Both the position numbers and the translations under genes were made by a program. The notes beneath the pieces were generated by a model. That model ran no database searches. It was not told where the DNA came from and saw only the letters and a list, made by a program, of their open reading frames with translations. From the NCBI GenBank assembly GCA_945865805.1, contig CAMBGJ010000001.1, positions 1 through 48,284 of the forward strand: 48,284 nucleotides of DNA. The letters are read 5' to 3'. Below, piece after piece: positions 1-48,284 of the stretch (position 1 is the first letter of the stretch; every line of letters starts with the position of its first letter). Source of the DNA: Bordetella parapertussis. GTDB lineage: Bacteria > Pseudomonadota > Gammaproteobacteria > Burkholderiales > SG8-41.

Positions 1-105
1 CGCGGCCTCTGCCTGCGTAACGCCTCGATTCAGAGCGGCAATCACCCGATTGCGGATTTCTGCTTGCGCTATCGCTGGTATTTCTTTCATGCTTTGTGTC
101 TTCAT
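1..105 (-). CDS. 5' end of a gene running off the window edge; N-terminus looks like a helix-turn-helix / IS-transposase-type DNA-binding domain
   Basis: Minus-strand reading from ATG at 105 (or 90) gives MKTQSMKEIPAIAQAEIRNRVIAALNRGVTQAEAA with no stop before the edge. The pattern resembles the HTH N-termini of IS630-like transposases. Only about 35 aa are visible. Confidence 0.25.
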   Translation of the reverse strand, partial: MKTQSMKEIPAIAQAEIRNRVIAALNRGVTQAEAA

Positions 106-518
106 GCCCTAGCAACGTACTAGGACATATTAGGTTGACTTGTTAATAAGGCGGACTTAAGGCACAGTCCGACAGCTTGCAGGAAGAGAACCCAAGGTAC
201 CGGAGTTGATTGGTTTCCCCGAAAAGACAACGCCGCAATCGGCATCATCCGTTCCAGTTGATCCTTGATCGCGCTACGTGCCTCGCGTAATTCGCGCAAA
301 TAATAGGGTCAGACACGATATCTCCCTCGATATTAAACCCAACCATTTGTTGTCAATGATCTTTTTCATTTCCCATTTACCTCCGCCCACTTCGCTCATG
401 CACCACGCCGCCGCCCCTCCGTTATTCGTTCCGCCGTCTTCACCATTAGCCATAGCAAAATAATACCGTGAATTGCGCTGCTTGATGTTGCCGTGCCCGG
501 AAAGGGAGCAAAGAGTCA

Positions 519-589
519 GGAAGGAGGGGCGAGCTTCGTGCCGCCGCTTGCCCCCATCCCCACCTTCCCCCGCGCGCGGAGGAAGGAGC
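519..589. repeat. degenerate half-copy of the G/C-rich 'GGGGATGGGG' palindromic element (family B)
   Basis: cccccatccccaccttccccc...ggaggaagg matches the right arm of the copies at 13174, 15448 and 25211. The left arm is only vestigial. Confidence 0.4.
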
Positions 590-809
590 TTGGTTGCGGC
601 ATGTTCAACCGGTCTCGAAATTTAAGTGTCGTTGTACTGGCACGCGCAGCGCGTCCAGCAAGTATCAGAGTAGAGCAGTCGCCCAGCTGATGAGTCTTCC
701 GCAGCGCTGATCAGCGGGAATTGGCCGAAAGCGATAGCCTGCTTCGCAACAACAACTTTCCCCTAAACTCCCGCGCCGATTCGACGACCGGTGCAACGCA
801 TAGTGTCGA

Positions 810-1553
810 TCAAGCACACACCGCGCAAGCCGGGTCTTTCTTCAACCGGATCATGCGGATATCCATGGTCAACGCATCGACCAGCATCAAGCGTCCGGTC
901 AACGGTTGCCCGATGCCCGTTAATACTTTCAACGCTTCCGCCGCCTGGATGCAGCCGACGATGCCGGTGAGCGGCGCGAAGACGCCCATCACCGCACAGC
1001 GCACTTCTTCGCTTTGTGCGTCTTCGGGGAATAAACACGCGTAACACGGGGCGTTTGCATCGCGCATGTCGAACACGGCGATCTGTCCGTCGAAGCGCAC
1101 GCCCGCGCCGGAGACCAAGGGTTTTCTGTGTTTGACGCAAGCGCGGTTGACGGCGTGGCGCGTGGCGAAGTTGTCGCAGCCGTCTAGCACCACGTCGGCT
1201 TTTGCCACCAGTTGATCGAGTTCGTCGCCGGTCACGCGTGCGGCGATCATTTCCACCGTCGTTTCGGGGTTCACGCTCGCTAGGGTGTCGCGCGCGGATT
1301 CCACCTTGGGGCGACCGATGGCGTCACTGCGATGCACGATCTGCCGTTGCAGATTGGTGAGATCCACTTTGTCGTCGTCGCACAGTGTGATAGTGCCCAC
1401 GCCGGCCGCTGCGAGATACAGCGTGATCGGCGAACCGAGTCCGCCTGCGCCGATCACCAATGCACGCGCGGCGCGCAGCTTTTCCTGACCTTCGACGCCG
1501 ATTTCCGGCAGCAGGATGTGGCGGCTGTAGCGCAGTAGCTGTTCGTCGTTCAT
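810..1553 (-). CDS. moeB: HesA/MoeB/ThiF-family adenylyltransferase (molybdopterin-synthase adenylyltransferase MoeB-like)
   Basis: MNDEQLLRYSRHILLPEIGVEGQEKL...VIGAGGLGSP Rossmann motif plus a C-terminal CxxC. The ATG at 1553 is preferred over the TTG at 1556 used in the ORF track. Confidence 0.85.
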   Translation of the reverse strand: MNDEQLLRYSRHILLPEIGVEGQEKLRAARALVIGAGGLGSPITLYLAAAGVGTITLCDDDKVDLTNLQRQIVHRSDAIGRPKVESARDTLASVNPETTVEMIAARVTGDELDQLVAKADVVLDGCDNFATRHAVNRACVKHRKPLVSGAGVRFDGQIAVFDMRDANAPCYACLFPEDAQSEEVRCAVMGVFAPLTGIVGCIQAAEALKVLTGIGQPLTGRLMLVDALTMDIRMIRLKKDPACAVCA

Positions 1554-1562
1554 CAAAAAAGA

Positions 1563-1581
1563 CGCCCGGCGAGGCCGGGCG
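1563..1581 (-). terminator. intrinsic terminator downstream of ctpA; its U-tract abuts the moeB start
   Basis: On the minus strand: CGCCCGGC-CTC-GCCGGGCG (8-bp GC stem), then TC TTTTTT G ATG, where ATG is the moeB start. Confidence 0.6.
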
Positions 1582-1591
1582 CGGTTATATC

Positions 1592-1611
1592 ATAAGTATT
1601 TGTTTTTATTG
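1592..1611 (-). repeat. AT-rich box copy 1 (reverse orientation)
   Basis: Reverse complement is CAATAAAAACAAATACTTAT. It lies between the ctpA stop and the terminator hairpin. Confidence 0.6.
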
Positions 1612-1612
1612 C

Positions 1613-3058
1613 TTAATTTCCGCCAGCCGTCGCGCCACGCGATTTCAGGAAGGCGATCGCCTGATTCAGTTCGTAATCTTTTTTCGACACTACCTGCCCC
1701 GCCTCGGGACGCAATTCTTTCGGATCAATTTCAGGCCGTGCTTCGGGCTCGAAATTGTATTTGGCGCGCGCGGCGGCGAGAGCCTTTACTTTTTCTAATT
1801 CTTTGCTGTCCTTGCTTTCCGGTGCGGCGGCGGGCTTGCCGTCATCCAGGTGCTTGCTCAAATCGGCTTCGCGCAAACGCAGGCTGGCGTTTTTGTCGAT
1901 GGCGCTTTCGAGCGGGATATCCGGCATGATGCCCTTGGCCTGGATCGAGCGACCGTTGGGCGTGTAATAACGCGCGGTGGTGAGTTTGATCGCGGTGTTG
2001 TTGCCGAGCGGCAATATGGTTTGCACCGAGCCCTTGCCGAAGGTTTGCTGGCCCATGATCACGGCGCGACCGTAATCCTGCAACGCACCGGCGACGATTT
2101 CTGACGCCGAGGCCGAACCGCCATTGACCAGCACCACCATCGGCAATTTCTTGATTTCCGGCGGCAGCTTGGCGAGATAATCCTGCCGGTTGCGTCCGCG
2201 CAGATAATGCTCGGGGCTGGCATTCAGGCGCATTTTCGAATCCTCGGCACGGCCATCGGTGTACACCACCAGCTTGCCCGACTCGATGAAGGTGGCGGTC
2301 ACTGCCACCGCGCTATTGAGCAAACCGCCCGGATCATTACGCAGATCAAGGATGATGCCTTTCATCGGGCCTTTGACATGCGCTTCAATGGCGTTGGCGA
2401 GCAGTTCGCCGGTGCCTTCCTGAAACTGCGTGACGCGGAAGTACGCATAGCCCGGCTCGAGCGTGGTGGCCTTCACACTTTGAATCTTGATTACCGCACG
2501 GGTGAGCGTGAGTTCAATCGGATTGGGTTCGCCCTTGCGCACGATGGTCAGACGGATCGGCGTGTTGGGGCGGCCACGCATTTGTTTGACGGCATCATTC
2601 AGCGTCATGCCCTTGACCGAGTTGTCATCGAGCTTGACGATGAGGTCACCCGCCATCACGCCCGCGCGCGAGGCCGGGGTGTCGTCGATCGGTGAGATCA
2701 CTTTGACGAAACCGTCTTCCATGCCGACTTCGATGCCCAGGCCGCCGAACTCGCCCTGCGTGCCGACCTGCATTTCCTTGAAGGCTTCCTGATCGAGATA
2801 TGCTGAGTGCGGATCAAGGCCCGTCAACATGCCATTGATGGCCTCGGTGATGAGTTTTTTGTCTTCGACGGGCTCGACGTAATCTTTCTTGACGCGACCG
2901 AACACCTCGGTGAACGCGCGCAGTTCTTCGATAGGCAGCGGCAAGGGCTGGCGTGCCGCGCTTTCGCGTTGCGCCACGGCCGAAAAATTAAGACTGATAG
3001 CCACGCCGATGACGATGCCGGCGATGATGAGGCCTACTTGCCCCAGTTTGTTACGCAT
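1613..3058 (-). CDS. ctpA: carboxy-terminal processing protease (S41 family, CtpA/Prc-like)
   Basis: 481 aa with an N-terminal TM/signal segment, a PDZ-like region (GGLGIEV...ISPIDDTPASRAGVMAGDLI) and the S41 catalytic region (VVLVNGGSASASEIVAGALQD...GKGSVQ). Confidence 0.9.
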   Translation of the reverse strand: MRNKLGQVGLIIAGIVIGVAISLNFSAVAQRESAARQPLPLPIEELRAFTEVFGRVKKDYVEPVEDKKLITEAINGMLTGLDPHSAYLDQEAFKEMQVGTQGEFGGLGIEVGMEDGFVKVISPIDDTPASRAGVMAGDLIVKLDDNSVKGMTLNDAVKQMRGRPNTPIRLTIVRKGEPNPIELTLTRAVIKIQSVKATTLEPGYAYFRVTQFQEGTGELLANAIEAHVKGPMKGIILDLRNDPGGLLNSAVAVTATFIESGKLVVYTDGRAEDSKMRLNASPEHYLRGRNRQDYLAKLPPEIKKLPMVVLVNGGSASASEIVAGALQDYGRAVIMGQQTFGKGSVQTILPLGNNTAIKLTTARYYTPNGRSIQAKGIMPDIPLESAIDKNASLRLREADLSKHLDDGKPAAAPESKDSKELEKVKALAAARAKYNFEPEARPEIDPKELRPEAGQVVSKKDYELNQAIAFLKSRGATAGGN

Positions 3059-3105
3059 GGACTGCTCCGGTTAACAACATGACCTACTTTACGTTCTTAC
3101 GTTCA

Positions 3106-4422
3106 CTACCTTTTCACCCAAGACAACGGGTCAAAAGGCTTGCCCTGATGGCGCAGCTCAAAGTATAAACCTGAATCCCCGCCGCCGCCGCTATTGCCGA
3201 TAGTGGCGACCGATTCCCCGCCGTTAATCTCGTCGCCAACCCGTTTTAACAGGGTTTCGTTGTAGCCATACAGACTCATGTAGCTCTCGCCGTGGTCGAT
3301 AATCAACAGATTGCCGAAGCCGCGCAGCCAGTCGGCGTAAACCACCCTGCCCGCTGCCACCGCCCGCACCGGCTCGCCCGCCCTGGCCTTCACGAACACG
3401 CCTTTCCAGGTTGAACCGCCATCATTGCGTGGACTGCCGAAGCGCCCGCTTAGTTCCCCGCGCACCGGCAGTGCCAGTTGGCCACGCAGACGCGAAAAAA
3501 GCTGCGCCGCGGCATGGGCTTCGGGCACCCGTTCGTTGCGCTGGCGTGGCGTCGATTCCGCGGCGGGCGGCGCCGGGCGGGCGGGTTTGGGCGTGCGCGT
3601 GATGACTTTCGCCAGTTGTTCGATCAGCGTGCTCAGGCGCGATTCATTGCGTTGCATCGCGCCGATTTCGTTGCGCTGACGGGTGATGTCGCGCGACAAA
3701 CGCGTGACGACTTCGGCGCGCTTGGCCTTTTCCGCTTCGAGCCGTTTGCGCTGGTTGATCTGCTCAGCGCCGATGGCGGCCAGCTCGGCCGCCTTGGCGG
3801 CGGCCTCGTCGGCCAGCGCCTTTAACTGGGCCATGTTGTCGCGCATGCCGCGTATGGCATCGGCGTGGGTGCGCGACACGTAACTCAAATAGTGCAGGTC
3901 GCGCGCGATGGTGTTGGGGTTTTCGCCGCTCAGCAGCAGGCGCAGCGTATCGGGGGGGCTGCCGCCATGACGCAGATGTTGCGCGTGCAGCAGGCGCGCG
4001 AGATTCTTCTGATGGCTTTCAAGCGAGGCAGAGGCGCTGCGGGTCTCGGCGCGCAAGGCCGCGTTGCGTTGCGTGACGGCCAGCGAGGATTTGTCCAGAT
4101 CCGCCAGATCGCGATTGGCTTCCGAAATCGCGCGCTCCGATTCACGCAGCGCGTCGGCGGCATCAACGCGCGAAGCTTCGGCGCCGGCCATCTGCTTTTG
4201 CAAATCCTCGATGCGGCCGCGCAGTTGTTGCAGTTCTTCCTTCGCGGCGGCGGGGTTGGGGGCGGCGGGTGCTGGGAGGGCGCGAAGGGTTAACGTCAAC
4301 AGCACACCGCAAAGACGCAAAGACGCAAAGAACCCCGCGCAAAGAAATACGTGTTCCTGGTTTTCTTTGTGTTTTTGCGTCTTTGCGTCTTTGCGGTGGA
4401 TGTGCTTTGTTTTCGATGTCAC
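3106..4422 (-). CDS. envC: murein hydrolase activator EnvC-like protein (coiled coil plus C-terminal M23/LytM domain)
   Basis: Long coiled-coil region followed by LLIIDHGESYMSLYGYNETLL...ATIGNSGG...LYFELRHQGKPFDPLSWV. The GTG start at 4422 overlaps the gpmI stop (GTGA). The first ~40 codons run through a palindromic repeat, so the true start is uncertain. Confidence 0.8.
   Translation of the reverse strand: MTSKTKHIHRKDAKTQKHKENQEHVFLCAGFFASLRLCGVLLTLTLRALPAPAAPNPAAAKEELQQLRGRIEDLQKQMAGAEASRVDAADALRESERAISEANRDLADLDKSSLAVTQRNAALRAETRSASASLESHQKNLARLLHAQHLRHGGSPPDTLRLLLSGENPNTIARDLHYLSYVSRTHADAIRGMRDNMAQLKALADEAAAKAAELAAIGAEQINQRKRLEAEKAKRAEVVTRLSRDITRQRNEIGAMQRNESRLSTLIEQLAKVITRTPKPARPAPPAAESTPRQRNERVPEAHAAAQLFSRLRGQLALPVRGELSGRFGSPRNDGGSTWKGVFVKARAGEPVRAVAAGRVVYADWLRGFGNLLIIDHGESYMSLYGYNETLLKRVGDEINGGESVATIGNSGGGGDSGLYFELRHQGKPFDPLSWVKR
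4305..4398. repeat. family A long palindrome (arms built from tandem CGCAAAGA units)
   Basis: caccgcaaagacgcaaagacgcaaa at 4305 is the perfect reverse complement (25 nt) of tttgcgtctttgcgtctttgcggtg ending at 4398. Confidence 0.85.
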
Positions 4423-5954
4423 GCAAATTCCAGCAGCGGCTTGCCAGTCATCTCCGCAGGCTGCGGCAGGCCCATCATTTTGAGCAGTGTGGGCGCCACA
4501 TCCTGCAGCGCGCCGCCGTTGGCCGCGCGCGCCTTGCGGCCGATGTAGAGCAGCGGCACCAGATTCAAAGTGTGTGCGGTGTGCGGCTGATTGGCTACAG
4601 TGTCGAGCATGGTTTCGGCGTTGCCGTGATCGGCCGTGATCAGCACTTCGCCGCCGATGGCCTGCATGGCTTCGACCGCGCGGCCGATACAGCCATCCAG
4701 CGTTTCAATCGCGCGCGTGGCGGCGGCGAGGTCGCCGGTGTGGCCCACCATGTCGCCGTTGGCGTAGTTGCACACGATGGCGTCGAATTTTTTGCTGTGG
4801 ATTGCCGCCACCACTTTGTCGGTGACTTCGCGGGCGCTCATTTCCGGCTGCAAATCGTAGGTCGCGACTTTGGGCGACGGTACCATCACGCGTTCCTCGC
4901 CCGCGTAGGGCGTTTCGACACCGCCGTTGAAAAAGTAGGTGACATGCGCGTACTTTTCGGTTTCGGCGATGCGCAGTTGCTTTAATCCGCGCGCGGCGAG
5001 AAATTCACCGAAGCCGTTGCTGATGTTCTGCGGTGGATAGGCGGCGGGCAGATGCGCGAAATCCTCGCCGTAGGTTGTCAAAGTGCAGTAGTAGCCGAGC
5101 TGGGGTGCGTGCTCGCGCGGAAAGCCATCGAACTTTGCATTGGTCAGCGCTTGGGTCATTTGCCGCGCGCGGTCGGCGCGGAAATTCATGAACACCACTG
5201 CGTCACCGTCGTTCATGCGCACCGGCTTGCTGCCCGGCGGCACGATGGCGGTGGGTTTGACGAATTCATCGGTTTCGTTGCGCACATCAGCCAGCGCATA
5301 CGCATCGGCGGCGCTTGCTGCCCAGAATTCCGCTTTGCCCTGCGTGATCACGTCGTAGGCGGGCTGAACGCGTTCCCAGCGCTTGTCGCGATCCATTGCG
5401 TAATAGCGGCCAGTGACTGAGGCGATGCGGCCGATGCCGAGCGCATCCAGCTTTTTCTGCAACGCGGTGAGCGACGGCTCAGCGCTTTTCGGTGGCGTGT
5501 CGCGGCCATCGAGAAAGGCATGCACGTAGAGATTTTTCACGCCCGCTTTCGCGGCCATGTCCACCAGTTCAAGGATTTGCGATTCGTGGCTGTGTACGCC
5601 GCCGGTGGACAGCAGGCCCAGTACATGCAGCGCATTGGCCTTGCCGACTTCGAGTGCTTTCAAAATCACCGGGTTGTTGCGGAATTCGCCGGTTTCGATG
5701 GCGTGTTCGATCTTGGTGAAATCCTGATACACCACGCGGCCCGCGCCGATGTTCATGTGACCGACTTCGGAATTGCCCATCTGGCCCGTGGGCAGGCCCA
5801 CCATTTTTTCGGAAGCGTCGATGACGGTGTGCGCGTGTTTGCCCCACAAAAAATTCCAGTGCGGCTTGCGCGCCTGGCAAATGGCGTTGTTGTCGCATTC
5901 TTCGCGATGACCGAAGCCGTCGAGGATGAGCAGTAAAACGGGAGTGATTTTCAC
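4419..5954 (-). CDS. gpmI: 2,3-bisphosphoglycerate-independent phosphoglycerate mutase
   Basis: 511 aa with MKITPVLLLILDGFGHRE...GNSEVGHMNIGAGR...ITADHGNAE, the canonical iPGM motifs. Confidence 0.95.
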   Translation of the reverse strand: MKITPVLLLILDGFGHREECDNNAICQARKPHWNFLWGKHAHTVIDASEKMVGLPTGQMGNSEVGHMNIGAGRVVYQDFTKIEHAIETGEFRNNPVILKALEVGKANALHVLGLLSTGGVHSHESQILELVDMAAKAGVKNLYVHAFLDGRDTPPKSAEPSLTALQKKLDALGIGRIASVTGRYYAMDRDKRWERVQPAYDVITQGKAEFWAASAADAYALADVRNETDEFVKPTAIVPPGSKPVRMNDGDAVVFMNFRADRARQMTQALTNAKFDGFPREHAPQLGYYCTLTTYGEDFAHLPAAYPPQNISNGFGEFLAARGLKQLRIAETEKYAHVTYFFNGGVETPYAGEERVMVPSPKVATYDLQPEMSAREVTDKVVAAIHSKKFDAIVCNYANGDMVGHTGDLAAATRAIETLDGCIGRAVEAMQAIGGEVLITADHGNAETMLDTVANQPHTAHTLNLVPLLYIGRKARAANGGALQDVAPTLLKMMGLPQPAEMTGKPLLEFA

Positions 5955-6045
5955 GAGAGCGTTTTCACAATAGAGCCATGTTTTTCAAAGGTTTTTTTGC
6001 GGCAAGCGCATACGGTATAATTCTATCCCATTTCAGGAGCAGCCC

Positions 6046-6489
6046 TTGGAGCAGTTTTTCGCCACCTTTTTTACCTACGTCCAGAAAAGTCCGCTCAACA
6101 TGGTGTTGTTCGGCCTGGCGCTCACGTCTGCCGGCATGTTGTTGTTTCCGCTGTTCACGCGTGGCATGCGTCCCGGCGCCGAAGTCGGCCCGGCGGAAGC
6201 GGTGACGTTGATTAACCGCAAAGACGCGGTGGTAATCGATGTGCGCGACGAGGGCGAGTTCAACAGCGGCCACATCAACAACGCGCGCCACATCCCCGAA
6301 AAGCAATTGGCGGATCGCATGAAGGAGCTGGAGAAATTCAAGGCCAAGCCGGTGATCGTCAGTTGCGCCATGGGACGCCGCGCGTCGGTTGCGGTGGATG
6401 CCTTAAAGAAGCAGGGCTTTGCCGACGTGGTGGCGTTGCGCGGCGGCATCAGCGCGTGGTCGCAAGCGGGCATGCCGCTGGAAAAATAA
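6046..6489 (+). CDS. membrane-anchored rhodanese-domain sulfurtransferase
   Basis: 147 aa. TTG start is preceded by AGGAG at 6034. N-terminal TM helix, rhodanese fold with active-site loop VSCAMGRRAS. Confidence 0.85.
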   Translation: MEQFFATFFTYVQKSPLNMVLFGLALTSAGMLLFPLFTRGMRPGAEVGPAEAVTLINRKDAVVIDVRDEGEFNSGHINNARHIPEKQLADRMKELEKFKAKPVIVSCAMGRRASVAVDALKKQGFADVVALRGGISAWSQAGMPLEK

Positions 6490-6490
6490 C

Positions 6491-6510
6491 CAATTAAATC
6501 AAAAACTTAT
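6491..6510 (+). repeat. AT-rich box copy 2 (forward; exact IHF-type core AATCAAAAACTTA)
   Basis: CAATTAAATCAAAAACTTAT lies between the rhodanese stop and the grxC ribosome-binding site. Confidence 0.45.
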
Positions 6511-6521
6511 ATAGGAGCATC

Positions 6522-6779
6522 ATGGCTAAAGTCATCATGTATAGCACCGCAGTTTGACCTTACTGCGTAACCGCGGAGCGGTTACTGGCAAGCAAAGGTG
6601 TTACGGAAATCGAAAAGATTTATATCGATAAAGACCCCGCGCGTCGCAGTGAAATGATGGAAAAAACCGGGCGGCGTACCGTGCCGCAAATCTACATCGG
6701 CGACACGCATGTCGGCGGCTACGATGATTTGTCTGCGCTCGATCGCGCGGGCGGGCTCGAACCGCTGCTGGCGAAATAG
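6522..6779 (+). CDS. grxC: glutaredoxin 3 with an in-frame TGA (6555-6557) replacing the first Cys of the CPYC active site; candidate selenoprotein, alternatively a nonsense pseudogene or a base-call error
   Basis: My own translation: MAKVIMYSTAV[TGA]PYCVTAERLLASKGVTEIEKIYIDKDPARRSEMMEKTGRRTVPQIYIGDTHVGGYDDLSALDRAGGLEPLLAK*. It is colinear with Grx3 (TVPQI, GGYDD motifs). AGGAG lies 6 nt upstream of the ATG. It sits in the conserved rhodanese-grxC-secB position and is missing from the ORF track only because of the TGA. Confidence 0.75.
6567..6585 (+). other. RNA hairpin 9 nt downstream of the grxC TGA (candidate bacterial SECIS)
   Basis: GUAACCGC-GGA-GCGGUUAC is a perfect 8-bp stem with an apical loop starting in G. 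The loop begins 17 nt after the UGA. The stem ends use GTA (Val) and TTA (Leu), which are rare codons elsewhere in this GC-rich window. Confidence 0.5.
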
Positions 6780-6812
6780 CTGAATCACGAAGCACAACCC
6801 GAAAGCAATGTA

Positions 6813-7349
6813 ATGAGCGAACAAGCCCCCGCAACCAATGCAACCAATGCACCGCAAGCCCCGGCGGACATGACGCAGCCGATTTTCAGCATCGAGAAAA
6901 TCTATCTCAAGGACATGTCGCTCGAAGCGCCCGGCACGCCGAAGGCTTTTTTGCAGAATGAACAACCGCAGGTGGATGTGAACGTACACACCGGTGCCAA
7001 CGTGGTCGAGGCCGGTGCGCTGTATGAAGTGGTGCTCACCATCACGGTCACCGCCAAGGCCAAAGATCACACGGTGTTCCTGGTTGAGGTGGCGCAGGCG
7101 GGGCTGTTTCACATCCGCAATCTGCCGCCGCAGGATCTCGATGCCGTGCTTGGCATTTTGTGCCCGACCAATCTGCTGCCCTACGCGCGCGAAGCGGTGT
7201 CCAGTACCATCGGCCGCGCGGGATTCCCGCCAGTGGTGCTGCATCACATGGATTTCAATCATGTGTTCCAGCAGGCGCAACAGCAGCGCGCGGCGCAGGC
7301 CGGGCAGGTTGGAGCCGCACCAGCCGCCGCGCCGTCCAAGGCGAACTGA
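6813..7349 (+). CDS. secB: protein-export chaperone SecB
   Basis: 178 aa with FSIEKIYLKDMSLEAP...VFLVEVAQAGLF...LCPTNLLPYAREAVSS...GFPPVVL, typical of SecB. Confidence 0.95.
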   Translation: MSEQAPATNATNAPQAPADMTQPIFSIEKIYLKDMSLEAPGTPKAFLQNEQPQVDVNVHTGANVVEAGALYEVVLTITVTAKAKDHTVFLVEVAQAGLFHIRNLPPQDLDAVLGILCPTNLLPYAREAVSSTIGRAGFPPVVLHHMDFNHVFQQAQQQRAAQAGQVGAAPAAAPSKAN

Positions 7350-7350
7350 C

Positions 7351-7803
7351 ATGGGGCGCCGGGCTGCGTATGCGTTGTGGTTTGCATTGAGCGTCGGCGC
7401 TGTTCCGCTTGCCGGGGCGGCCGAGTTTCGCGCGGCCAGCGACGAAGCGGTCATTCTGTACGACGCGCCTTCCACGCAATCGCAAAAACGTTTCATCGTC
7501 AGCCAGGGTTATCCGCTGGAAGTCATTGTGGTTCTGCAAGGCTGGGTGAAAGTGCGTGACGCCACCGGCGCGCTGAACTGGGTCGAGGCGGGCAAAGTCA
7601 GCACCAAGCAACGCACGGTCATGGTGAAAGTAGCCTCCGCGCAAATCCGCACCGAGGCCGATGAAAATTCGCCGCCGGTGTTTCGCGCACAACAAAATGT
7701 TGTGTTGGATCTGACCGAAACTCTCGCCAGCGGATGGCTCAAGGTGCGCCACCGCGATGGCACCGTCGGCTACCTGCGCGCGACGCAGGTGTGGGGCGTG
7801 TGA
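7351..7803 (+). CDS. secreted bacterial SH3-domain protein
   Basis: Internal ATG at 7351 in the 6994..7803 frame. Signal peptide MGRRAAYALWFALSVGAVPLAGAAE. Two SH3b-like halves (GWVKVRD..., GWLKVRHRDGTVGYL). Confidence 0.7.
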   Translation: MGRRAAYALWFALSVGAVPLAGAAEFRAASDEAVILYDAPSTQSQKRFIVSQGYPLEVIVVLQGWVKVRDATGALNWVEAGKVSTKQRTVMVKVASAQIRTEADENSPPVFRAQQNVVLDLTETLASGWLKVRHRDGTVGYLRATQVWGV

Positions 7804-7856
7804 CGCGCGCGATTCCTGCTTTTCGCGTCTTCCGTTCTTAACGCTAATTTCTCAAA

Positions 7857-8840
7857 ATGAACATCGCCGTGCTCGGTGCGGGTGCCTGGGGCACCGCGAT
7901 GGCTGTACATCTTGCCGCGCGCCATGCAGTAACGCTGTGGGCGCGTGACGCGGCACAAGCCGCAACGCTGAACACCCAGCGCGTCAACCAGCGGTATCTG
8001 GCGGATATCACCCTACCCGCCGCGATTAATGTCACGGCTGATTTACCGCTGGCGCTCAACAACGCAACACTGGTGCTGGCAGCGGTAACCACTGCGGGCC
8101 TGCGCGAAACCTTGCAGCGGCTCAACGCGGCGGGGTGTATTGTGCCCGTGGTGTGGCTGTGCAAAGGCTTCGAGCGCGAACAGGCGCTGCTGCCGCATCA
8201 GATTTGTGCCGCTGAATTGCCCCACGCAACGTGCGGCGTGCTGTCCGGCCCCAGCTTCGCCGAGGAAGTCGCGCGCGGCCAGCCGACGGCGCTGACGCTG
8301 GCCTCGGGCAACGCCGAATTCGCGCGCGCAGCGGCGGGTGATTTGCACGGCGGCTCGTTGCGGGTGTATTCCAGCAGCGACGTGGTGGGCGTTGAAGTCG
8401 CCGGCGCGGTGAAAAACGTGATGGCCATCGCCACCGGCATTTGCGATGGCCTTAATCTCGGGCTCAACGCGCGCGCGGCGCTGATGACACGCGGCCTGGC
8501 GGAAATCACGCGGCTTGGCGTGGCACTCGGTGGACGCACGGAAACCTTCATGGGACTCGCGGGCGTGGGCGATTTGATTCTCACTTGCACCGGCAATCTG
8601 TCGCGCAACCGGCGTGTGGGGCTGATGCTCGCGCAAGGCAAAGCGCTCGACGCCATCCTCGCCGAACTCGGTCATGTGGCTGAGGGCGTCTACAGCGCCC
8701 GCGAAGTGGCACGCATCGCCAAGACGCGCGGCATCGATATGCCGATTACCGATGCAGTGTGCCGCGTGCTCGAAGCGCCCGGCTCGGCAGCGGCGATGGC
8801 GCGCGAGTTACTGGCGCGGGATGCTAAATCCGAGTCATGA
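7857..8840 (+). CDS. gpsA: NAD(P)H-dependent glycerol-3-phosphate dehydrogenase
   Basis: 327 aa with [14 protein letters not shown]...GPSFAEEVA...KNVMAIATG...[18 protein letters not shown]. Confidence 0.95.
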
Positions 8841-8884
8841 AGCCTCGTTGAATTTCGACCCAATCAACAAATTCAAAAGCATTC

Positions 8885-8956
8885 GCCACAGAGGACACAG
8901 AGGTCACAGAGAACCCCGTCTTTGAATTTCTCTGCGACCTCTGTGTTCTCTGTGGC
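8885..8956. repeat. family A long palindrome (arms built from tandem CACAGAGGN units)
   Basis: gccacagaggacacagaggtcacagagaa pairs with ttctctgcgacctctgtgttctctgtggc (2 mismatches). It lies directly after gpsA. Confidence 0.85.
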
Positions 8957-9002
8957 AAAAAAGGTGTTGAAATGCTTGCCGTAATCAGTGCATTAAAATA
9001 CT

Positions 9003-9022
9003 CAATAAAAACAAATAGTTAC
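9003..9022 (+). repeat. AT-rich box copy 3 (forward)
   Basis: CAATAAAAACAAATAGTTAC ends 13 nt upstream of the ATG at 9036. No Shine-Dalgarno sequence lies between them. Confidence 0.6.
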
Positions 9023-9035
9023 ATAACAAATCCTA

Positions 9036-9995
9036 ATGAACATCGATCCGCAAACCCAATCCTTCATCCGCCAGAAAGTGCTGCGCGCGATCTCCAGCAA
9101 CCGCGCGCCGGGCATGCATTTTGTCGGTTACTTTCTGGATTTAACCGTTCCGCGCTATGAAAAATCCGGCGTCGAATTTGTCGTCGAATCCGGCCCGCAT
9201 TGCACCGACGCCAACGGCGTGGTCAATCGCGCGGTGCTGATCTATCTCGCGGACATCGCGCTGGCGGGCGCGAATCGCGTGTTCAGCGACCCCAATGCGC
9301 GCACCGCCACGCTGATGTTACGCACGGAATTCACCGGCGAACCGGCCATCGGCACGTTGACAGCGGTGTGTCAGGGTAGTGGCTTTTCACCGCGCACCGC
9401 ACTGCCGGAAAGTTTCGCCAGCGGGCGCCTGATGTGTGGTGGGGCGAACGGTCGAGAAGTGATGCGCATGTCCGGCACGTGGGTGTCGCCCCCCGCGCCC
9501 CAGGGTCGCGTGATGGCCGGCCTGCCTTGGGAAGGCGGCGAAAACGGCAATCTGCGGCCTTTGCTCAAAAAGAATGAACTCGAAGCCGTCGAAAAAATAA
9601 CCGTAAGCCGCTTCGAAAAAGCCCTGCGCACCACACCCAATGGCGACGTGCTGGCACTGCTGTGCGATCCCGTGGTCAAGAAAACGGCGACGGGCGCCAC
9701 CGGCAAGTTGGCGGTGGGCCTGCACATCGGCAACCGTGTCGGCCACGTTCAAGGCGGTTTTTTGATGCACGCCGCGCTGGTCGCTGCCAAAGCCGCCGTG
9801 CCACAACACCCACTGCTCACCGGCGCCTCCTCCTGGTACATCAGCCCCGGCGAAGGCAAAGCCATCACCGCGCGCGCCACCATCCTGCAAAGCGGGCGTA
9901 ATGTCGCGGTGGTGCGCACCGAGTTATTTAATGCGGATCGCCGGTTGGTGCTGGAGGTGATTTCGAATCATGCGGTGGCGGCGCGGGTGGAGTGA
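9036..9995 (+). CDS. tandem hotdog-fold (PaaI-type) thioesterase-like protein
   Basis: 319 aa. Two halves each carry PaaI-like signatures (GVVNRAVLIYLADIALAGA...; GHVQGGFLMHAALVAAKAAV...GRNVAVVRTELF). The family call rests on motif resemblance only. Confidence 0.55.
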   Translation: MNIDPQTQSFIRQKVLRAISSNRAPGMHFVGYFLDLTVPRYEKSGVEFVVESGPHCTDANGVVNRAVLIYLADIALAGANRVFSDPNARTATLMLRTEFTGEPAIGTLTAVCQGSGFSPRTALPESFASGRLMCGGANGREVMRMSGTWVSPPAPQGRVMAGLPWEGGENGNLRPLLKKNELEAVEKITVSRFEKALRTTPNGDVLALLCDPVVKKTATGATGKLAVGLHIGNRVGHVQGGFLMHAALVAAKAAVPQHPLLTGASSWYISPGEGKAITARATILQSGRNVAVVRTELFNADRRLVLEVISNHAVAARVE

Positions 9996-10042
9996 TTGTT
10001 GCCACTGGGCAGAAGCCAGTCTGATGTCGACGGCTGGAGTTC

Positions 10043-10122
10043 GTAGCCTGTAAGTAGCGCAGCGTATTACAGGGTCAACCCCATGTTTTGTCCCGTAATA
10101 CGTAGCGCTACTTACGGGCTAC
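10043..10122. repeat. single-copy long palindrome between convergent genes
   Basis: gtagcctgtaagtagcgcagcgtattacaggg pairs with cccgtaatacgtagcgctacttacgggctac. The right arm overlaps the stop codon of the 10112..11011 gene. Confidence 0.75.
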
Positions 10123-11011
10123 CGTTTTGGACGCGCGCATTTAACGCGTCGACATATTCGTCGCGTATTTGAGGTACAAGTGTCGCGATCGACAATGAGG
10201 CACTTTGAGGGCCTTCTGCAAAAGAGGCAACTTGATAAGGAGCGAATAGTATTTCTATACCTTTGTCCTTGAAGATAAAGTTGTCAAAACAATCCCACTT
10301 CGATGTCCCTTCGTCTATCCAGTCTCGTGTGATTTTCTGGTCGCCTTTTCCCGAGGCTAGAATTGGATACAACGCTTCGCGAACGCGCGACTGAATGAAA
10401 ACAAGCGCTTTCTCCGGTTCTTTGAAAAGTTGCGACAAAGAGTTGATAAGAACAAGAGGTTCTAGCAAAAAGTTAAATGTGAGAAAGTGGTAATTTGAAT
10501 GCACAGCCCCTGCGCCATACCAACTGACAGAATATTGGACGCTAATAATTTTTCCTATCAAGATTGATTCGCCACAATGGGCATCGTAGGTATTTGTACG
10601 GAAAAATTTGTCTTGCTCAAAATTATAGAATTCACTTGCTGGTTCGAGTGTTTGTTGGCGGTGTTGAAAGAGAGTGAGTAAGAGACGTCCTTTGATGTAA
10701 TCTGTAATTTCCGTGATCTTGGGAAATCGCTCCGACCTGAAAGCTAGCCAATCGAATCGCACGTCGTAACCAGGTGCACCGTCCGACGCCTCATGAAATG
10801 TTTGTGATTCCCACACAATTCCTTCATTCTTTTGGATTGCATTTCGTGCTTTGCCAACACGTTGCTGTTGATGGCGAATGGCATCTGCAATTCGCTCGTT
10901 ACAGTTCGGCTCGGATGCTTTGATATGCTGAATTCCTCTTAACTGAGGTGGAATTGGTGCGTCATCTAACAGGATGGGAATAATGTAAATATCGTCAATC
11001 CGCCCTGTCAT
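10112..11011 (-). CDS. AT-rich foreign-looking gene: C-terminal remnant of a TIR domain fused to a DUF3298/RsiV-like domain
   Basis: The N-terminus MTGRIDDIYIIPILLDDAPIPPQLRGIQHIK looks like the last strand/helix of bacterial TIR domains. An in-frame TAA lies immediately upstream of the ATG, and the next gene ends 6 bp away. The central WYGAGAVHSNYHFLTFNFLLEP...LSQLF resembles the DUF3298 'GGAH' core. The region is visibly lower in GC than its flanks. Confidence 0.5.
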   Translation of the reverse strand: MTGRIDDIYIIPILLDDAPIPPQLRGIQHIKASEPNCNERIADAIRHQQQRVGKARNAIQKNEGIVWESQTFHEASDGAPGYDVRFDWLAFRSERFPKITEITDYIKGRLLLTLFQHRQQTLEPASEFYNFEQDKFFRTNTYDAHCGESILIGKIISVQYSVSWYGAGAVHSNYHFLTFNFLLEPLVLINSLSQLFKEPEKALVFIQSRVREALYPILASGKGDQKITRDWIDEGTSKWDCFDNFIFKDKGIEILFAPYQVASFAEGPQSASLSIATLVPQIRDEYVDALNARVQNGSP

Positions 11012-11017
11012 TTACAC

Positions 11018-11971
11018 TTAATCCACACGGATGTTCGCCGCCTTGATCACCCGCGCGTACTTGGTTGAATCCGCTCGCACCAACGCGGCGAATTGTTCGG
11101 GGCGCATCGTTAGCGGCGTCATCGCGTCGTCCGACAATCGTTTTTTGAAGCTGGGGGTATCCAGATGCCGGGCAATATCCGCCGAGATTCTGTCGGCCAC
11201 GGCGTTCGGCGTTGCTGGCGGCGCCAGCATGCCGTACCAGATGCGGATGTCGAACGCGGGCACACCGCTTTCCGCGAAGGTGGGCGTCTGGGGCAAGGCT
11301 TGCAGGCGTTCATCAGAGCCGATGGCGATGGCTTTCAGGCGGCCATTCTTCACGTGTGCGATGGTCGAGATGGGTATCGCAAAATAGAGCTGCACTTCGC
11401 CGCCAATCAGCGCGGTGAGCGTCGGCCCACCGCCTTTATACGGAATGTGCTGCATGCTTACACCCGCGAGCATGTTGAACAGCGCGTTCGCCAGATGCGC
11501 CGGACTGCCGCCGCCCGCCGACGCGTAATTCAATTGCCCCGGACGTGATTTCGCCAGCGCGATGAGTTCCTGCAATGTGCTGGCGGGCACGGCGGGATGC
11601 AACACCAGAAGAAAATCCGTGCTGCCCAGGGTTGCGATGGGCGTGAAGCCCTTGACCGGATCGTACGGCGCGGGAACCAGCAGCGGTGTAATGATGTGGG
11701 TGGGCGTCGCCACCATCAACGTGTAACCATCCGCCGCTGCACGCGCCAGCGTATCGCCGCCGATAAAACCGTTGCCGCCGGGACGGTTGTCGATCACCAC
11801 CTGCTGGCCCCAGCCCTCGGTCAGCTTCTGACCGAGCAGGCGTGCGAGTACATCGCTGCTGCCACCGGGCGCGTTGGGGGTGAAGATGCGCACCGGGCGG
11901 GTGGGGTAAACCGGCTGCGCGTACGCGTGCAGGGCAGTGACCAGCAGCGCGGCGAGCCAGAGCGTGCGCAT
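11018..11971 (-). CDS. Bug/TctC-family tripartite tricarboxylate transporter substrate-binding protein
   Basis: Signal peptide MRTLWLAALLVTALHAYAQ, then PVRIFTPNAPGGSSDVLAR...YASAGGGSPAHL...IPYKGGGP, the Bug family signatures. An alternative GTG start at 11986 overlaps the dapE stop (GTGA). Confidence 0.9.
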   Translation of the reverse strand: MRTLWLAALLVTALHAYAQPVYPTRPVRIFTPNAPGGSSDVLARLLGQKLTEGWGQQVVIDNRPGGNGFIGGDTLARAAADGYTLMVATPTHIITPLLVPAPYDPVKGFTPIATLGSTDFLLVLHPAVPASTLQELIALAKSRPGQLNYASAGGGSPAHLANALFNMLAGVSMQHIPYKGGGPTLTALIGGEVQLYFAIPISTIAHVKNGRLKAIAIGSDERLQALPQTPTFAESGVPAFDIRIWYGMLAPPATPNAVADRISADIARHLDTPSFKKRLSDDAMTPLTMRPEQFAALVRADSTKYARVIKAANIRVD

Positions 11972-11982
11972 GCGGCACCGCT

Positions 11983-13116
11983 TCACTTAACCAACAAATT
12001 CACCAGCACCTGCTTGTAAATCTTTTGCAGTGGCTCGATTTCTTCCACCCCCACGCATTCGTTGAGCTTGTGTATGGTGGCGTTGGTCGGGCCGAACTCC
12101 ACCACTTGCGGGCAGATGTCGGCGATGAAGCGGCCATCCGAGGTGCCGCCGGTGGTGGATAGCTCGGTGTCCACGCCGGTCACGGACTTGATGGCTTTGG
12201 CGATGGCGTCCACCAGATCGCCGCGCGGGGTGAGGAACGGCCGGCCATCGACGCGCCACTCCAAGTCGTAGTGCACGCCGTGTCTGTCGAGGATGTTGAC
12301 CACGCGCGTTTCCAGCGACTCGATGCTGCTTGCGGTTGAGTGGCGAAAGTTGAAACGCACGGTGGCGCTGCCGGGAATCACGTTGTTTGCACCCGTACCC
12401 GAGTTGAAATTGGAAATCTGCCAGGTAGTCGGCGGAAAATATTCGTTGCCGTTGTCCCATTTGGTTTGCGCGAGTTCGGCGATTGCAGAGGCGACTTCGT
12501 GGATGGGATTGCGCGCCATGTCGGGATACGCCACGTGGCCCTGTATGCCTTTCACTGTCAGCACGCCGGTGAATGAGCCGCGGCGGCCGTTCTTGATCAT
12601 GTCGCCGAGCTTTTTCACCGAGGTCGGTTCGCCCACCACGCAGTAATCGAGCTTTTCGCCGCGCGCGGTGAGCGCCTGCACCATGCGCACGGTGCCGTCG
12701 ATGGCAGGGCCTTCTTCGTCGGAGGTGAACATCACCGCCAGCGAGCCGGGGTGATCCGGGTGTTCGTTGACAAAATCGCGGATCGCCAGCACGAAGGCCG
12801 CGAGCGAGGTTTTCATATCCGCCGCACCGCGCCCGTAGAGCCAGCCGTCCCTGATCGTCGGGGTGAACGGGTCACTCGTCCATTGATCGAGCGGGCCGGT
12901 GGGCACCACATCGGTGTGGCCGGCAAAGCACACCAGCGGCCGCGCGGTGCCGCGCCGCGCCCACAGATTGCTGACCCCGCCCATGTCGATTCGCTCGCAG
13001 GTGAAGCCCAGCGGTTCCAACAGGGGAATGAGGATGTCGAGACAGCCTGCATCATCGGGAAACTGCGATTTGCAGCGGATGAGTTGTTGGGTGAGTTCCA
13101 GCGTATTGAGTTCCAT
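11983..13116 (-). CDS. dapE: succinyl-diaminopimelate desuccinylase
   Basis: 377 aa with [16 protein letters not shown]...[11 protein letters not shown]...[16 protein letters not shown]...SDEEG, the M20 DapE pattern. Confidence 0.95.
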
Positions 13117-13173
13117 GCGTTACATACTCCTTGTAGTCTGCGGTTCATGGATATCTACGCGTTTGCACGGAAA

Positions 13174-13298
13174 CGCCCTCCCCTTCAGGGGGAAGGCGGG
13201 GATGGGGGTGGGGTTTCAAGCCATCAAGCTATTTGACCCCATCCCCACCCTGGCCCTCTGCTCCGCTTCAAGTGTGCCCTTGCCCTTGAAGCGGGAAG
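13174..13298. repeat. family B nested palindrome (GGGGATGGGG / CCCCATCCCC arms)
   Basis: Left arm is ccctccccttcagggggaaggcggggatgggggtgggg and right arm is ccccatccccaccc.... The right arm carries its own 10-bp hairpin, ccgcttcaag/cttgaagcgg. Confidence 0.8.
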
Positions 13299-13412
13299 AA
13301 ATCCGCACGCTTTGTTGAATAATACGTAGATACCTGCCATTGAGCGAACAGCGAATCTTATCAAAGTGCGGGTAGAATCCCCTGCCATTCATCAACCCTT
13401 TTTTTGTCTGCC

Positions 13413-14417
13413 ATGTCAACCAAACCCGCCCTGATCATCTCCCATCGTTGTCACGCCGTGTTCGCGGAAGAACTTACCGCCGCTGTGGCCCGCTTGAAAC
13501 TGCCGCACGACGTGGTGGCGTTGCCCGTGGACAAGGACGCACGGCTATCGGAAGCTGATGTCGCGCGCGGCGAGATTGCGTTTTATTCGCAGGATTTGAA
13601 TCCGGCCCATGGGCGGCAGTTTTTTTCGGCGGTGCGCAAAGGGCCGAACATGAAGTGGATACACGTGTTCAACATCGGCGTGGATCACCCGATTTACACC
13701 GAGATGCTCGAACGCGGCGTAAAAGTCACCACTTCTGCCGGCACCACCGCGATGCCGATTTCGCAGACCGCCCTCACCGGCATGTTGATGCTGTCGCGCG
13801 GCTTTCCGTTATGGATGAAATCACAGGCCGAACACCGCTGGCAGCAGGTGCGCCTGCAGGATTCGCCGGCCGATTTGCCGGGGCAAACCGTGCTGGTGTA
13901 CGGCATGGGTTCCATCGGCGCCGAGTTCGCGCGGCTCGCCAAGGTGCTGGGCATGCATGTGATCGGCGTGCGCCGCAGCCCGCGCAAGGCCGATGACCCG
14001 GTGGACGAAATGCACCAGCCTGATCAAATCGACAAGCTGTTGCCGCGCGCGCAATGGTTGATGCTGTGTTCGCCGCTCACTAGCGAAACGCGCAAACTCA
14101 TCAACGCGCAACGTCTGGCGCTGCTGCCCAAGGGCGCGCATGTGTTGAATGTGTCGCGCGGCGAAGTCATCGACGAAGCGGCGATGATCGACTCACTCAA
14201 GAGCGGGCATCTGGCCGGCGCGTATCTCGATGTGTTCGAGCAGGAGCCGTTGCCCGCCGAATCGCCGCTGTGGAGTTTGCCCAACGTCATCATCACGCCG
14301 CACAACTCGACCAGTTCGCGCGGCAACGAGCGGCGTGTGTTTGACTGCTTTACACGCATACTCGAACAGTGGGCCAACAAACAGCCGCTGACCAACGAAG
14401 TGTTACGCACGGGCTAG
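13413..14417 (+). CDS. D-isomer-specific 2-hydroxyacid dehydrogenase family protein
   Basis: NAD-binding motif VLVYGMGSIGAEFARLAKVLGMHVIGVRR and catalytic region NVSRGEVIDE...LDVFEQEPLP...NVIITPHNS. ATG at 13413 is preferred over the TTG at 13404. Confidence 0.85.
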   Translation: MSTKPALIISHRCHAVFAEELTAAVARLKLPHDVVALPVDKDARLSEADVARGEIAFYSQDLNPAHGRQFFSAVRKGPNMKWIHVFNIGVDHPIYTEMLERGVKVTTSAGTTAMPISQTALTGMLMLSRGFPLWMKSQAEHRWQQVRLQDSPADLPGQTVLVYGMGSIGAEFARLAKVLGMHVIGVRRSPRKADDPVDEMHQPDQIDKLLPRAQWLMLCSPLTSETRKLINAQRLALLPKGAHVLNVSRGEVIDEAAMIDSLKSGHLAGAYLDVFEQEPLPAESPLWSLPNVIITPHNSTSSRGNERRVFDCFTRILEQWANKQPLTNEVLRTG

Positions 14418-14427
14418 TTGATAAAAA

Positions 14428-15411
14428 ATGCTATTAAAACAAATACTTACGTTAATTACGCTGCTGGGCGCCGCTAGCGCGTACGCACAATCCGCTTCGA
14501 CCGGCTCAGGACAGGCCTACCCGGCAAAATCCGTGCGCATCATCGTGCCCTTCGCGGCGGGCGGCAACACCGACTTCACCGCGCGCACCATCGCCGCCAA
14601 GTTGACCGAAAATCTTGGCCAGCAGTTTCTGGTGGACAACCGCCCCGGCGGTTCCACCAACATCGGCTCTGACATGATCGTCAAGTCGCCGCCCGACGGC
14701 TACAATATTTTGCTCGGCGGCGCGGCCAATGCCATCAATGTTGCCGCGCTGGCCAAGGTGCCGTTTGATCTGCAGCGCGATCTGGCGCCGATTGTGTTGT
14801 GCGTGAAAGGCGCGAACGTACTGTCGATACATCCGTCGCTGCCGGCGAAGAATCTCAAGGAGCTGATCGCACTGGCGAAAGCCAGGCCGGCGCAGTTGAA
14901 CTACGGCACGTCTGGCGTTGCCAGCTCCAATCACATGGCGGCGGAATTGTTTGTTTCCATGGCGGCGATCAAACTGAATCACGTGCCGTACAAAGGCAAC
15001 GCCCCCGCGCTCACCGATCTGATCGGCGGCCACGTCGAAATGATCTTCAGCGGCGTGCCGGCGTTGATCCCGCACATCAAGAGCAGGCGCATCCGCTCAG
15101 TGGCCATCGGCAGTCCCAAGCGGTTCGCCGCCATACCCGGCGTGCCCACCTTCGACGAGCAGGGCTTGAAAGGCTACGAGGCCTCAACCTGGTTTGGCTT
15201 CATGGCGCCCAGCAAAACCCCGCGCGAGATCATCGCCAAACTCAACACCGAGACCGGCAAAATCCTCGCCAGCAAGGACATCCGCGAGCGGTATCAGACC
15301 GAAGGCCTGGAGCCGCAGGGCGGCACGTCAGAGGCATTTGCACAATTCATCGCTGCGGAAATCGCGCTCTACACCCGCGTGGTGAAAGGCGCGAATCTGC
15401 CGAAGCTGTGA
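14428..15411 (+). CDS. Bug/TctC-family substrate-binding protein
   Basis: Signal peptide, then SVRIIVPFAAGGNTDFTAR...YGTSGVASSNHM...VPYKGNAPAL. Confidence 0.9.
   Translation: MLLKQILTLITLLGAASAYAQSASTGSGQAYPAKSVRIIVPFAAGGNTDFTARTIAAKLTENLGQQFLVDNRPGGSTNIGSDMIVKSPPDGYNILLGGAANAINVAALAKVPFDLQRDLAPIVLCVKGANVLSIHPSLPAKNLKELIALAKARPAQLNYGTSGVASSNHMAAELFVSMAAIKLNHVPYKGNAPALTDLIGGHVEMIFSGVPALIPHIKSRRIRSVAIGSPKRFAAIPGVPTFDEQGLKGYEASTWFGFMAPSKTPREIIAKLNTETGKILASKDIRERYQTEGLEPQGGTSEAFAQFIAAEIALYTRVVKGANLPKL
14432..14450 (+). repeat. AT-rich box copy 4 (forward; inside codons 2-8 of the Bug gene)
   Basis: TATTAAAACAAATACTTAC starts 4 nt after the ATG and is read as L-L-K-Q-I-L-T. Confidence 0.6.
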
Positions 15412-15447
15412 TGCGCTAGCGTAGTGTTGCAATCTTGATGAGGCATT

Positions 15448-15556
15448 CCCTCCCCTTCAAGGGGAGGGTTAGGGTGGGGATGGGGTGACTACAGCAACCA
15501 TCCAGCTCGAAAAATACCCCATCCCCCTCCCGACCTCCCCCTTGAAGGGGGAGGGG
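15448..15556. repeat. family B nested palindrome
   Basis: ccctccccttcaaggggagggttagggtggggatgggg pairs with ccccatccccctcccgacctcccccttgaagggggagggg. It lies between convergent genes. Confidence 0.85.
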
Positions 15557-15607
15557 TTTCGCAGAGATTCCCGATCACATAAGTGCCATACCGTGTGAAA
15601 CACTGCG

Positions 15608-16774
15608 CTAGCGGTTCAATCGCGTTTCGACCATCCGTGCGAACACGCTGGCCCCCAGCGGCAGCGCGCCATCGTTAAAATCGTAAGCGGGGTTGTGCAC
15701 CTCGCACGCGCCTTCGCCGGCGCCGTTGCCGATGTTGAAATAACAGCCGGGCACTTTTTCCAGCATGAATGAAAAGTCTTCCGAAGCCACAATCAGATTG
15801 GGGTTGCGGTTCACATTGCCCGCGCCCGCTACTTCGGCACACACTGCCGCCGCGAACTCGGCCTCTTTCGCGTCGTTGACCGTGGGCGCGAAGGTCACGC
15901 GAAAATCGAGTTCCGCTGTTGCACCAAATGCTTCGGCCGTCGCCTTGACCACGCGCCGCATGGCCCTTTCGATCTGCGTCATCACTTCGGGCGTGAACGC
16001 GCGTACGGTGCCTGCGAGCTGTGCGGTTTGCGGAATCACGTTGTAGGCATCGCCACTGTGGATTTTGGTCACCGACACTACCGCCGGGTCGACTGGCCGC
16101 AAGTTACGCGCCACGATGCTCTGCAAAGCAATGACGATATGCGAAGCGACCAGCACCGGATCAACGCCCGCTTCGGGCCGCGCGCCGTGCGCGCCCTTGC
16201 CGGTGACGTGGATATCAAAAAACGCGCCACCGGCCATCATTGGCCCCGCGCGCACCGCAAATTGGCCCACCGGCAAACCGGGCCGATTGTGCATGCCGAA
16301 CACCGCCTCGCAGGGGAATCTGTCGAACAGGCCATCCGCGATCATCGCGCGCGCGCCGCCGATGCCCTCTTCGGCGGGCTGAAAAATAAAATTCACCACA
16401 CCGTTAAAGCGCCGGGTTTCCGCAAGGTATTTCGCCGCACCGAGCAGCATGGTGGTGTGGCCATCGTGACCGCAGGCATGCATACAGCCCTCGTGCGTCG
16501 AACGGTGCTCGAAGGTGTTGGCCTCTTGGATCGGCAAGGCATCCATGTCCGCGCGCAGCCCCAGCGATCGTGTCGAGTCGCCCGAACGCAGCACGCCCAC
16601 CACGCCGGTTTTGCCGATGCCGGTGTGCACTTCGAGACCGTATTCACGCAACTTGGCCGCGACGATGGCCGCCGTGCGGTTCTCTTCAAACCCCAGCTCT
16701 GGATGAGCATGGATGTCGCGCCGCCAACGGGTCATTTCGTCCTGCATGATTTCGATGGATTCGATCACTGCCAT
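15608..16774 (-). CDS. M20D-family amidohydrolase (hippurate hydrolase / N-acyl-amino acid amidohydrolase type)
   Basis: MAVIESIEIMQDEMTRWRRDIHAHPELGFEE...MHACGHDGHT...FQPAEEG. The ATG at 16774 is preceded by GAGGGA. The ORF-track extension to 16897 has no homology-like content. Confidence 0.85.
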   Translation of the reverse strand: MAVIESIEIMQDEMTRWRRDIHAHPELGFEENRTAAIVAAKLREYGLEVHTGIGKTGVVGVLRSGDSTRSLGLRADMDALPIQEANTFEHRSTHEGCMHACGHDGHTTMLLGAAKYLAETRRFNGVVNFIFQPAEEGIGGARAMIADGLFDRFPCEAVFGMHNRPGLPVGQFAVRAGPMMAGGAFFDIHVTGKGAHGARPEAGVDPVLVASHIVIALQSIVARNLRPVDPAVVSVTKIHSGDAYNVIPQTAQLAGTVRAFTPEVMTQIERAMRRVVKATAEAFGATAELDFRVTFAPTVNDAKEAEFAAAVCAEVAGAGNVNRNPNLIVASEDFSFMLEKVPGCYFNIGNGAGEGACEVHNPAYDFNDGALPLGASVFARMVETRLNR

Positions 16775-17010
16775 GATGTTCCCTCGGGTGTTGTGTTCGT
16801 TGTCGCTGCGTGGGAAATAGATTACACCATGCGCCAGCAGGTGCGTCGAGGTGATCCCGCCCTCGCGACTATGACAAAACGGCATTTTCAGGCGCAATGA
16901 GACACAACTGTTGCGAAAGTTGTGTGTGTTAGCGTTGAACTATAAACTCATCCGCGAAGGCGGCGAATTGCCCACGCTTCGGCCGCACTATCCCATTACC
17001 AGGAGATCCC

Positions 17011-17358
17011 ATGCGCATCCACAACCTGTACACCGACGACAAGAGCGAATCCCATTTCCGTGACATCGATGTCGAATGGGCCGAAGAAAGGCGCGGCAGC
17101 AAGTTGTCGAAACGCTTGCCCGCCACCGGCATCATCTTCCGCGAAACCCAACCGGAAAACACCGTCGATTGGCACAACGCGCCGCGCCGCCAGTACATCG
17201 TCAACCTGCAATCGGGCGTGAAAATCACCGCCAGCGACGGCGAAAGCCGCGAGATCGGCATCGGCGAAGTGCTGTTGGTCGAAGACATCAGCGGCAAGGG
17301 CCACCTGTCGCAAGGGCTGGGCGGGTTGCGGCGCAGTCTGTTTATACCGGTAGACTAA
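17011..17358 (+). CDS. small cupin-like protein (hypothetical)
   Basis: 115 aa with AGGAGA upstream. The beta-rich pattern (WHNAPRRQYIVNLQSGVKITASDGESREIGIGEVLLVED) suggests a cupin fold. Confidence 0.45.
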   Translation: MRIHNLYTDDKSESHFRDIDVEWAEERRGSKLSKRLPATGIIFRETQPENTVDWHNAPRRQYIVNLQSGVKITASDGESREIGIGEVLLVEDISGKGHLSQGLGGLRRSLFIPVD

Positions 17359-17436
17359 CGATGGTGTCGCTGCATGATTCGGGTGCAGCGGCATGTCCAC
17401 CAGCCGCAAGCGGGTTGGAAGACACCGGAGAAATAT

Positions 17437-18459
17437 ATGTTTAAAAACAAATACTTACCGTTTCTCCGCCACACCATGTTGATATTGGCCTGCGTGCTGT
17501 GGCCAGTTACGCCATTGTGGGCGCAACCCGCCACCACGGCTGCAAGCCCCGCGTGGTTGCCGACCAAAAACGTTGAAATCATCCACGGCTCGGCGCCCGG
17601 TGGCAGCAATGACAAACGTGCGCGTGAGATCGAAAAAGCGTTGGCTGAAACCAAGCTGATCCCGACATCAATGACGGTGGTCAGCAAGCCCGGCGGCGGC
17701 GGCTCGATTTCGATGGCGTATGCCAACACGCATCCCGGCGATGGGCATTATCTGCTACTCGGCGGCTCGACCATGATCAGCAATCACATCATTGGCGCCT
17801 CCAAAATGAATTACACGGATTTCACGCCGATCGCGTCGCTGATGAATGATTACATCGTGTTCGCGGTGAACGCGGATTCGCCGCTTAAAACCGGCAAGGA
17901 TTTGCTTGAGCGTTTGAAAACCAAACCGCAGTCGCTGTCCATCGGCTTTGCCAGCGCGTTCGGCAACAGCCGCCATATCGGCGCGGGCATGCTGATGCGC
18001 GCGGTGGGCGGCAACCCGCGCGATCTGAAGGTGGTGGTGTTCAAGGGTTCCGCCGAGGCGATCAGCGCGCTGCTCGGTGGGCACATCGATGTGGCGATAC
18101 TCGGCGCGATCAATTCGGTGGTGCATCTGGGTGGCGGCAAAATGCGCGTGCTGGCGGCGGCCACGCCACGGCGCTTTGGCGGCGCGCTGGCGCATGTGCC
18201 GACGTGGAAGGAGCTCGGCGTAGATGTAGTATCCGGCAGTTGGGGCGGCGTGTTCGGCCCGCGTAATCTGCCTGCCGCGCAACTGGCGTTTTGGGAAGAA
18301 GCGATGCGGCGCGTATCGCAGAATGCGGGCTGGAAAGCCGATCTGGAAAAAAATTACTGGCTGGATGATTTCGCGGTGGGCGCGCAGTTTCGCAAGGAAC
18401 TCGAAAAGGATTACGCGGATACACGCAAGGTGCTGGTGGATGTGGGGCTGGCGAAATAG
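17437..18459 (+). CDS. Bug/TctC-family substrate-binding protein
   Basis: MFKNKYLPFLRHTMLILACVLWPVTPLWAQ signal peptide, then VEIIHGSAPGGSNDKRAR...KPGGGGSI. GGAG lies upstream of the ATG at 17437. It is a tandem paralogue of the next gene. Confidence 0.9.
   Translation: MFKNKYLPFLRHTMLILACVLWPVTPLWAQPATTAASPAWLPTKNVEIIHGSAPGGSNDKRAREIEKALAETKLIPTSMTVVSKPGGGGSISMAYANTHPGDGHYLLLGGSTMISNHIIGASKMNYTDFTPIASLMNDYIVFAVNADSPLKTGKDLLERLKTKPQSLSIGFASAFGNSRHIGAGMLMRAVGGNPRDLKVVVFKGSAEAISALLGGHIDVAILGAINSVVHLGGGKMRVLAAATPRRFGGALAHVPTWKELGVDVVSGSWGGVFGPRNLPAAQLAFWEEAMRRVSQNAGWKADLEKNYWLDDFAVGAQFRKELEKDYADTRKVLVDVGLAK
17439..17458 (+). repeat. AT-rich box copy 5 (forward; overlaps codons 1-8)
   Basis: GTTTAAAAACAAATACTTAC is read as F-K-N-K-Y-L, a different frame relative to the box than copy 4. 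Confidence 0.6.
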
Positions 18460-18470
18460 GTTTAAAAATA

Positions 18471-19451
18471 ATGATTAAAATCAAATACTTACATATGATG
18501 TCTTTCGCGGCGCTGCTGTTGGCTGGCGCTGCCCACGCACAAAGCTGGACCCCCAGCAAAAACGTCGAGATCGTCGTTGGCTCCGCACCCGGCGGCAGCA
18601 ACGACCGCACCGGGCGCTCGGTGGAACGCTTGTTGAACGATCTGAAGCTCGTGCCGACCTCACTCACCGTTGTCAACAAGCCGGGTGGCGGCGGCAACAT
18701 CATGTTCAGCTATGTCAACGGCCACGCGGGCGACGCGCACTACCTGATGGTGGGCACCACGGCGATGCTGACCAATCACATCGTCGGTTCCGGCAAGCTG
18801 AGCCACGCGGATTTCACGCCTATTGCATCGTTGTTCAACGACTACGTGGTGTTCGCGGTCAACAGCAATTCGCCGAGCAAAACCGGCAAGGATTTGGTCG
18901 AGCGCCTCAAAAAAGACCCGCAGTCGATCCCGCTGGGTTTCGCCACTTCGCTCGGCAGTCACAACCACATTGCCGCCGGACTGCTGATGAAAGCCTTCGG
19001 CGGCAGCGCGCGCGATCTTAAAGCCGTGGCCTTCAAGGGCGCGGCCGAAGGCATCACCGCGCTGATGGGCGGGCACCTTGAGCTCGTGACCACGGCGGCA
19101 GGCAATGTCGCTCCGCACGTGCAAAGCGGGCGGCTGCGCGTAGTGGCCGTATCCGCTGATAAACGCCTGCCCGGCGCGTTCGCCAGCGTGCCAACGTGGA
19201 AAGAGCAAGGGGTGAATCTTGTCTACGGCGGCTGGCGCTCGATCATGGGGCCGAAGGGCCTGACCGCGCCGCAAGTCGCGTATTGGGAAGGCGCGCTGCG
19301 TAAAGCCTCGCAAAGCGCCGAGTGGAAAACCGAACTCGAACGCAACTATTGGTCAGATGATTTCGTCACCAGCGTGCAGTTTCGCAAGGATTTGGAGAAG
19401 GACTACACCGATATGAAGGCGGTGTTGGTGGAGTTGGGGTTGGCGCGATAA
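18471..19451 (+). CDS. Bug/TctC-family substrate-binding protein
   Basis: 326 aa, colinear with the preceding paralogue (VEIVVGSAPGGSNDRTGR...KPGGGGNI...). Confidence 0.9.
   Translation: MIKIKYLHMMSFAALLLAGAAHAQSWTPSKNVEIVVGSAPGGSNDRTGRSVERLLNDLKLVPTSLTVVNKPGGGGNIMFSYVNGHAGDAHYLMVGTTAMLTNHIVGSGKLSHADFTPIASLFNDYVVFAVNSNSPSKTGKDLVERLKKDPQSIPLGFATSLGSHNHIAAGLLMKAFGGSARDLKAVAFKGAAEGITALMGGHLELVTTAAGNVAPHVQSGRLRVVAVSADKRLPGAFASVPTWKEQGVNLVYGGWRSIMGPKGLTAPQVAYWEGALRKASQSAEWKTELERNYWSDDFVTSVQFRKDLEKDYTDMKAVLVELGLAR
18473..18492 (+). repeat. AT-rich box copy 6 (forward; overlaps codons 1-8; exact IHF-type core AATCAAATACTTA)
   Basis: GATTAAAATCAAATACTTAC is read as I-K-I-K-Y-L. Confidence 0.6.
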
Positions 19452-19457
19452 CACCTG

Positions 19458-19534
19458 TTTAACCACGGAACACACAGAATACGCAGAAAATGCTCGCGGT
19501 GTTTTCCGCGTATTCTGTGTGTTCCGTGGTTAAA
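19458..19534. repeat. family A long palindrome (TTTAACCACGGAACAC subtype)
   Basis: tttaaccacggaacacacagaatacgc is the perfect reverse complement (26+ nt) of gcgtattctgtgtgttccgtggttaaa. It starts 7 nt after the Bug stop. Confidence 0.9.
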
Positions 19535-19574
19535 TTGATCTGAATTTGATAACACAGCAACCGAAACTGACCCC

Positions 19575-20429
19575 ATGAAAACCATCCTCATCACCGGCGC
19601 TGCCGGACGCATCGGCAGCTTTATGCGTGCCGAACTCGCGGGCAAATACCAACTGCGCCTGTCGGACATCCAGCCGGTCAAAAAACTCCAGCCCGGCGAA
19701 ACGTTCGTGCGCGCGGATATCGCCAACATGAAACACGCGCTGCGCATTACCAAGGGCGTCGATGCGGTGGTGCACTTCGGCGGGCAGTCGGGCGAGCACA
19801 CCTGGGAACAAATACTCAACGCCAACATCATCGGTTTTCGCAACACGCTGGAGGCCGCGCGGGTGAACGGCGTGAAACGTTTTCTGGTGGCGACTTCGAA
19901 TCACGCGGTAGGGTTTTATCCGGTGACGCAAACCGTTGATCACCGCGTCTACATCAAGCCCGACAGCCGCTACGGCGTGTCCAAGGTGTTCAACGAAGCG
20001 TTGGCCAGCCTTTACGCCGACCGCTACGGCATGGAAATGTTCTGCATGCGCATCGGCAACGTCAACAGCGAACCCATCGACCGGCGGCGGCTGGCGATCT
20101 GGATCAGCCCGCGTGACATGGCGCAACTGGTGACGATCGGCATCGAAAGGCCGAAACTGAAATTTGAAATCGTCTACGGCATCTCGGACAACAAAGGCAC
20201 GTGGTTTGATAACAGCAACGCCAAGCGGCTGGGCTACAGGCCCAAGGATCGCAGCGCGCCGTACGCAAAAGAAATTACCCAACGTGAAGGCCCGCCCGGC
20301 AAAACACCGGCGGACATTTTTCAGGGCGGCGGACATTGCATGTCGGAAGGCGGCACGCGCAGCCGCCTGGCGGGAGAGGCAGCGGCACCGGCACCGGCCA
20401 AACGCAAGCGCGCGCGTTCGCGTGCCTAG
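19575..20429 (+). CDS. udh: uronate dehydrogenase-like NAD-dependent epimerase/dehydratase family protein
   Basis: MKTILITGAAGRIGSFMR...VVHFGG...NIIG..N.LEAAR...SNH..G.YP...YGVSK...RIG...WFDNS....LGY.PKD....FQGG is colinear, from memory, with Agrobacterium-type Udh. It carries an extra basic Ala/Arg-rich tail of about 25 aa. Confidence 0.75.
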   Translation: MKTILITGAAGRIGSFMRAELAGKYQLRLSDIQPVKKLQPGETFVRADIANMKHALRITKGVDAVVHFGGQSGEHTWEQILNANIIGFRNTLEAARVNGVKRFLVATSNHAVGFYPVTQTVDHRVYIKPDSRYGVSKVFNEALASLYADRYGMEMFCMRIGNVNSEPIDRRRLAIWISPRDMAQLVTIGIERPKLKFEIVYGISDNKGTWFDNSNAKRLGYRPKDRSAPYAKEITQREGPPGKTPADIFQGGGHCMSEGGTRSRLAGEAAAPAPAKRKRARSRA

Positions 20430-20481
20430 CGCGGCGTTAGGGGCTGGCGACTCTGGGTTCGCGGTTGTCCCGACAGGTGTA

Positions 20482-20544
20482 GGGCGGGAGTTATCCCGCC
20501 ATTTCGGTGCTTTGTGGCAGGATAACTCCCGCCCAACTTTTTTT
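20482..20544 (+). terminator. probable intrinsic terminator after udh
   Basis: gggcgggagttatcc (20482-20496) is the perfect reverse complement of ggataactcccgccc (20520-20534). This is followed by aac and a run of 7 T. The loop is long (23 nt) but partly self-pairing. Confidence 0.5.
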
Positions 20545-20593
20545 CCGCTATCGCGATGGGTATTGGCGCCGTGCCTGCGAGCCGGGCACTGAC

Positions 20594-21526
20594 ATGGACG
20601 CTACCAACTGGGTCTGGATACCCCTATCCATTTTTGCCGCGTTGATGCAGGCCGTGCGCACGGCCGCGCAAAAGCAACTGAATCAACGCATGTCCACGAT
20701 GGGCACGACGTATGTGCGCTCTTTGTTTGGTTTGCCGGTGTTGCTGGTGTTCCTAGGTGCCGTGACCCTCTATACCGGCCTTGGCGCGCCTGAATTCAAA
20801 CCGGCGTTCGTGTTGCACACGGCTGGCGGCGCGGCGGCGCAGGTGCTGGCGACCGCGTTGCTGATTTACCTGTTTCGCTTGAAGAATTTCGCAGTCGGCA
20901 CCATGCTCACCAAGACCGACCTGATTCTGACCGCAGTGGTCGGCACGGTGCTATTCACCGAACAGATCACCCCATTCGGCTGGGTGGCGATCCTGGTGGT
21001 GATGGGCGGCGTGACGCTGATGCTGCTGGGCAAAACGGGCACCGGCGTATTCAAAACGCGCGGCGAAGCGGTGTCACATCTGTTGACGGGGCGTGCGACA
21101 CAGGTGGCGTTGGCGTGCGCATTGTTGTTTGCATTGTCCTATCTGTTTTTGCGCGCGGCGACATTGGAACTGGGCGAGCAGAATCACTTTCTGTGGCGCT
21201 CGGGCTGGACCGTGGTGCTGGCCACCACCCTGCAGATCGTGTGCCTGGGCCTGTGGCTGGCGGTCAAGGAACCGGGGGTGTTCCGGCAAATGTGGCCGGT
21301 GCGCGGCATCGCCAGCTTTATCGGCCTGACCAGCGCGCTGGGTTCCATCGGCTGGTACTCGGCGTTCGCGCTGCAGAATGCGTCCTATGTGCGCGCCGTC
21401 GGTCAGATCGAAGCAGTGTTTACGCTGACCATTTCATGGCTGTATTTCCGCGAGAAAATTACCCGGCTGGAACTGGCGGGTATTGCCGCCACCGTGGCCG
21501 GGGTGCTGATGTTCCGGCTGGTTTGA
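20594..21526 (+). CDS. DMT-superfamily (EamA-like) permease
   Basis: About 310 aa, roughly ten hydrophobic helices, two-fold internal repeat. ATG at 20594 (MDATNWVWIPLSIFAALMQ...). Confidence 0.7.
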   Translation: MDATNWVWIPLSIFAALMQAVRTAAQKQLNQRMSTMGTTYVRSLFGLPVLLVFLGAVTLYTGLGAPEFKPAFVLHTAGGAAAQVLATALLIYLFRLKNFAVGTMLTKTDLILTAVVGTVLFTEQITPFGWVAILVVMGGVTLMLLGKTGTGVFKTRGEAVSHLLTGRATQVALACALLFALSYLFLRAATLELGEQNHFLWRSGWTVVLATTLQIVCLGLWLAVKEPGVFRQMWPVRGIASFIGLTSALGSIGWYSAFALQNASYVRAVGQIEAVFTLTISWLYFREKITRLELAGIAATVAGVLMFRLV

Positions 21527-21707
21527 GTAGGGGCGGCTTCACGCGTACGCGCCCCGCAGCGCCAGCAACAGAACCGCCCAGCGCCCGCAGCACATAGCCG
21601 ACCATTAGCGCTGGCTAAACGCCTGCGTTGCTCAATGGCGTTTCTTCACGATGCCCGAGGCGCTTGACGACCAGCCCATCACAGAAGTCCATCCCTAAAA
21701 CCAAACC

Positions 21708-22610
21708 TTACGGATACATCGCCCAGCCGCGTCGATCCGTCTGCGCTTTGAAGAAATGCCCATTGGTGCTGGTGACAAACACGGTGGACATATCCGGCCC
21801 GCCGAAGCAGACATTGGTGGGGCGGTTGGCGGCGACGGGATGCGTTTCCAAAACGCGACCCTTGGGTGAGAACACGTAGAGCATGGGGCCAGGGCCGCTG
21901 ACTTCCCAGCCGGCGGTGGCGATGATGTTGCCTTCAGCATCGAGGCACATGCCGTCAATGCCGCGATGCAGGCCGCGTGCGTCTTCGCCCCAGGTGAACA
22001 GCACATCGAATTTGCCGAGGCTGCCGTCGTCACGGATCGGGTACGCGCGCAACTCGCGCGGGATGCCGTGCGTGTAGCTGCTTTCGGCGACATACAGCGT
22101 GCGGTTATCGCGTGACACCAGAATGCCGTTGGGCTGGGTGGTGTCGAAGGTGGCGCGCGTGACCAAATAGCTGCCGTCGGCTTGCGGCGAGGCGCACAGC
22201 ACCGAGCGGTGATCGAGTTCTTCTTTTTCGGTTTTGTCCCAGTTACCATCGTTCACCGGGTTGGTGAACCAGATGCGGCCGCGATAATCGACGGCCAGAT
22301 CATTGGGCGTACTCAATTTCTTGCCGTCGAGCCGGTCGGCGATCACGGTGTTTTTGCCGTCGGCATCAAAGCGCACGATGCTGCGACCGCCGGAACAGCA
22401 GCCGTAGAGCTTGCCATGATTGTCGAAGCACAGGCCGTTGGTGCGGTTGGTGCCTTCGCGCCACACGCTGACGACGTTGGTTTTCAGGTCATAGCGCAGG
22501 ATGCGGTTTTTGCGGATGTGGGTGAAGAGTATTTCTTCGCCCGTCCACACCGGGCCCTCGGTGATGAGTTCGCCTTCGGGCTTCATGATGAGTTCAAAAT
22601 TCCACGACAT
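21708..22610 (-). CDS. SMP-30/gluconolactonase/LRE-family lactonase
   Basis: MSWNFELIMKPEGELITEGPVW...TNGLCFD...PNDLAVD...PNGI..S.D..TLYVAES...DGMCLD, a six-bladed propeller lactonase pattern. The start is trimmed to the ATG at 22610. Confidence 0.85.
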   Translation of the reverse strand: MSWNFELIMKPEGELITEGPVWTGEEILFTHIRKNRILRYDLKTNVVSVWREGTNRTNGLCFDNHGKLYGCCSGGRSIVRFDADGKNTVIADRLDGKKLSTPNDLAVDYRGRIWFTNPVNDGNWDKTEKEELDHRSVLCASPQADGSYLVTRATFDTTQPNGILVSRDNRTLYVAESSYTHGIPRELRAYPIRDDGSLGKFDVLFTWGEDARGLHRGIDGMCLDAEGNIIATAGWEVSGPGPMLYVFSPKGRVLETHPVAANRPTNVCFGGPDMSTVFVTSTNGHFFKAQTDRRGWAMYP

Positions 22611-22624
22611 GTTGATTCCTTGGG

Positions 22625-23446
22625 TTAAGCAGACGGTGCAGGGGGTTGGGGCGAACCTCTTTTCTTGATTACATAAACTATCGCGGCCGGCCAAAACAGC
22701 AGCAACAGCACTACCAGCAGTACCATGTTGATCTGCCCAGCGGCAGCGACGGGTGAGGCCGCAGGCGTTTGCCGCAGCGAATCCAGTACCTCGCGCCGCA
22801 ACTGATTCAGGTGCTCCGCCGGAACACCGTTGCCGCAATACTGACAGCGCGGCGGGTTGGATAAATCGAGCGAAACCTTCTGGTTGATCTTGTGCCCGCA
22901 GTGGTTGCAGTCGGCGAATACCAGAAACTCGCTTTGCAGGCGGCTGTTGATGATCTTGTCGCTGCGGCTTTCGTAGGCGTAGGCAGACTGCTGCTGCGCG
23001 TTGATGTCTTTCAGATGCTTGAGGATGAATTCGCGCGGTAGTCCCAGTGCCACCGTGAGGCTTGCCACATTTGCATCGCCGGCGTGTTCGAGCGCGTTCC
23101 AGATGGCGATGATCTTTTTTTCGCGGGAACGGAAGCCATAACCAACGATCAGCAGGATCAAGCCGTTGGCGATTATGATGGTGCGCACGAGCGGAAAGCC
23201 ACGTTCGATTGCCTCGACCTCAAAGCGCGCGCCCTTCTCCTGGCGTATCTGCTCCAGCGTGCGCCCATTTTTGTTGTCAAAGGTGTACTGGGTATTGTTG
23301 CCGGTTTTTTCTTTGATGACGACTTCGTTCCAGCGGAACGGATCCAGCGTCACCGACAGCACCCCCGCAATCAACAGCAGCCAGCCTATGGCAATGAAGT
23401 AATTATCGATCTTGTAAATGTCTTTCGGCGTCATTAGCTTGCCCAC
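22625..23446 (-). CDS. uncharacterised membrane protein with a cytoplasmic zinc ribbon
   Basis: 273 aa, three predicted TM segments (YFIAIGWLLLIAGVLSV; IIIANGLILLIVGYGF; MVLLVVLLLLFWPAAIVYVI). CNHCGH-x17-CQYCG forms a Cys4 ribbon. It is visibly lower in GC than its neighbours and lies 100 bp downstream of the kinase gene on the same strand. Confidence 0.6.
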   Translation of the reverse strand: MGKLMTPKDIYKIDNYFIAIGWLLLIAGVLSVTLDPFRWNEVVIKEKTGNNTQYTFDNKNGRTLEQIRQEKGARFEVEAIERGFPLVRTIIIANGLILLIVGYGFRSREKKIIAIWNALEHAGDANVASLTVALGLPREFILKHLKDINAQQQSAYAYESRSDKIINSRLQSEFLVFADCNHCGHKINQKVSLDLSNPPRCQYCGNGVPAEHLNQLRREVLDSLRQTPAASPVAAAGQINMVLLVVLLLLFWPAAIVYVIKKRGSPQPPAPSA

Positions 23447-23545
23447 ACATGTCGCTATAAATTGCGTCCGCTCGTTAATGGTGAATCCGCTTGCACCACC
23501 ACGACTGTATCACCGCAGCATCTGCCCTGTGCGCGGACAAGCCGC

Positions 23546-25156
23546 CTATTTGAATTTGGGCGGCGGTTTTCCGCCCGGCCCATCCGGCGGCGGTCCCAAC
23601 GTTCTGAGCGACAGAAATTCCTGTATCGAAAGGCGGCCATCCCTGTCGGCATCCAGGCGGACGAAATCACGCTCGATAGGTCCCCGCCCCCGCACTTCGT
23701 CCGCCGATAAATGGCCGTCGCCATTGGCGTCCATGTGACGAAAGTCCCGTAACAGCTTCTGTTCAAAGGGGTCGCCACCCGTGGGCGGCTCGCCGCGCGG
23801 CATATGCGCATGCGCTGGCGGCGCAGGGCGCGCGGTGGCCGGTGCGGCAGGCACCGCTGTCGCGCCCTTGTTGCGTTCTTCTTCGAGCTTGCGCAGCGCC
23901 TCGGCACGCTCGGCGGCGATCTTGTCGCGATCACCCGCGTTGCCGGCCATCATTTGCGCCGCGCGTTCTTCGACACTGCGGGTGTCGAGCGCCTGTTGCG
24001 CGGCGGCGAGTTTGGCGGCTTCGGTGCGCGCGGTGGCTTCCTTGGCGAGCTTGGCATCGCGCTGGCCGGTGTACCACGCGCGGCCGCCGAACGGTGCCGC
24101 CAACACCACCGCACCGATCACCACCCAGCGCCACGGCGATGACGGCTCGGGGTCAACATCATAAGGCGAGCGCACGGGGGTGCGGCGTACTTGTGTCGCC
24201 GCCGCCGTGCTGGTTATCGTGGGCGCGGCTGCGCCTGTCGCGCTACTTGCCACCCGTACGCTGGCGGGCGACGGCGCTTTGCCTTCCAGCGCGCGCTTCC
24301 AGATTTCCACCGTGGCGGGGCGCTGTTTTTCGTCCAGCGACAGCGCCCATTGCATGGCATTCAGCGCGGGCTCGCTGACGCGGCCCCGAAGCTGCGCAAG
24401 TCTGGCGGGCACGGTATCGCCTTTCAGGCGGCTGACGGCGTCCGGCGGATTTTCGTTGGTGTAGGCGCGATACAGCACGCCCGCCATCGCGTAAATGTCC
24501 GACCACGGCCCCTGGTTGCCCTGGCCGGAGTATTGCTCGAGCGGCGCGTAACCCGGCGTGAGCACGGCGGTAAGGCTTTTGGTGGAGCCGTTGACCGCCT
24601 GCCGCGCCGCGCCGAAATCGAGCAGCACCGGGCTTTGATTGGTGCGGATAAAAATATTCGCCGGCTTGATATCACGATGCAAGAAACCGGTTTCGTGCAC
24701 CGCCTGCAAGCCATCGAGCAGCGGAAAAATAATTTCCTTCAACCGGGCTTCGCTCGGCAGCGGCTGATCCTTGAGTATCTGGTTGAAGGATTCGCCATCT
24801 TCGTAATCCATCACCATGTAGCCGGTGGCGTTGGCCTCGAAATAGCGGTTCACGCGCACGATGTGCGGGTGGCTGAATTTCGCCAGCGTGCGCGCTTCCT
24901 GAATGAAGCGATCAAGGCCCCACTTGTAGCTCTCGTCCGCCTGGGTGTTGATGGCGACTACGCCACCGTCCGGCTCGCGCAGCGCGAGATCAGCGGGGAA
25001 AAACTCCTTGATCGCGACGCGCTTGTCGAGATGGGTATCGGTGCACAGATACGTCATAACGAAGCCGCCCACGCCCAGAACGGATTCCAGGCGGTACTCC
25101 TGCAACATCGTGCCGAGCTTGAGCGCGTTGCGGTAGGTGGTGTGGGGGGTAGTCAC
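23546..25156 (-). CDS. Hanks-type Ser/Thr protein kinase with one TM helix and a C-terminal EF-hand pair
   Basis: Kinase motifs GVGGFVMTY, VAIKEF, HRDIKPANIF, DFG, PGYAPLE. TM segment WRWVVIGAVVLAAPFGG (~aa 342-358), then a coiled-coil/Pro-rich region. Two perfect 12-residue EF loops, DANGDGHLSADE and DADRDGRLSIQE, map to DNA 23618-23731. Confidence 0.9.
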   Translation of the reverse strand: MTTPHTTYRNALKLGTMLQEYRLESVLGVGGFVMTYLCTDTHLDKRVAIKEFFPADLALREPDGGVVAINTQADESYKWGLDRFIQEARTLAKFSHPHIVRVNRYFEANATGYMVMDYEDGESFNQILKDQPLPSEARLKEIIFPLLDGLQAVHETGFLHRDIKPANIFIRTNQSPVLLDFGAARQAVNGSTKSLTAVLTPGYAPLEQYSGQGNQGPWSDIYAMAGVLYRAYTNENPPDAVSRLKGDTVPARLAQLRGRVSEPALNAMQWALSLDEKQRPATVEIWKRALEGKAPSPASVRVASSATGAAAPTITSTAAATQVRRTPVRSPYDVDPEPSSPWRWVVIGAVVLAAPFGGRAWYTGQRDAKLAKEATARTEAAKLAAAQQALDTRSVEERAAQMMAGNAGDRDKIAAERAEALRKLEEERNKGATAVPAAPATARPAPPAHAHMPRGEPPTGGDPFEQKLLRDFRHMDANGDGHLSADEVRGRGPIERDFVRLDADRDGRLSIQEFLSLRTLGPPPDGPGGKPPPKFK

Positions 25157-25210
25157 GGGAGCGTAATCACGAGTGAATGATTAATTGTACTGGGCCACAA
25201 ATTTAATTCG

Positions 25211-25294
25211 CTCCCCTTCAGGGGGAGGGTTAGGGTGGGGATGGGGCAAACACATTCACCCCTCCCATCCCCGCCTTCCCCCTGAAGGGGAAGG
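25211..25294. repeat. family B nested palindrome
   Basis: ctccccttcagggggagggttagggtggggatgggg pairs with cccctcccatccccgccttccccctgaaggggaagg. Confidence 0.85.
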
Positions 25295-25386
25295 CGTTTC
25301 TTTGGCTATTTTGTATCACAGTGCAATTAAATGACGATTACAAAATGACTTGTCAGGCCCGCCGTTCGCCCTGAATCGCGCGGCCG

Positions 25387-26667
25387 TTACAGATTCACTT
25401 CCAGCGTATACAACCCGCCGCTGAAGCGATCGGCCGCGTACACAATGTTGCGGTCATCGACATACACATCATTCATCTGAATCGCGCCTTTGGGCGACAG
25501 TGGCGGCGCGCCGGGGACGAAATACGCGGCCTCGCGTGGCTGATACTGATTTGAAATGTCGTAAACGCGGATGCCTGCGTTGAAACACGAGGTGAAAATA
25601 ATATTCTCCGAGCGAAACGCGTGTTTCGCCGGATAGTTTTCGTAGACGTTGTGCGCACCGAAGCGCCCGCCGCGCTTGCCGAAGGCTTCCACGGGTGGCA
25701 GCGGCAAGGTCGAAATCGTCACCAGATTGGTTTCGTCACTCATGTCGGCGATCCAGTTGAACTTGGGCCAATCCACGCCATCGTCCTTGTTGCATTCGTC
25801 GGCCAGTACCATCAGGCCGCGCCCCAGCAGCGGCATCGCGGTGTGCGACATGCCGTTGAACGGCGGCGAAATCTTCAAGCGCGAAATTTCCTTCGGGTGC
25901 GCCTTGTCGCCGATATCCAGGATCACCACGCCGCCGTCGATGTAGCCCATGTAAGCGCGGTCGGGCCGCTCAGGATAGACGCTGATGTTGTGCGGGCGGT
26001 AGCCGCCGTCAAACTTGGGGTGGCGTGGCACCGGCGGTTTGGCGTCGCCTACCTTCGTGCCCGGATACCACCAGCGGCCCGCTTCGACCGGCTTCGAGGG
26101 ATTGCGTACGTCAACGATGCGGTAAATCTGATGATCTTTGGGATTACGCGGCTGATGATCCGGCGCGCCGCAGCTTAAATGCACAAACTCGCCGTCGACA
26201 AACCAGCAGCAATGCGCGCCCAGCGAATGTGGGCCGGAGGCGTCAAAGTGCGAAATGAGTTTGGGCTTTTCCGGCGTGCTGATGTCAAACAGGTCGAAGC
26301 CTGCCGGCGTGCGCCCGGCCGACTGCATGAGGTTGTTGGGGTCGTTGGGGTTGCCCTTGCCGCCGCGCACCTGATAACACACCACCATCATGTCGCCGAC
26401 GACTTCCAGCGAATTGGAGCGCACTTCGCCATGCGGCAGATCAGTCTGCACCAACACCTTGGGTTTGCGCGGATCGGTGACATCCACACCGGTGAAGTTT
26501 TTGGGTGCCGACTCATGCGCGAGCCACAACACGCGCCGCCCATCGTGCGTCATCTGCATGGTGCAGCCCTCGCCGATGCCGCCGAAGCCGTCCAGCTCGT
26601 TCTGCGCCAGCAGTGTCATGTTCAGTGCCAGTGTGCGCGAGGCCTGTGATGCGGGGTTGAGTGCCAT
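25387..26667 (-). CDS. LVIVD-repeat-like beta-propeller protein (function unknown)
   Basis: 426 aa. Repeated units of the form hydrophobic-x-[LV]-x-D-[IV]-[ST]-x-P-x-x-P-K (VDVTDPRKPK, FDISTPEKPK, VDVRNPSKPV, LDIGDKAHPK, YDISNQYQPR). Confidence 0.6.
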   Translation of the reverse strand: MALNPASQASRTLALNMTLLAQNELDGFGGIGEGCTMQMTHDGRRVLWLAHESAPKNFTGVDVTDPRKPKVLVQTDLPHGEVRSNSLEVVGDMMVVCYQVRGGKGNPNDPNNLMQSAGRTPAGFDLFDISTPEKPKLISHFDASGPHSLGAHCCWFVDGEFVHLSCGAPDHQPRNPKDHQIYRIVDVRNPSKPVEAGRWWYPGTKVGDAKPPVPRHPKFDGGYRPHNISVYPERPDRAYMGYIDGGVVILDIGDKAHPKEISRLKISPPFNGMSHTAMPLLGRGLMVLADECNKDDGVDWPKFNWIADMSDETNLVTISTLPLPPVEAFGKRGGRFGAHNVYENYPAKHAFRSENIIFTSCFNAGIRVYDISNQYQPREAAYFVPGAPPLSPKGAIQMNDVYVDDRNIVYAADRFSGGLYTLEVNL

Positions 26668-26679
26668 ACCGTGTTCTCC

Positions 26680-27648
26680 CTATTTGATTAAACCCATTTG
26701 TGTCATGATGGTTTTTGCCTGTGCGTACTCGGCCTGCATCATCTGACGTGTTTGTTCCGCGTTTTTAAACACCGTTTCGCCCTGCACACGCTCGGCAGCG
26801 GTGCGAAACTCGTGGCTGGCGGCGACCTGGTACATCACCGCCTCCCAGTAGGCGATCTGCGCGGGTGTCACACCCTTTGGTGCAAGCACGGCGCGCCAGG
26901 TTTCGCTGACTGCGCCGCGGTAGCCGAGTTCGGCCCAGGTGGGCGCGGCACTGAACGCACCGGTAAGCCGCCGCGAGCCGGTAACCGCGAGCAGGCGCAA
27001 CTGGCCGCTTTCCACTTGCGATAAGAAGCCGACGGCGGAAGCCACCGCCACGTCGAGGTGTCCGCCCAACAGCCCCGTGAGCTGCTTGTTGCTTTCGAGT
27101 ACCACCAATTTCAGTGCGCGCACATCCACACCGGCAGCGTGCAGCATGCGCCCGGCGGCCAGGCGCGTTTGGATGGTGTTGATCGCGATGGTGAGGGAAT
27201 CAGGCTTGGCCTTCAACGCATCAGCGAAATCTTTGCCGCTTTTCAAGGGCGAGTCGGCACGCACCGCCACCACATAGGCTTCGGTCATGATGGTCGCGAT
27301 GGGGGCGAAATCGGTGTAGGTGACCGACAGACGGCCCGCAAGATGATTGGAGAGCAGCACCGGCGAAGCGAGACTCAACACGTGCGGGTCACCCTTACGT
27401 TGGGCGAGATGCGTATAAGCGAGCGCGTGTTCGCCGCTCGAGCGATTGACCACCGCGCTCGACACGGGCAAGAGCCGCATCTCCTGCCAGCGGCGTTGCA
27501 CGATGCGCGCGGTGGAATCCATCGCACCGCCGGGCGCATTGGGTGCGATCAGTTCCACGTGACGGCTGGGCGTCCAGCCTTGCGCGTGTACTACCACTGT
27601 GGCCACACACAGTGCGAGCACAGCGAACAGGCGCATCGCCGCTGTCAT
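26680..27648 (-). CDS. Bug/TctC-family substrate-binding protein
   Basis: MTAAMRLFAVLALCVATVVVHAQGWTPSRHVELIAPNAPGGAMD.... The ATG at 27648 overlaps the stop of the upstream paralogue (ATGA). The ORF-track extension to 28041 runs out of frame through the coding sequence of the upstream paralogue (27645..28601). Confidence 0.9.
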   Translation of the reverse strand: MTAAMRLFAVLALCVATVVVHAQGWTPSRHVELIAPNAPGGAMDSTARIVQRRWQEMRLLPVSSAVVNRSSGEHALAYTHLAQRKGDPHVLSLASPVLLSNHLAGRLSVTYTDFAPIATIMTEAYVVAVRADSPLKSGKDFADALKAKPDSLTIAINTIQTRLAAGRMLHAAGVDVRALKLVVLESNKQLTGLLGGHLDVAVASAVGFLSQVESGQLRLLAVTGSRRLTGAFSAAPTWAELGYRGAVSETWRAVLAPKGVTPAQIAYWEAVMYQVAASHEFRTAAERVQGETVFKNAEQTRQMMQAEYAQAKTIMTQMGLIK

Positions 27649-28601
27649 TGGATCAAGCCCAGATACGTCATGACTTTGCGCGTTTCGGCCGCGCCCTTGA
27701 AATCGACATCCCACTGGTTGCGTTCCGCAACCGCCTTGAACTCGCTGCTGTGCACCACTTTGCGCATCACGTCCTCCCAATAGGCGGTTTGCGCGGCACT
27801 GATATCGCGCGGCGCGATCAGCGCACGCCAGGTTTCGTAGGTGCCGTCTTTGTAGCCCAGCTCCGGCCAGGTTGGCACGCCTGCCAGCACGCCCGGCTTG
27901 TGGCGCGGCGCACTGACCGCCAGCACACGCATTTTGCCGCTTTCCAGATGCGGCAGCACTTGCGCGAGTGGCGACACCGAAATATCGATATGGCCGCCCA
28001 TCGCCTGCAGGGTCTGGGTGCCGGCGTTGAGCACCACCCATTTCACCGGTTTGATATCGATCTGCGCCGATTGCAGCACCACGCCCACAGCGATGCGGTG
28101 CGTGACATTGCCGATGCCAAAGGTGAGTGCGCCGGGGCGCGATTTCAGGGACTCCACCATCTCGCGGCCGTTCTTGAGCGGATGGTCGGCGCGCACCGCG
28201 AAGATGTAATCGTCACTCATCAGATAAGCAACCGGCGTGAATTCCGTGTGATTGAAGGGCGAGCGTCCGCTGATGTGGTTGGAGAGCAACGCGGGATTGG
28301 CGAACGCGAGGTAATGCGCGTCGCCCGCGCGCCCACGCAGATAGGTGTAGGCAATGGACTGCTCGCCGCCCTGGCGGTTGACCAGCGTGCTGGTTACCGG
28401 CACCAGCTTCAAGTCATGCCACAGCTTGTGAATCATGCGCGCGGCGACATCCATCGACGAGCCTTGCGCATTGGGTATGGTGACTTCGACATGGCGCTGT
28501 GGTGCCCAGCCTTGCGCGTGTACGGTCGTGCCGGCTACGGCCCATGCCAACGCCAGCATAGCTAGGCCGCGCGCTGCGGCGCGGGAGATCGTCATGGCCA
28601 T
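27645..28601 (-). CDS. Bug/TctC-family substrate-binding protein
   Basis: Signal peptide ...LALAWAVAGTTVHAQGWAPQRHVEVTIPNAQGSSMD. It is a tandem paralogue of 26680..27648. Confidence 0.9.
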   Translation of the reverse strand: MAMTISRAAARGLAMLALAWAVAGTTVHAQGWAPQRHVEVTIPNAQGSSMDVAARMIHKLWHDLKLVPVTSTLVNRQGGEQSIAYTYLRGRAGDAHYLAFANPALLSNHISGRSPFNHTEFTPVAYLMSDDYIFAVRADHPLKNGREMVESLKSRPGALTFGIGNVTHRIAVGVVLQSAQIDIKPVKWVVLNAGTQTLQAMGGHIDISVSPLAQVLPHLESGKMRVLAVSAPRHKPGVLAGVPTWPELGYKDGTYETWRALIAPRDISAAQTAYWEDVMRKVVHSSEFKAVAERNQWDVDFKGAAETRKVMTYLGLIQ

Positions 28602-28715
28602 TTTGCGTTAATCGCCTGAAATCGAACAATGGGTATTAGTGTAGCGCGCACTGCGGCGCGCTTGCGCTCACTGTCGCGGCTTGTGACAATCGCCGCTCTT
28701 CCCAACAGGCCCAAC

Positions 28716-29873
28716 ATGAACTTTGAATTCACCCCCGAACAACAGCAGTTCCGCGATGCCGTCGCTGGCTTCGCACAGAAAAATCTCAAGGCCGGTGCGT
28801 TAAAGCGCGCGCACCAAACCGAACACCCCTTCGATGTCGCTAAAATGATGGCCGCGCAGGGGCTGATGGGCATTGCGTTTCCCGAGGCCGACGGCGGCCA
28901 GGGTGGCTCGCTGATGGATGCCATACTCGCCATCGAGGCGGTGACCGAAGCCTGCCCGCGCAGCGCGGACGTGATTCAGGCCGGCAACTTCGGCCCGGTG
29001 CGGGTGCTGGCCGAGTACGGCACGCCGGATCAAAAACAACGCTACCTGTCACAGATTCTCGCTGGCGAAGCCGTGATCTGCGTCGGCATGACCGAGCCCG
29101 AAGCGGGCAGCGCGGTGACGGATCTGACCACCAGCGCCACGCCCGACGGCGAAGGGTATCGCATCAACGGCGTGAAAGTGTTCCAAACCCACGCCACCGC
29201 CGCCGAGGTAATGCTGACCTATGTACGCTTCGGCCCCGGCGTGGGCGGCATCGGCTCGGTGCTGATTCCGCGTACTTCGCCTGGCTTCAAACAAGGCAAG
29301 GCGGCGAATTTCTTCAACGGCGAGGAATGGGTGCAGACGTATCTGGACAATGTTTACGTCGGCGCGGAAAACATTCTGTTGAAAGAAGGCGGCTTCAAAA
29401 AGCAGATTGCGGGTTTTAACGTCGAGCGCATCGGCAACACGGCGCGTTCGCTGGCCTTCGGTCGCTACGCCTACAACATAGCGCGTGAGTGGGCCATGAC
29501 GCGCAAGCAATTCGGGCGGCTGCTGTGCGAGTTTCAGGGCATCCAGTGGAAATTCGCCGACATGAAAATGAAACTCGACGCCGGGCAGTTGCTGATTTAC
29601 CGCGCGGCGGCGAATGCAGTGAACGGCATACCTTCGGCCGAAGACACGGCTATCGCCAAGGCTTTTTGCAATCAGGCCGGTTTTGATATTTGCAACGAGG
29701 CGATGCAGATCATGGGCGGCATCGGCTACACCGAAGAGACGCTGGTGGAATATTGCTTTCGCAAGTGCCGCGGCTGGATGATTGCGGGTGGGTCGATTGA
29801 GATTTTGAAGAACCGGATTGCGGAAGGTGTTTTTGAACGCAGTTTTTCGCAGCGACCGGCGAGGGTGAAGTGA
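28716..29873 (+). CDS. acyl-CoA dehydrogenase family protein
   Basis: MNFEFTPEQQQFRDAV...GMTEPEAGS...FNVERIG...QIMGGIGYTEE. Start trimmed to the ATG at 28716. Confidence 0.9.
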   Translation: MNFEFTPEQQQFRDAVAGFAQKNLKAGALKRAHQTEHPFDVAKMMAAQGLMGIAFPEADGGQGGSLMDAILAIEAVTEACPRSADVIQAGNFGPVRVLAEYGTPDQKQRYLSQILAGEAVICVGMTEPEAGSAVTDLTTSATPDGEGYRINGVKVFQTHATAAEVMLTYVRFGPGVGGIGSVLIPRTSPGFKQGKAANFFNGEEWVQTYLDNVYVGAENILLKEGGFKKQIAGFNVERIGNTARSLAFGRYAYNIAREWAMTRKQFGRLLCEFQGIQWKFADMKMKLDAGQLLIYRAAANAVNGIPSAEDTAIAKAFCNQAGFDICNEAMQIMGGIGYTEETLVEYCFRKCRGWMIAGGSIEILKNRIAEGVFERSFSQRPARVK

Positions 29874-29893
29874 GGTGAGGCGCTATTATCACT

Positions 29894-29921
29894 TGTCATT
29901 CCCGCGCAGGCGGGAATGACA
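29894..29921. repeat. 12-bp-stem hairpin of ATTCCC-N8-GGGAAT type (REP-like, possible terminator)
   Basis: tgtcattcccgc-gcag-gcgggaatgaca, a perfect stem 21 nt after the acyl-CoA dehydrogenase stop. Confidence 0.7.
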
Positions 29922-29967
29922 GTGGAGAGATAACGGCTCGAGTTGCCTTAGCTACATAGAAAATATC

Positions 29968-29987
29968 CTTTAAAAACATATAGTTAT
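29968..29987 (+). repeat. AT-rich box copy 7 (forward; ends on the ATG of the next gene)
   Basis: CTTTAAAAACATATAGTTAT. The last two bases are the A and T of the 29986 start codon. No Shine-Dalgarno sequence is present. Confidence 0.55.
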
Positions 29988-32070
29988 GAATACCCCCCTA
30001 GACATTCTAAGACAGCAAGTTTTCTCCCCGCGCGCGGTCGCCCTCATCGGTGCCTCCAGCGACGCCAGCAAAAACACCTCACGCCCGCAGCGCTACATGC
30101 GCAAATACGGCTACAGCGGCAAGCTGTTCCCGATCAACCCCGGTCGCGATGAAATCTTCGGCGAGAAGTCTTACCCTGATGTCACCGCCGTACCCGATGA
30201 GATCGACCACGCCTTCATCATGGTGCCCGCCAACCGGGTGGCCCGCGCGCTGGAACAATGCGTGGCGAAAAAAATTCCCGTGGTGACGATCTACACCGAC
30301 GGCTTTGCCGAAATCGGTGCCGAGGGCCGTGCCATGCAGGAAGAGCTGCAACGCATCGCCAAGGCCGGCGGCGTGCGCCTGATTGGGCCGAATTGCATTG
30401 GTCTCTTCAGCAGCCAGACGAATCTGGGGTTGAGCGTGAACGCGGTGCTGGAAAATCTCGACATCAAGCCCGGCCCCATCGCGGTAGTGTCGCAAAGCGG
30501 CAGCATGACGGGCGGCCTGCTGTCACGTGGCCTCGGGCGTGGCGTGGGCTTCTCCAAGCTGGTGTCGGTGGGCAACGAAGCCGATATCGGCTTGGGTGAG
30601 TTCGCCGACATGCTGGTGGATGATCCGCACACCCAGGCGATTTTGTTGTTCATGGAAACACTGCGTGACGCCGAACATCTGGCGCGCGCGGGCAGGCGTG
30701 CCTATGAGGTGGGCAAACCGATCATTGCATTCAAACTCGGTCGCTCGGAAATCGGCCAGGATTGCGCGGCCTCGCATACCGGCGCGATGGCGGGCTCGGA
30801 TGAAATGTGCGATACGTTCCTGAAAGCGCACGGCATTTTGCGCGTTGATCACCTCGAAACACTGTTTGAGCTGCCGCCGATGATCATGGGCAAAAAGCCG
30901 GTGAAGACGCATCGCGTGGCGATCATGTCCACCACCGGCGGGGGTGCCGCGACTGTGGCAGATCGTCTCGGCACACTGGGCATCGAGGTGGTTGGGCCGA
31001 CGCAGCAGGTGATCGACAATCTCGCGAAAAATCACAACATCAAAATCAGCAGTGCGCGGGTGACGGACCTGACGCTCGCGGGTGCGAAAAAAGAAATCTA
31101 CAGCGCGGTGCTGAATGAACTGCTGGCCTCCGACCATTGCGATCTGGTGATTCCCATCGCCGGCAGCAGCGCGCAGTTTCAGCCGCAGATCGCCGTGGCA
31201 CCGGTGGTGGAAGCCGATCCGCGCGGCAAAATCATCGCGGCGTTTCTCGCGCCTCACGCGGAAAAGTCGTTGAATCTGTTGTCCGAGGCCGGCATCGCGG
31301 CGTTTCGCACGCCAGAGTCCTGCGCCGACGCCATCAGCGCGTGGCGTCACTGGCAGCCGCCCGTGACGCGCCCGGCGCAGGATACGACGCGCGTGGCAGA
31401 GGCGCAAAAGTTGCTTGCCGCCAGCGGCGCCAAGCAACTGAATGAACGCGACGCCTGCCGCGTGTTCGGCGCGCTGGGCGTGGCTTGTGCGCAGACCGCA
31501 GTCATTAATACCCCTGCTGATGCGGCGAATGTGCCGTATCCGGTGGTGGCGAAAATTCTCTCCCCCGACATCGCGCACAAGACCGATGCGGGCGGCGTAG
31601 TGCTCAACATTGCCGATGCGAGCGCCTTGAAGCAGGCCGCGCAAGACATCCTCGCACGCGTGGGCGAGAAACACCCGAATGCAAAAATCGACGGCATACT
31701 CGTGCAGAAGATGGAAAAGGGACTGGCCGAAATCATCCTCGGCTTCAAGCGCGATCCGCAAGTCGGCCCGGTGGTGGTGCTCGGCATCGGCGGCGTGCTG
31801 GCGGAGATTTACAAGGATTTCGCCGCGCGCCTGGCGCCCGTCAGCGTGGAAGACGCCGCAAAAATGATTGAACAGGTGAAGGGTCTGGCACCGATACGTG
31901 GCTATCGCGGCATGACCCGCGGCGACTGCGCCGCGCTCGCCCAAACCGTCAGTGCGTTTTCGCAACTGGCTTATCTGGATAGCGTCGCCGAGGCGGAAAT
32001 TAATCCGTTGATCGTGAAGCCGGAGGGTGAGGGCGTGGTGGCGGTGGATGGGTTGGTGGTGCAGCGGTGA
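29986..32070 (+). CDS. ADP-forming acyl-CoA synthetase (acetate--CoA ligase family; CoA-binding, succinyl-CoA-synthetase-like and ATP-grasp domains)
   Basis: 694 aa with SPRAVALIGAS...GPNCIGL...SQSG... and a C-terminal ATP-grasp (YPVVAKILSPDI.HK.D.GGV.L). Confidence 0.85.
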   Translation: MNTPLDILRQQVFSPRAVALIGASSDASKNTSRPQRYMRKYGYSGKLFPINPGRDEIFGEKSYPDVTAVPDEIDHAFIMVPANRVARALEQCVAKKIPVVTIYTDGFAEIGAEGRAMQEELQRIAKAGGVRLIGPNCIGLFSSQTNLGLSVNAVLENLDIKPGPIAVVSQSGSMTGGLLSRGLGRGVGFSKLVSVGNEADIGLGEFADMLVDDPHTQAILLFMETLRDAEHLARAGRRAYEVGKPIIAFKLGRSEIGQDCAASHTGAMAGSDEMCDTFLKAHGILRVDHLETLFELPPMIMGKKPVKTHRVAIMSTTGGGAATVADRLGTLGIEVVGPTQQVIDNLAKNHNIKISSARVTDLTLAGAKKEIYSAVLNELLASDHCDLVIPIAGSSAQFQPQIAVAPVVEADPRGKIIAAFLAPHAEKSLNLLSEAGIAAFRTPESCADAISAWRHWQPPVTRPAQDTTRVAEAQKLLAASGAKQLNERDACRVFGALGVACAQTAVINTPADAANVPYPVVAKILSPDIAHKTDAGGVVLNIADASALKQAAQDILARVGEKHPNAKIDGILVQKMEKGLAEIILGFKRDPQVGPVVVLGIGGVLAEIYKDFAARLAPVSVEDAAKMIEQVKGLAPIRGYRGMTRGDCAALAQTVSAFSQLAYLDSVAEAEINPLIVKPEGEGVVAVDGLVVQR

Positions 32071-32082
32071 CGCCATAAGCCC

Positions 32083-32691
32083 ATGCCTTGGGACACCGTC
32101 CTGGCCTTCTCTCTATTCGCCCTGGTGACCTCCATCACCCCCGGCCCGAACAATCTCATGCTGCTGGCCTCGGGCGTCAACTTTGGCTTCAAGCCGACGG
32201 TGCCACATCTGTTGGGCATCAGTGCCGGTTTTCTGGTGATGGCGTTTGCAGTGGGGCTCGGGTTGGCGGAATTTTTTACGCGGCTGCCGTGGCTATATGG
32301 GGTGTTGAAATGGGCGGGGGCGATTTATTTGCTGTACCTGGCGTGGCGGATTGCAAATTCTGCGCCGCCGGCGGATGCCCCGCCCGGCGTGCGGCCTGCT
32401 CAGCCTTTGGGCTTCTGGGGCGCGGCGGCGTTTCAGTGGGTGAATCCCAAGGCGTGGGTGATGGCGATTAGCGGCTATAGCACGTATGTGCCAGCCAGCA
32501 GCGGGTTGATGGTGGTGGCCGGCGCGGCGTTGTTGTTTGCGCTGATCAATCTGCCGTGTGTGAGTGTGTGGGCACTGTTCGGCGCGAGCCTGCGCAACTT
32601 GCTGCGGGTGCGGCGCAATCTGATTGCGTTTAACTACGGCATGGCGGCGCTACTGGCGATTTCGCTGTATCCCTTGTTCCGCGCGTTTTGA
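32083..32691 (+). CDS. LysE/RhtB-family amino-acid exporter
   Basis: 202 aa, six hydrophobic helices, N-terminal FALVTSITPGPNN motif. Confidence 0.85.
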   Translation: MPWDTVLAFSLFALVTSITPGPNNLMLLASGVNFGFKPTVPHLLGISAGFLVMAFAVGLGLAEFFTRLPWLYGVLKWAGAIYLLYLAWRIANSAPPADAPPGVRPAQPLGFWGAAAFQWVNPKAWVMAISGYSTYVPASSGLMVVAGAALLFALINLPCVSVWALFGASLRNLLRVRRNLIAFNYGMAALLAISLYPLFRAF

Positions 32692-32697
32692 GCCACG

Positions 32698-33324
32698 GTG
32701 ACTGCCATACCTGTCAAAGCCTTGCTGTTCGATCTGGGTGGTGTGCTGATCAACATCGATTTCGCGCGCGCGCTGCGGGCGTGGTCGGCGTTTTCGCCGC
32801 TCTCCGTCGCGCAATTGAAAGCGGCGTTTCAGCAGGACGATGCCTATGAACGGATTGAAACCGGCAGGATCACCACAGCGCGCTATTTCGAGCATCTTCG
32901 CGCCTGCCTGAAGCTCGACGCCACAGACGAACAAATCGCCGACGCCTGGAACGCGCTGTTATTGGATGAGATCACCGTGACCGTCGACGCGATACGCCGG
33001 GCGCGCGAGCAGCTGAAGCTGCCCTGTTATATTTTCAGCAACACCAGTCCCACGCATCACGCGCTATGGCGCGTGCGTCATGCGCGCATGCTTGAGGCGT
33101 TCGAGCGCGTGTTTGTGTCGTCGGAAATCGGTTTGCGCAAGCCGCATCGCGAGGCGTTTGACTTCGTCGCGCGCGAGATCGGCGTGCCACCGCAAGCGAT
33201 TCTGTTTTTTGATGATCTGGCGGACAATGTTGCCGGGGCCGCAGCGGCGGGTTTTTCAACCGTGCACGTGCGCGGACCAGCCGATGTGCAAAAGGTGTTG
33301 CATCAGTTGGCCAGCGATTTGTAA
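32698..33324 (+). CDS. HAD-superfamily hydrolase (subfamily IA-like)
   Basis: GTG start. Motif I is LLFDLGGVL, with SNT... and FFDDL..NV..A in the later motifs. Confidence 0.8.
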   Translation: MTAIPVKALLFDLGGVLINIDFARALRAWSAFSPLSVAQLKAAFQQDDAYERIETGRITTARYFEHLRACLKLDATDEQIADAWNALLLDEITVTVDAIRRAREQLKLPCYIFSNTSPTHHALWRVRHARMLEAFERVFVSSEIGLRKPHREAFDFVAREIGVPPQAILFFDDLADNVAGAAAAGFSTVHVRGPADVQKVLHQLASDL

Positions 33325-33330
33325 AATAAT

Positions 33331-33350
33331 CAATTAAAACAATCGCTTAT
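33331..33350 (+). repeat. AT-rich box copy 8 (forward)
   Basis: CAATTAAAACAATCGCTTAT starts 7 nt after the HAD stop. Confidence 0.5.
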
Positions 33351-33465
33351 GAAAACTCGCGGTAGGCGCTGCACAGGCAATTAAACGCGATGGTTTAAAC
33401 TCACCAGCGTACATTCAGGCACACTCAAGCAGACTCACTTAAGCAGATTAACCCAGGAGACCAGC

Positions 33466-33885
33466 ATGAAGATCAAGCGTATCGAACACGTGGGCGTGGT
33501 GGTGAAGGATGTGGAAAAAAGCCGCGCGTTATGGGAAGGCTGTTTCGGCATCAAGCTGGGCGGCGTGGAAACCAACCCGGAGCGGCCGGTGCAACTGGCG
33601 TTGTATCCGGTGGGCGAATCGATGGTGGAGCTGATTGCCGGCACCACGCCCGACAGCAAACACGCCAAGATGGTTGCCGAAGGCAAGGGCGGCATCAATC
33701 ACCTGTGCTTTGAAGTCGAGGACATCGACGCAGCGCTCGCCGAGTTGAAGGCCAAAGGGGTGCCGCTGCTGGATCAAACCCCGCGTATCGGCCATGCGGG
33801 CTGCCGCATTGCGTTTCTCGATCCGGCGGGCACCGATGGTTGTTTGATCGAACTCGCGCAATTGCCCGCGGATCATCACGCGTAA
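33466..33885 (+). CDS. VOC-family protein, methylmalonyl-CoA epimerase-like
   Basis: 139 aa with IEHVGVVVKD...GINHLCFEV.DID....LK..G.....P..G..G..IAFL.P.....LIEL. Confidence 0.8.
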   Translation: MKIKRIEHVGVVVKDVEKSRALWEGCFGIKLGGVETNPERPVQLALYPVGESMVELIAGTTPDSKHAKMVAEGKGGINHLCFEVEDIDAALAELKAKGVPLLDQTPRIGHAGCRIAFLDPAGTDGCLIELAQLPADHHA

Positions 33886-33918
33886 GCCGCCCACAAACTT
33901 TAAGCCATCGTCGAAGCC

Positions 33919-34887
33919 ATGCACATCCTCATCATACCCGGCGTCACCATGCCCACTGTGGAAGACGCCCTGCTCGCCCGTATCCGCGAAACCGCCGGCC
34001 CCGGCGTGCGTATCACCGTGGCAAAGTCCGCCGCCGAAGCCACTGCGGCAATGGAAGATGTCGAGATCATTCTCGGCACGATCACGCCGGAAATGTTCGC
34101 TCGCGCGAAGAAACTCACCTGGGTGCACGCGATCACCTCTGGCGCGGATTCGTATCTGTTTCCGCAAATGGTGCAAAGCGAAGTCATGCTCTCCGGCGAC
34201 AAGGGTTTGGTGGGCACGCATCTGGCCGACCACACCTTTGCGCTGCTGCTGTCGCTCACACGGCGCCTCGCGCACGCGGTGCAGGATGCGCCGCACTCGT
34301 GGAAAAACCGCGTGGCGTATCGCGCCGAGGAGTTCGAGCTTGAAGGCCGCACCATGGGCATCGTCGGCTTTGGCGGCACCGGCCGCCAGATCGCGCGCCG
34401 CGCAGCGGCTTTTGGCATGCGTTGCATCGCGGTGGATTGCGACAAGGTGCCGCCATCGCCGGAAGTCGCCGAGGTGTGGGGCACGGATCGTCTCGATGAA
34501 TTGCTGCGTACCGCCGATGTCGTCACCTCGGGCCTGCCGCTGACGCCGCATACGCGCAATCTGTTTGACGCGCGCGCGTTTGCCTTGATGAAGCCTTCGG
34601 CGCTATTCGTTAACGTCACACGCGGCGAAATTTACGACGCCCCTGCGCTGATGGCCGCCATCAACAACGGCAAGCTCGCCGGCGCGGGCCTGGATGTCGC
34701 GCCGCAAGAACCGCTGCCCTCCGAGCACCCGCTGTGGACCACGCCGAATGTCATCATGACGCCGCACACTGCGGGCGCCAGCCAGTTTCGCATCAGCCGC
34801 AATCTGGATCGCTTCTGCCGCAACATCGCGCTGTATCGTGACGGTAAACCGCTGGAAGGGCAGATCAATAAATCGCGCGGCTTCTGA
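33919..34887 (+). CDS. D-isomer-specific 2-hydroxyacid dehydrogenase family protein
   Basis: GIVGFGGTGRQIARRAAAFGMRCIAVD, NVTRGEIYD, LDV.PQEPLP, NVIMTPHTAG. Confidence 0.85.
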   Translation: MHILIIPGVTMPTVEDALLARIRETAGPGVRITVAKSAAEATAAMEDVEIILGTITPEMFARAKKLTWVHAITSGADSYLFPQMVQSEVMLSGDKGLVGTHLADHTFALLLSLTRRLAHAVQDAPHSWKNRVAYRAEEFELEGRTMGIVGFGGTGRQIARRAAAFGMRCIAVDCDKVPPSPEVAEVWGTDRLDELLRTADVVTSGLPLTPHTRNLFDARAFALMKPSALFVNVTRGEIYDAPALMAAINNGKLAGAGLDVAPQEPLPSEHPLWTTPNVIMTPHTAGASQFRISRNLDRFCRNIALYRDGKPLEGQINKSRGF

Positions 34888-34960
34888 CGCAATACGCCGC
34901 ACGCTGCCGCCGCACCAGTTGCCGGGGCTGGCGTCCCCTGCAACGCATTAAGGAATTGTC

Positions 34961-36355
34961 ATGACTGTGCCGCTCGCGTCTGCGCCTACTATTTCGCAGC
35001 AACTGGCTGATTTTATTGATAAATTTGACGGCAGCGCGATTCCTGCCGCAGTGCGCGAGCGCGCCAAATACCTGATGCTCGACGCCATCGGCATCGCTTT
35101 TGCCTCCACGCACTACGCGTTCGCGCATCAACTTTTGTCGGGCATGCGCAGCCTTGCGGGCAGTGGCACGTGCAGCCTGATCGGCCTTGCCGACCCGTTG
35201 CCGCTACGCGATGCGGTGCTGATGAACGCCGCCCTGGTACACGGCCTGGATTACGACGACACGCATGTCGGCGCTATCGTGCACCCGACCGCGAGCGCGT
35301 TGCCGTGCGCGATGGGTGTGGCGCAATCCATCGATGCCAGCGGCGCTGATCTGCTGGCGGCCTACATCCTCGGTGTTGAAACCGTGGTGCGCGTGTGCGG
35401 CGCGGCCAAGGGTGGGTTTCACCATGCCGGGTTTCATCCGACGGGCATTGCCGCGCATTTTTCGTGTGCGTTGCAGGCGGGCTGGTTGTATGGCTTGAAT
35501 GCGCGGCAGTTGACGATGGCGCAAGGCCTCGTCGGCAGCACGGCGGCGGCGAGCCAGGAGTTTCTCGAAGAAGGCGCGTGGAACAAGCGTCTGCATCCCG
35601 GCTGGGCGAGCGTGGCGGGCATCACCGCGGCGCACCTCGCGCGCAACGGTTACGTCGGCCCGACTAAAACGTACGAAGGGCGCTTTGGCCTCTATCAAAT
35701 CCATTTGCAGGAACGCGCGAACGAGGTGGATTACGCCACCATCACGGCAAGGCTGGGCGAGCGTTGGGAGACCAGCGAAGTCGCCATCAAGCCGTATCCC
35801 GCCTGCCATCTGGTGCATGCCTGCGCCGATGCCGCCATTGCGCTGCGCAACAAACACCAGCTCAAGCCGGAAGACATCGTATCGGTGCAAGCACTGATCC
35901 CCGAACACGCCTTCCACATCATCGCCCAGCCCGAAGCCAACAAGATCAAGCCCACCAACGATTACGACGCCAAATTCAGCGTGCAATTTGTCACCGCCAC
36001 CTGCCTGGTGCTGGGCAAATGCGGCCTTGCCGAGCTGGAGCAGGATACGTTGAACAACCCGCTGATACTCGATCTCGCGCGGCGCGTAAGCTACGCCGCC
36101 GACCCCGATAGCACCTATCCGAAATATTTCTCCGGCGGCGTGGTCATCACCACACGCAACGGCCAAACCTTGCGTCACCACGAGCCGATCAATCGCGGCA
36201 CCGGCGAACGCGCGTTGACGGGCGACGAAATCAGCGCGAAGTATCGTGAGAATGCGGCGATGGTGTTGCCCACGCGGCGGGTGGAGCAGGTGCGTGACGC
36301 GATACTGGGGATTGAATCGCTATCGGCGCGGGCGTTTATGGCGCTGCTGCGCTAA
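34961..36355 (+). CDS. MmgE/PrpD-family protein (dehydratase / decarboxylase / isomerase superfamily; specificity unknown)
   Basis: 464 aa with LADFI....IP..V.ERAK...LD.IG...A......NAALVHGLDYDDTH....HP.... and a C-terminal domain typical of the family. Confidence 0.85.
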   Translation: MTVPLASAPTISQQLADFIDKFDGSAIPAAVRERAKYLMLDAIGIAFASTHYAFAHQLLSGMRSLAGSGTCSLIGLADPLPLRDAVLMNAALVHGLDYDDTHVGAIVHPTASALPCAMGVAQSIDASGADLLAAYILGVETVVRVCGAAKGGFHHAGFHPTGIAAHFSCALQAGWLYGLNARQLTMAQGLVGSTAAASQEFLEEGAWNKRLHPGWASVAGITAAHLARNGYVGPTKTYEGRFGLYQIHLQERANEVDYATITARLGERWETSEVAIKPYPACHLVHACADAAIALRNKHQLKPEDIVSVQALIPEHAFHIIAQPEANKIKPTNDYDAKFSVQFVTATCLVLGKCGLAELEQDTLNNPLILDLARRVSYAADPDSTYPKYFSGGVVITTRNGQTLRHHEPINRGTGERALTGDEISAKYRENAAMVLPTRRVEQVRDAILGIESLSARAFMALLR

Positions 36356-36445
36356 GAACCGGGTTAGCGGTGTCAGGTTCAGCAGCAGAGCCTGACGCGT
36401 TCGTGATCGGCATAGCCGTCTGCCGCATCGGCAGGATGAAAACAA

Positions 36446-36465
36446 CTAAGTATATGTTTTTAAAG
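36446..36465 (-). repeat. AT-rich box copy 9 (reverse orientation)
   Basis: Reverse complement is CTTTAAAAACATATACTTAG. It starts 2 nt beyond the ppk1 stop. Confidence 0.55.
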
Positions 36466-36467
36466 GA

Positions 36468-38564
36468 TTATTCTGACAAAGCCGATAACAAGCGGGCTTG
36501 TGCGCTGGCGTCTGCCGCGACGTCCGCCGGTGGCGCATGATACGCGCTGTGCTGATCCATGATCCACGCTTGGGCCGCGCACTCGAGATACGGCGTGAGG
36601 CCTTCGCCGATCACGCGCTGCTTTAACGCGGCATCCAGCACCGGAAAACTCACTTCGACGCGGCCGAAAAAGTTGCGTCCCATCCAGTCGGCGCTCGACA
36701 GATAAACATCTTCCTTGCCGCCGTTGAGAAAATAAAACACCCGCGAGTGTTCAAGAAAACGCCCGATGACCGAACGTACGCGGATGTTGTCCGACAAGCC
36801 GGGCATGCCTGGCCGCAGCGCGCACACGCCGCGCACGATCAAATCGATTTGCACGCCGGCCTTCGAGGCCTCATACAACGCGGCGATCACATCCGGCTCA
36901 AGCAGCGCGTTCATTTTGGCGACGATTTTCGCCGCGCGTCCGGCCTCGGCGTGCGCGGTTTCGGCGTGAATTGCACGCACGACATTGCGGTGCAGGGTGA
37001 ACGGCGCCTGCCACAAGTGTTTCAGTTTCGAGGCGCGGCCCAAACCCGTCAGTTGCAAAAACACCTCGTTGACATCAGCGGTGATGTCGTTGTCGCAAGT
37101 CAGCAGGCCGAAGTCGGTGTAGAGCTTGGCGGTGCGCGCATGGTAGTTGCCCGTGGCCATATGCACGTAACGGCGCAGGCCTGACTCCTCGCGCCGCACC
37201 ACAATCAGCAGCTTGGCGTGCGTTTTGTGGCCCACCACACCGTACACCACGTGCGCGCCCACGTCTTCGAGGCGCTGCGCCCAATTGATGTTGGCTTCTT
37301 CGTCAAAGCGCGCCATCAGCTCCAGAATCACCGTCACTTCCTTGCCGCTGCGCGCGGCAGTGATCAGGTTTTCCATCAGCACGGATTCCGTGCCGGTACG
37401 ATAGATGGTTTGCTTGATCGCCACCACGTGGGGGTCGCGCGCGGCTTCTTCGAGAAACGAAATCACCGGCTGAAACGACTGAAACGGGTGATACAGCAGA
37501 ATGTCGCCCTGGTTGATGGCGGTAAACATATTACCGGCGTTTTCAACGCACGCCGGCACGCCCGCCTTGAACACCGGGTATTTCAGATCGGGGCGGTTTA
37601 CACCGTCAGGCACGTTCATCAGCCACACCAGGTTCACCGGGCCGTCTACGTGATACACATCTTCCGCATCCAACTGAAATTGGCCGCGCAAAAATTCGCT
37701 GATGCCCGGCGGGCAATCGGCAGAGATTTCCAGCCGCACCTCGTCGCCGAACTGGCGCTGCGGCAACTCGCCGCGTAGTGCGGCGCGTAAATCTTTCACC
37801 TCTTCTTCATCGACGAAGAGATCGCTGTTGCGGGTGACACGAAACTGGTAACTCGCCACCACTTTCATGCCCGCGAACAACGCCGACACATGCGCGTGCA
37901 TTATCGAGCTCAACAGCACAAAATCGTAATGGCCCTCGGTCTGGGAGATACTCGCGGGCAATTGGATCACCCGCGGCAGCACGCGTGGTGCGGGCACGAT
38001 GGCGATGCCGGAGTTACGCCCGAACGCGTCCTTGCCCTGCAACTCGACAGCGAAATTCAGACTTTTATTCAACACGCGCGGAAACGGGTGCGACACATCG
38101 AGCCCGATGGGGGTCAACACCGGTATCACTTCGCGCGTGAAGTAATCCTTGATCCACGCGGCCTGCGCTTCGCTGAAGTCAGCCGGTTGCAGGAAGCGTA
38201 TGCCTTCGCGCGCGAGTGCGGGCGTGATGTCGTGGTTAAACAGCCGGTATTGCGCAGCGACCAGTTCGTGCGCCTCGCGCGCCACTTGCTGGTAGACCTG
38301 CTTGACCGGCATGCGATCCGGGCCGAAGGCGGGCGAGCCGGCTTCGATTTCCGCATGCAGACCGGCCACGCGTATTTCAAAAAATTCGTCGAGATTGTTG
38401 CTGACGATGCATAAAAACCGCAGGCGTTCCAGCACCGGAGTGACGGGGTTTTCCGCCTGCGCCAGCACGCGCCGGTTAAACGCGAGCTGGCCGAGTTCGC
38501 GGTTGAGAAACAGCTCGGGGGCTAGCGTGGCCACGGCCTCGGGGGAATTCGCTGTGAACGTCAT
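36468..38564 (-). CDS. ppk1: polyphosphate kinase 1
   Basis: 698 aa with FLNRELGQLAFNRRVL...LRFLCIVSNNLDEFFEIRV...GNYH..TA..YTD... and two PLD-like HKD-type regions. Confidence 0.95.
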   Translation of the reverse strand: MTFTANSPEAVATLAPELFLNRELGQLAFNRRVLAQAENPVTPVLERLRFLCIVSNNLDEFFEIRVAGLHAEIEAGSPAFGPDRMPVKQVYQQVAREAHELVAAQYRLFNHDITPALAREGIRFLQPADFSEAQAAWIKDYFTREVIPVLTPIGLDVSHPFPRVLNKSLNFAVELQGKDAFGRNSGIAIVPAPRVLPRVIQLPASISQTEGHYDFVLLSSIMHAHVSALFAGMKVVASYQFRVTRNSDLFVDEEEVKDLRAALRGELPQRQFGDEVRLEISADCPPGISEFLRGQFQLDAEDVYHVDGPVNLVWLMNVPDGVNRPDLKYPVFKAGVPACVENAGNMFTAINQGDILLYHPFQSFQPVISFLEEAARDPHVVAIKQTIYRTGTESVLMENLITAARSGKEVTVILELMARFDEEANINWAQRLEDVGAHVVYGVVGHKTHAKLLIVVRREESGLRRYVHMATGNYHARTAKLYTDFGLLTCDNDITADVNEVFLQLTGLGRASKLKHLWQAPFTLHRNVVRAIHAETAHAEAGRAAKIVAKMNALLEPDVIAALYEASKAGVQIDLIVRGVCALRPGMPGLSDNIRVRSVIGRFLEHSRVFYFLNGGKEDVYLSSADWMGRNFFGRVEVSFPVLDAALKQRVIGEGLTPYLECAAQAWIMDQHSAYHAPPADVAADASAQARLLSALSE

Positions 38565-38594
38565 AGCGGCGGCGCTGCCGCGCCGTCGCGCGCG

Positions 38595-38870
38595 TTATTT
38601 TTTGTCCGGCGCGACGTAGCCGACAGCCGCATCGGCACCGCCGCCGAAGAAATGTTTATCCATCTGCTGCGCCAGATAGTCGCGGGCTTTTTTGTCGGCA
38701 AGGCTGAGACGGTTTTCATTCACCAGCATCTTTTGTTGGTCGAGCCACTGCTTCCAGGCTTCTTTCGACACGCTGTCGAAAATGCGCTTGCCCAGATCGC
38801 CGGGATAGGGCGGGTAGTCCAGCCCTTCGGCTTCGCGGCCCAGTTTGATGCATTTAACGGTTCTCGCCAT
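38595..38870 (-). CDS. yggX: oxidative damage protection / Fe(2+)-trafficking protein YggX
   Basis: [42 protein letters not shown]...[10 protein letters not shown]. Confidence 0.9.
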
Positions 38871-39000
38871 CGGGGTTGCCTTGATTACTTTGGTCTAAGT
38901 ATTTGATATTACAGGAGTATGACAGCCTGTGCCGCATTCTGGAACAGCGGCGCGGCAACGGCTAAAACCGTCAATTACCATCAATAGGGGTCAGGAAAAT

Positions 39001-40758
39001 CTACGACAACGCGGTATGCGGCACTTGCAGGTGAAAGCCCTGCACATAATCCACGCCGAGCGAGGCGAGGATTTCCATCGTCGCCTGGTCTTCAACGCAC
39101 TCGGCGACGGTAGTTTTGTGCAAACCGCGCGCCACCATCACGATGGCCTGCACGAACAACTGATTTTCGGGGTCGTTGGGAAAATCGCGGATGAAAAGGC
39201 CATCGATCTTGATCGAATCCACGTTCACGTGCTTGAGATACGTGAACGAGGAAAAGCCGGTGCCGAAGTCATCCAGGCTCACGGTGCAGCCGGTGGCCTG
39301 CAAGGCGCTGATTAAACGCCGCGCGTCGTGCAGATCCGACACCACCGAGGTTTCGGTGACCTCGACCAGCAGCCGTTCGGGCGACACGCCGTTGCGCTTT
39401 AACTCACTGCCGATGAACGCCGGCACGGTGTCGTCGATCAGCGATCGGCCGGAGACATTCACCGCCAGCGCGGGGATGGTGGCATCACGCGCAAGGCTTT
39501 CGATCGCATGACGCAGCATCCAGCAATCGACGTCTACGATCATGCCGGATTTTTCCGCCCAGCCGATGAACTCGCCGGGCAGCGTCAACGGGCCGGCGTT
39601 GACGTCGTCGCGCAAACGCAGGAACACTTCGTAATGATGCAGCTTGCGATCGCGCGCCGCGTAAATCCCCTGGTAGTGCGGCACCAGCAGATGATTGTCC
39701 AGCGCATGGCGCACGCGCGCCTCGGACGACAAGGGTTGCTGCGGCGACGAGCGCGAGGCGTCGTTGGACGCGGTGCGGCAAAAGCGCCAGCAATTTTTGC
39801 CGGCCTCTTTGGCCTGATACATGGCCTCGTCGGCGCTGGCGATCAGCGCGTCCGGCGTGGTGGCGTTATCGGGATACAGGGCGATGCCGCAACTGCACGT
39901 CACCTGCATGCTCTCGCCCTCGAATTCAACCAGCGTCTGGCTGATCGAGCGGGTAATGCGGCTGGCCAGCAGCTTTAACACGTCTTCCGGTGCATCCGGT
40001 GCCAGGATGGCGAATTCGTCACCGCCCAGCCGCGCGAAGATTTCATTGCGCCGCACCTGGCTACTGACCACTTTGGCGATGCGGATCAGGGTGGCGTCGC
40101 CCGCGCGGTGGCCGTAGGTATCGTTGATATGCTTGAAGCCGTCGAGATCAAGGAACAGCAGCGCCAGCCGCGAGCGATTGCGTTGTGCGTCCGCGCACAT
40201 GCGCACGATCTCTTCATTGAAGCGGTGGCGATTGTATAACCCGGTTAGCGCATCGCGTTCGGCGAGATGCGTCAGTTGTGTGGCGTTTCGCCGCGCCACG
40301 GTAACATCCTCGTACACCCACATGCGGCCCCACGGCTGCCCTACGCCCTGCGCATCCGTATGCAGCACCAGATGGCTTTGTTGCGTGATCTGGCGCCCGT
40401 CGGCCATCGGTAAATCGAGCTTGACCTCGGTGTTGGCGTCGGGTGCCGCGCGCATCAAAAAGCGCGACTGTTCGCCAGGGCGCGCCAGCATGCTGCTCGC
40501 GGTGGCGAGCAATTCGTCGAGACTCACGCCGGCGATCGAGGACTCCGTTGGCATTTTCCAGATGCGCAAAAACGCCGCGTTGCAACACACCACGCGCTCA
40601 TCCGGCGACAAAAACACCACGCCGTACTCCAGGCTGTTGAGCAACGCCCACGGGTTTGCGTCGACCTCCGGCGTATCGAGCCGGGGCGAGGCGGACACCC
40701 TGGTTGCCTTGCCGCCGCGTGTGCTACGCGCATTGTCCGGGTTGGGTGGTTTGTTCAT
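39001..40758 (-). CDS. PAS-GGDEF-EAL cyclic-di-GMP signalling protein
   Basis: RLGGDEFAIL (GGDEF). The EAL domain shows EVFLRL, NVS, DDFGTGFSS, VKIDG and AECVED. Confidence 0.9.
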   Translation of the reverse strand: MNKPPNPDNARSTRGGKATRVSASPRLDTPEVDANPWALLNSLEYGVVFLSPDERVVCCNAAFLRIWKMPTESSIAGVSLDELLATASSMLARPGEQSRFLMRAAPDANTEVKLDLPMADGRQITQQSHLVLHTDAQGVGQPWGRMWVYEDVTVARRNATQLTHLAERDALTGLYNRHRFNEEIVRMCADAQRNRSRLALLFLDLDGFKHINDTYGHRAGDATLIRIAKVVSSQVRRNEIFARLGGDEFAILAPDAPEDVLKLLASRITRSISQTLVEFEGESMQVTCSCGIALYPDNATTPDALIASADEAMYQAKEAGKNCWRFCRTASNDASRSSPQQPLSSEARVRHALDNHLLVPHYQGIYAARDRKLHHYEVFLRLRDDVNAGPLTLPGEFIGWAEKSGMIVDVDCWMLRHAIESLARDATIPALAVNVSGRSLIDDTVPAFIGSELKRNGVSPERLLVEVTETSVVSDLHDARRLISALQATGCTVSLDDFGTGFSSFTYLKHVNVDSIKIDGLFIRDFPNDPENQLFVQAIVMVARGLHKTTVAECVEDQATMEILASLGVDYVQGFHLQVPHTALS

Positions 40759-40767
40759 GGGCGCGGC

Positions 40768-41016
40768 TCAGGATTGCGGTCGGGAAATTTTCGCGTACAG
40801 GGCAATCGCGGCGCTCAACGCAACCGCAGCTGTAGCGATGGCCATGCTGCGGTCTTCGGCCACCTCGTCTTCAGTGGTTATGGCATCCAGGCCGGCGGCG
40901 AGCGTCACCCCCAGCAGCAGGCACATCGACAGCAACCCGGCGAGCACGCCGTGTTTTTGCAAAAACCCGCCTATCATCCCTGTCGCCCCTTTTCTTCGCC
41001 TGCTTAATTTTGTCAC
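40768..41016 (-). CDS. small two-helix membrane protein (hypothetical)
   Basis: 82 aa with two hydrophobic segments, packed between argA and the GGDEF-EAL gene on the same strand. No family was recognised. Confidence 0.4.
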   Translation of the reverse strand: MTKLSRRRKGATGMIGGFLQKHGVLAGLLSMCLLLGVTLAAGLDAITTEDEVAEDRSMAIATAAVALSAAIALYAKISRPQS

Positions 41017-41021
41017 GCGGC

Positions 41022-42356
41022 CTACAGCTTCTTGGTTAACACCACCGAGCGCCGCTGGTAGTTATACATTTCGCGTTTTTGCGCCGGCAAGCCATCCACA
41101 TCCACTTCAGCGAAACCATGCTCGACGAACCAGTGTTCGGCACGCGTGGTCAGCACGAATAGTTTTTTAAAGCGCTTGCGGCGCGCGCGCTGCTCCATGG
41201 CCTCGAGTATGCGCTCGCCGGCATCGCGCCCGCGAAAATCCGGGTGCACCACCAGGCAGGCCAGCTCCGCCGCGTGCTCCTCGGCAAACGGATACAGCGC
41301 CGCGCAACCGATGATCATGCCGTCGTGATCGAGCACCGCAAAGCGGTTGATCTCCATTTCCAGCAGATCGCGTCCGCGCTTGACCAGCGTGCCGTCGGCT
41401 TCCAGCGGCTGAATCAGGCTCAAGATGCCGCCGATGTCGCCGATTTTCGCGTCGCGCAGTTTTTCCACCGGATCGGGCGCGATCATGGTGCCCACGCCCT
41501 GATGCGTAAACAATTCCTGCAGCAATGCGCCGTCGTGCAGGCGCGAGATAAGATGCGCACGCTTGACCCCCGATTCGCACGCACGCACCGCGCTGGGCAG
41601 ATAAAAGCGCGCATCACCGTCTAAGGAATTATCCTTTTTAATCAATAACTTACTGGCTTGCATCGGCGTCAATTCGCGCAACAGGTTGCCGCGCTTATTG
41701 GTCACGCCGGGTTTGTCCATCATGAAAATCAGCTTTTCGGCTTTTAACGCTACCGCCACCGCCTCGGCGACGCTTTCCAGCGCGACGTTAAAAATTTCGC
41801 CGGTGGCCGAATAACCCAGCGGTGACAGCAACACCAGTTCGCCGAATTTAAGCCGGTCTTCGATGGCCGCGACATCGATTTTGCGCACCTCCCCCGTATG
41901 CTGTAAATCCACGCCGTCCAGGATGCCCAAGGGTTTAGCCGTGACAAAATTTCCGCTCGATACGCGGATATCCGCGCCCGCCATGGGCGAGTTGGGCAGC
42001 CCCATCGACAGCAACGCCTCGATTTCAACGCGTAGCCGCCCGCTGGCTTCCTTGGCGAGGCTAAGCGTGATGTCGTCGGTGACACGCAGGCCGCGCACAT
42101 AGCTGGTCTTGTGGCCGATCTCCTTTAATTTGGCGTCGATCTGCGCACGTGCGCCGTGCACCACCACCAGCCGCACGCCCAGCGCCGCCAGCAGATTCAG
42201 ATCGTGATTCAGCCCGACAAAACGCGCCTCGGACATCACCTCGCCGCCGAAGGCGATCACAAACGTGCGCCCGCGAAAGGCGTGGATATACGGTGCCGCC
42301 GCTCGGAACCACTGCACGAATTTATCGGGCGCCTTGTCGGGAACTGCAGCGGCCAT
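41022..42356 (-). CDS. argA: amino-acid N-acetyltransferase (N-acetylglutamate synthase)
   Basis: 444 aa, colinear with E. coli ArgA (FR.A.PYI...RG.TFVI..GGE...; C-terminal GNAT with LTTR..HWF.E.GF). Confidence 0.95.
   Translation of the reverse strand: MAAAVPDKAPDKFVQWFRAAAPYIHAFRGRTFVIAFGGEVMSEARFVGLNHDLNLLAALGVRLVVVHGARAQIDAKLKEIGHKTSYVRGLRVTDDITLSLAKEASGRLRVEIEALLSMGLPNSPMAGADIRVSSGNFVTAKPLGILDGVDLQHTGEVRKIDVAAIEDRLKFGELVLLSPLGYSATGEIFNVALESVAEAVAVALKAEKLIFMMDKPGVTNKRGNLLRELTPMQASKLLIKKDNSLDGDARFYLPSAVRACESGVKRAHLISRLHDGALLQELFTHQGVGTMIAPDPVEKLRDAKIGDIGGILSLIQPLEADGTLVKRGRDLLEMEINRFAVLDHDGMIIGCAALYPFAEEHAAELACLVVHPDFRGRDAGERILEAMEQRARRKRFKKLFVLTTRAEHWFVEHGFAEVDVDGLPAQKREMYNYQRRSVVLTKKL
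41635..41653 (+). repeat. degenerate AT-rich box inside argA (exact IHF-type core AATCAATAACTTA)
   Basis: TTTTTAATCAATAACTTAC sits within an AT-rich patch that encodes ...ASKLLIKKDNSLD... on the minus strand. Confidence 0.3.
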
Positions 42357-42436
42357 CAGCGGAACCTTGTAGGGGGTGTAGGGGTATTAGTATAAGCGGG
42401 ATTGCGTGGCAAACCAAGATGGTGACGTAAAGGCTG

Positions 42437-42515
42437 TTTACCACGGAACACGCGGCATACACGGAAAAATTCAGTCCCAAGCCCTTCCGTGTAGTCCGCG
42501 TGTTCCGTGGTTAAA
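42437..42515. repeat. family A long palindrome (TTTA(A)CCACGGAACAC subtype)
   Basis: tttaccacggaacacgcggcatacacggaa pairs with ttccgtgtagtccgcgtgttccgtggttaaa. The right end contains the TAA stop (42511-42513, minus strand) of the 5-FCL gene. Confidence 0.85.
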
Positions 42516-43113
42516 GGTGTTGACCTTCGCCGCCGTAAAGTGTCCGTTCCGTCACCACCAAATCCACCCGCCGATCAGTGGCGGTGGTGGGTAGCTCGTC
42601 AACCACTTGCACCTCGAACGCCGCCGCCACCTGCGCCGGATTGTGGGCGCAACTTTCGATCAGCCGGTCGTAAAAACCCGCGCCGTAGCCGAGACGTTTG
42701 CTGCGCGGAGTGAATACTAACCCCGGCACTAAAATCCATTCTAAATCAGATACTTGCATTTCGTTAGTGATATCAGGGCGCGGTTCCAGGATGCCCCAAA
42801 CGCCGGGCTGTAAATCGCGTTGTAAATCCGTCACCCCATGCAGCGCCAGCGTGTGCGAGCCGCGTTCCACGCGTGGCAGCAGCAGGCGTTTGCCATGGGC
42901 CAGCGCGTGGTCGATCAATGCGCGGCTGTCGAATTCGCTGCCGAAAGGCATGTAGGCCAGCACGCTGCGGGCGGCACGGTAGCTGTCGAGTTGCAGCAGG
43001 CGTTGGGTAATGCGTGCGCTGTAGTCAGCGCGGGTGGCCGCCGGTAACGCATCGCGGCGCGCTTTGATGGTGGCGCGTAGCGCGGTTTTGGCTTCGGCTA
43101 TGGAGGCCGTCAC
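42511..43113 (-). CDS. 5-formyltetrahydrofolate cyclo-ligase
   Basis: ...KTALRATIKARRDALP...I..RLL.L..Y..A..VLAYMPFGSE.D...L......GK.LLLPRV.........GILEP........DL.LVPGLVF...G.RLGYG.GFYDR. A GTG start at 43113 is proposed. The ORF-track start at 43185 would overlap tolC. Confidence 0.75.
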   Translation of the reverse strand: MTASIAEAKTALRATIKARRDALPAATRADYSARITQRLLQLDSYRAARSVLAYMPFGSEFDSRALIDHALAHGKRLLLPRVERGSHTLALHGVTDLQRDLQPGVWGILEPRPDITNEMQVSDLEWILVPGLVFTPRSKRLGYGAGFYDRLIESCAHNPAQVAAAFEVQVVDELPTTATDRRVDLVVTERTLYGGEGQHL

Positions 43114-43144
43114 GGCGATGCTGCGCGGCAGTGTGGATTTAGGA

Positions 43145-44512
43145 CTACTTACCGCGTTCGAGCCAAGCGTTGACGGCCACCACATCGGCCTCGGTCAAGC
43201 GAGCGACCGCCGCCTTCAGGCGCAGCGTGGACATGATGTAGTTGTATTTCGCCTGCGCCAGATCGCGCCGTGCGGAGAAGATTTGTTGCTGCGCATTGAG
43301 CACATCGACCTGCGTGCGCACGCCGACTTCGCGTCCCAGCCGCGTGGAATCGAGTGCGCTTTGCGACGAGGTAAGCGCGGCTTCCAGTGCCTTGACCTGC
43401 GCCAAGCCACTGGTGACGCCGAGATAGTTTTGCCGCGCCTGCAATTCGGCGGTGCGGCGGGTGGTTTCGAGATCCTGGCGCGCTTTTTCTTCGTTGGCAA
43501 CGGCCTCGCGCACGCGCGAGTTGACCAGCCCGCCTTGATAAATCGGCACGTTCAGTTGCAGGCCGATGTTGCGGTTGTGGATGTCGGTGCCGGGGCCGCC
43601 CAGCGTGCCCACGCCCGAGGCATTGCGCGTATAGCCCGCGAAGGCGTCCAGCGTCGGGTAGTGTGCGCCGCGATTGCGCGCGATTTCCTGCTGCGCGAGC
43701 GTTAACCCGGATTCGGCGGCGCGCACTTGTGGATGGGTGCTGCGGGCTTCTTCCACCCATTTATCTAGCACCGCCGGTTCGGGCGCCACCAGTTGCAGCC
43801 GCGGGCTGAGCGGCGCGAGGGCGGGCGTATTTTTGTTGATCAATAATTCGAGTGCGCGCTGCTTCACCTCGCGATCGCTTTGCGCGACGATTTCCTGCGA
43901 CACCGCAAGATCAAAACGTGCCTGCGCTTCGTGGGTATCGGTGATGGTGGCAGTGCCCACCTGAAAACTGATTTTCGCCTGAGTCAGTTGCTCGGCGATG
44001 GCGGTTTTTTGCGCCCCGGCGAACGCCACGTTATCGCGCGCCAGCAACACATCCACATAGGCTTGCGCCACGCGGGTGATCAAATCCTGCGCGGCAAATG
44101 CCAACACCGCGTCGGCCTGATCGAGCTGCGTTTTGCCCTGTTGCACGGCGATGGTGTTTTGCCGCCGGTACAAGGGCTGTGACAGCGACAATGACAGCGC
44201 GTTGGAGTTGAATTGCGAGTGGGTGCCGGGGATGACGGGATCGCGAAAGCGTAGGTCGCGGTCGTTGTATTGCGTGGAGCCGGACAGCGACACCGTGGGC
44301 AACACGCCGCTGCGCGCCTGCGGCAGTTTTTCCTGCGCGGCGCTCCAGGTGGCGCGCGCTGAAGCATAGACCGCGTCGCCGGTTTGCGCCTGCTTGAACA
44401 CCTCCAGCAGGTCAGCGCCCAGCGCGGTCGGGCTGATGGTCATTGCCGCAGTACAGGCCCCGCACGCAAGCATCGCCGCCAGCGTGGGCTTCATGGCACG
44501 GCTTGGCGTCAC
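43145..44512 (-). CDS. tolC: TolC-family outer membrane channel
   Basis: 455 aa with a signal peptide and two tandem OEP repeats (LLEVFKQAQ..D..Y..A.......E...QARSGVLPT...). The start may instead be the second Met, at 44494. Confidence 0.85.
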   Translation of the reverse strand: MTPSRAMKPTLAAMLACGACTAAMTISPTALGADLLEVFKQAQTGDAVYASARATWSAAQEKLPQARSGVLPTVSLSGSTQYNDRDLRFRDPVIPGTHSQFNSNALSLSLSQPLYRRQNTIAVQQGKTQLDQADAVLAFAAQDLITRVAQAYVDVLLARDNVAFAGAQKTAIAEQLTQAKISFQVGTATITDTHEAQARFDLAVSQEIVAQSDREVKQRALELLINKNTPALAPLSPRLQLVAPEPAVLDKWVEEARSTHPQVRAAESGLTLAQQEIARNRGAHYPTLDAFAGYTRNASGVGTLGGPGTDIHNRNIGLQLNVPIYQGGLVNSRVREAVANEEKARQDLETTRRTAELQARQNYLGVTSGLAQVKALEAALTSSQSALDSTRLGREVGVRTQVDVLNAQQQIFSARRDLAQAKYNYIMSTLRLKAAVARLTEADVVAVNAWLERGK

Positions 44513-44515
44513 GAC

Positions 44516-45187
44516 TTAGAAAGTGAAGCGCGTACGCTGCGGCGCGTTGCGCAACGCCGGGACACAGGTTTCAAACAGGCTCGCTGTTCCGTACGCTCCC
44601 GCGCCAGCCCAAGTGATCAGCCGCGCATCCATCGCCGGTGCCTCGCCCACCACCACGAACAAGCGCCCGCCGGGGTTCAAGCTTTGCTGAAACGATTCGG
44701 CGAGCACGGGGGTAGAGCCGGTGAGGACGATCACATCGTAGGGGCCGTGTTTATCCCAACCACGCGCGGCGTCGCCGGTCTCGAGAGTCACGTTGGTGAT
44801 GCCGTGGCGTGCCAGCTGCGCACCGGCTGACCGGGTAAATTCTTCAATACAATCAATGCTATAGACATGGCCGCCTTGGCTCGCCAAGAGTGCGGTCAGG
44901 TAGCCGCTGCCGGTGCCGACTTCGAGGATGCGGTCGTTGGCGCCAACGCCCAACTCTTGCAGGATGCGCGCTTCGAGCTTGGGCGAGAGCATTTTTTCGC
45001 CGTGGCCGATGGGGATTTCGAGATCGGCGAAGGCGAGTTTCACATGGGCTTCGGGCACGTATTCTTCGCGTTTAACCACGTGCAGCAAATCGAGCACACG
45101 GGTGTCGAGCACCTCCCACGGGCGGATTTGCTGCTCCACCATGTTAAAGCGGGCGCGTTCACGCGTGATGTCAGTATCCATGCTCAT
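44516..45187 (-). CDS. protein-L-isoaspartate O-methyltransferase-family protein
   Basis: RFNMVEQQIR.W.VLD..VL.....V.RE.YVP........AF.D..IPIGHG..ML.P........L......DRILEVGTGSGY.TALLA. Start trimmed to the ATG at 45187 (or 45181). Confidence 0.8.
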   Translation of the reverse strand: MSMDTDITRERARFNMVEQQIRPWEVLDTRVLDLLHVVKREEYVPEAHVKLAFADLEIPIGHGEKMLSPKLEARILQELGVGANDRILEVGTGSGYLTALLASQGGHVYSIDCIEEFTRSAGAQLARHGITNVTLETGDAARGWDKHGPYDVIVLTGSTPVLAESFQQSLNPGGRLFVVVGEAPAMDARLITWAGAGAYGTASLFETCVPALRNAPQRTRFTF

Positions 45188-45304
45188 GACCCGTCGAATA
45201 AATACCCGTAACGCTTTAATAATTAACGGAAAATTGGAATCCGGAGAAATCCGGCCTGCGGGGGAATTCGCTTGCAATTATCCCACAAATCCTTTAGCGT
45301 AAGC

Positions 45305-45400
45305 GTACACGTTAGGGGTCCCCATGCCGGTGAAATGGGGTGAGAAAGACCCTCGGAACCTGATGCGGGTAATGCCGCCGTAGGGAAGCGTGGTGCGGTC
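45305..45400 (+). promoter_or_regulatory. TPP (THI-box) riboswitch controlling thiC
   Basis: aggggtcccc...ggggtGAGAaagACCCtcgGAACCTGATgcgGGTAATGCCgcCGTAGGGAAgc carries the conserved (C)UGAGA, ACCC, AACCUGAU and UAAUGCC...GUAGGGAA blocks. It lies about 55 nt upstream of the thiC ATG. Confidence 0.85.
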
Positions 45401-45443
45401 GCCCCAAGCGTTACCGCCCACTGCTCCCCAGCCGTTTTTTTAA

Positions 45444-47324
<1,881 letters not shown>

Positions 47325-47341
47325 CGCCTCGCCTCGCTATC

Positions 47342-47361
47342 GTAAGTATTTGTTTTAATTG
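47342..47361 (-). repeat. AT-rich box copy 11 (reverse orientation)
   Basis: Reverse complement is CAATTAAAACAAATACTTAC. It ends 11 nt upstream of the ATG at 47373. No Shine-Dalgarno sequence is present. Confidence 0.6.
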
Positions 47362-47372
47362 ATATTTTTTTA

Positions 47373-48269
47373 ATGCCCCGCAGCCAGCTTAACCTCGTTT
47401 TGCTGGCTGTTTTTTTGTGCGCGGTTCTCGCTGTCGGGTGTGGCGAGCGCGCGGCGTTTAAATCCACCGCCGCCGAAGCGCCCGCTGCCGAGAGCAGTGT
47501 GGCGATGGCACAACCCGCAGGTCGTGCCATGGCCGGTGCGCCACGGCAGCAGGGCGATGCCGCTCAGGCTCCGCCCGAAGGTGCGCAGCCCGCGCGTCAC
47601 ATCGCTTACACGCATCGGTACGCCATCGAAGCCGAACACGCGAAACTGCGCGCCGTGCTCGACGCCCATCTCGCACGTTGCCGGCAGCTCGATTGCGAAG
47701 TCGTCAACCAGAGTTACGAAGAAGAAAACGATAACCAGCCGCCGCGCGCGGCAATGTCGGTTCGCGTGGCGCACAAAGACACCGCAAAATTTACCGATGC
47801 GTTAAAAAGTGGCGACAGCCGCGTGCTGCGTCAATCCACCGCCGCCGAAGACAAAACGTTGCAAGTCGTCGACATCGAAGCGCGTATCACCAATCTGCAA
47901 CAACTGCGCGAACGCTACCGCAAGCTGCTGGCCGACCCCAAGGCCGGTGTCAAAGAGGCGGTCGAAATCGAACGCGCGCTGGCGCAAGCCCAGGGCGAAC
48001 TCGACAGTTTCACCGCGCAACGCCGCGTACTGGCGCAACAAACCGAACGCGAACTGTTCGAGATCGGCTATCAGGCGCGCCGCAGCGCCATCGAGCGCAG
48101 CTTTTTCGAGCCGGTGAAAGAGGCGTTACTGTCGTTCGGCAACGTGTTGATGCAAAGCGTGGGGGCGTTGATTACGTTCGTGGCGGCGAGCCTGGTGTGG
48201 ATCGCGCTGTTGGTGGTGTTGGCGTGGGGCATACGCCGCTGGTTGCAGCGGCGGAAAAAGGGTTCGTAA
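47373..48269 (+). CDS. DUF4349-like lipoprotein with a C-terminal membrane anchor
   Basis: Lipobox LAVGC, a central coiled coil (IEARITNLQQLRERYRKLL...ALAQAQGELDSF) and a C-terminal TM helix (ALITFVAASLVWIALLVVLAWGI). Confidence 0.75.
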   Translation: MPRSQLNLVLLAVFLCAVLAVGCGERAAFKSTAAEAPAAESSVAMAQPAGRAMAGAPRQQGDAAQAPPEGAQPARHIAYTHRYAIEAEHAKLRAVLDAHLARCRQLDCEVVNQSYEEENDNQPPRAAMSVRVAHKDTAKFTDALKSGDSRVLRQSTAAEDKTLQVVDIEARITNLQQLRERYRKLLADPKAGVKEAVEIERALAQAQGELDSFTAQRRVLAQQTERELFEIGYQARRSAIERSFFEPVKEALLSFGNVLMQSVGALITFVAASLVWIALLVVLAWGIRRWLQRRKKGS

Positions 48270-48284
48270 AAACTTGATAATTTT

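Follow-up and report, generated by a model that had tools for sequence, protein, structure and literature searches.

A probable selenocysteine-containing glutaredoxin 3 encoded at the grxC locus of a freshwater betaproteobacterial clade

The grxC gene found in the window (the whole stretch of 48,284 nucleotides that was analysed) is very probably a functional selenoprotein gene, a housekeeping glutaredoxin 3 (Grx3) orthologue with selenocysteine (Sec) in place of the first Cys of C-P-Y-C. The UGA at codon 12 is translated in frame and the whole grxC frame is under purifying selection; about 35 nt past the UGA are under RNA-level selection, which is specific to the UGA forms. The initial annotation had proposed a selenocysteine Grx3 with a SECIS-like hairpin, and comparative data strongly support this proposal; we infer that residue 12 is Sec, that the hairpin at 6567-6585 is the SECIS and that SelB recognises it.

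The grxC gene and its neighbourhood

The features of the locus are listed in Table 1. The gene starts with ATG at 6522-6524 and its TAG stop ends at 6779. The translation reads MAKVIMYSTAV, the UGA, then PYCVTAERLL...TVPQIYIGDTHVGGYDDL...LLAK and the stop, and contains no lesion beyond the TGA of codon 12. Direct reading of 6513-6779 thus agreed with the initial annotation on both the ribosome-binding site and the absence of a second lesion.

Table 1. Features of the grxC locus in the window.
Feature	Position	Strand	Description
Rhodanese-domain gene	6046..6489	+	Conserved neighbour upstream of grxC; active site Cys
AGGAG ribosome-binding site	6513..6517	+	4 nt ahead of the grxC ATG; direct reading
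grxC	6522..6779	+	85-codon glutaredoxin 3 with in-frame UGA as codon 12; translation
Val codon GTT	6552..6554	+	Adjoins the UGA on its 5' side; invariant in 24/24 Sec forms, variable in Cys forms
UGA, proposed Sec codon	6555..6557	+	Corresponds to the nucleophilic first Cys of CPYC by alignment
Hairpin with lower 3-bp stem	6564..6590	+	UGC 6564-6566 with GCA 6588-6590, 2-nt bulge 6586-6587
Proposed SECIS upper hairpin	6567..6585	+	GUAACCGC-GGA-GCGGUUAC; perfect 8 bp, 3-nt loop
secB	6813..7349	+	Conserved neighbour downstream of grxC; PF02556

With Cys put for the UGA, the product scored 113.6 bits against TIGR02181 (glutaredoxin 3; cutoff 90), and its residues 4-83 of 85 covered profile positions 1-80 of 80; by equivalog cutoff and full length it belongs to TIGR02181 GrxC. 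Codon 12 corresponded to the first CPYC Cys in at least 120 homologues among the matches listed and in E. coli Grx3 (PDB 1FOV), and the predicted active site is U-P-Y-C. A UGA opposite a conserved catalytic Cys of homologues is a criterion for selenoproteins, and the description of the gene as a full-length Grx3 with this replacement was accurate. TGA is the ordinary stop of 12 of the 34 genes in the window, therefore genome-wide reassignment is absent. When the window was scanned for further in-frame TGA codons that might be read through in a redox-like context, nothing convincing emerged besides grxC.

The gene order rhodanese-grxC-secB-SH3-gpsA is the same in the window and at the Cys-type loci L045-L054, which places the gene in the orthologous position. 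The rhodanese neighbour was also found at Cys-type grxC loci; it is not a selenoprotein here because its active site is Cys. The secB gene was used for the clade phylogeny.

Reality of the TGA and conservation of the frame

The identical TGA was present in all eight independent assemblies where the locus was located (ten were fetched), and the 41-aa fragment resulting from it is indexed in 143 sample blocks. TGA carriers include GCA_947490705.1, GCA_947492615.1 and the WGS sets CAMDRT01, CAMATZ01, CAMBCF01, DHVE01 (UBA5216), CADECM01, JAKFYK01, CANKUB01, JAYTWR01, SYEN01 and OMIN01. The idea that TGC or TGT was misread in sequencing or assembly has nothing on its side but the prior that single-base errors happen, and is contradicted by the same base in independent assemblies from different samples, including NCBI MAGs, and by the TGA being kept in 24 species-level sequences. 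We ruled out a base-call error on the independent assemblies, the 143 sample blocks and the 24 relatives; its probability is practically negligible.

When 185,579 species genomes were scanned by pattern, 23 full-length Grx3 frames turned up in which TGA stands at the catalytic Cys, 20 of them in one betaproteobacterial group of MAGs; a metagenome scan gave at least three further TGA forms among the 120 loci listed. The TGA is found in 24 main-clade sequences and in two or three other lineages. Going by record titles, the clade is spread over lakes, glacier-fed streams and groundwater.

In the TGA forms, dN/dS was 0.03 in codons 2-11, 0.14 in codons 25-44 and 0.05 in codons 45-85. Coding conservation was therefore present on either side of the UGA, together with TGA orthologues elsewhere, which is a further criterion for selenoproteins. 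These values also bear on the reading of grxC as a pseudogene, or as a gene from which only the C-terminal 41-residue ORF (6654-6779) is produced. Such a reading would agree with the gene callers, which in every source predict just the 41-aa ORF. It conflicts with the 24 diverged sequences, which retain the full frame and have no second lesion (nucleotide identity was 77-97% among the 21 TGA sequences first compared), with the low dN/dS in the 11 codons before the TGA, and with that between the TGA and the internal Met (codons 25-44); besides, a fragment without strand beta-1 and the active site cannot be a glutaredoxin. The conserved frame and the low dN/dS refute this reading in practice and leave it very improbable, and purifying selection on the frame and the TGA in 24 species-level sequences upholds the earlier statement that the gene does not look like an old pseudogene.

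One candidate of the other lineages was not counted as support: the alphaproteobacterial TGA form (L037) contained no acceptable hairpin (-1.1 kcal/mol), and may be a pseudogene or an error.

Synonymous constraint after the UGA

Outside the constrained region (codons 2-11, 25-44 and 45-85), dS of grxC was 0.63-0.89 in the TGA forms; in codons 13-24 it was 0.18-0.21, a 3-4-fold drop. Codons 16-20 (GTA xCC GCG GAG CGG) formed the 5-codon window with the lowest synonymous entropy of grxC (permutation p ~1e-4), and codon 23 was GCA in 23 of the 23 forms having Ala there. The nearly frozen codons are rare ones in this genome. Among the 34 genes of the window, GTA made up 6.9% of Val codons, CGG 14.5% of Arg codons, and TTA and CTA 4.8% and 3.1% of Leu codons; in 100 Cys-type homologues, none of 30 Val codons was GTA and 8 of 93 Leu codons were YTA, with GCG at 21% and CGG at 31%. 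The rarity of GTA and TTA in this window had been noticed before and read as selection on RNA structure rather than on codons; the usage counts agree, and the synonymous constraint, which extends about 35 nt past the UGA in TGA forms only, supports that reading.

On the other side of the UGA, the synonymous entropy of the GTT codon at 6552-6554 was 0.0 in Sec forms vs 1.42 bits in Cys forms; it may serve as codon context.

The hairpin and its fit to the bacterial SECIS model

The upper hairpin begins nine nt past the UGA and its loop starts 17 nt past the UGA, as the initial annotation had stated. The lower 3-bp extension which it had suggested was predicted by ViennaRNA in both the MFE and the centroid structures; pair probabilities of the hairpin were 0.98-1.0, and pair counts for the hairpin with lower stem (6564-6590) were 18-19 of 19 sequences. 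About 12 distinct perfect hairpins of at least 8 bp were found on the plus strand of the window, close to random expectation, therefore the chance that a loop lies 16-37 nt past a given site is about 0.005.

The published constraints of bSECIS elements are a loop of 3-9 nt, an upper stem of 4-16 bp, G within the first two loop positions (commonly GG or GU), a UGA-loop spacing of 16-37 nt and an energy no higher than -7.5 kcal/mol (PMC13188914). The hairpin of the window agrees with all of them, and the fit to the general bacterial model that had been put forward is borne out: its loop is GGA (3 nt) on a stem of 8 bp, and its energy is -10.3 kcal/mol, or -13.5 including the lower stem. Loop GG was found in 24 of 24 clade sequences, all with the spacing of 17 nt. 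Two other Sec lineages contained hairpins of their own: in L038 the loop is GGUU, with 22 nt of spacing and -11.6 kcal/mol; in L042 (Ca. Binatia) it is GUC, with 20 nt and -7.5 kcal/mol.

Most clade sequences (17/24) have a U.C or A.C mismatch as the fourth hairpin pair, and the stem of this majority type (4 bp, mismatch, 3 bp) is still within the stem and loop limits. Its hairpin alone has -6.0 to -7.4 kcal/mol depending on the flanks and -9.2 with the lower stem, so the energy limit is reached only if the lower stem is counted. A loose bSECIS filter is also passed by some hairpin in 15% of the Cys-type genes, and the local folding z-score by itself is modest (-1.8 to -2.2). Rfam returned a TPP riboswitch elsewhere in the window. 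For the covariance-model check proposed in the initial annotation, the outcome was negative: Rfam gave no SECIS family on the window at the gathering threshold and no SECIS match on 6500-6660 with E up to 10, which is weak evidence, as bacterial SECIS elements are diverse and poorly covered.

Covariation added little. Over the hairpin 93% of cells were paired, 6 of 11 pairs were invariant and the region hardly varies; a two-sided change was seen at a single pair (A-U to G-C, in L036 and L133), no better than in shuffles. This bears on a different reading, in which the gene encodes Sec and the hairpin at 6567-6585 is mainly a by-product of coding V-[TSA]-A-E-R-L-L in a GC-rich gene, the functional SECIS being an alternative fold (CCGU.CUGCG-UAUC-CGCGG.GCGG) or a primary-sequence motif. 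Cys-type relatives, too, fold hairpins around the same GGAG, and pairing in the alternative fold reaches 97% over the clade. For the majority type in isolation (17/24) it has -12.4 kcal/mol vs -9.2 for the hairpin with lower stem, and covariation is not decisive for it either, the region barely varying. However, the alternative fold starts at the first nucleotide past the UGA. The ribosome footprint covers the mRNA right after the A-site codon; the ribosome should therefore hold this fold unwound while the UGA occupies the A site. It also does not conform to the bSECIS model, because its loop lies 10 nt past the UGA and neither of the loop's first two nucleotides is G, and it leaves unexplained the frozen rare Leu codon YUA and the GCA of codon 23, both of which pair only in the hairpin of 6564-6590. 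Moreover, L036 and L133 have changed GUA/xCC/CUA to GUG/GCC/CUG and retained all 8 pairs. We therefore consider it unlikely that the signal lies outside the hairpin.

Cys-type relatives and evolution of the clade

The initial annotation held that relatives with TGC and the same hairpin would speak against a role of the structure in recoding. Such relatives exist in part: the Cys-type relative L045 has a hairpin of 8 bp in the corresponding position, and parts of the hairpin are present in two more Cys-type relatives. On the other side, L045 and L047, the two Cys-type relatives that could be placed, nest within the Sec clade, their hairpin codons differ from those of the Sec forms and have drifted, and the Sec-form codons are not shared by the 100 broader Cys forms. 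The clade received 200/200 bootstraps with L045 and L047 included and 0/200 with them excluded. They look like Sec-to-Cys revertants in which the hairpin is decaying.

The history suggested by the phylogeny would be a single Cys-to-Sec change at the base of the freshwater betaproteobacterial clade and, later, two or more reversions to Cys, with the hairpin decaying in them. The Sec form was long retained, SecB identity within the clade going down to 67%. By this pattern, the SECIS may have arisen from a hairpin that coding for A-E-R-L-L favoured from the start. The clade offers a natural experiment, with one gain of Sec, long retention and at least two reversions with visible hairpin decay.

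Decoding of the UGA

While UGA-12 occupies the A site, the message immediately 3' of the ribosome would fold into the hairpin and present the GGA loop in an arrangement close to that of the E. coli fdhF SECIS. SelB-GTP-Sec-tRNA(Sec) would bind the apical part of the hairpin and deliver Sec in competition with RF2, yielding a Grx3 of 85 residues whose active site reads U-P-Y-C. Its selenolate is expected to act as a better nucleophile in both thiol-disulfide exchange and deglutathionylation.

The selection data concern read-through of the UGA, and the residue inserted has to be deduced; the UGA might then be recoded to something other than Sec, namely to Cys by a tRNA with UCA anticodon and a SelB-like factor, or by near-cognate read-through with tRNA-Trp or tRNA-Cys. 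Cys insertion by a dedicated UCA-anticodon tRNA and a SelB-like factor has been proposed for some Deltaproteobacteria. The base after the UGA is C, and UGA followed by C is the leakiest stop context in E. coli. Nevertheless, wherever a thiol oxidoreductase with UGA for its catalytic Cys and a hairpin just downstream has been characterised, the residue is Sec. Trp as the nucleophile would inactivate the enzyme, yet strong purifying selection acts on the whole protein; simple recoding to Cys would bring no gain over TGC, to which the clade can and does revert. Insertion of another residue is accordingly quite improbable.

ARAGORN found no tRNA at all, hence no tRNA-Sec, in the window and 26 related loci. 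A tblastn search with E. coli SelA and SelB against 1.13 Mb, made up of the window and related loci rather than whole genomes, gave no match, and NCBIfam annotation of 30 window ORFs revealed no selenium-related gene. There is a similarly low probability that the canonical selA, selB, selC and selD are absent and that the hairpin drives another recoding, for example with Cys or some other residue brought in by a non-canonical tRNA and factor.

Annotation and implications

The proposed selenocysteine protein of this locus escapes the databases. The only grxC product recorded in a collection of 15 billion proteins is a 41-residue fragment named 'glutaredoxin 3'; an exact look-up there of the full-length protein (X for the UGA) found it absent, and no full-length clade member was among the best homologues listed. 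The gene is systematically mis-annotated, and since the full-length product is missing from the records, the clade genomes appear to be without Grx3.

A Sec form at a housekeeping locus points to a possible need for selenium in the basic thiol-disulfide metabolism of the waters where the clade lives. An abundant, cosmopolitan clade of lakes, glacier-fed streams and groundwater may depend obligately on selenium for its sole Grx3; if this is true, selenium would limit growth there as a micronutrient of core thiol redox metabolism.

Comparison with known systems

The window gene resembles E. coli glutaredoxin 3 (GrxC; PDB 1FOV and 3GRX; TIGR02181) in its length, the position of CPYC, the TVPQI and GGxDD motifs and a score above the equivalog cutoff, and its Cys-type relatives share its gene neighbourhood. 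It differs in the UGA that replaces the catalytic Cys codon and in the constrained hairpin that follows.

As with the SECIS of E. coli fdhF and fdnG, the hairpin lies inside the coding sequence 3' of the UGA and has a small apical loop starting with G-G. The fdhF loop lies about 18 nt past the UGA, vs 17 here. The differences are that the loop is GGA here instead of GGUC, that the bulged U is absent, and that in most of the clade a 4-bp upper stem sits on a 1x1 mismatch.

FdhA was reported in 2006 as the sole selenoprotein family of Sec-decoding Betaproteobacteria (PMC1794560). It is a selenoprotein of the same bacterial class as the window gene, which makes SelA, SelB, SelC and SelD plausible in such a host; its protein family is different from Grx3. 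If true, Sec-Grx3 would bring the selenoprotein families of Betaproteobacteria to two, measured against the 2006 survey.

As the initial annotation noted, Sec-containing glutaredoxins were already reported. Members of the family (PF00462, UxxC) occur in Geobacter sulfurreducens, Alkaliphilus/Clostridium oremlandii and Moorella thermoacetica; that of Clostridium was experimentally verified (PMC13188914, PMC1794560). It is very rare: the GOS data contained 2 Sec vs 1,952 Cys sequences of the glutaredoxin family (PMC2398784). With this family the window gene shares the predicted Sec at the first CxxC position of a small dithiol glutaredoxin, the in-frame UGA with a hairpin directly downstream and abundant Cys-type homologues. 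Unlike the known hosts, which are anaerobic Deltaproteobacteria and Clostridia, the clade described here is uncultured, freshwater and betaproteobacterial, and the window gene sits at the rhodanese-grxC-secB locus.

Common descent with the Geobacter/Clostridium lineage was not indicated. The grxC product scored 86.5 bits with the Cys-type E. coli Grx3 (1FOV) vs 57.7 bits with PDB 4TR0/4TR1, which we take to be the C. oremlandii glutaredoxin, and its nearest relatives among the matches listed were Cys-type betaproteobacterial Grx3 proteins, 80-88% identical. Therefore an independent Cys-to-Sec conversion, not descent from the Geobacter/Clostridium form, is the most likely origin of the Sec-Grx3 of this clade. 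The earlier remark that a Sec version of the housekeeping copy would be unusual in a betaproteobacterial background is fair, if not to be taken as extreme, the Sec-Grx family being known. The novelty is a previously unannotated, probable Sec-Grx in the housekeeping grxC locus, within a family that is itself known and rare.

The grxC gene and its in-frame UGA

The frame opening at ATG 6522 (Table) contained a single defect, a TGA at codon 12. With Cys put at this codon, the product scored 113.6 bits, above the 90-bit cutoff of the NCBIfam equivalog TIGR02181 'glutaredoxin 3', and its top solved relative was E. coli Grx3 (1FOV, 86.5 bits), in whose alignment the codon-12 stop lies opposite the first Cys of CPYC. 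The initial annotation, which had described grxC as intact save for a UGA at the first Cys of C-P-Y-C and as keeping its AGGAG ribosome-binding site, was confirmed by the sequence, the translation and TIGR02181. The genome uses the standard code, since TGA ends 12 of the 34 window genes.

Table. Features of the grxC region
Feature	Position	Strand	Basis or remark
AGGAG upstream of grxC start	6513-6517	+	Read from sequence
grxC frame, ATG 6522	6522-6779	+	Translation MAKVIMYSTAV*PYCVTAERLLASKGVTEIEKIYIDKDPARRSEMMEKTGRRTVPQIYIGDTHVGGYDDLSALDRAGGLEPLLAK*
Val codon 11, GTT, directly 5' of UGA	6552-6554	+	Fixed in 24/24 Sec forms, variable in Cys forms
In-frame TGA, codon 12 of grxC	6555-6557	+	Translation
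Alternative fold, CCGU.CUGCG-UAUC-CGCGG.GCGG	6558-6581	+	Begins at first base past UGA
SECIS-like hairpin, GUAACCGC-GGA-GCGGUUAC	6567-6585	+	9 nt past TGA

Exact look-up of the neighbouring SecB retrieved 10 independent assemblies, including an NCBI MAG, and in all eight where grxC could be located the TGA was identical. A sequencing error is ruled out by the same TGA in independent assemblies. The gene callers everywhere gave only a 41-residue C-terminal ORF (6654-6779), which was recorded in 143 sample blocks and, where named, called 'glutaredoxin 3'. In the collection that records this fragment, the window makes up one entire contig (48,284 nt). This fragment is the sole recorded product in the databases for the gene of the Sec clade (24 related betaproteobacterial freshwater sequences with TGA at the catalytic Cys of grxC), and no full-length clade member was among the best 120 homologues listed from a 5.8-billion-cluster database.

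In pairwise Nei-Gojobori comparisons among all 24 clade sequences, dN/dS was 0.03 in grxC codons 2-11 (dS 0.89), 0.14 in codons 25-44 (dS 0.89) and 0.05 in codons 45-85 (dS 0.63). Purifying selection extends to the codons separating the TGA from the internal Met that the gene callers took as start. The low dN/dS on either side of the TGA therefore indicates that both sides are translated as one protein, and it excludes a pseudogene or a 41-residue product.

The SECIS-like hairpin

An 8-bp hairpin with a 3-bp lower extension and a 2-nt bulge had been proposed from the sequence; ViennaRNA predicted all three elements, the lower stem being UGC/GCA, at pair probabilities of 0.98-1.0. The bSECIS model has a loop of 3-9 nt on an upper stem of 4-16 bp, a G at loop position 1 or 2 (as a rule G followed by G or U), 16-37 nt from UGA to loop, and an energy of -7.5 kcal/mol or lower (PMC13188914, Fig. 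2 legend). The window hairpin agreed with 4/4 of these published constraints (loop GGA, 8 bp, 17 nt spacing, -10.3 kcal/mol, or -13.5 kcal/mol with the lower stem), which bears out its supposed fit to the general bacterial model. Because 16 of 107 Cys forms (grxC with a Cys codon at position 12) also satisfy its loose version, the filter by itself says little.

About 12 distinct perfect hairpins of at least 8 bp were found on the + strand of the window, about as many as in simulated sequence. Since they are not over-represented, the chance of such a hairpin having its loop 16-37 nt past a given site is about 0.005. The local folding z-score was modest (-1.8 to -2.2). Codons of the stem are scarce in the 34 window genes: GTA makes up 6.9% of Val and TTA 4.8% of Leu, both rare as first noticed, and CGG 14.5% of Arg.

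Synonymous constraint after the UGA

In grxC codons 13-24 the dS of the clade went down to 0.18-0.21. Among all five-codon windows of the gene, per-codon synonymous entropy was lowest in codons 16-20 (GTA, xCC, GCG, GAG, CGG), with a sum of 0.41 bits against a gene mean of 0.70 bits per codon (p ~1e-4, from random sets of five degenerate codons reaching the same entropy sum). Codon 23 was GCA in all 23 clade sequences with Ala there, and codon 21 was CTA or TTA in 22/24. In Cys forms with the same amino acids (n=100), by contrast, codon choice was free: GTA encoded Val16 in 0/30, GCG encoded Ala18 in 21%, CGG encoded Arg20 in 31%, and YTA encoded Leu21 in 8/93. Of all the evidence, this contrast speaks most strongly for a UGA-linked function of the hairpin region.

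Synonymous entropy of codon 11 was 0 bits in Sec forms (those with TGA) and 1.42 bits in Cys forms, and the base 3' of the UGA was invariably C, from the Pro codon. UGA-C is a weak termination context in E. coli. The fixed GTT and C flanking the UGA suggest selection on codon context for recoding.

Two possible folds

Seventeen of the 24 clade sequences are mismatched (U.C or A.C) at the fourth pair of the SECIS-like hairpin, which gives 4 bp, a mismatch and 3 bp (-6.0 to -7.4 kcal/mol alone, -9.2 kcal/mol with the lower stem). An alternative fold (Table) was seen in most clade members, those with Pro codon CCG and Ser codon UCC; in the mismatched type it is, at -12.4 kcal/mol, the stabler of the two in isolation, whereas in the window the order is reversed (-7.6 against -13.5 kcal/mol). 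Pair counts make no decision between the folds: the SECIS-like hairpin was 93% paired with one pair altered on both sides (A-U to G-C, in clade members L036 and L133), no better than shuffles, and the alternative was 97% paired with no double changes.

We favour the SECIS-like hairpin, because the alternative fold would sit within the ribosome while the UGA occupies the A site, and because the alternative loop lies 10 nt past the UGA with no G in its first two positions. Moreover, only the SECIS-like hairpin explains the frozen rare YUA (Leu21) and GCA (Ala23), and it explains the coordinated change of GUA/xCC/CUA to GUG/GCC/CUG in L036 and L133, by which all eight pairs are kept. The alternative fold might compete or switch with the SECIS, or might be incidental.

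Distribution of TGA forms

One genome per species (185,579 species) was scanned with the DNA pattern TGA-CCN-TWY-TGY, gap, TVPQ[IV], and 34 loci were found, 23 of which were full-length Grx3 frames with TGA at the catalytic Cys. Twenty of the 23 were MAGs labelled Betaproteobacteria, Burkholderiales, Nitrosomonadales or, wrongly, 'Bordetella parapertussis', with names indicating lakes, glacier-fed streams and groundwater. A metagenome scan for the motif MMEKTGRRTVPQI revealed at least three more TGA forms (L060, L127, L133) and at least 100 usable Cys forms among the 120 loci listed. DNA identity was 77-97% among the 21 clade sequences first compared, and clade SecB proteins were 67-94% identical to that of the window. 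Five freshwater MAG records titled 'Bordetella parapertussis' (L025, L034, L036, L041, L044) hold the locus of the clade and are evidently mislabelled in the public record.

The remaining three forms were L037, from an alphaproteobacterial MAG; L038, from a MAG mislabelled 'Streptomycetaceae'; and L042, from a Ca. Binatia MAG. L042 has its TGA at the first Cys (UPFC), followed by a clean 8-bp hairpin of -7.5 kcal/mol whose loop, GUC, lies 20 nt from the UGA. L037 (UPYC) showed no acceptable hairpin after its TGA and could be a pseudogene or erroneous. In L038 (contig CAZMBS010000126.1, 'uncultured Streptomycetaceae') the rhodanese-grxC-secB region is of proteobacterial type and has a TGA-Grx3 of its own with a different hairpin, GGCGGAGC-GGUU-GCUUCGCU (loop GGUU, spacing 22 nt, -11.6 kcal/mol). 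This locus clusters with the Cys-type betaproteobacterial loci L048 and L053, so its taxon label looks wrong; the TGA of this single sequence may be a second, independent Cys-to-Sec event.

Cys-type relatives and probable reversion

Cys-type homologues of 80-88% identity occupy the same rhodanese-grxC-secB-SH3-gpsA context. The initial annotation took the hairpin to be unrelated to recoding should TGC relatives carry it too. Most relatives have unrelated codons at positions 16-22, but L045 has an 8-bp hairpin with G.U pairs in the same place (GUGGCUGC-GGA-GCGGCUAC), and L046 and L047 retain parts of it. In a neighbour-joining tree of concatenated rhodanese and SecB (307 columns, 200 bootstraps; L046 excluded, its contig being too short), the Sec clade was monophyletic in 200/200 replicates with L045 and L047 included and in 0/200 without them, and L036 was basal in the clade.

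The simplest history would be one Cys-to-Sec change at the clade base followed by at least two reversions, and the hairpin-bearing TGC relatives look like what is expected of Sec-to-Cys revertants. In the Cys forms so read, codons have drifted from GTA to GTG or ATC, xCC to GCT, CTA to CTG, and GCA to GCC or GTG. A hairpin of some kind may be older than the UGA. In a GC-rich gene the A-E-R-L-L coding sequence is prone to pairing, and this may be what the SECIS was built on.

Selenocysteine machinery

No tRNA genes or selenium-related genes were found in the window, and no tRNA genes or SelA/SelB matches in the related loci examined. The Sec-decoding trait is common in Betaproteobacteria, among other groups (PMC1794560), so the background is favourable. 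From sequence comparison, it is well supported that the grxC UGA is translated and has a constrained downstream hairpin, and we consider it highly likely that the residue inserted is selenocysteine.

Other features of the window

Assemblies with identical SecB differ downstream of ~10.1 kb (~10100-13100). In the window, L007 and L008, TctC and DapE come after a DUF3298 protein of 299 aa. In L001-L006 the genes that follow are a SpoU methylase and a biotin operon; the protein before them is a TIR_2+DUF3298 protein of 386 aa in L001, L002, L004 and L006, and in L003 and L005 a DUF3298 protein of 326 aa that lacks the TIR domain. The divergence reflects either a rearrangement at strain level or a variable region, beside a TIR-domain gene.

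A TPP riboswitch (RF00059, 69.6 bits) was located at 45304-45403 (+), just 5' of a 623-aa ORF (45453-47324) that presumably serves thiamine biosynthesis. At 23546-25156 (-), an ORF of 536 aa resembling Ser/Thr protein kinases matched PknB-type and defence-associated kinase models in part, in every case under the cutoff, and several ORFs around it (17374-23446, 25387-28041) had no NCBIfam matches.

Comparison with known Sec-glutaredoxins

UxxC-motif Sec-glutaredoxins (PF00462) are an established, experimentally verified bacterial selenoprotein family, in which Sec is reported to increase catalytic efficiency (PMC13188914). They were described in 'a limited number' of species, namely Geobacter sulfurreducens, Alkaliphilus/Clostridium oremlandii and Moorella, and the same 2006 survey gave FdhA as the sole selenoprotein family in Betaproteobacteria (PMC1794560); GOS metagenomes held 2 Sec against 1,952 Cys sequences of Grx (PMC2398784). 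The grxC described here is very probably an unannotated Sec-Grx of this known kind, its mechanism not new. It corrects an annotation that is systematically incomplete across a widespread freshwater clade, would enlarge the betaproteobacterial selenoproteome, and allows gain, retention and reversion to be followed in one clean natural series. Its mode of action would be the same as that of known Sec-Grx; in sequence, however, it groups with Cys-type betaproteobacterial and E. coli Grx3, and thus most likely arose by an independent Cys-to-Sec conversion.

Follow-up and report, generated by a model that had tools for sequence, protein, structure and literature searches.

A receptor-type Hanks kinase of Burkholderiales with a C-terminal EF-hand pair predicted to lie in the periplasm

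Overall architecture of the kinase

The window analysed here, a stretch of 48,284 nucleotides, encodes on its minus strand a receptor-type Hanks Ser/Thr kinase with a C-terminal pair of EF-hands. The host of this gene is a freshwater betaproteobacterium. Taken as a whole, the evidence makes it moderately probable that the protein is an uncharacterised Burkholderiales receptor kinase with its kinase domain in the cytoplasm and an EF-hand pair in the periplasm that gates it by Ca2+, and that the adjacent zinc-ribbon gene (here called the Zn gene) is not its partner. The features of the kinase are located as follows.

23546..25156, minus strand: receptor-type Hanks Ser/Thr kinase gene, 536 aa, GTG start (open reading frame, Pfam Pkinase and EF-hand)
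24296..25096, minus strand: protein kinase catalytic domain, aa 21-287 (Pfam and alignment)
24071..24133, minus strand: single predicted transmembrane (TM) helix, aa 342-362 (WRWVVIGAVVLAAPFGGRAWY) (hydropathy, alignment, AF2)
23864..24070, minus strand: charged Ala/Glu/Arg-rich helical stalk, aa 363-431 (AF2 helix with pLDDT 72-88, alignment gaps)
23771..23863, minus strand: Pro/Ala-rich disordered linker, aa 432-462 (AF2 pLDDT <50; 23.5% mean family identity)
23600..23770, minus strand: compact EF-hand pair, aa 463-519 (Pfam, AF2, family alignment)
23696-23731, minus strand: EF loop 1, DANGDGHLSADE, aa 476-487
23618-23653, minus strand: EF loop 2, DADRDGRLSIQE, aa 502-513

A preliminary description had proposed a Hanks kinase with a complete catalytic domain, one membrane helix and a C-terminal canonical EF pair, with loops at DNA positions 23618-23731 and an architecture still uncharacterised. 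Pfam, alignment and AF2 agree on this layout, and our mapping places the loops at exactly the same coordinates. The completeness of the catalytic domain is borne out by Pfam and by the invariant catalytic residues, and our literature search on EF-hand Hanks kinases yielded no characterised member.

Catalytic domain

Pkinase (PF00069) matches aa 21-287 with an E-value of 1.2e-35 and 123.6 bits against a cut-off of 31.7. In the alignment of 26 kinase sequences, Lys50, Glu87, the HRD motif (160-162), Asn167, the DFG motif (180-182) and APLE (204-207) are invariant; the activation-loop threonines T192, T196 and T200 are invariant as well. The Gly loop reads GVGGFV (G28-V-G30-G31-F-V33), in which the third Gly of GxGxxG is replaced by Val33. 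Position 33 is Gly in 25/25 aligned homologues and Val in the window's kinase. One 98%-identical cluster also has Gly there, and another fragment has Val. Val33 may lower kinase activity in this strain. The best solved structure for the domain is the N-terminal domain of PpkA (5hnv; E 9e-56, 192.6 bits, aa 9-291), and PknB is matched with an E-value of 3e-22. The AF2 model of the kinase domain is of low confidence because the alignment is shallow, and it was left out of the fold search for this reason. Assignment to the PASTA kinases (NF033483) was rejected: the PknB_PASTA_kin model of NCBIfam gives 124.9 bits against a cut-off of 450, and no PASTA match is found.

EF-hand pair

The two EF loops are separated by 14 residues. 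At aa 466-516 three Pfam models exceed their cut-offs, EF-hand_5 (36.9 against 25.9), EF-hand_1 (32.9 against 25.4) and EF-hand_6 (29.2 against 25), and the pair model EF-hand_7 falls just short with 29.1 against 30. In 26/26 homologues at 54-80% identity, D1, D/N3, D/N5, G6 and E12 are retained in both loops, together with a hydrophobic residue at position 8. In these homologues the mean identity is 55% for the EF region versus 23-30% for the flanking linkers. The loops are therefore more than a chance resemblance, given that the ligands are kept in 26 homologues and the EF region is better conserved than the linkers. Two helix-loop-helix units are modelled by AF2 with pLDDT 83-93, and sequence matches of the pair in the PDB include calcineurin B, EhCaBP, calmodulin and lanmodulin. 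Judged by its residues, the predicted pair has the canonical features of Ca2+-binding loops.

Proposed mechanism and Ca2+ occupancy

In the mechanism we favour, the protein would be oriented like PpkA and PknB, with a cytoplasmic kinase domain and with its stalk and EF pair exposed to the periplasm. Ca2+ occupancy of the pair may alter the shape of the periplasmic stalk or its tendency to self-associate, and the state of the stalk would set the dimerisation-dependent autophosphorylation of the activation loop at T192, T196 and T200. The active kinase would then phosphorylate cytoplasmic targets encoded away from the kinase locus. Candidate downstream parts are the four FHA-domain proteins and the single PP2C phosphatase of the genome; the PP2C gene and the nearest FHA gene are found on another contig, beside a different kinase. 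The stalk (aa 363-431) is a probable coiled coil. Its length varies in the family and alignment gaps show it to be missing from members of ~489 aa. Since many members are without a stalk, it cannot be essential to signalling. That Ca2+ binding to the periplasmic pair switches the Hanks kinase on or off is offered tentatively, as a possible rather than a probable step.

Ca2+ in fresh water is usually 0.1-2 mM, a level at which an EF pair of micromolar affinity would always be occupied and so a poor sensor. This consideration leads to a different reading with the same architecture and the same periplasmic location, in which the EF pair is constitutively loaded with Ca2+ and serves a structural or docking role, for example towards an envelope partner, while the real signal is another one. 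Periplasmic Ca2+ tracks or exceeds the external level, and the Kd of 13.7 uM of EfhP (PMC9132961), a periplasmic two-EF-hand Ca2+ sensor and the one periplasmic EF-hand protein with a measured affinity, would mean saturation in most fresh waters. Furthermore, the long stalk and the Pro-rich linker would hold the EF module far from the inner membrane, and a basic C-terminal tail (KPPPKFK / KFKKK) adjoining the pair is conserved in the family. However, no partner gene is conserved nearby, and loop ligands 1, 3, 5 and 12 are strictly kept in 26/26 homologues, although the latter fits either reading. We regard constitutive loading as unlikely.

Membrane topology

Only one hydrophobic segment is found between the kinase domain and the C-terminal EF region, and no N-terminal signal sequence is found ahead of the ~340-aa kinase region. 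In the AF2 model an unbroken helix (aa 342-431) takes in the TM segment and the stalk. The TM helix carries Trp/Tyr belts ~17 residues apart, and its placement behind a WRW motif is conserved in 26 homologues, with Kyte-Doolittle values of 1.2-2.25 across the family. In the window's kinase the segment is marginal: its Kyte-Doolittle maximum is 1.31 (aa 345-363), its hydrophobic core is short, and it contains Pro and GG. The flanking charges are net -2 on the N side and net +2 on the C side, and therefore the positive-inside rule would favour the C side inside.

The weak hydropathy, the Pro and GG, and the more positive C side in the window's subclade fit a reading in which the segment fails to cross the membrane or the tail remains inside, so that the EF pair reads cytoplasmic Ca2+ in a CDPK-like bacterial enzyme. 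We consider this improbable. In other members the segment, at its conserved position, is clearly hydrophobic (Kyte-Doolittle up to 2.25), and one spanning helix cannot keep both ends inside. In addition, kinase-domain relatives of the same clade (49-55% identity) carry behind the TM helix a Phosphonate-bd periplasmic binding protein (3e-17), a NosD/beta-helix domain (4e-58) or Sel1 repeats. The phosphonate-type binding protein and the NosD beta-helix among these support a periplasmic location of the EF pair. It is further supported by the sole other EF pair found in the genome, which has the same compact spacing and sits on an exported protein, behind a clear Sec signal peptide. The presence of the TM helix throughout the family is indirect support, as is the fact that the closest solved kinase domain belongs to a receptor kinase, PpkA. 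Two-EF-hand Ca2+ sensors of the periplasm also have a precedent in EfhP (PMC9132961). On these grounds we infer that the EF pair of the window's kinase likely lies on the periplasmic side.

Genomic context and the zinc-ribbon neighbour

The kinase gene is followed on the same strand by the Zn gene, and both lie between two conserved flanking genes.

25387..26667, minus strand: LVIVD-repeat-like protein, 426 aa, conserved upstream flank (89-95% identical in relatives)
23447..23545, no strand: intergenic spacer separating the kinase gene from the Zn gene, 99 bp (111 bp with the Zn start at 23434)
22625..23446, minus strand: accessory membrane protein gene (Zn gene), 273 aa from GTG or 269 aa from ATG at 23434
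22946..23125, minus strand: winged-helix-like domain of the Zn protein, aa 108-167 (AF2 pLDDT ~90)
22829..22930, minus strand: Cys4 zinc ribbon of the Zn protein, aa 173-206 (alignment, AF2)
21708..22610, minus strand: SMP-30/gluconolactonase-like (SGL) protein, 300 aa, conserved downstream flank

Homologues begin MAKKDIYKIDNY, which makes the ATG at 23434 the probable start of the Zn gene (269 aa). From N- to C-terminus the Zn protein comprises TM1 (aa ~14-34), a ~50-aa beta-rich loop, TM2 (aa ~85-105), the winged helix, the Cys4 ribbon, a helix and TM3 (aa ~241-264). Hydropathy gives three hydrophobic segments, and the AF2 model (pLDDT 84) contains a winged-helix-like unit and a beta ribbon, with ribbon strands at 173-179 and 186-192. 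The ribbon residues C180, C183, C201 and C204 are invariant in 28 homologues. In Foldseek the winged helix locally matches Z-alpha, MarR and ArsR winged helices with probabilities reaching 1.0, a target TM-score of 0.72 and an rmsd of 2.4 A across 61 columns, but with a global E >0.04. The top rows for the Zn protein are 5gpy_A, 6kf4_G and 7nvs_W, all TFE/TFIIE-alpha, and these are weak matches (E 0.05-0.08, TM-score 0.16 on the query). Like the N-terminal region of TFE/TFIIE-alpha, the Zn protein has its winged helix ahead of its Cys4 ribbon; it differs in that its winged helix-ribbon unit is placed between two membrane helices and is accompanied by a periplasmic beta-rich loop. The ribbon could not be identified as DZR, Zn_ribbon_8, FmdB or RpoP, for which the highest scores, 12-13 bits, stay below the cut-offs of 27-34. 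No family name above threshold was obtained from Pfam, NCBIfam, PADLOC or PHROGs, nor from Pfam for ten distant relatives. The family is rare, with 318 clusters at 50% identity among 1.84 billion proteins. The homologues show the Zn protein to be a genuine member of this rare family, for which Pfam has no model.

The preliminary description had anticipated much of this: the three TM segments, the winged helix and the Cys4 ribbon are seen consistently by hydropathy, alignment and AF2, and the gene, which it placed 100 bp downstream on the same strand, lies 99 bp away. Its suggestion that the two genes form a sensor-kinase/substrate module did not survive the preset synteny test, as their adjacency is not conserved across genomes. 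In 80 kinase-family loci the Zn gene never occurs within ~4 kb of the kinase. The Zn gene is seen in seven different contexts, and the kinase is present in that of the window alone; it occurs in 3 of 20 congeners, where it never adjoins a kinase. In relatives, the same slot holds either LVIVD-kinase-SGL or LVIVD-Zn-SGL. One genome (G013) and a 649-kb contig have the former order and no Zn gene in it; three more genomes (G020, G001 and G006) have kinase-SGL, again with the Zn gene missing. In G015 a TPR gene is located at the kinase/SGL junction instead. A family kinase is present in all four genus genomes that have the Zn gene, but it is also present in 13 of 21 genus genomes, the window's own included. 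This genome co-occurrence has a hypergeometric chance of ~0.12, and for that reason it is not evidence of a module.

The ATG of the SGL gene lies 14 bases past the stop codon of the Zn gene. The promoter and terminator scan of 21500-25500 was uninformative, with no promoter- or terminator-like site predicted on the minus strand of the spacer between kinase and Zn genes. Being co-oriented without a predicted terminator between them, these two genes may be co-transcribed in this genome. As to the suggested acquisition of the Zn gene, the part that stands is the insertion, which follows from synteny and not from GC content. The AT-richness first adduced for it is slight (GC 0.558 versus 0.60-0.65 in the neighbours, GC3 0.72 versus 0.73-0.79), and the argument from composition is weak. 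On gene order, the Zn gene is an accessory insertion at the variable kinase/SGL junction and not a kinase partner. It should not be annotated as a kinase substrate, but as belonging to a separate, rare membrane winged-helix/zinc-ribbon family.

The contents of the slot vary among relatives (kinase, Zn, kinase and Zn, or kinase and TPR), and the kinase is far more diverged in relatives than its flanks (58-74% versus 86-95% identity). Moreover, the PADLOC kinase models PD-T4-6 and mad6 match it with 4.5e-46 and 1.3e-45. These observations could be read as marking the kinase, and perhaps the Zn gene, as anti-phage or conflict cargo at a variable LVIVD/SGL hotspot. However, the PADLOC matches are confined to the generic catalytic domain, MADS6 of NCBIfam gives 121.2 bits against a cut-off of 460, and the Zn protein has no PADLOC match and a best PHROG match of only 0.019. 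No integrase, MADS or other defence genes are seen alongside. The same locus is occupied in a genome with an orthologue of only 60% identity, which looks like long residence and not mobility. A defence role is thus quite improbable.

Comparison with known systems

PpkA, the receptor kinase of T6SS threonine phosphorylation, shares with the window's kinase the plan of an N-terminal Hanks domain, one TM helix and a C-terminal sensor, which is periplasmic in PpkA and predicted to be so here; activation probably proceeds via dimerisation. It differs in that its periplasmic part is not an EF pair and in that it works with Fha1, PppA and the T6SS, whereas no FHA or PP2C gene is near the window's kinase. 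A T6SS link was rejected: no VipB/TssC is found in the genome (93% complete), and no T6SS/Fha1/PppA-type neighbours occur in 27 kinase-family loci. The PASTA kinases (PknB of M. tuberculosis, PrkC of B. subtilis, StkP of S. pneumoniae) couple an extracytoplasmic ligand module to the kinase through one TM helix, as is predicted here, but their sensors are muropeptide-binding PASTA repeats and their hosts are Gram-positive and actinobacterial.

Eukaryotic CDPK and CCaMK also combine a kinase and C-terminal EF-hands in one polypeptide. CDPKs are soluble or lipid-anchored, have four EF-hands and an autoinhibitory junction, and read cytosolic Ca2+. The window's kinase has two compact EF-hands beyond a membrane helix and a ~100-residue spacer, and membership in the plant and protist CDPKs was rejected on these grounds. 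PhoQ, LadS and CarS/BqsS control a cytoplasmic kinase through periplasmic domains that answer divalent cations or Ca2+. They belong to the histidine kinases, and their sensors have acidic-patch, DISMED2 or other folds, in contrast to a Hanks kinase with EF-hands. Lanmodulin loops have a characteristic Pro at position 2; sensing of lanthanides instead of Ca2+ is very improbable, because the pair, although its compact spacing aligns gap-free to lanmodulin 6mi5 (E 2e-5) and 8fns and gives a weak LanM match in NCBIfam (NF053806, 18.6 bits against a cut-off of 135), has Ala at that position and two loops, not four. Bacterial counterparts of the sensor part are exported EF-hand proteins such as EfhP (PA4107) of Pseudomonas aeruginosa, with two canonical periplasmic EF-hands for which Ca2+ binding with a conformational change has been shown (PMC9132961). 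EfhP is small and stand-alone without an enzymatic output domain, whereas the EF pair of the window is covalently fused to a kinase.

Family distribution and significance

Pkinase and EF-hand occur together in 112 of the best 120 database matches, and orthologues of the kinase are 58-83% identical. The family is patchy: of 400 other Burkholderiales genomes sampled, 11 have it, almost all of these being MAGs. The EF region is reached in 27 of 80 species-level genome loci. Going by these matches, the family is sizeable and lineage-restricted to Burkholderiales. Its neighbours were surveyed at 29 loci by crude gene calling and clustering. Recurrent ones are an alpha/beta-hydrolase at 11 loci, a membrane protein resembling GIDE at 7, and paralogous kinases in tandem. 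Phosphatases, FHA proteins and sigma factors are not among the conserved neighbours at these loci, and no conserved neighbour there would indicate a substrate.

Ca2+ signalling in bacteria is still poorly understood. Those bacterial EF-hand proteins that are known, such as EfhP, are small binders without known enzymatic output, and the sensor kinases known to respond to Ca2+ belong to the histidine kinases and use other sensor folds. The gain from the present finding is moderate, as variable sensor domains are expected on such kinases and automatic annotations already show this architecture. A defined ligand would extend the short list of inputs for proteobacterial receptor Ser/Thr kinases. 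If the proposed gating is true, the family would sense Ca2+ directly outside the cytoplasm and pass the signal on by Ser/Thr phosphorylation, and no bacterial protein kinase gated by EF-hands would have been described before it. The family, which occurs in many uncultured freshwater and soil Burkholderiales, offers a one-protein test system with Ca2+ bound outside and phosphorylation read inside, and it would give these bacteria a one-protein route from environmental Ca2+ to the phosphoproteome.

Architecture and conservation of the EF-hand kinase

Two open reading frames, separated by 99 bp, are found on the minus strand between window positions 22625 and 25156, in agreement with the preliminary description:

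23546-25156, minus strand, Hanks Ser/Thr kinase with a C-terminal EF-hand pair, 536 aa
22625-23446, minus strand, membrane winged-helix/zinc-ribbon protein (Zn protein), 273 aa

Pfam searches assign the Pkinase domain to residues 21-287 of the kinase (E 1.2e-35). EF-hand_5, EF-hand_1 and EF-hand_6 score above their curated cut-offs at residues 466-516, and the pair model EF-hand_7 falls narrowly below its own (29.1 versus 30 bits). The two EF loops are located at 23618-23731, exactly where they had been placed before. Alignment of the window protein with 25 homologues (54-80% identity) reveals that the Hanks catalytic residues K50, E87, HRD 160-162, N167, DFG 180-182, APLE 204-207, D220 and R279 are invariant, as are the activation-segment threonines T192, T196 and T200. 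Val33 (codon 33, window 25058-25060) stands in place of the third Gly in the ATP-binding GxGxxG loop, a position occupied by Gly in 25 of 25 aligned homologues. Since Gly is found here in a 98%-identical database cluster and Val in one other fragment, Val33 looks like a strain polymorphism, and this variant may have reduced kinase activity.

The kinase domain is followed by a poorly conserved linker, a WRW motif, a hydrophobic stretch and an AW(Y/N) motif. The hydrophobic stretch is marginal in the window kinase (Kyte-Doolittle maximum 1.31, with Pro and GG inside); in the family it reaches values up to 2.25 and its position is constant. AlphaFold2, with the kinase alignment as input, predicts a single continuous helix for residues 342-431 (pLDDT 72-88), a disordered Pro-rich segment for residues 432-462 and a confident double helix-loop-helix for residues 463-519 (pLDDT 83-93). 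Owing to the shallow alignment, its model of the kinase domain is poor. In every one of the 26 sequences, both EF loops carry D1, D/N3, D/N5, G6, a hydrophobic residue at position 8 and E12, with loop starts 26-27 residues apart. The mean identity of the EF region in these sequences is 55%, versus 23-30% in linker, stalk and tail, making it an island of conservation. These sequence features support the proposed architecture of a receptor Hanks kinase with a membrane helix and a canonical C-terminal EF pair.

Membrane topology

Several observations argue for a cytoplasmic kinase domain and a periplasmic tail. No signal sequence is present ahead of the ~340-residue N-terminal region, and the hydrophobic helix is conserved family-wide. 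Same-clade relatives, retrieved via the common motifs YMVMDYE and GFLHRDIK and 49-55% identical in the kinase domain, carry behind their membrane helix a phosphonate-type periplasmic binding protein (3e-17), a NosD/beta-helix domain (4e-58) or Sel1 repeats (2e-22). The nearest solved kinase domain is that of the receptor kinase PpkA (9e-56, versus 3e-22 for PknB). This similarity does not imply a role in type VI secretion, since a T6SS sheath gene was not found in the 93%-complete genome of the window's uncultured host (G000). This genome yielded just one further EF-hand pair, which is spaced equally compactly and belongs to a protein in which a Sec signal peptide is clearly recognisable. The charges flanking the hydrophobic helix are against this orientation, or neutral: in the window kinase and its closest relatives the 15 residues before the helix have a net charge of -2 and the 15 after it +2, and in more distant family members the charges are balanced. 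From the sequence comparison and the relatives, a periplasmic location of the EF pair, as originally proposed, is quite probable. In this exported EF-pair protein of ~167 aa (G000:C90:7052-7102; L046 1435-2016, minus strand), a signal peptide with the end VMA/ADG precedes a charged helical region rich in Cys, and the compact EF pair is C-terminal.

The kinase and the Zn gene occupy a variable slot

In the window, two TctC genes are followed by a conserved LVIVD-repeat-like gene (LVIVD), the kinase, the Zn gene and a conserved SMP-30/gluconolactonase-like gene (SGL). The LVIVD-SGL junction (window 21708-26667; loci L002, L004, L010, L011, L043) behaves as a variable slot, which contains the kinase only, the Zn gene only, both (window), or the kinase and a secreted TPR-repeat gene. 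On a metagenome contig of 649 kb with a 60%-identical kinase, the order is TctC, TctC, LVIVD, kinase, SGL; the Zn gene is absent, and kinase and SGL lie only 37 bases apart. Among the congeners, LVIVD-kinase-SGL is observed in G013 and the order kinase-SGL in G020, G001 and G006; in G015 the TPR-repeat gene lies between the two. G004 has LVIVD-Zn-SGL with no kinase at the slot, and two TAA stops break its Zn gene into a pseudogene. LVIVD-Zn is also found in G016, where the contig stops short of SGL. Across the genus, identity is 86-95% for the flanking proteins and only 58-74% for the kinase.

It had been suggested that the kinase and the Zn protein form a sensor-kinase/substrate module, with synteny named beforehand as the test. 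The two genes are not syntenic in other genomes, and the module is thus refuted. A Zn homologue is found within ~4 kb of the kinase in 0 of 80 kinase-family loci. The Zn gene of G013 sits elsewhere, flanked by genes for a luciferase-like monooxygenase and an MCP, and no kinase adjoins the further homologues, whose neighbours are MscL, PTPS, UDG, a CHAT/TPR protein or PAP2. In one lineage only (L040 5621-6795, L041 84-1258), the Zn-family gene begins 3 bases past the stop of the mechanosensitive channel gene mscL, which suggests their co-transcription. Acquisition of the Zn gene, also put forward in the preliminary description, is borne out by the variable slot, but the AT-richness given as its basis is a weak argument, as the gene deviates only slightly in composition (GC 0.558 versus 0.60-0.65 and GC3 0.72 versus 0.73-0.79 in the neighbours).

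No conserved partner gene is observed across 29 kinase-family loci. G000 has a single PP2C gene and four genes with FHA domains, none of them close to the kinase. A Ser/Thr signalling cluster at G000:C86:9950-11910 (L009, L128, L129) brings together an FHA gene, the only PP2C gene of the genome and a different kinase, all adjacent; this kinase lies in an 854-aa open frame, on a separate contig from the window kinase. In L060, L052, L064 and L045 the EF-hand kinase has one or two paralogous membrane kinases as tandem neighbours, with three kinases in a row in L060 and a DUF8082 domain on the partner kinase of L045. The LVIVD-kinase spacer (window 25160-25386) contains G/C-rich nested palindromes, CCTTCCCCTTCAGGGGGAAGG ... 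CCCCATCCCC ... CCCTGAAGGGGAG; at 25272-25296, one of these was picked up as a plus-strand hairpin resembling a terminator.

The Zn protein family

The Zn protein matches no family above threshold in Pfam, NCBIfam or PADLOC. Its true start is probably the ATG at 23434, giving 269 aa. The family is well conserved yet rare: it has 51 close homologues, a search of 1.84 billion proteins gives 318 clusters at 50% identity, and the gene is present in 3 of 20 congeners and in 0 of 399 other scored genomes of a class-wide sample. The conserved core comprises TM2, the winged helix, the Cys4 ribbon and TM3. In the AF2 model (pLDDT 84), a TM helix leads through a beta-rich loop of ~50 residues to a long second helix, followed by a winged-helix-like unit (residues ~108-167), two beta hairpins, a helix and a third TM helix. 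The invariant C180, C183, C201 and C204 are located on the two hairpins according to alignment and model. Foldseek returns local winged-helix matches only; the top one, with a non-significant E of 0.05, is TFE/TFIIE-alpha, in which a zinc ribbon likewise comes after a winged helix. At most, the Zn protein may be regarded as a putative membrane-tethered adaptor that would bind nucleic acid or protein.

Possible mechanism and family of the kinase

The architecture of the kinase and its conservation are demonstrated; the most likely mechanism is inferred. With an N-in/C-out topology, the EF pair would bind Ca2+, which would alter the periplasmic stalk or its self-association and so control trans-autophosphorylation of the activation-loop threonines. 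The kinase would then phosphorylate unlinked cytoplasmic targets, and the single PP2C would undo this phosphorylation. This mechanism is weakest on physiological grounds: if its affinity is micromolar, the EF pair would be fully loaded at the Ca2+ levels usual in fresh water. The pair may therefore report Ca2+ depletion, have a lower affinity, or be structural. In the last case, a less likely reading, it would be constitutively Ca2+-loaded and may serve as a structural or docking module rather than as a Ca2+ sensor. The nearest functional precedents are the periplasmic two-EF-hand protein EfhP, with a Kd of 13.7 uM (PMC9132961), and receptor kinases with ectodomains of other kinds, among them PknS with TPR repeats (PMC13147305).

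Full-text literature searches did not turn up any characterised kinase of the bacterial Hanks type that has EF hands as its sensor. Source annotations read 'serine/threonine protein kinase' only, and once 'protein kinase-like protein/EF hand domain-containing protein'. Two MAGs titled 'uncultured Streptomyces sp.' (L055, L062) contain this betaproteobacterial kinase family and are probably mislabelled or contaminated bins. Among the top 120 database matches (49-98% identity), 112 combine Pkinase with EF-hand. The EF region is reached by 27 of the best 80 kinase loci in species-representative genomes, and these loci belong almost without exception to Betaproteobacteria or Burkholderiales MAGs. 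Near-orthologues (E <= 1e-100) are present in 9 of 20 relatives of the genus and in 11 of 400 other genomes, representing 8 of 167 genera, in an even sample of the order. More distant relatives have one or a degenerate EF hand at the same position. The window protein is a receptor-type Hanks kinase in which an EF-hand pair is the presumed sensor, and it belongs to a sizeable unstudied family.
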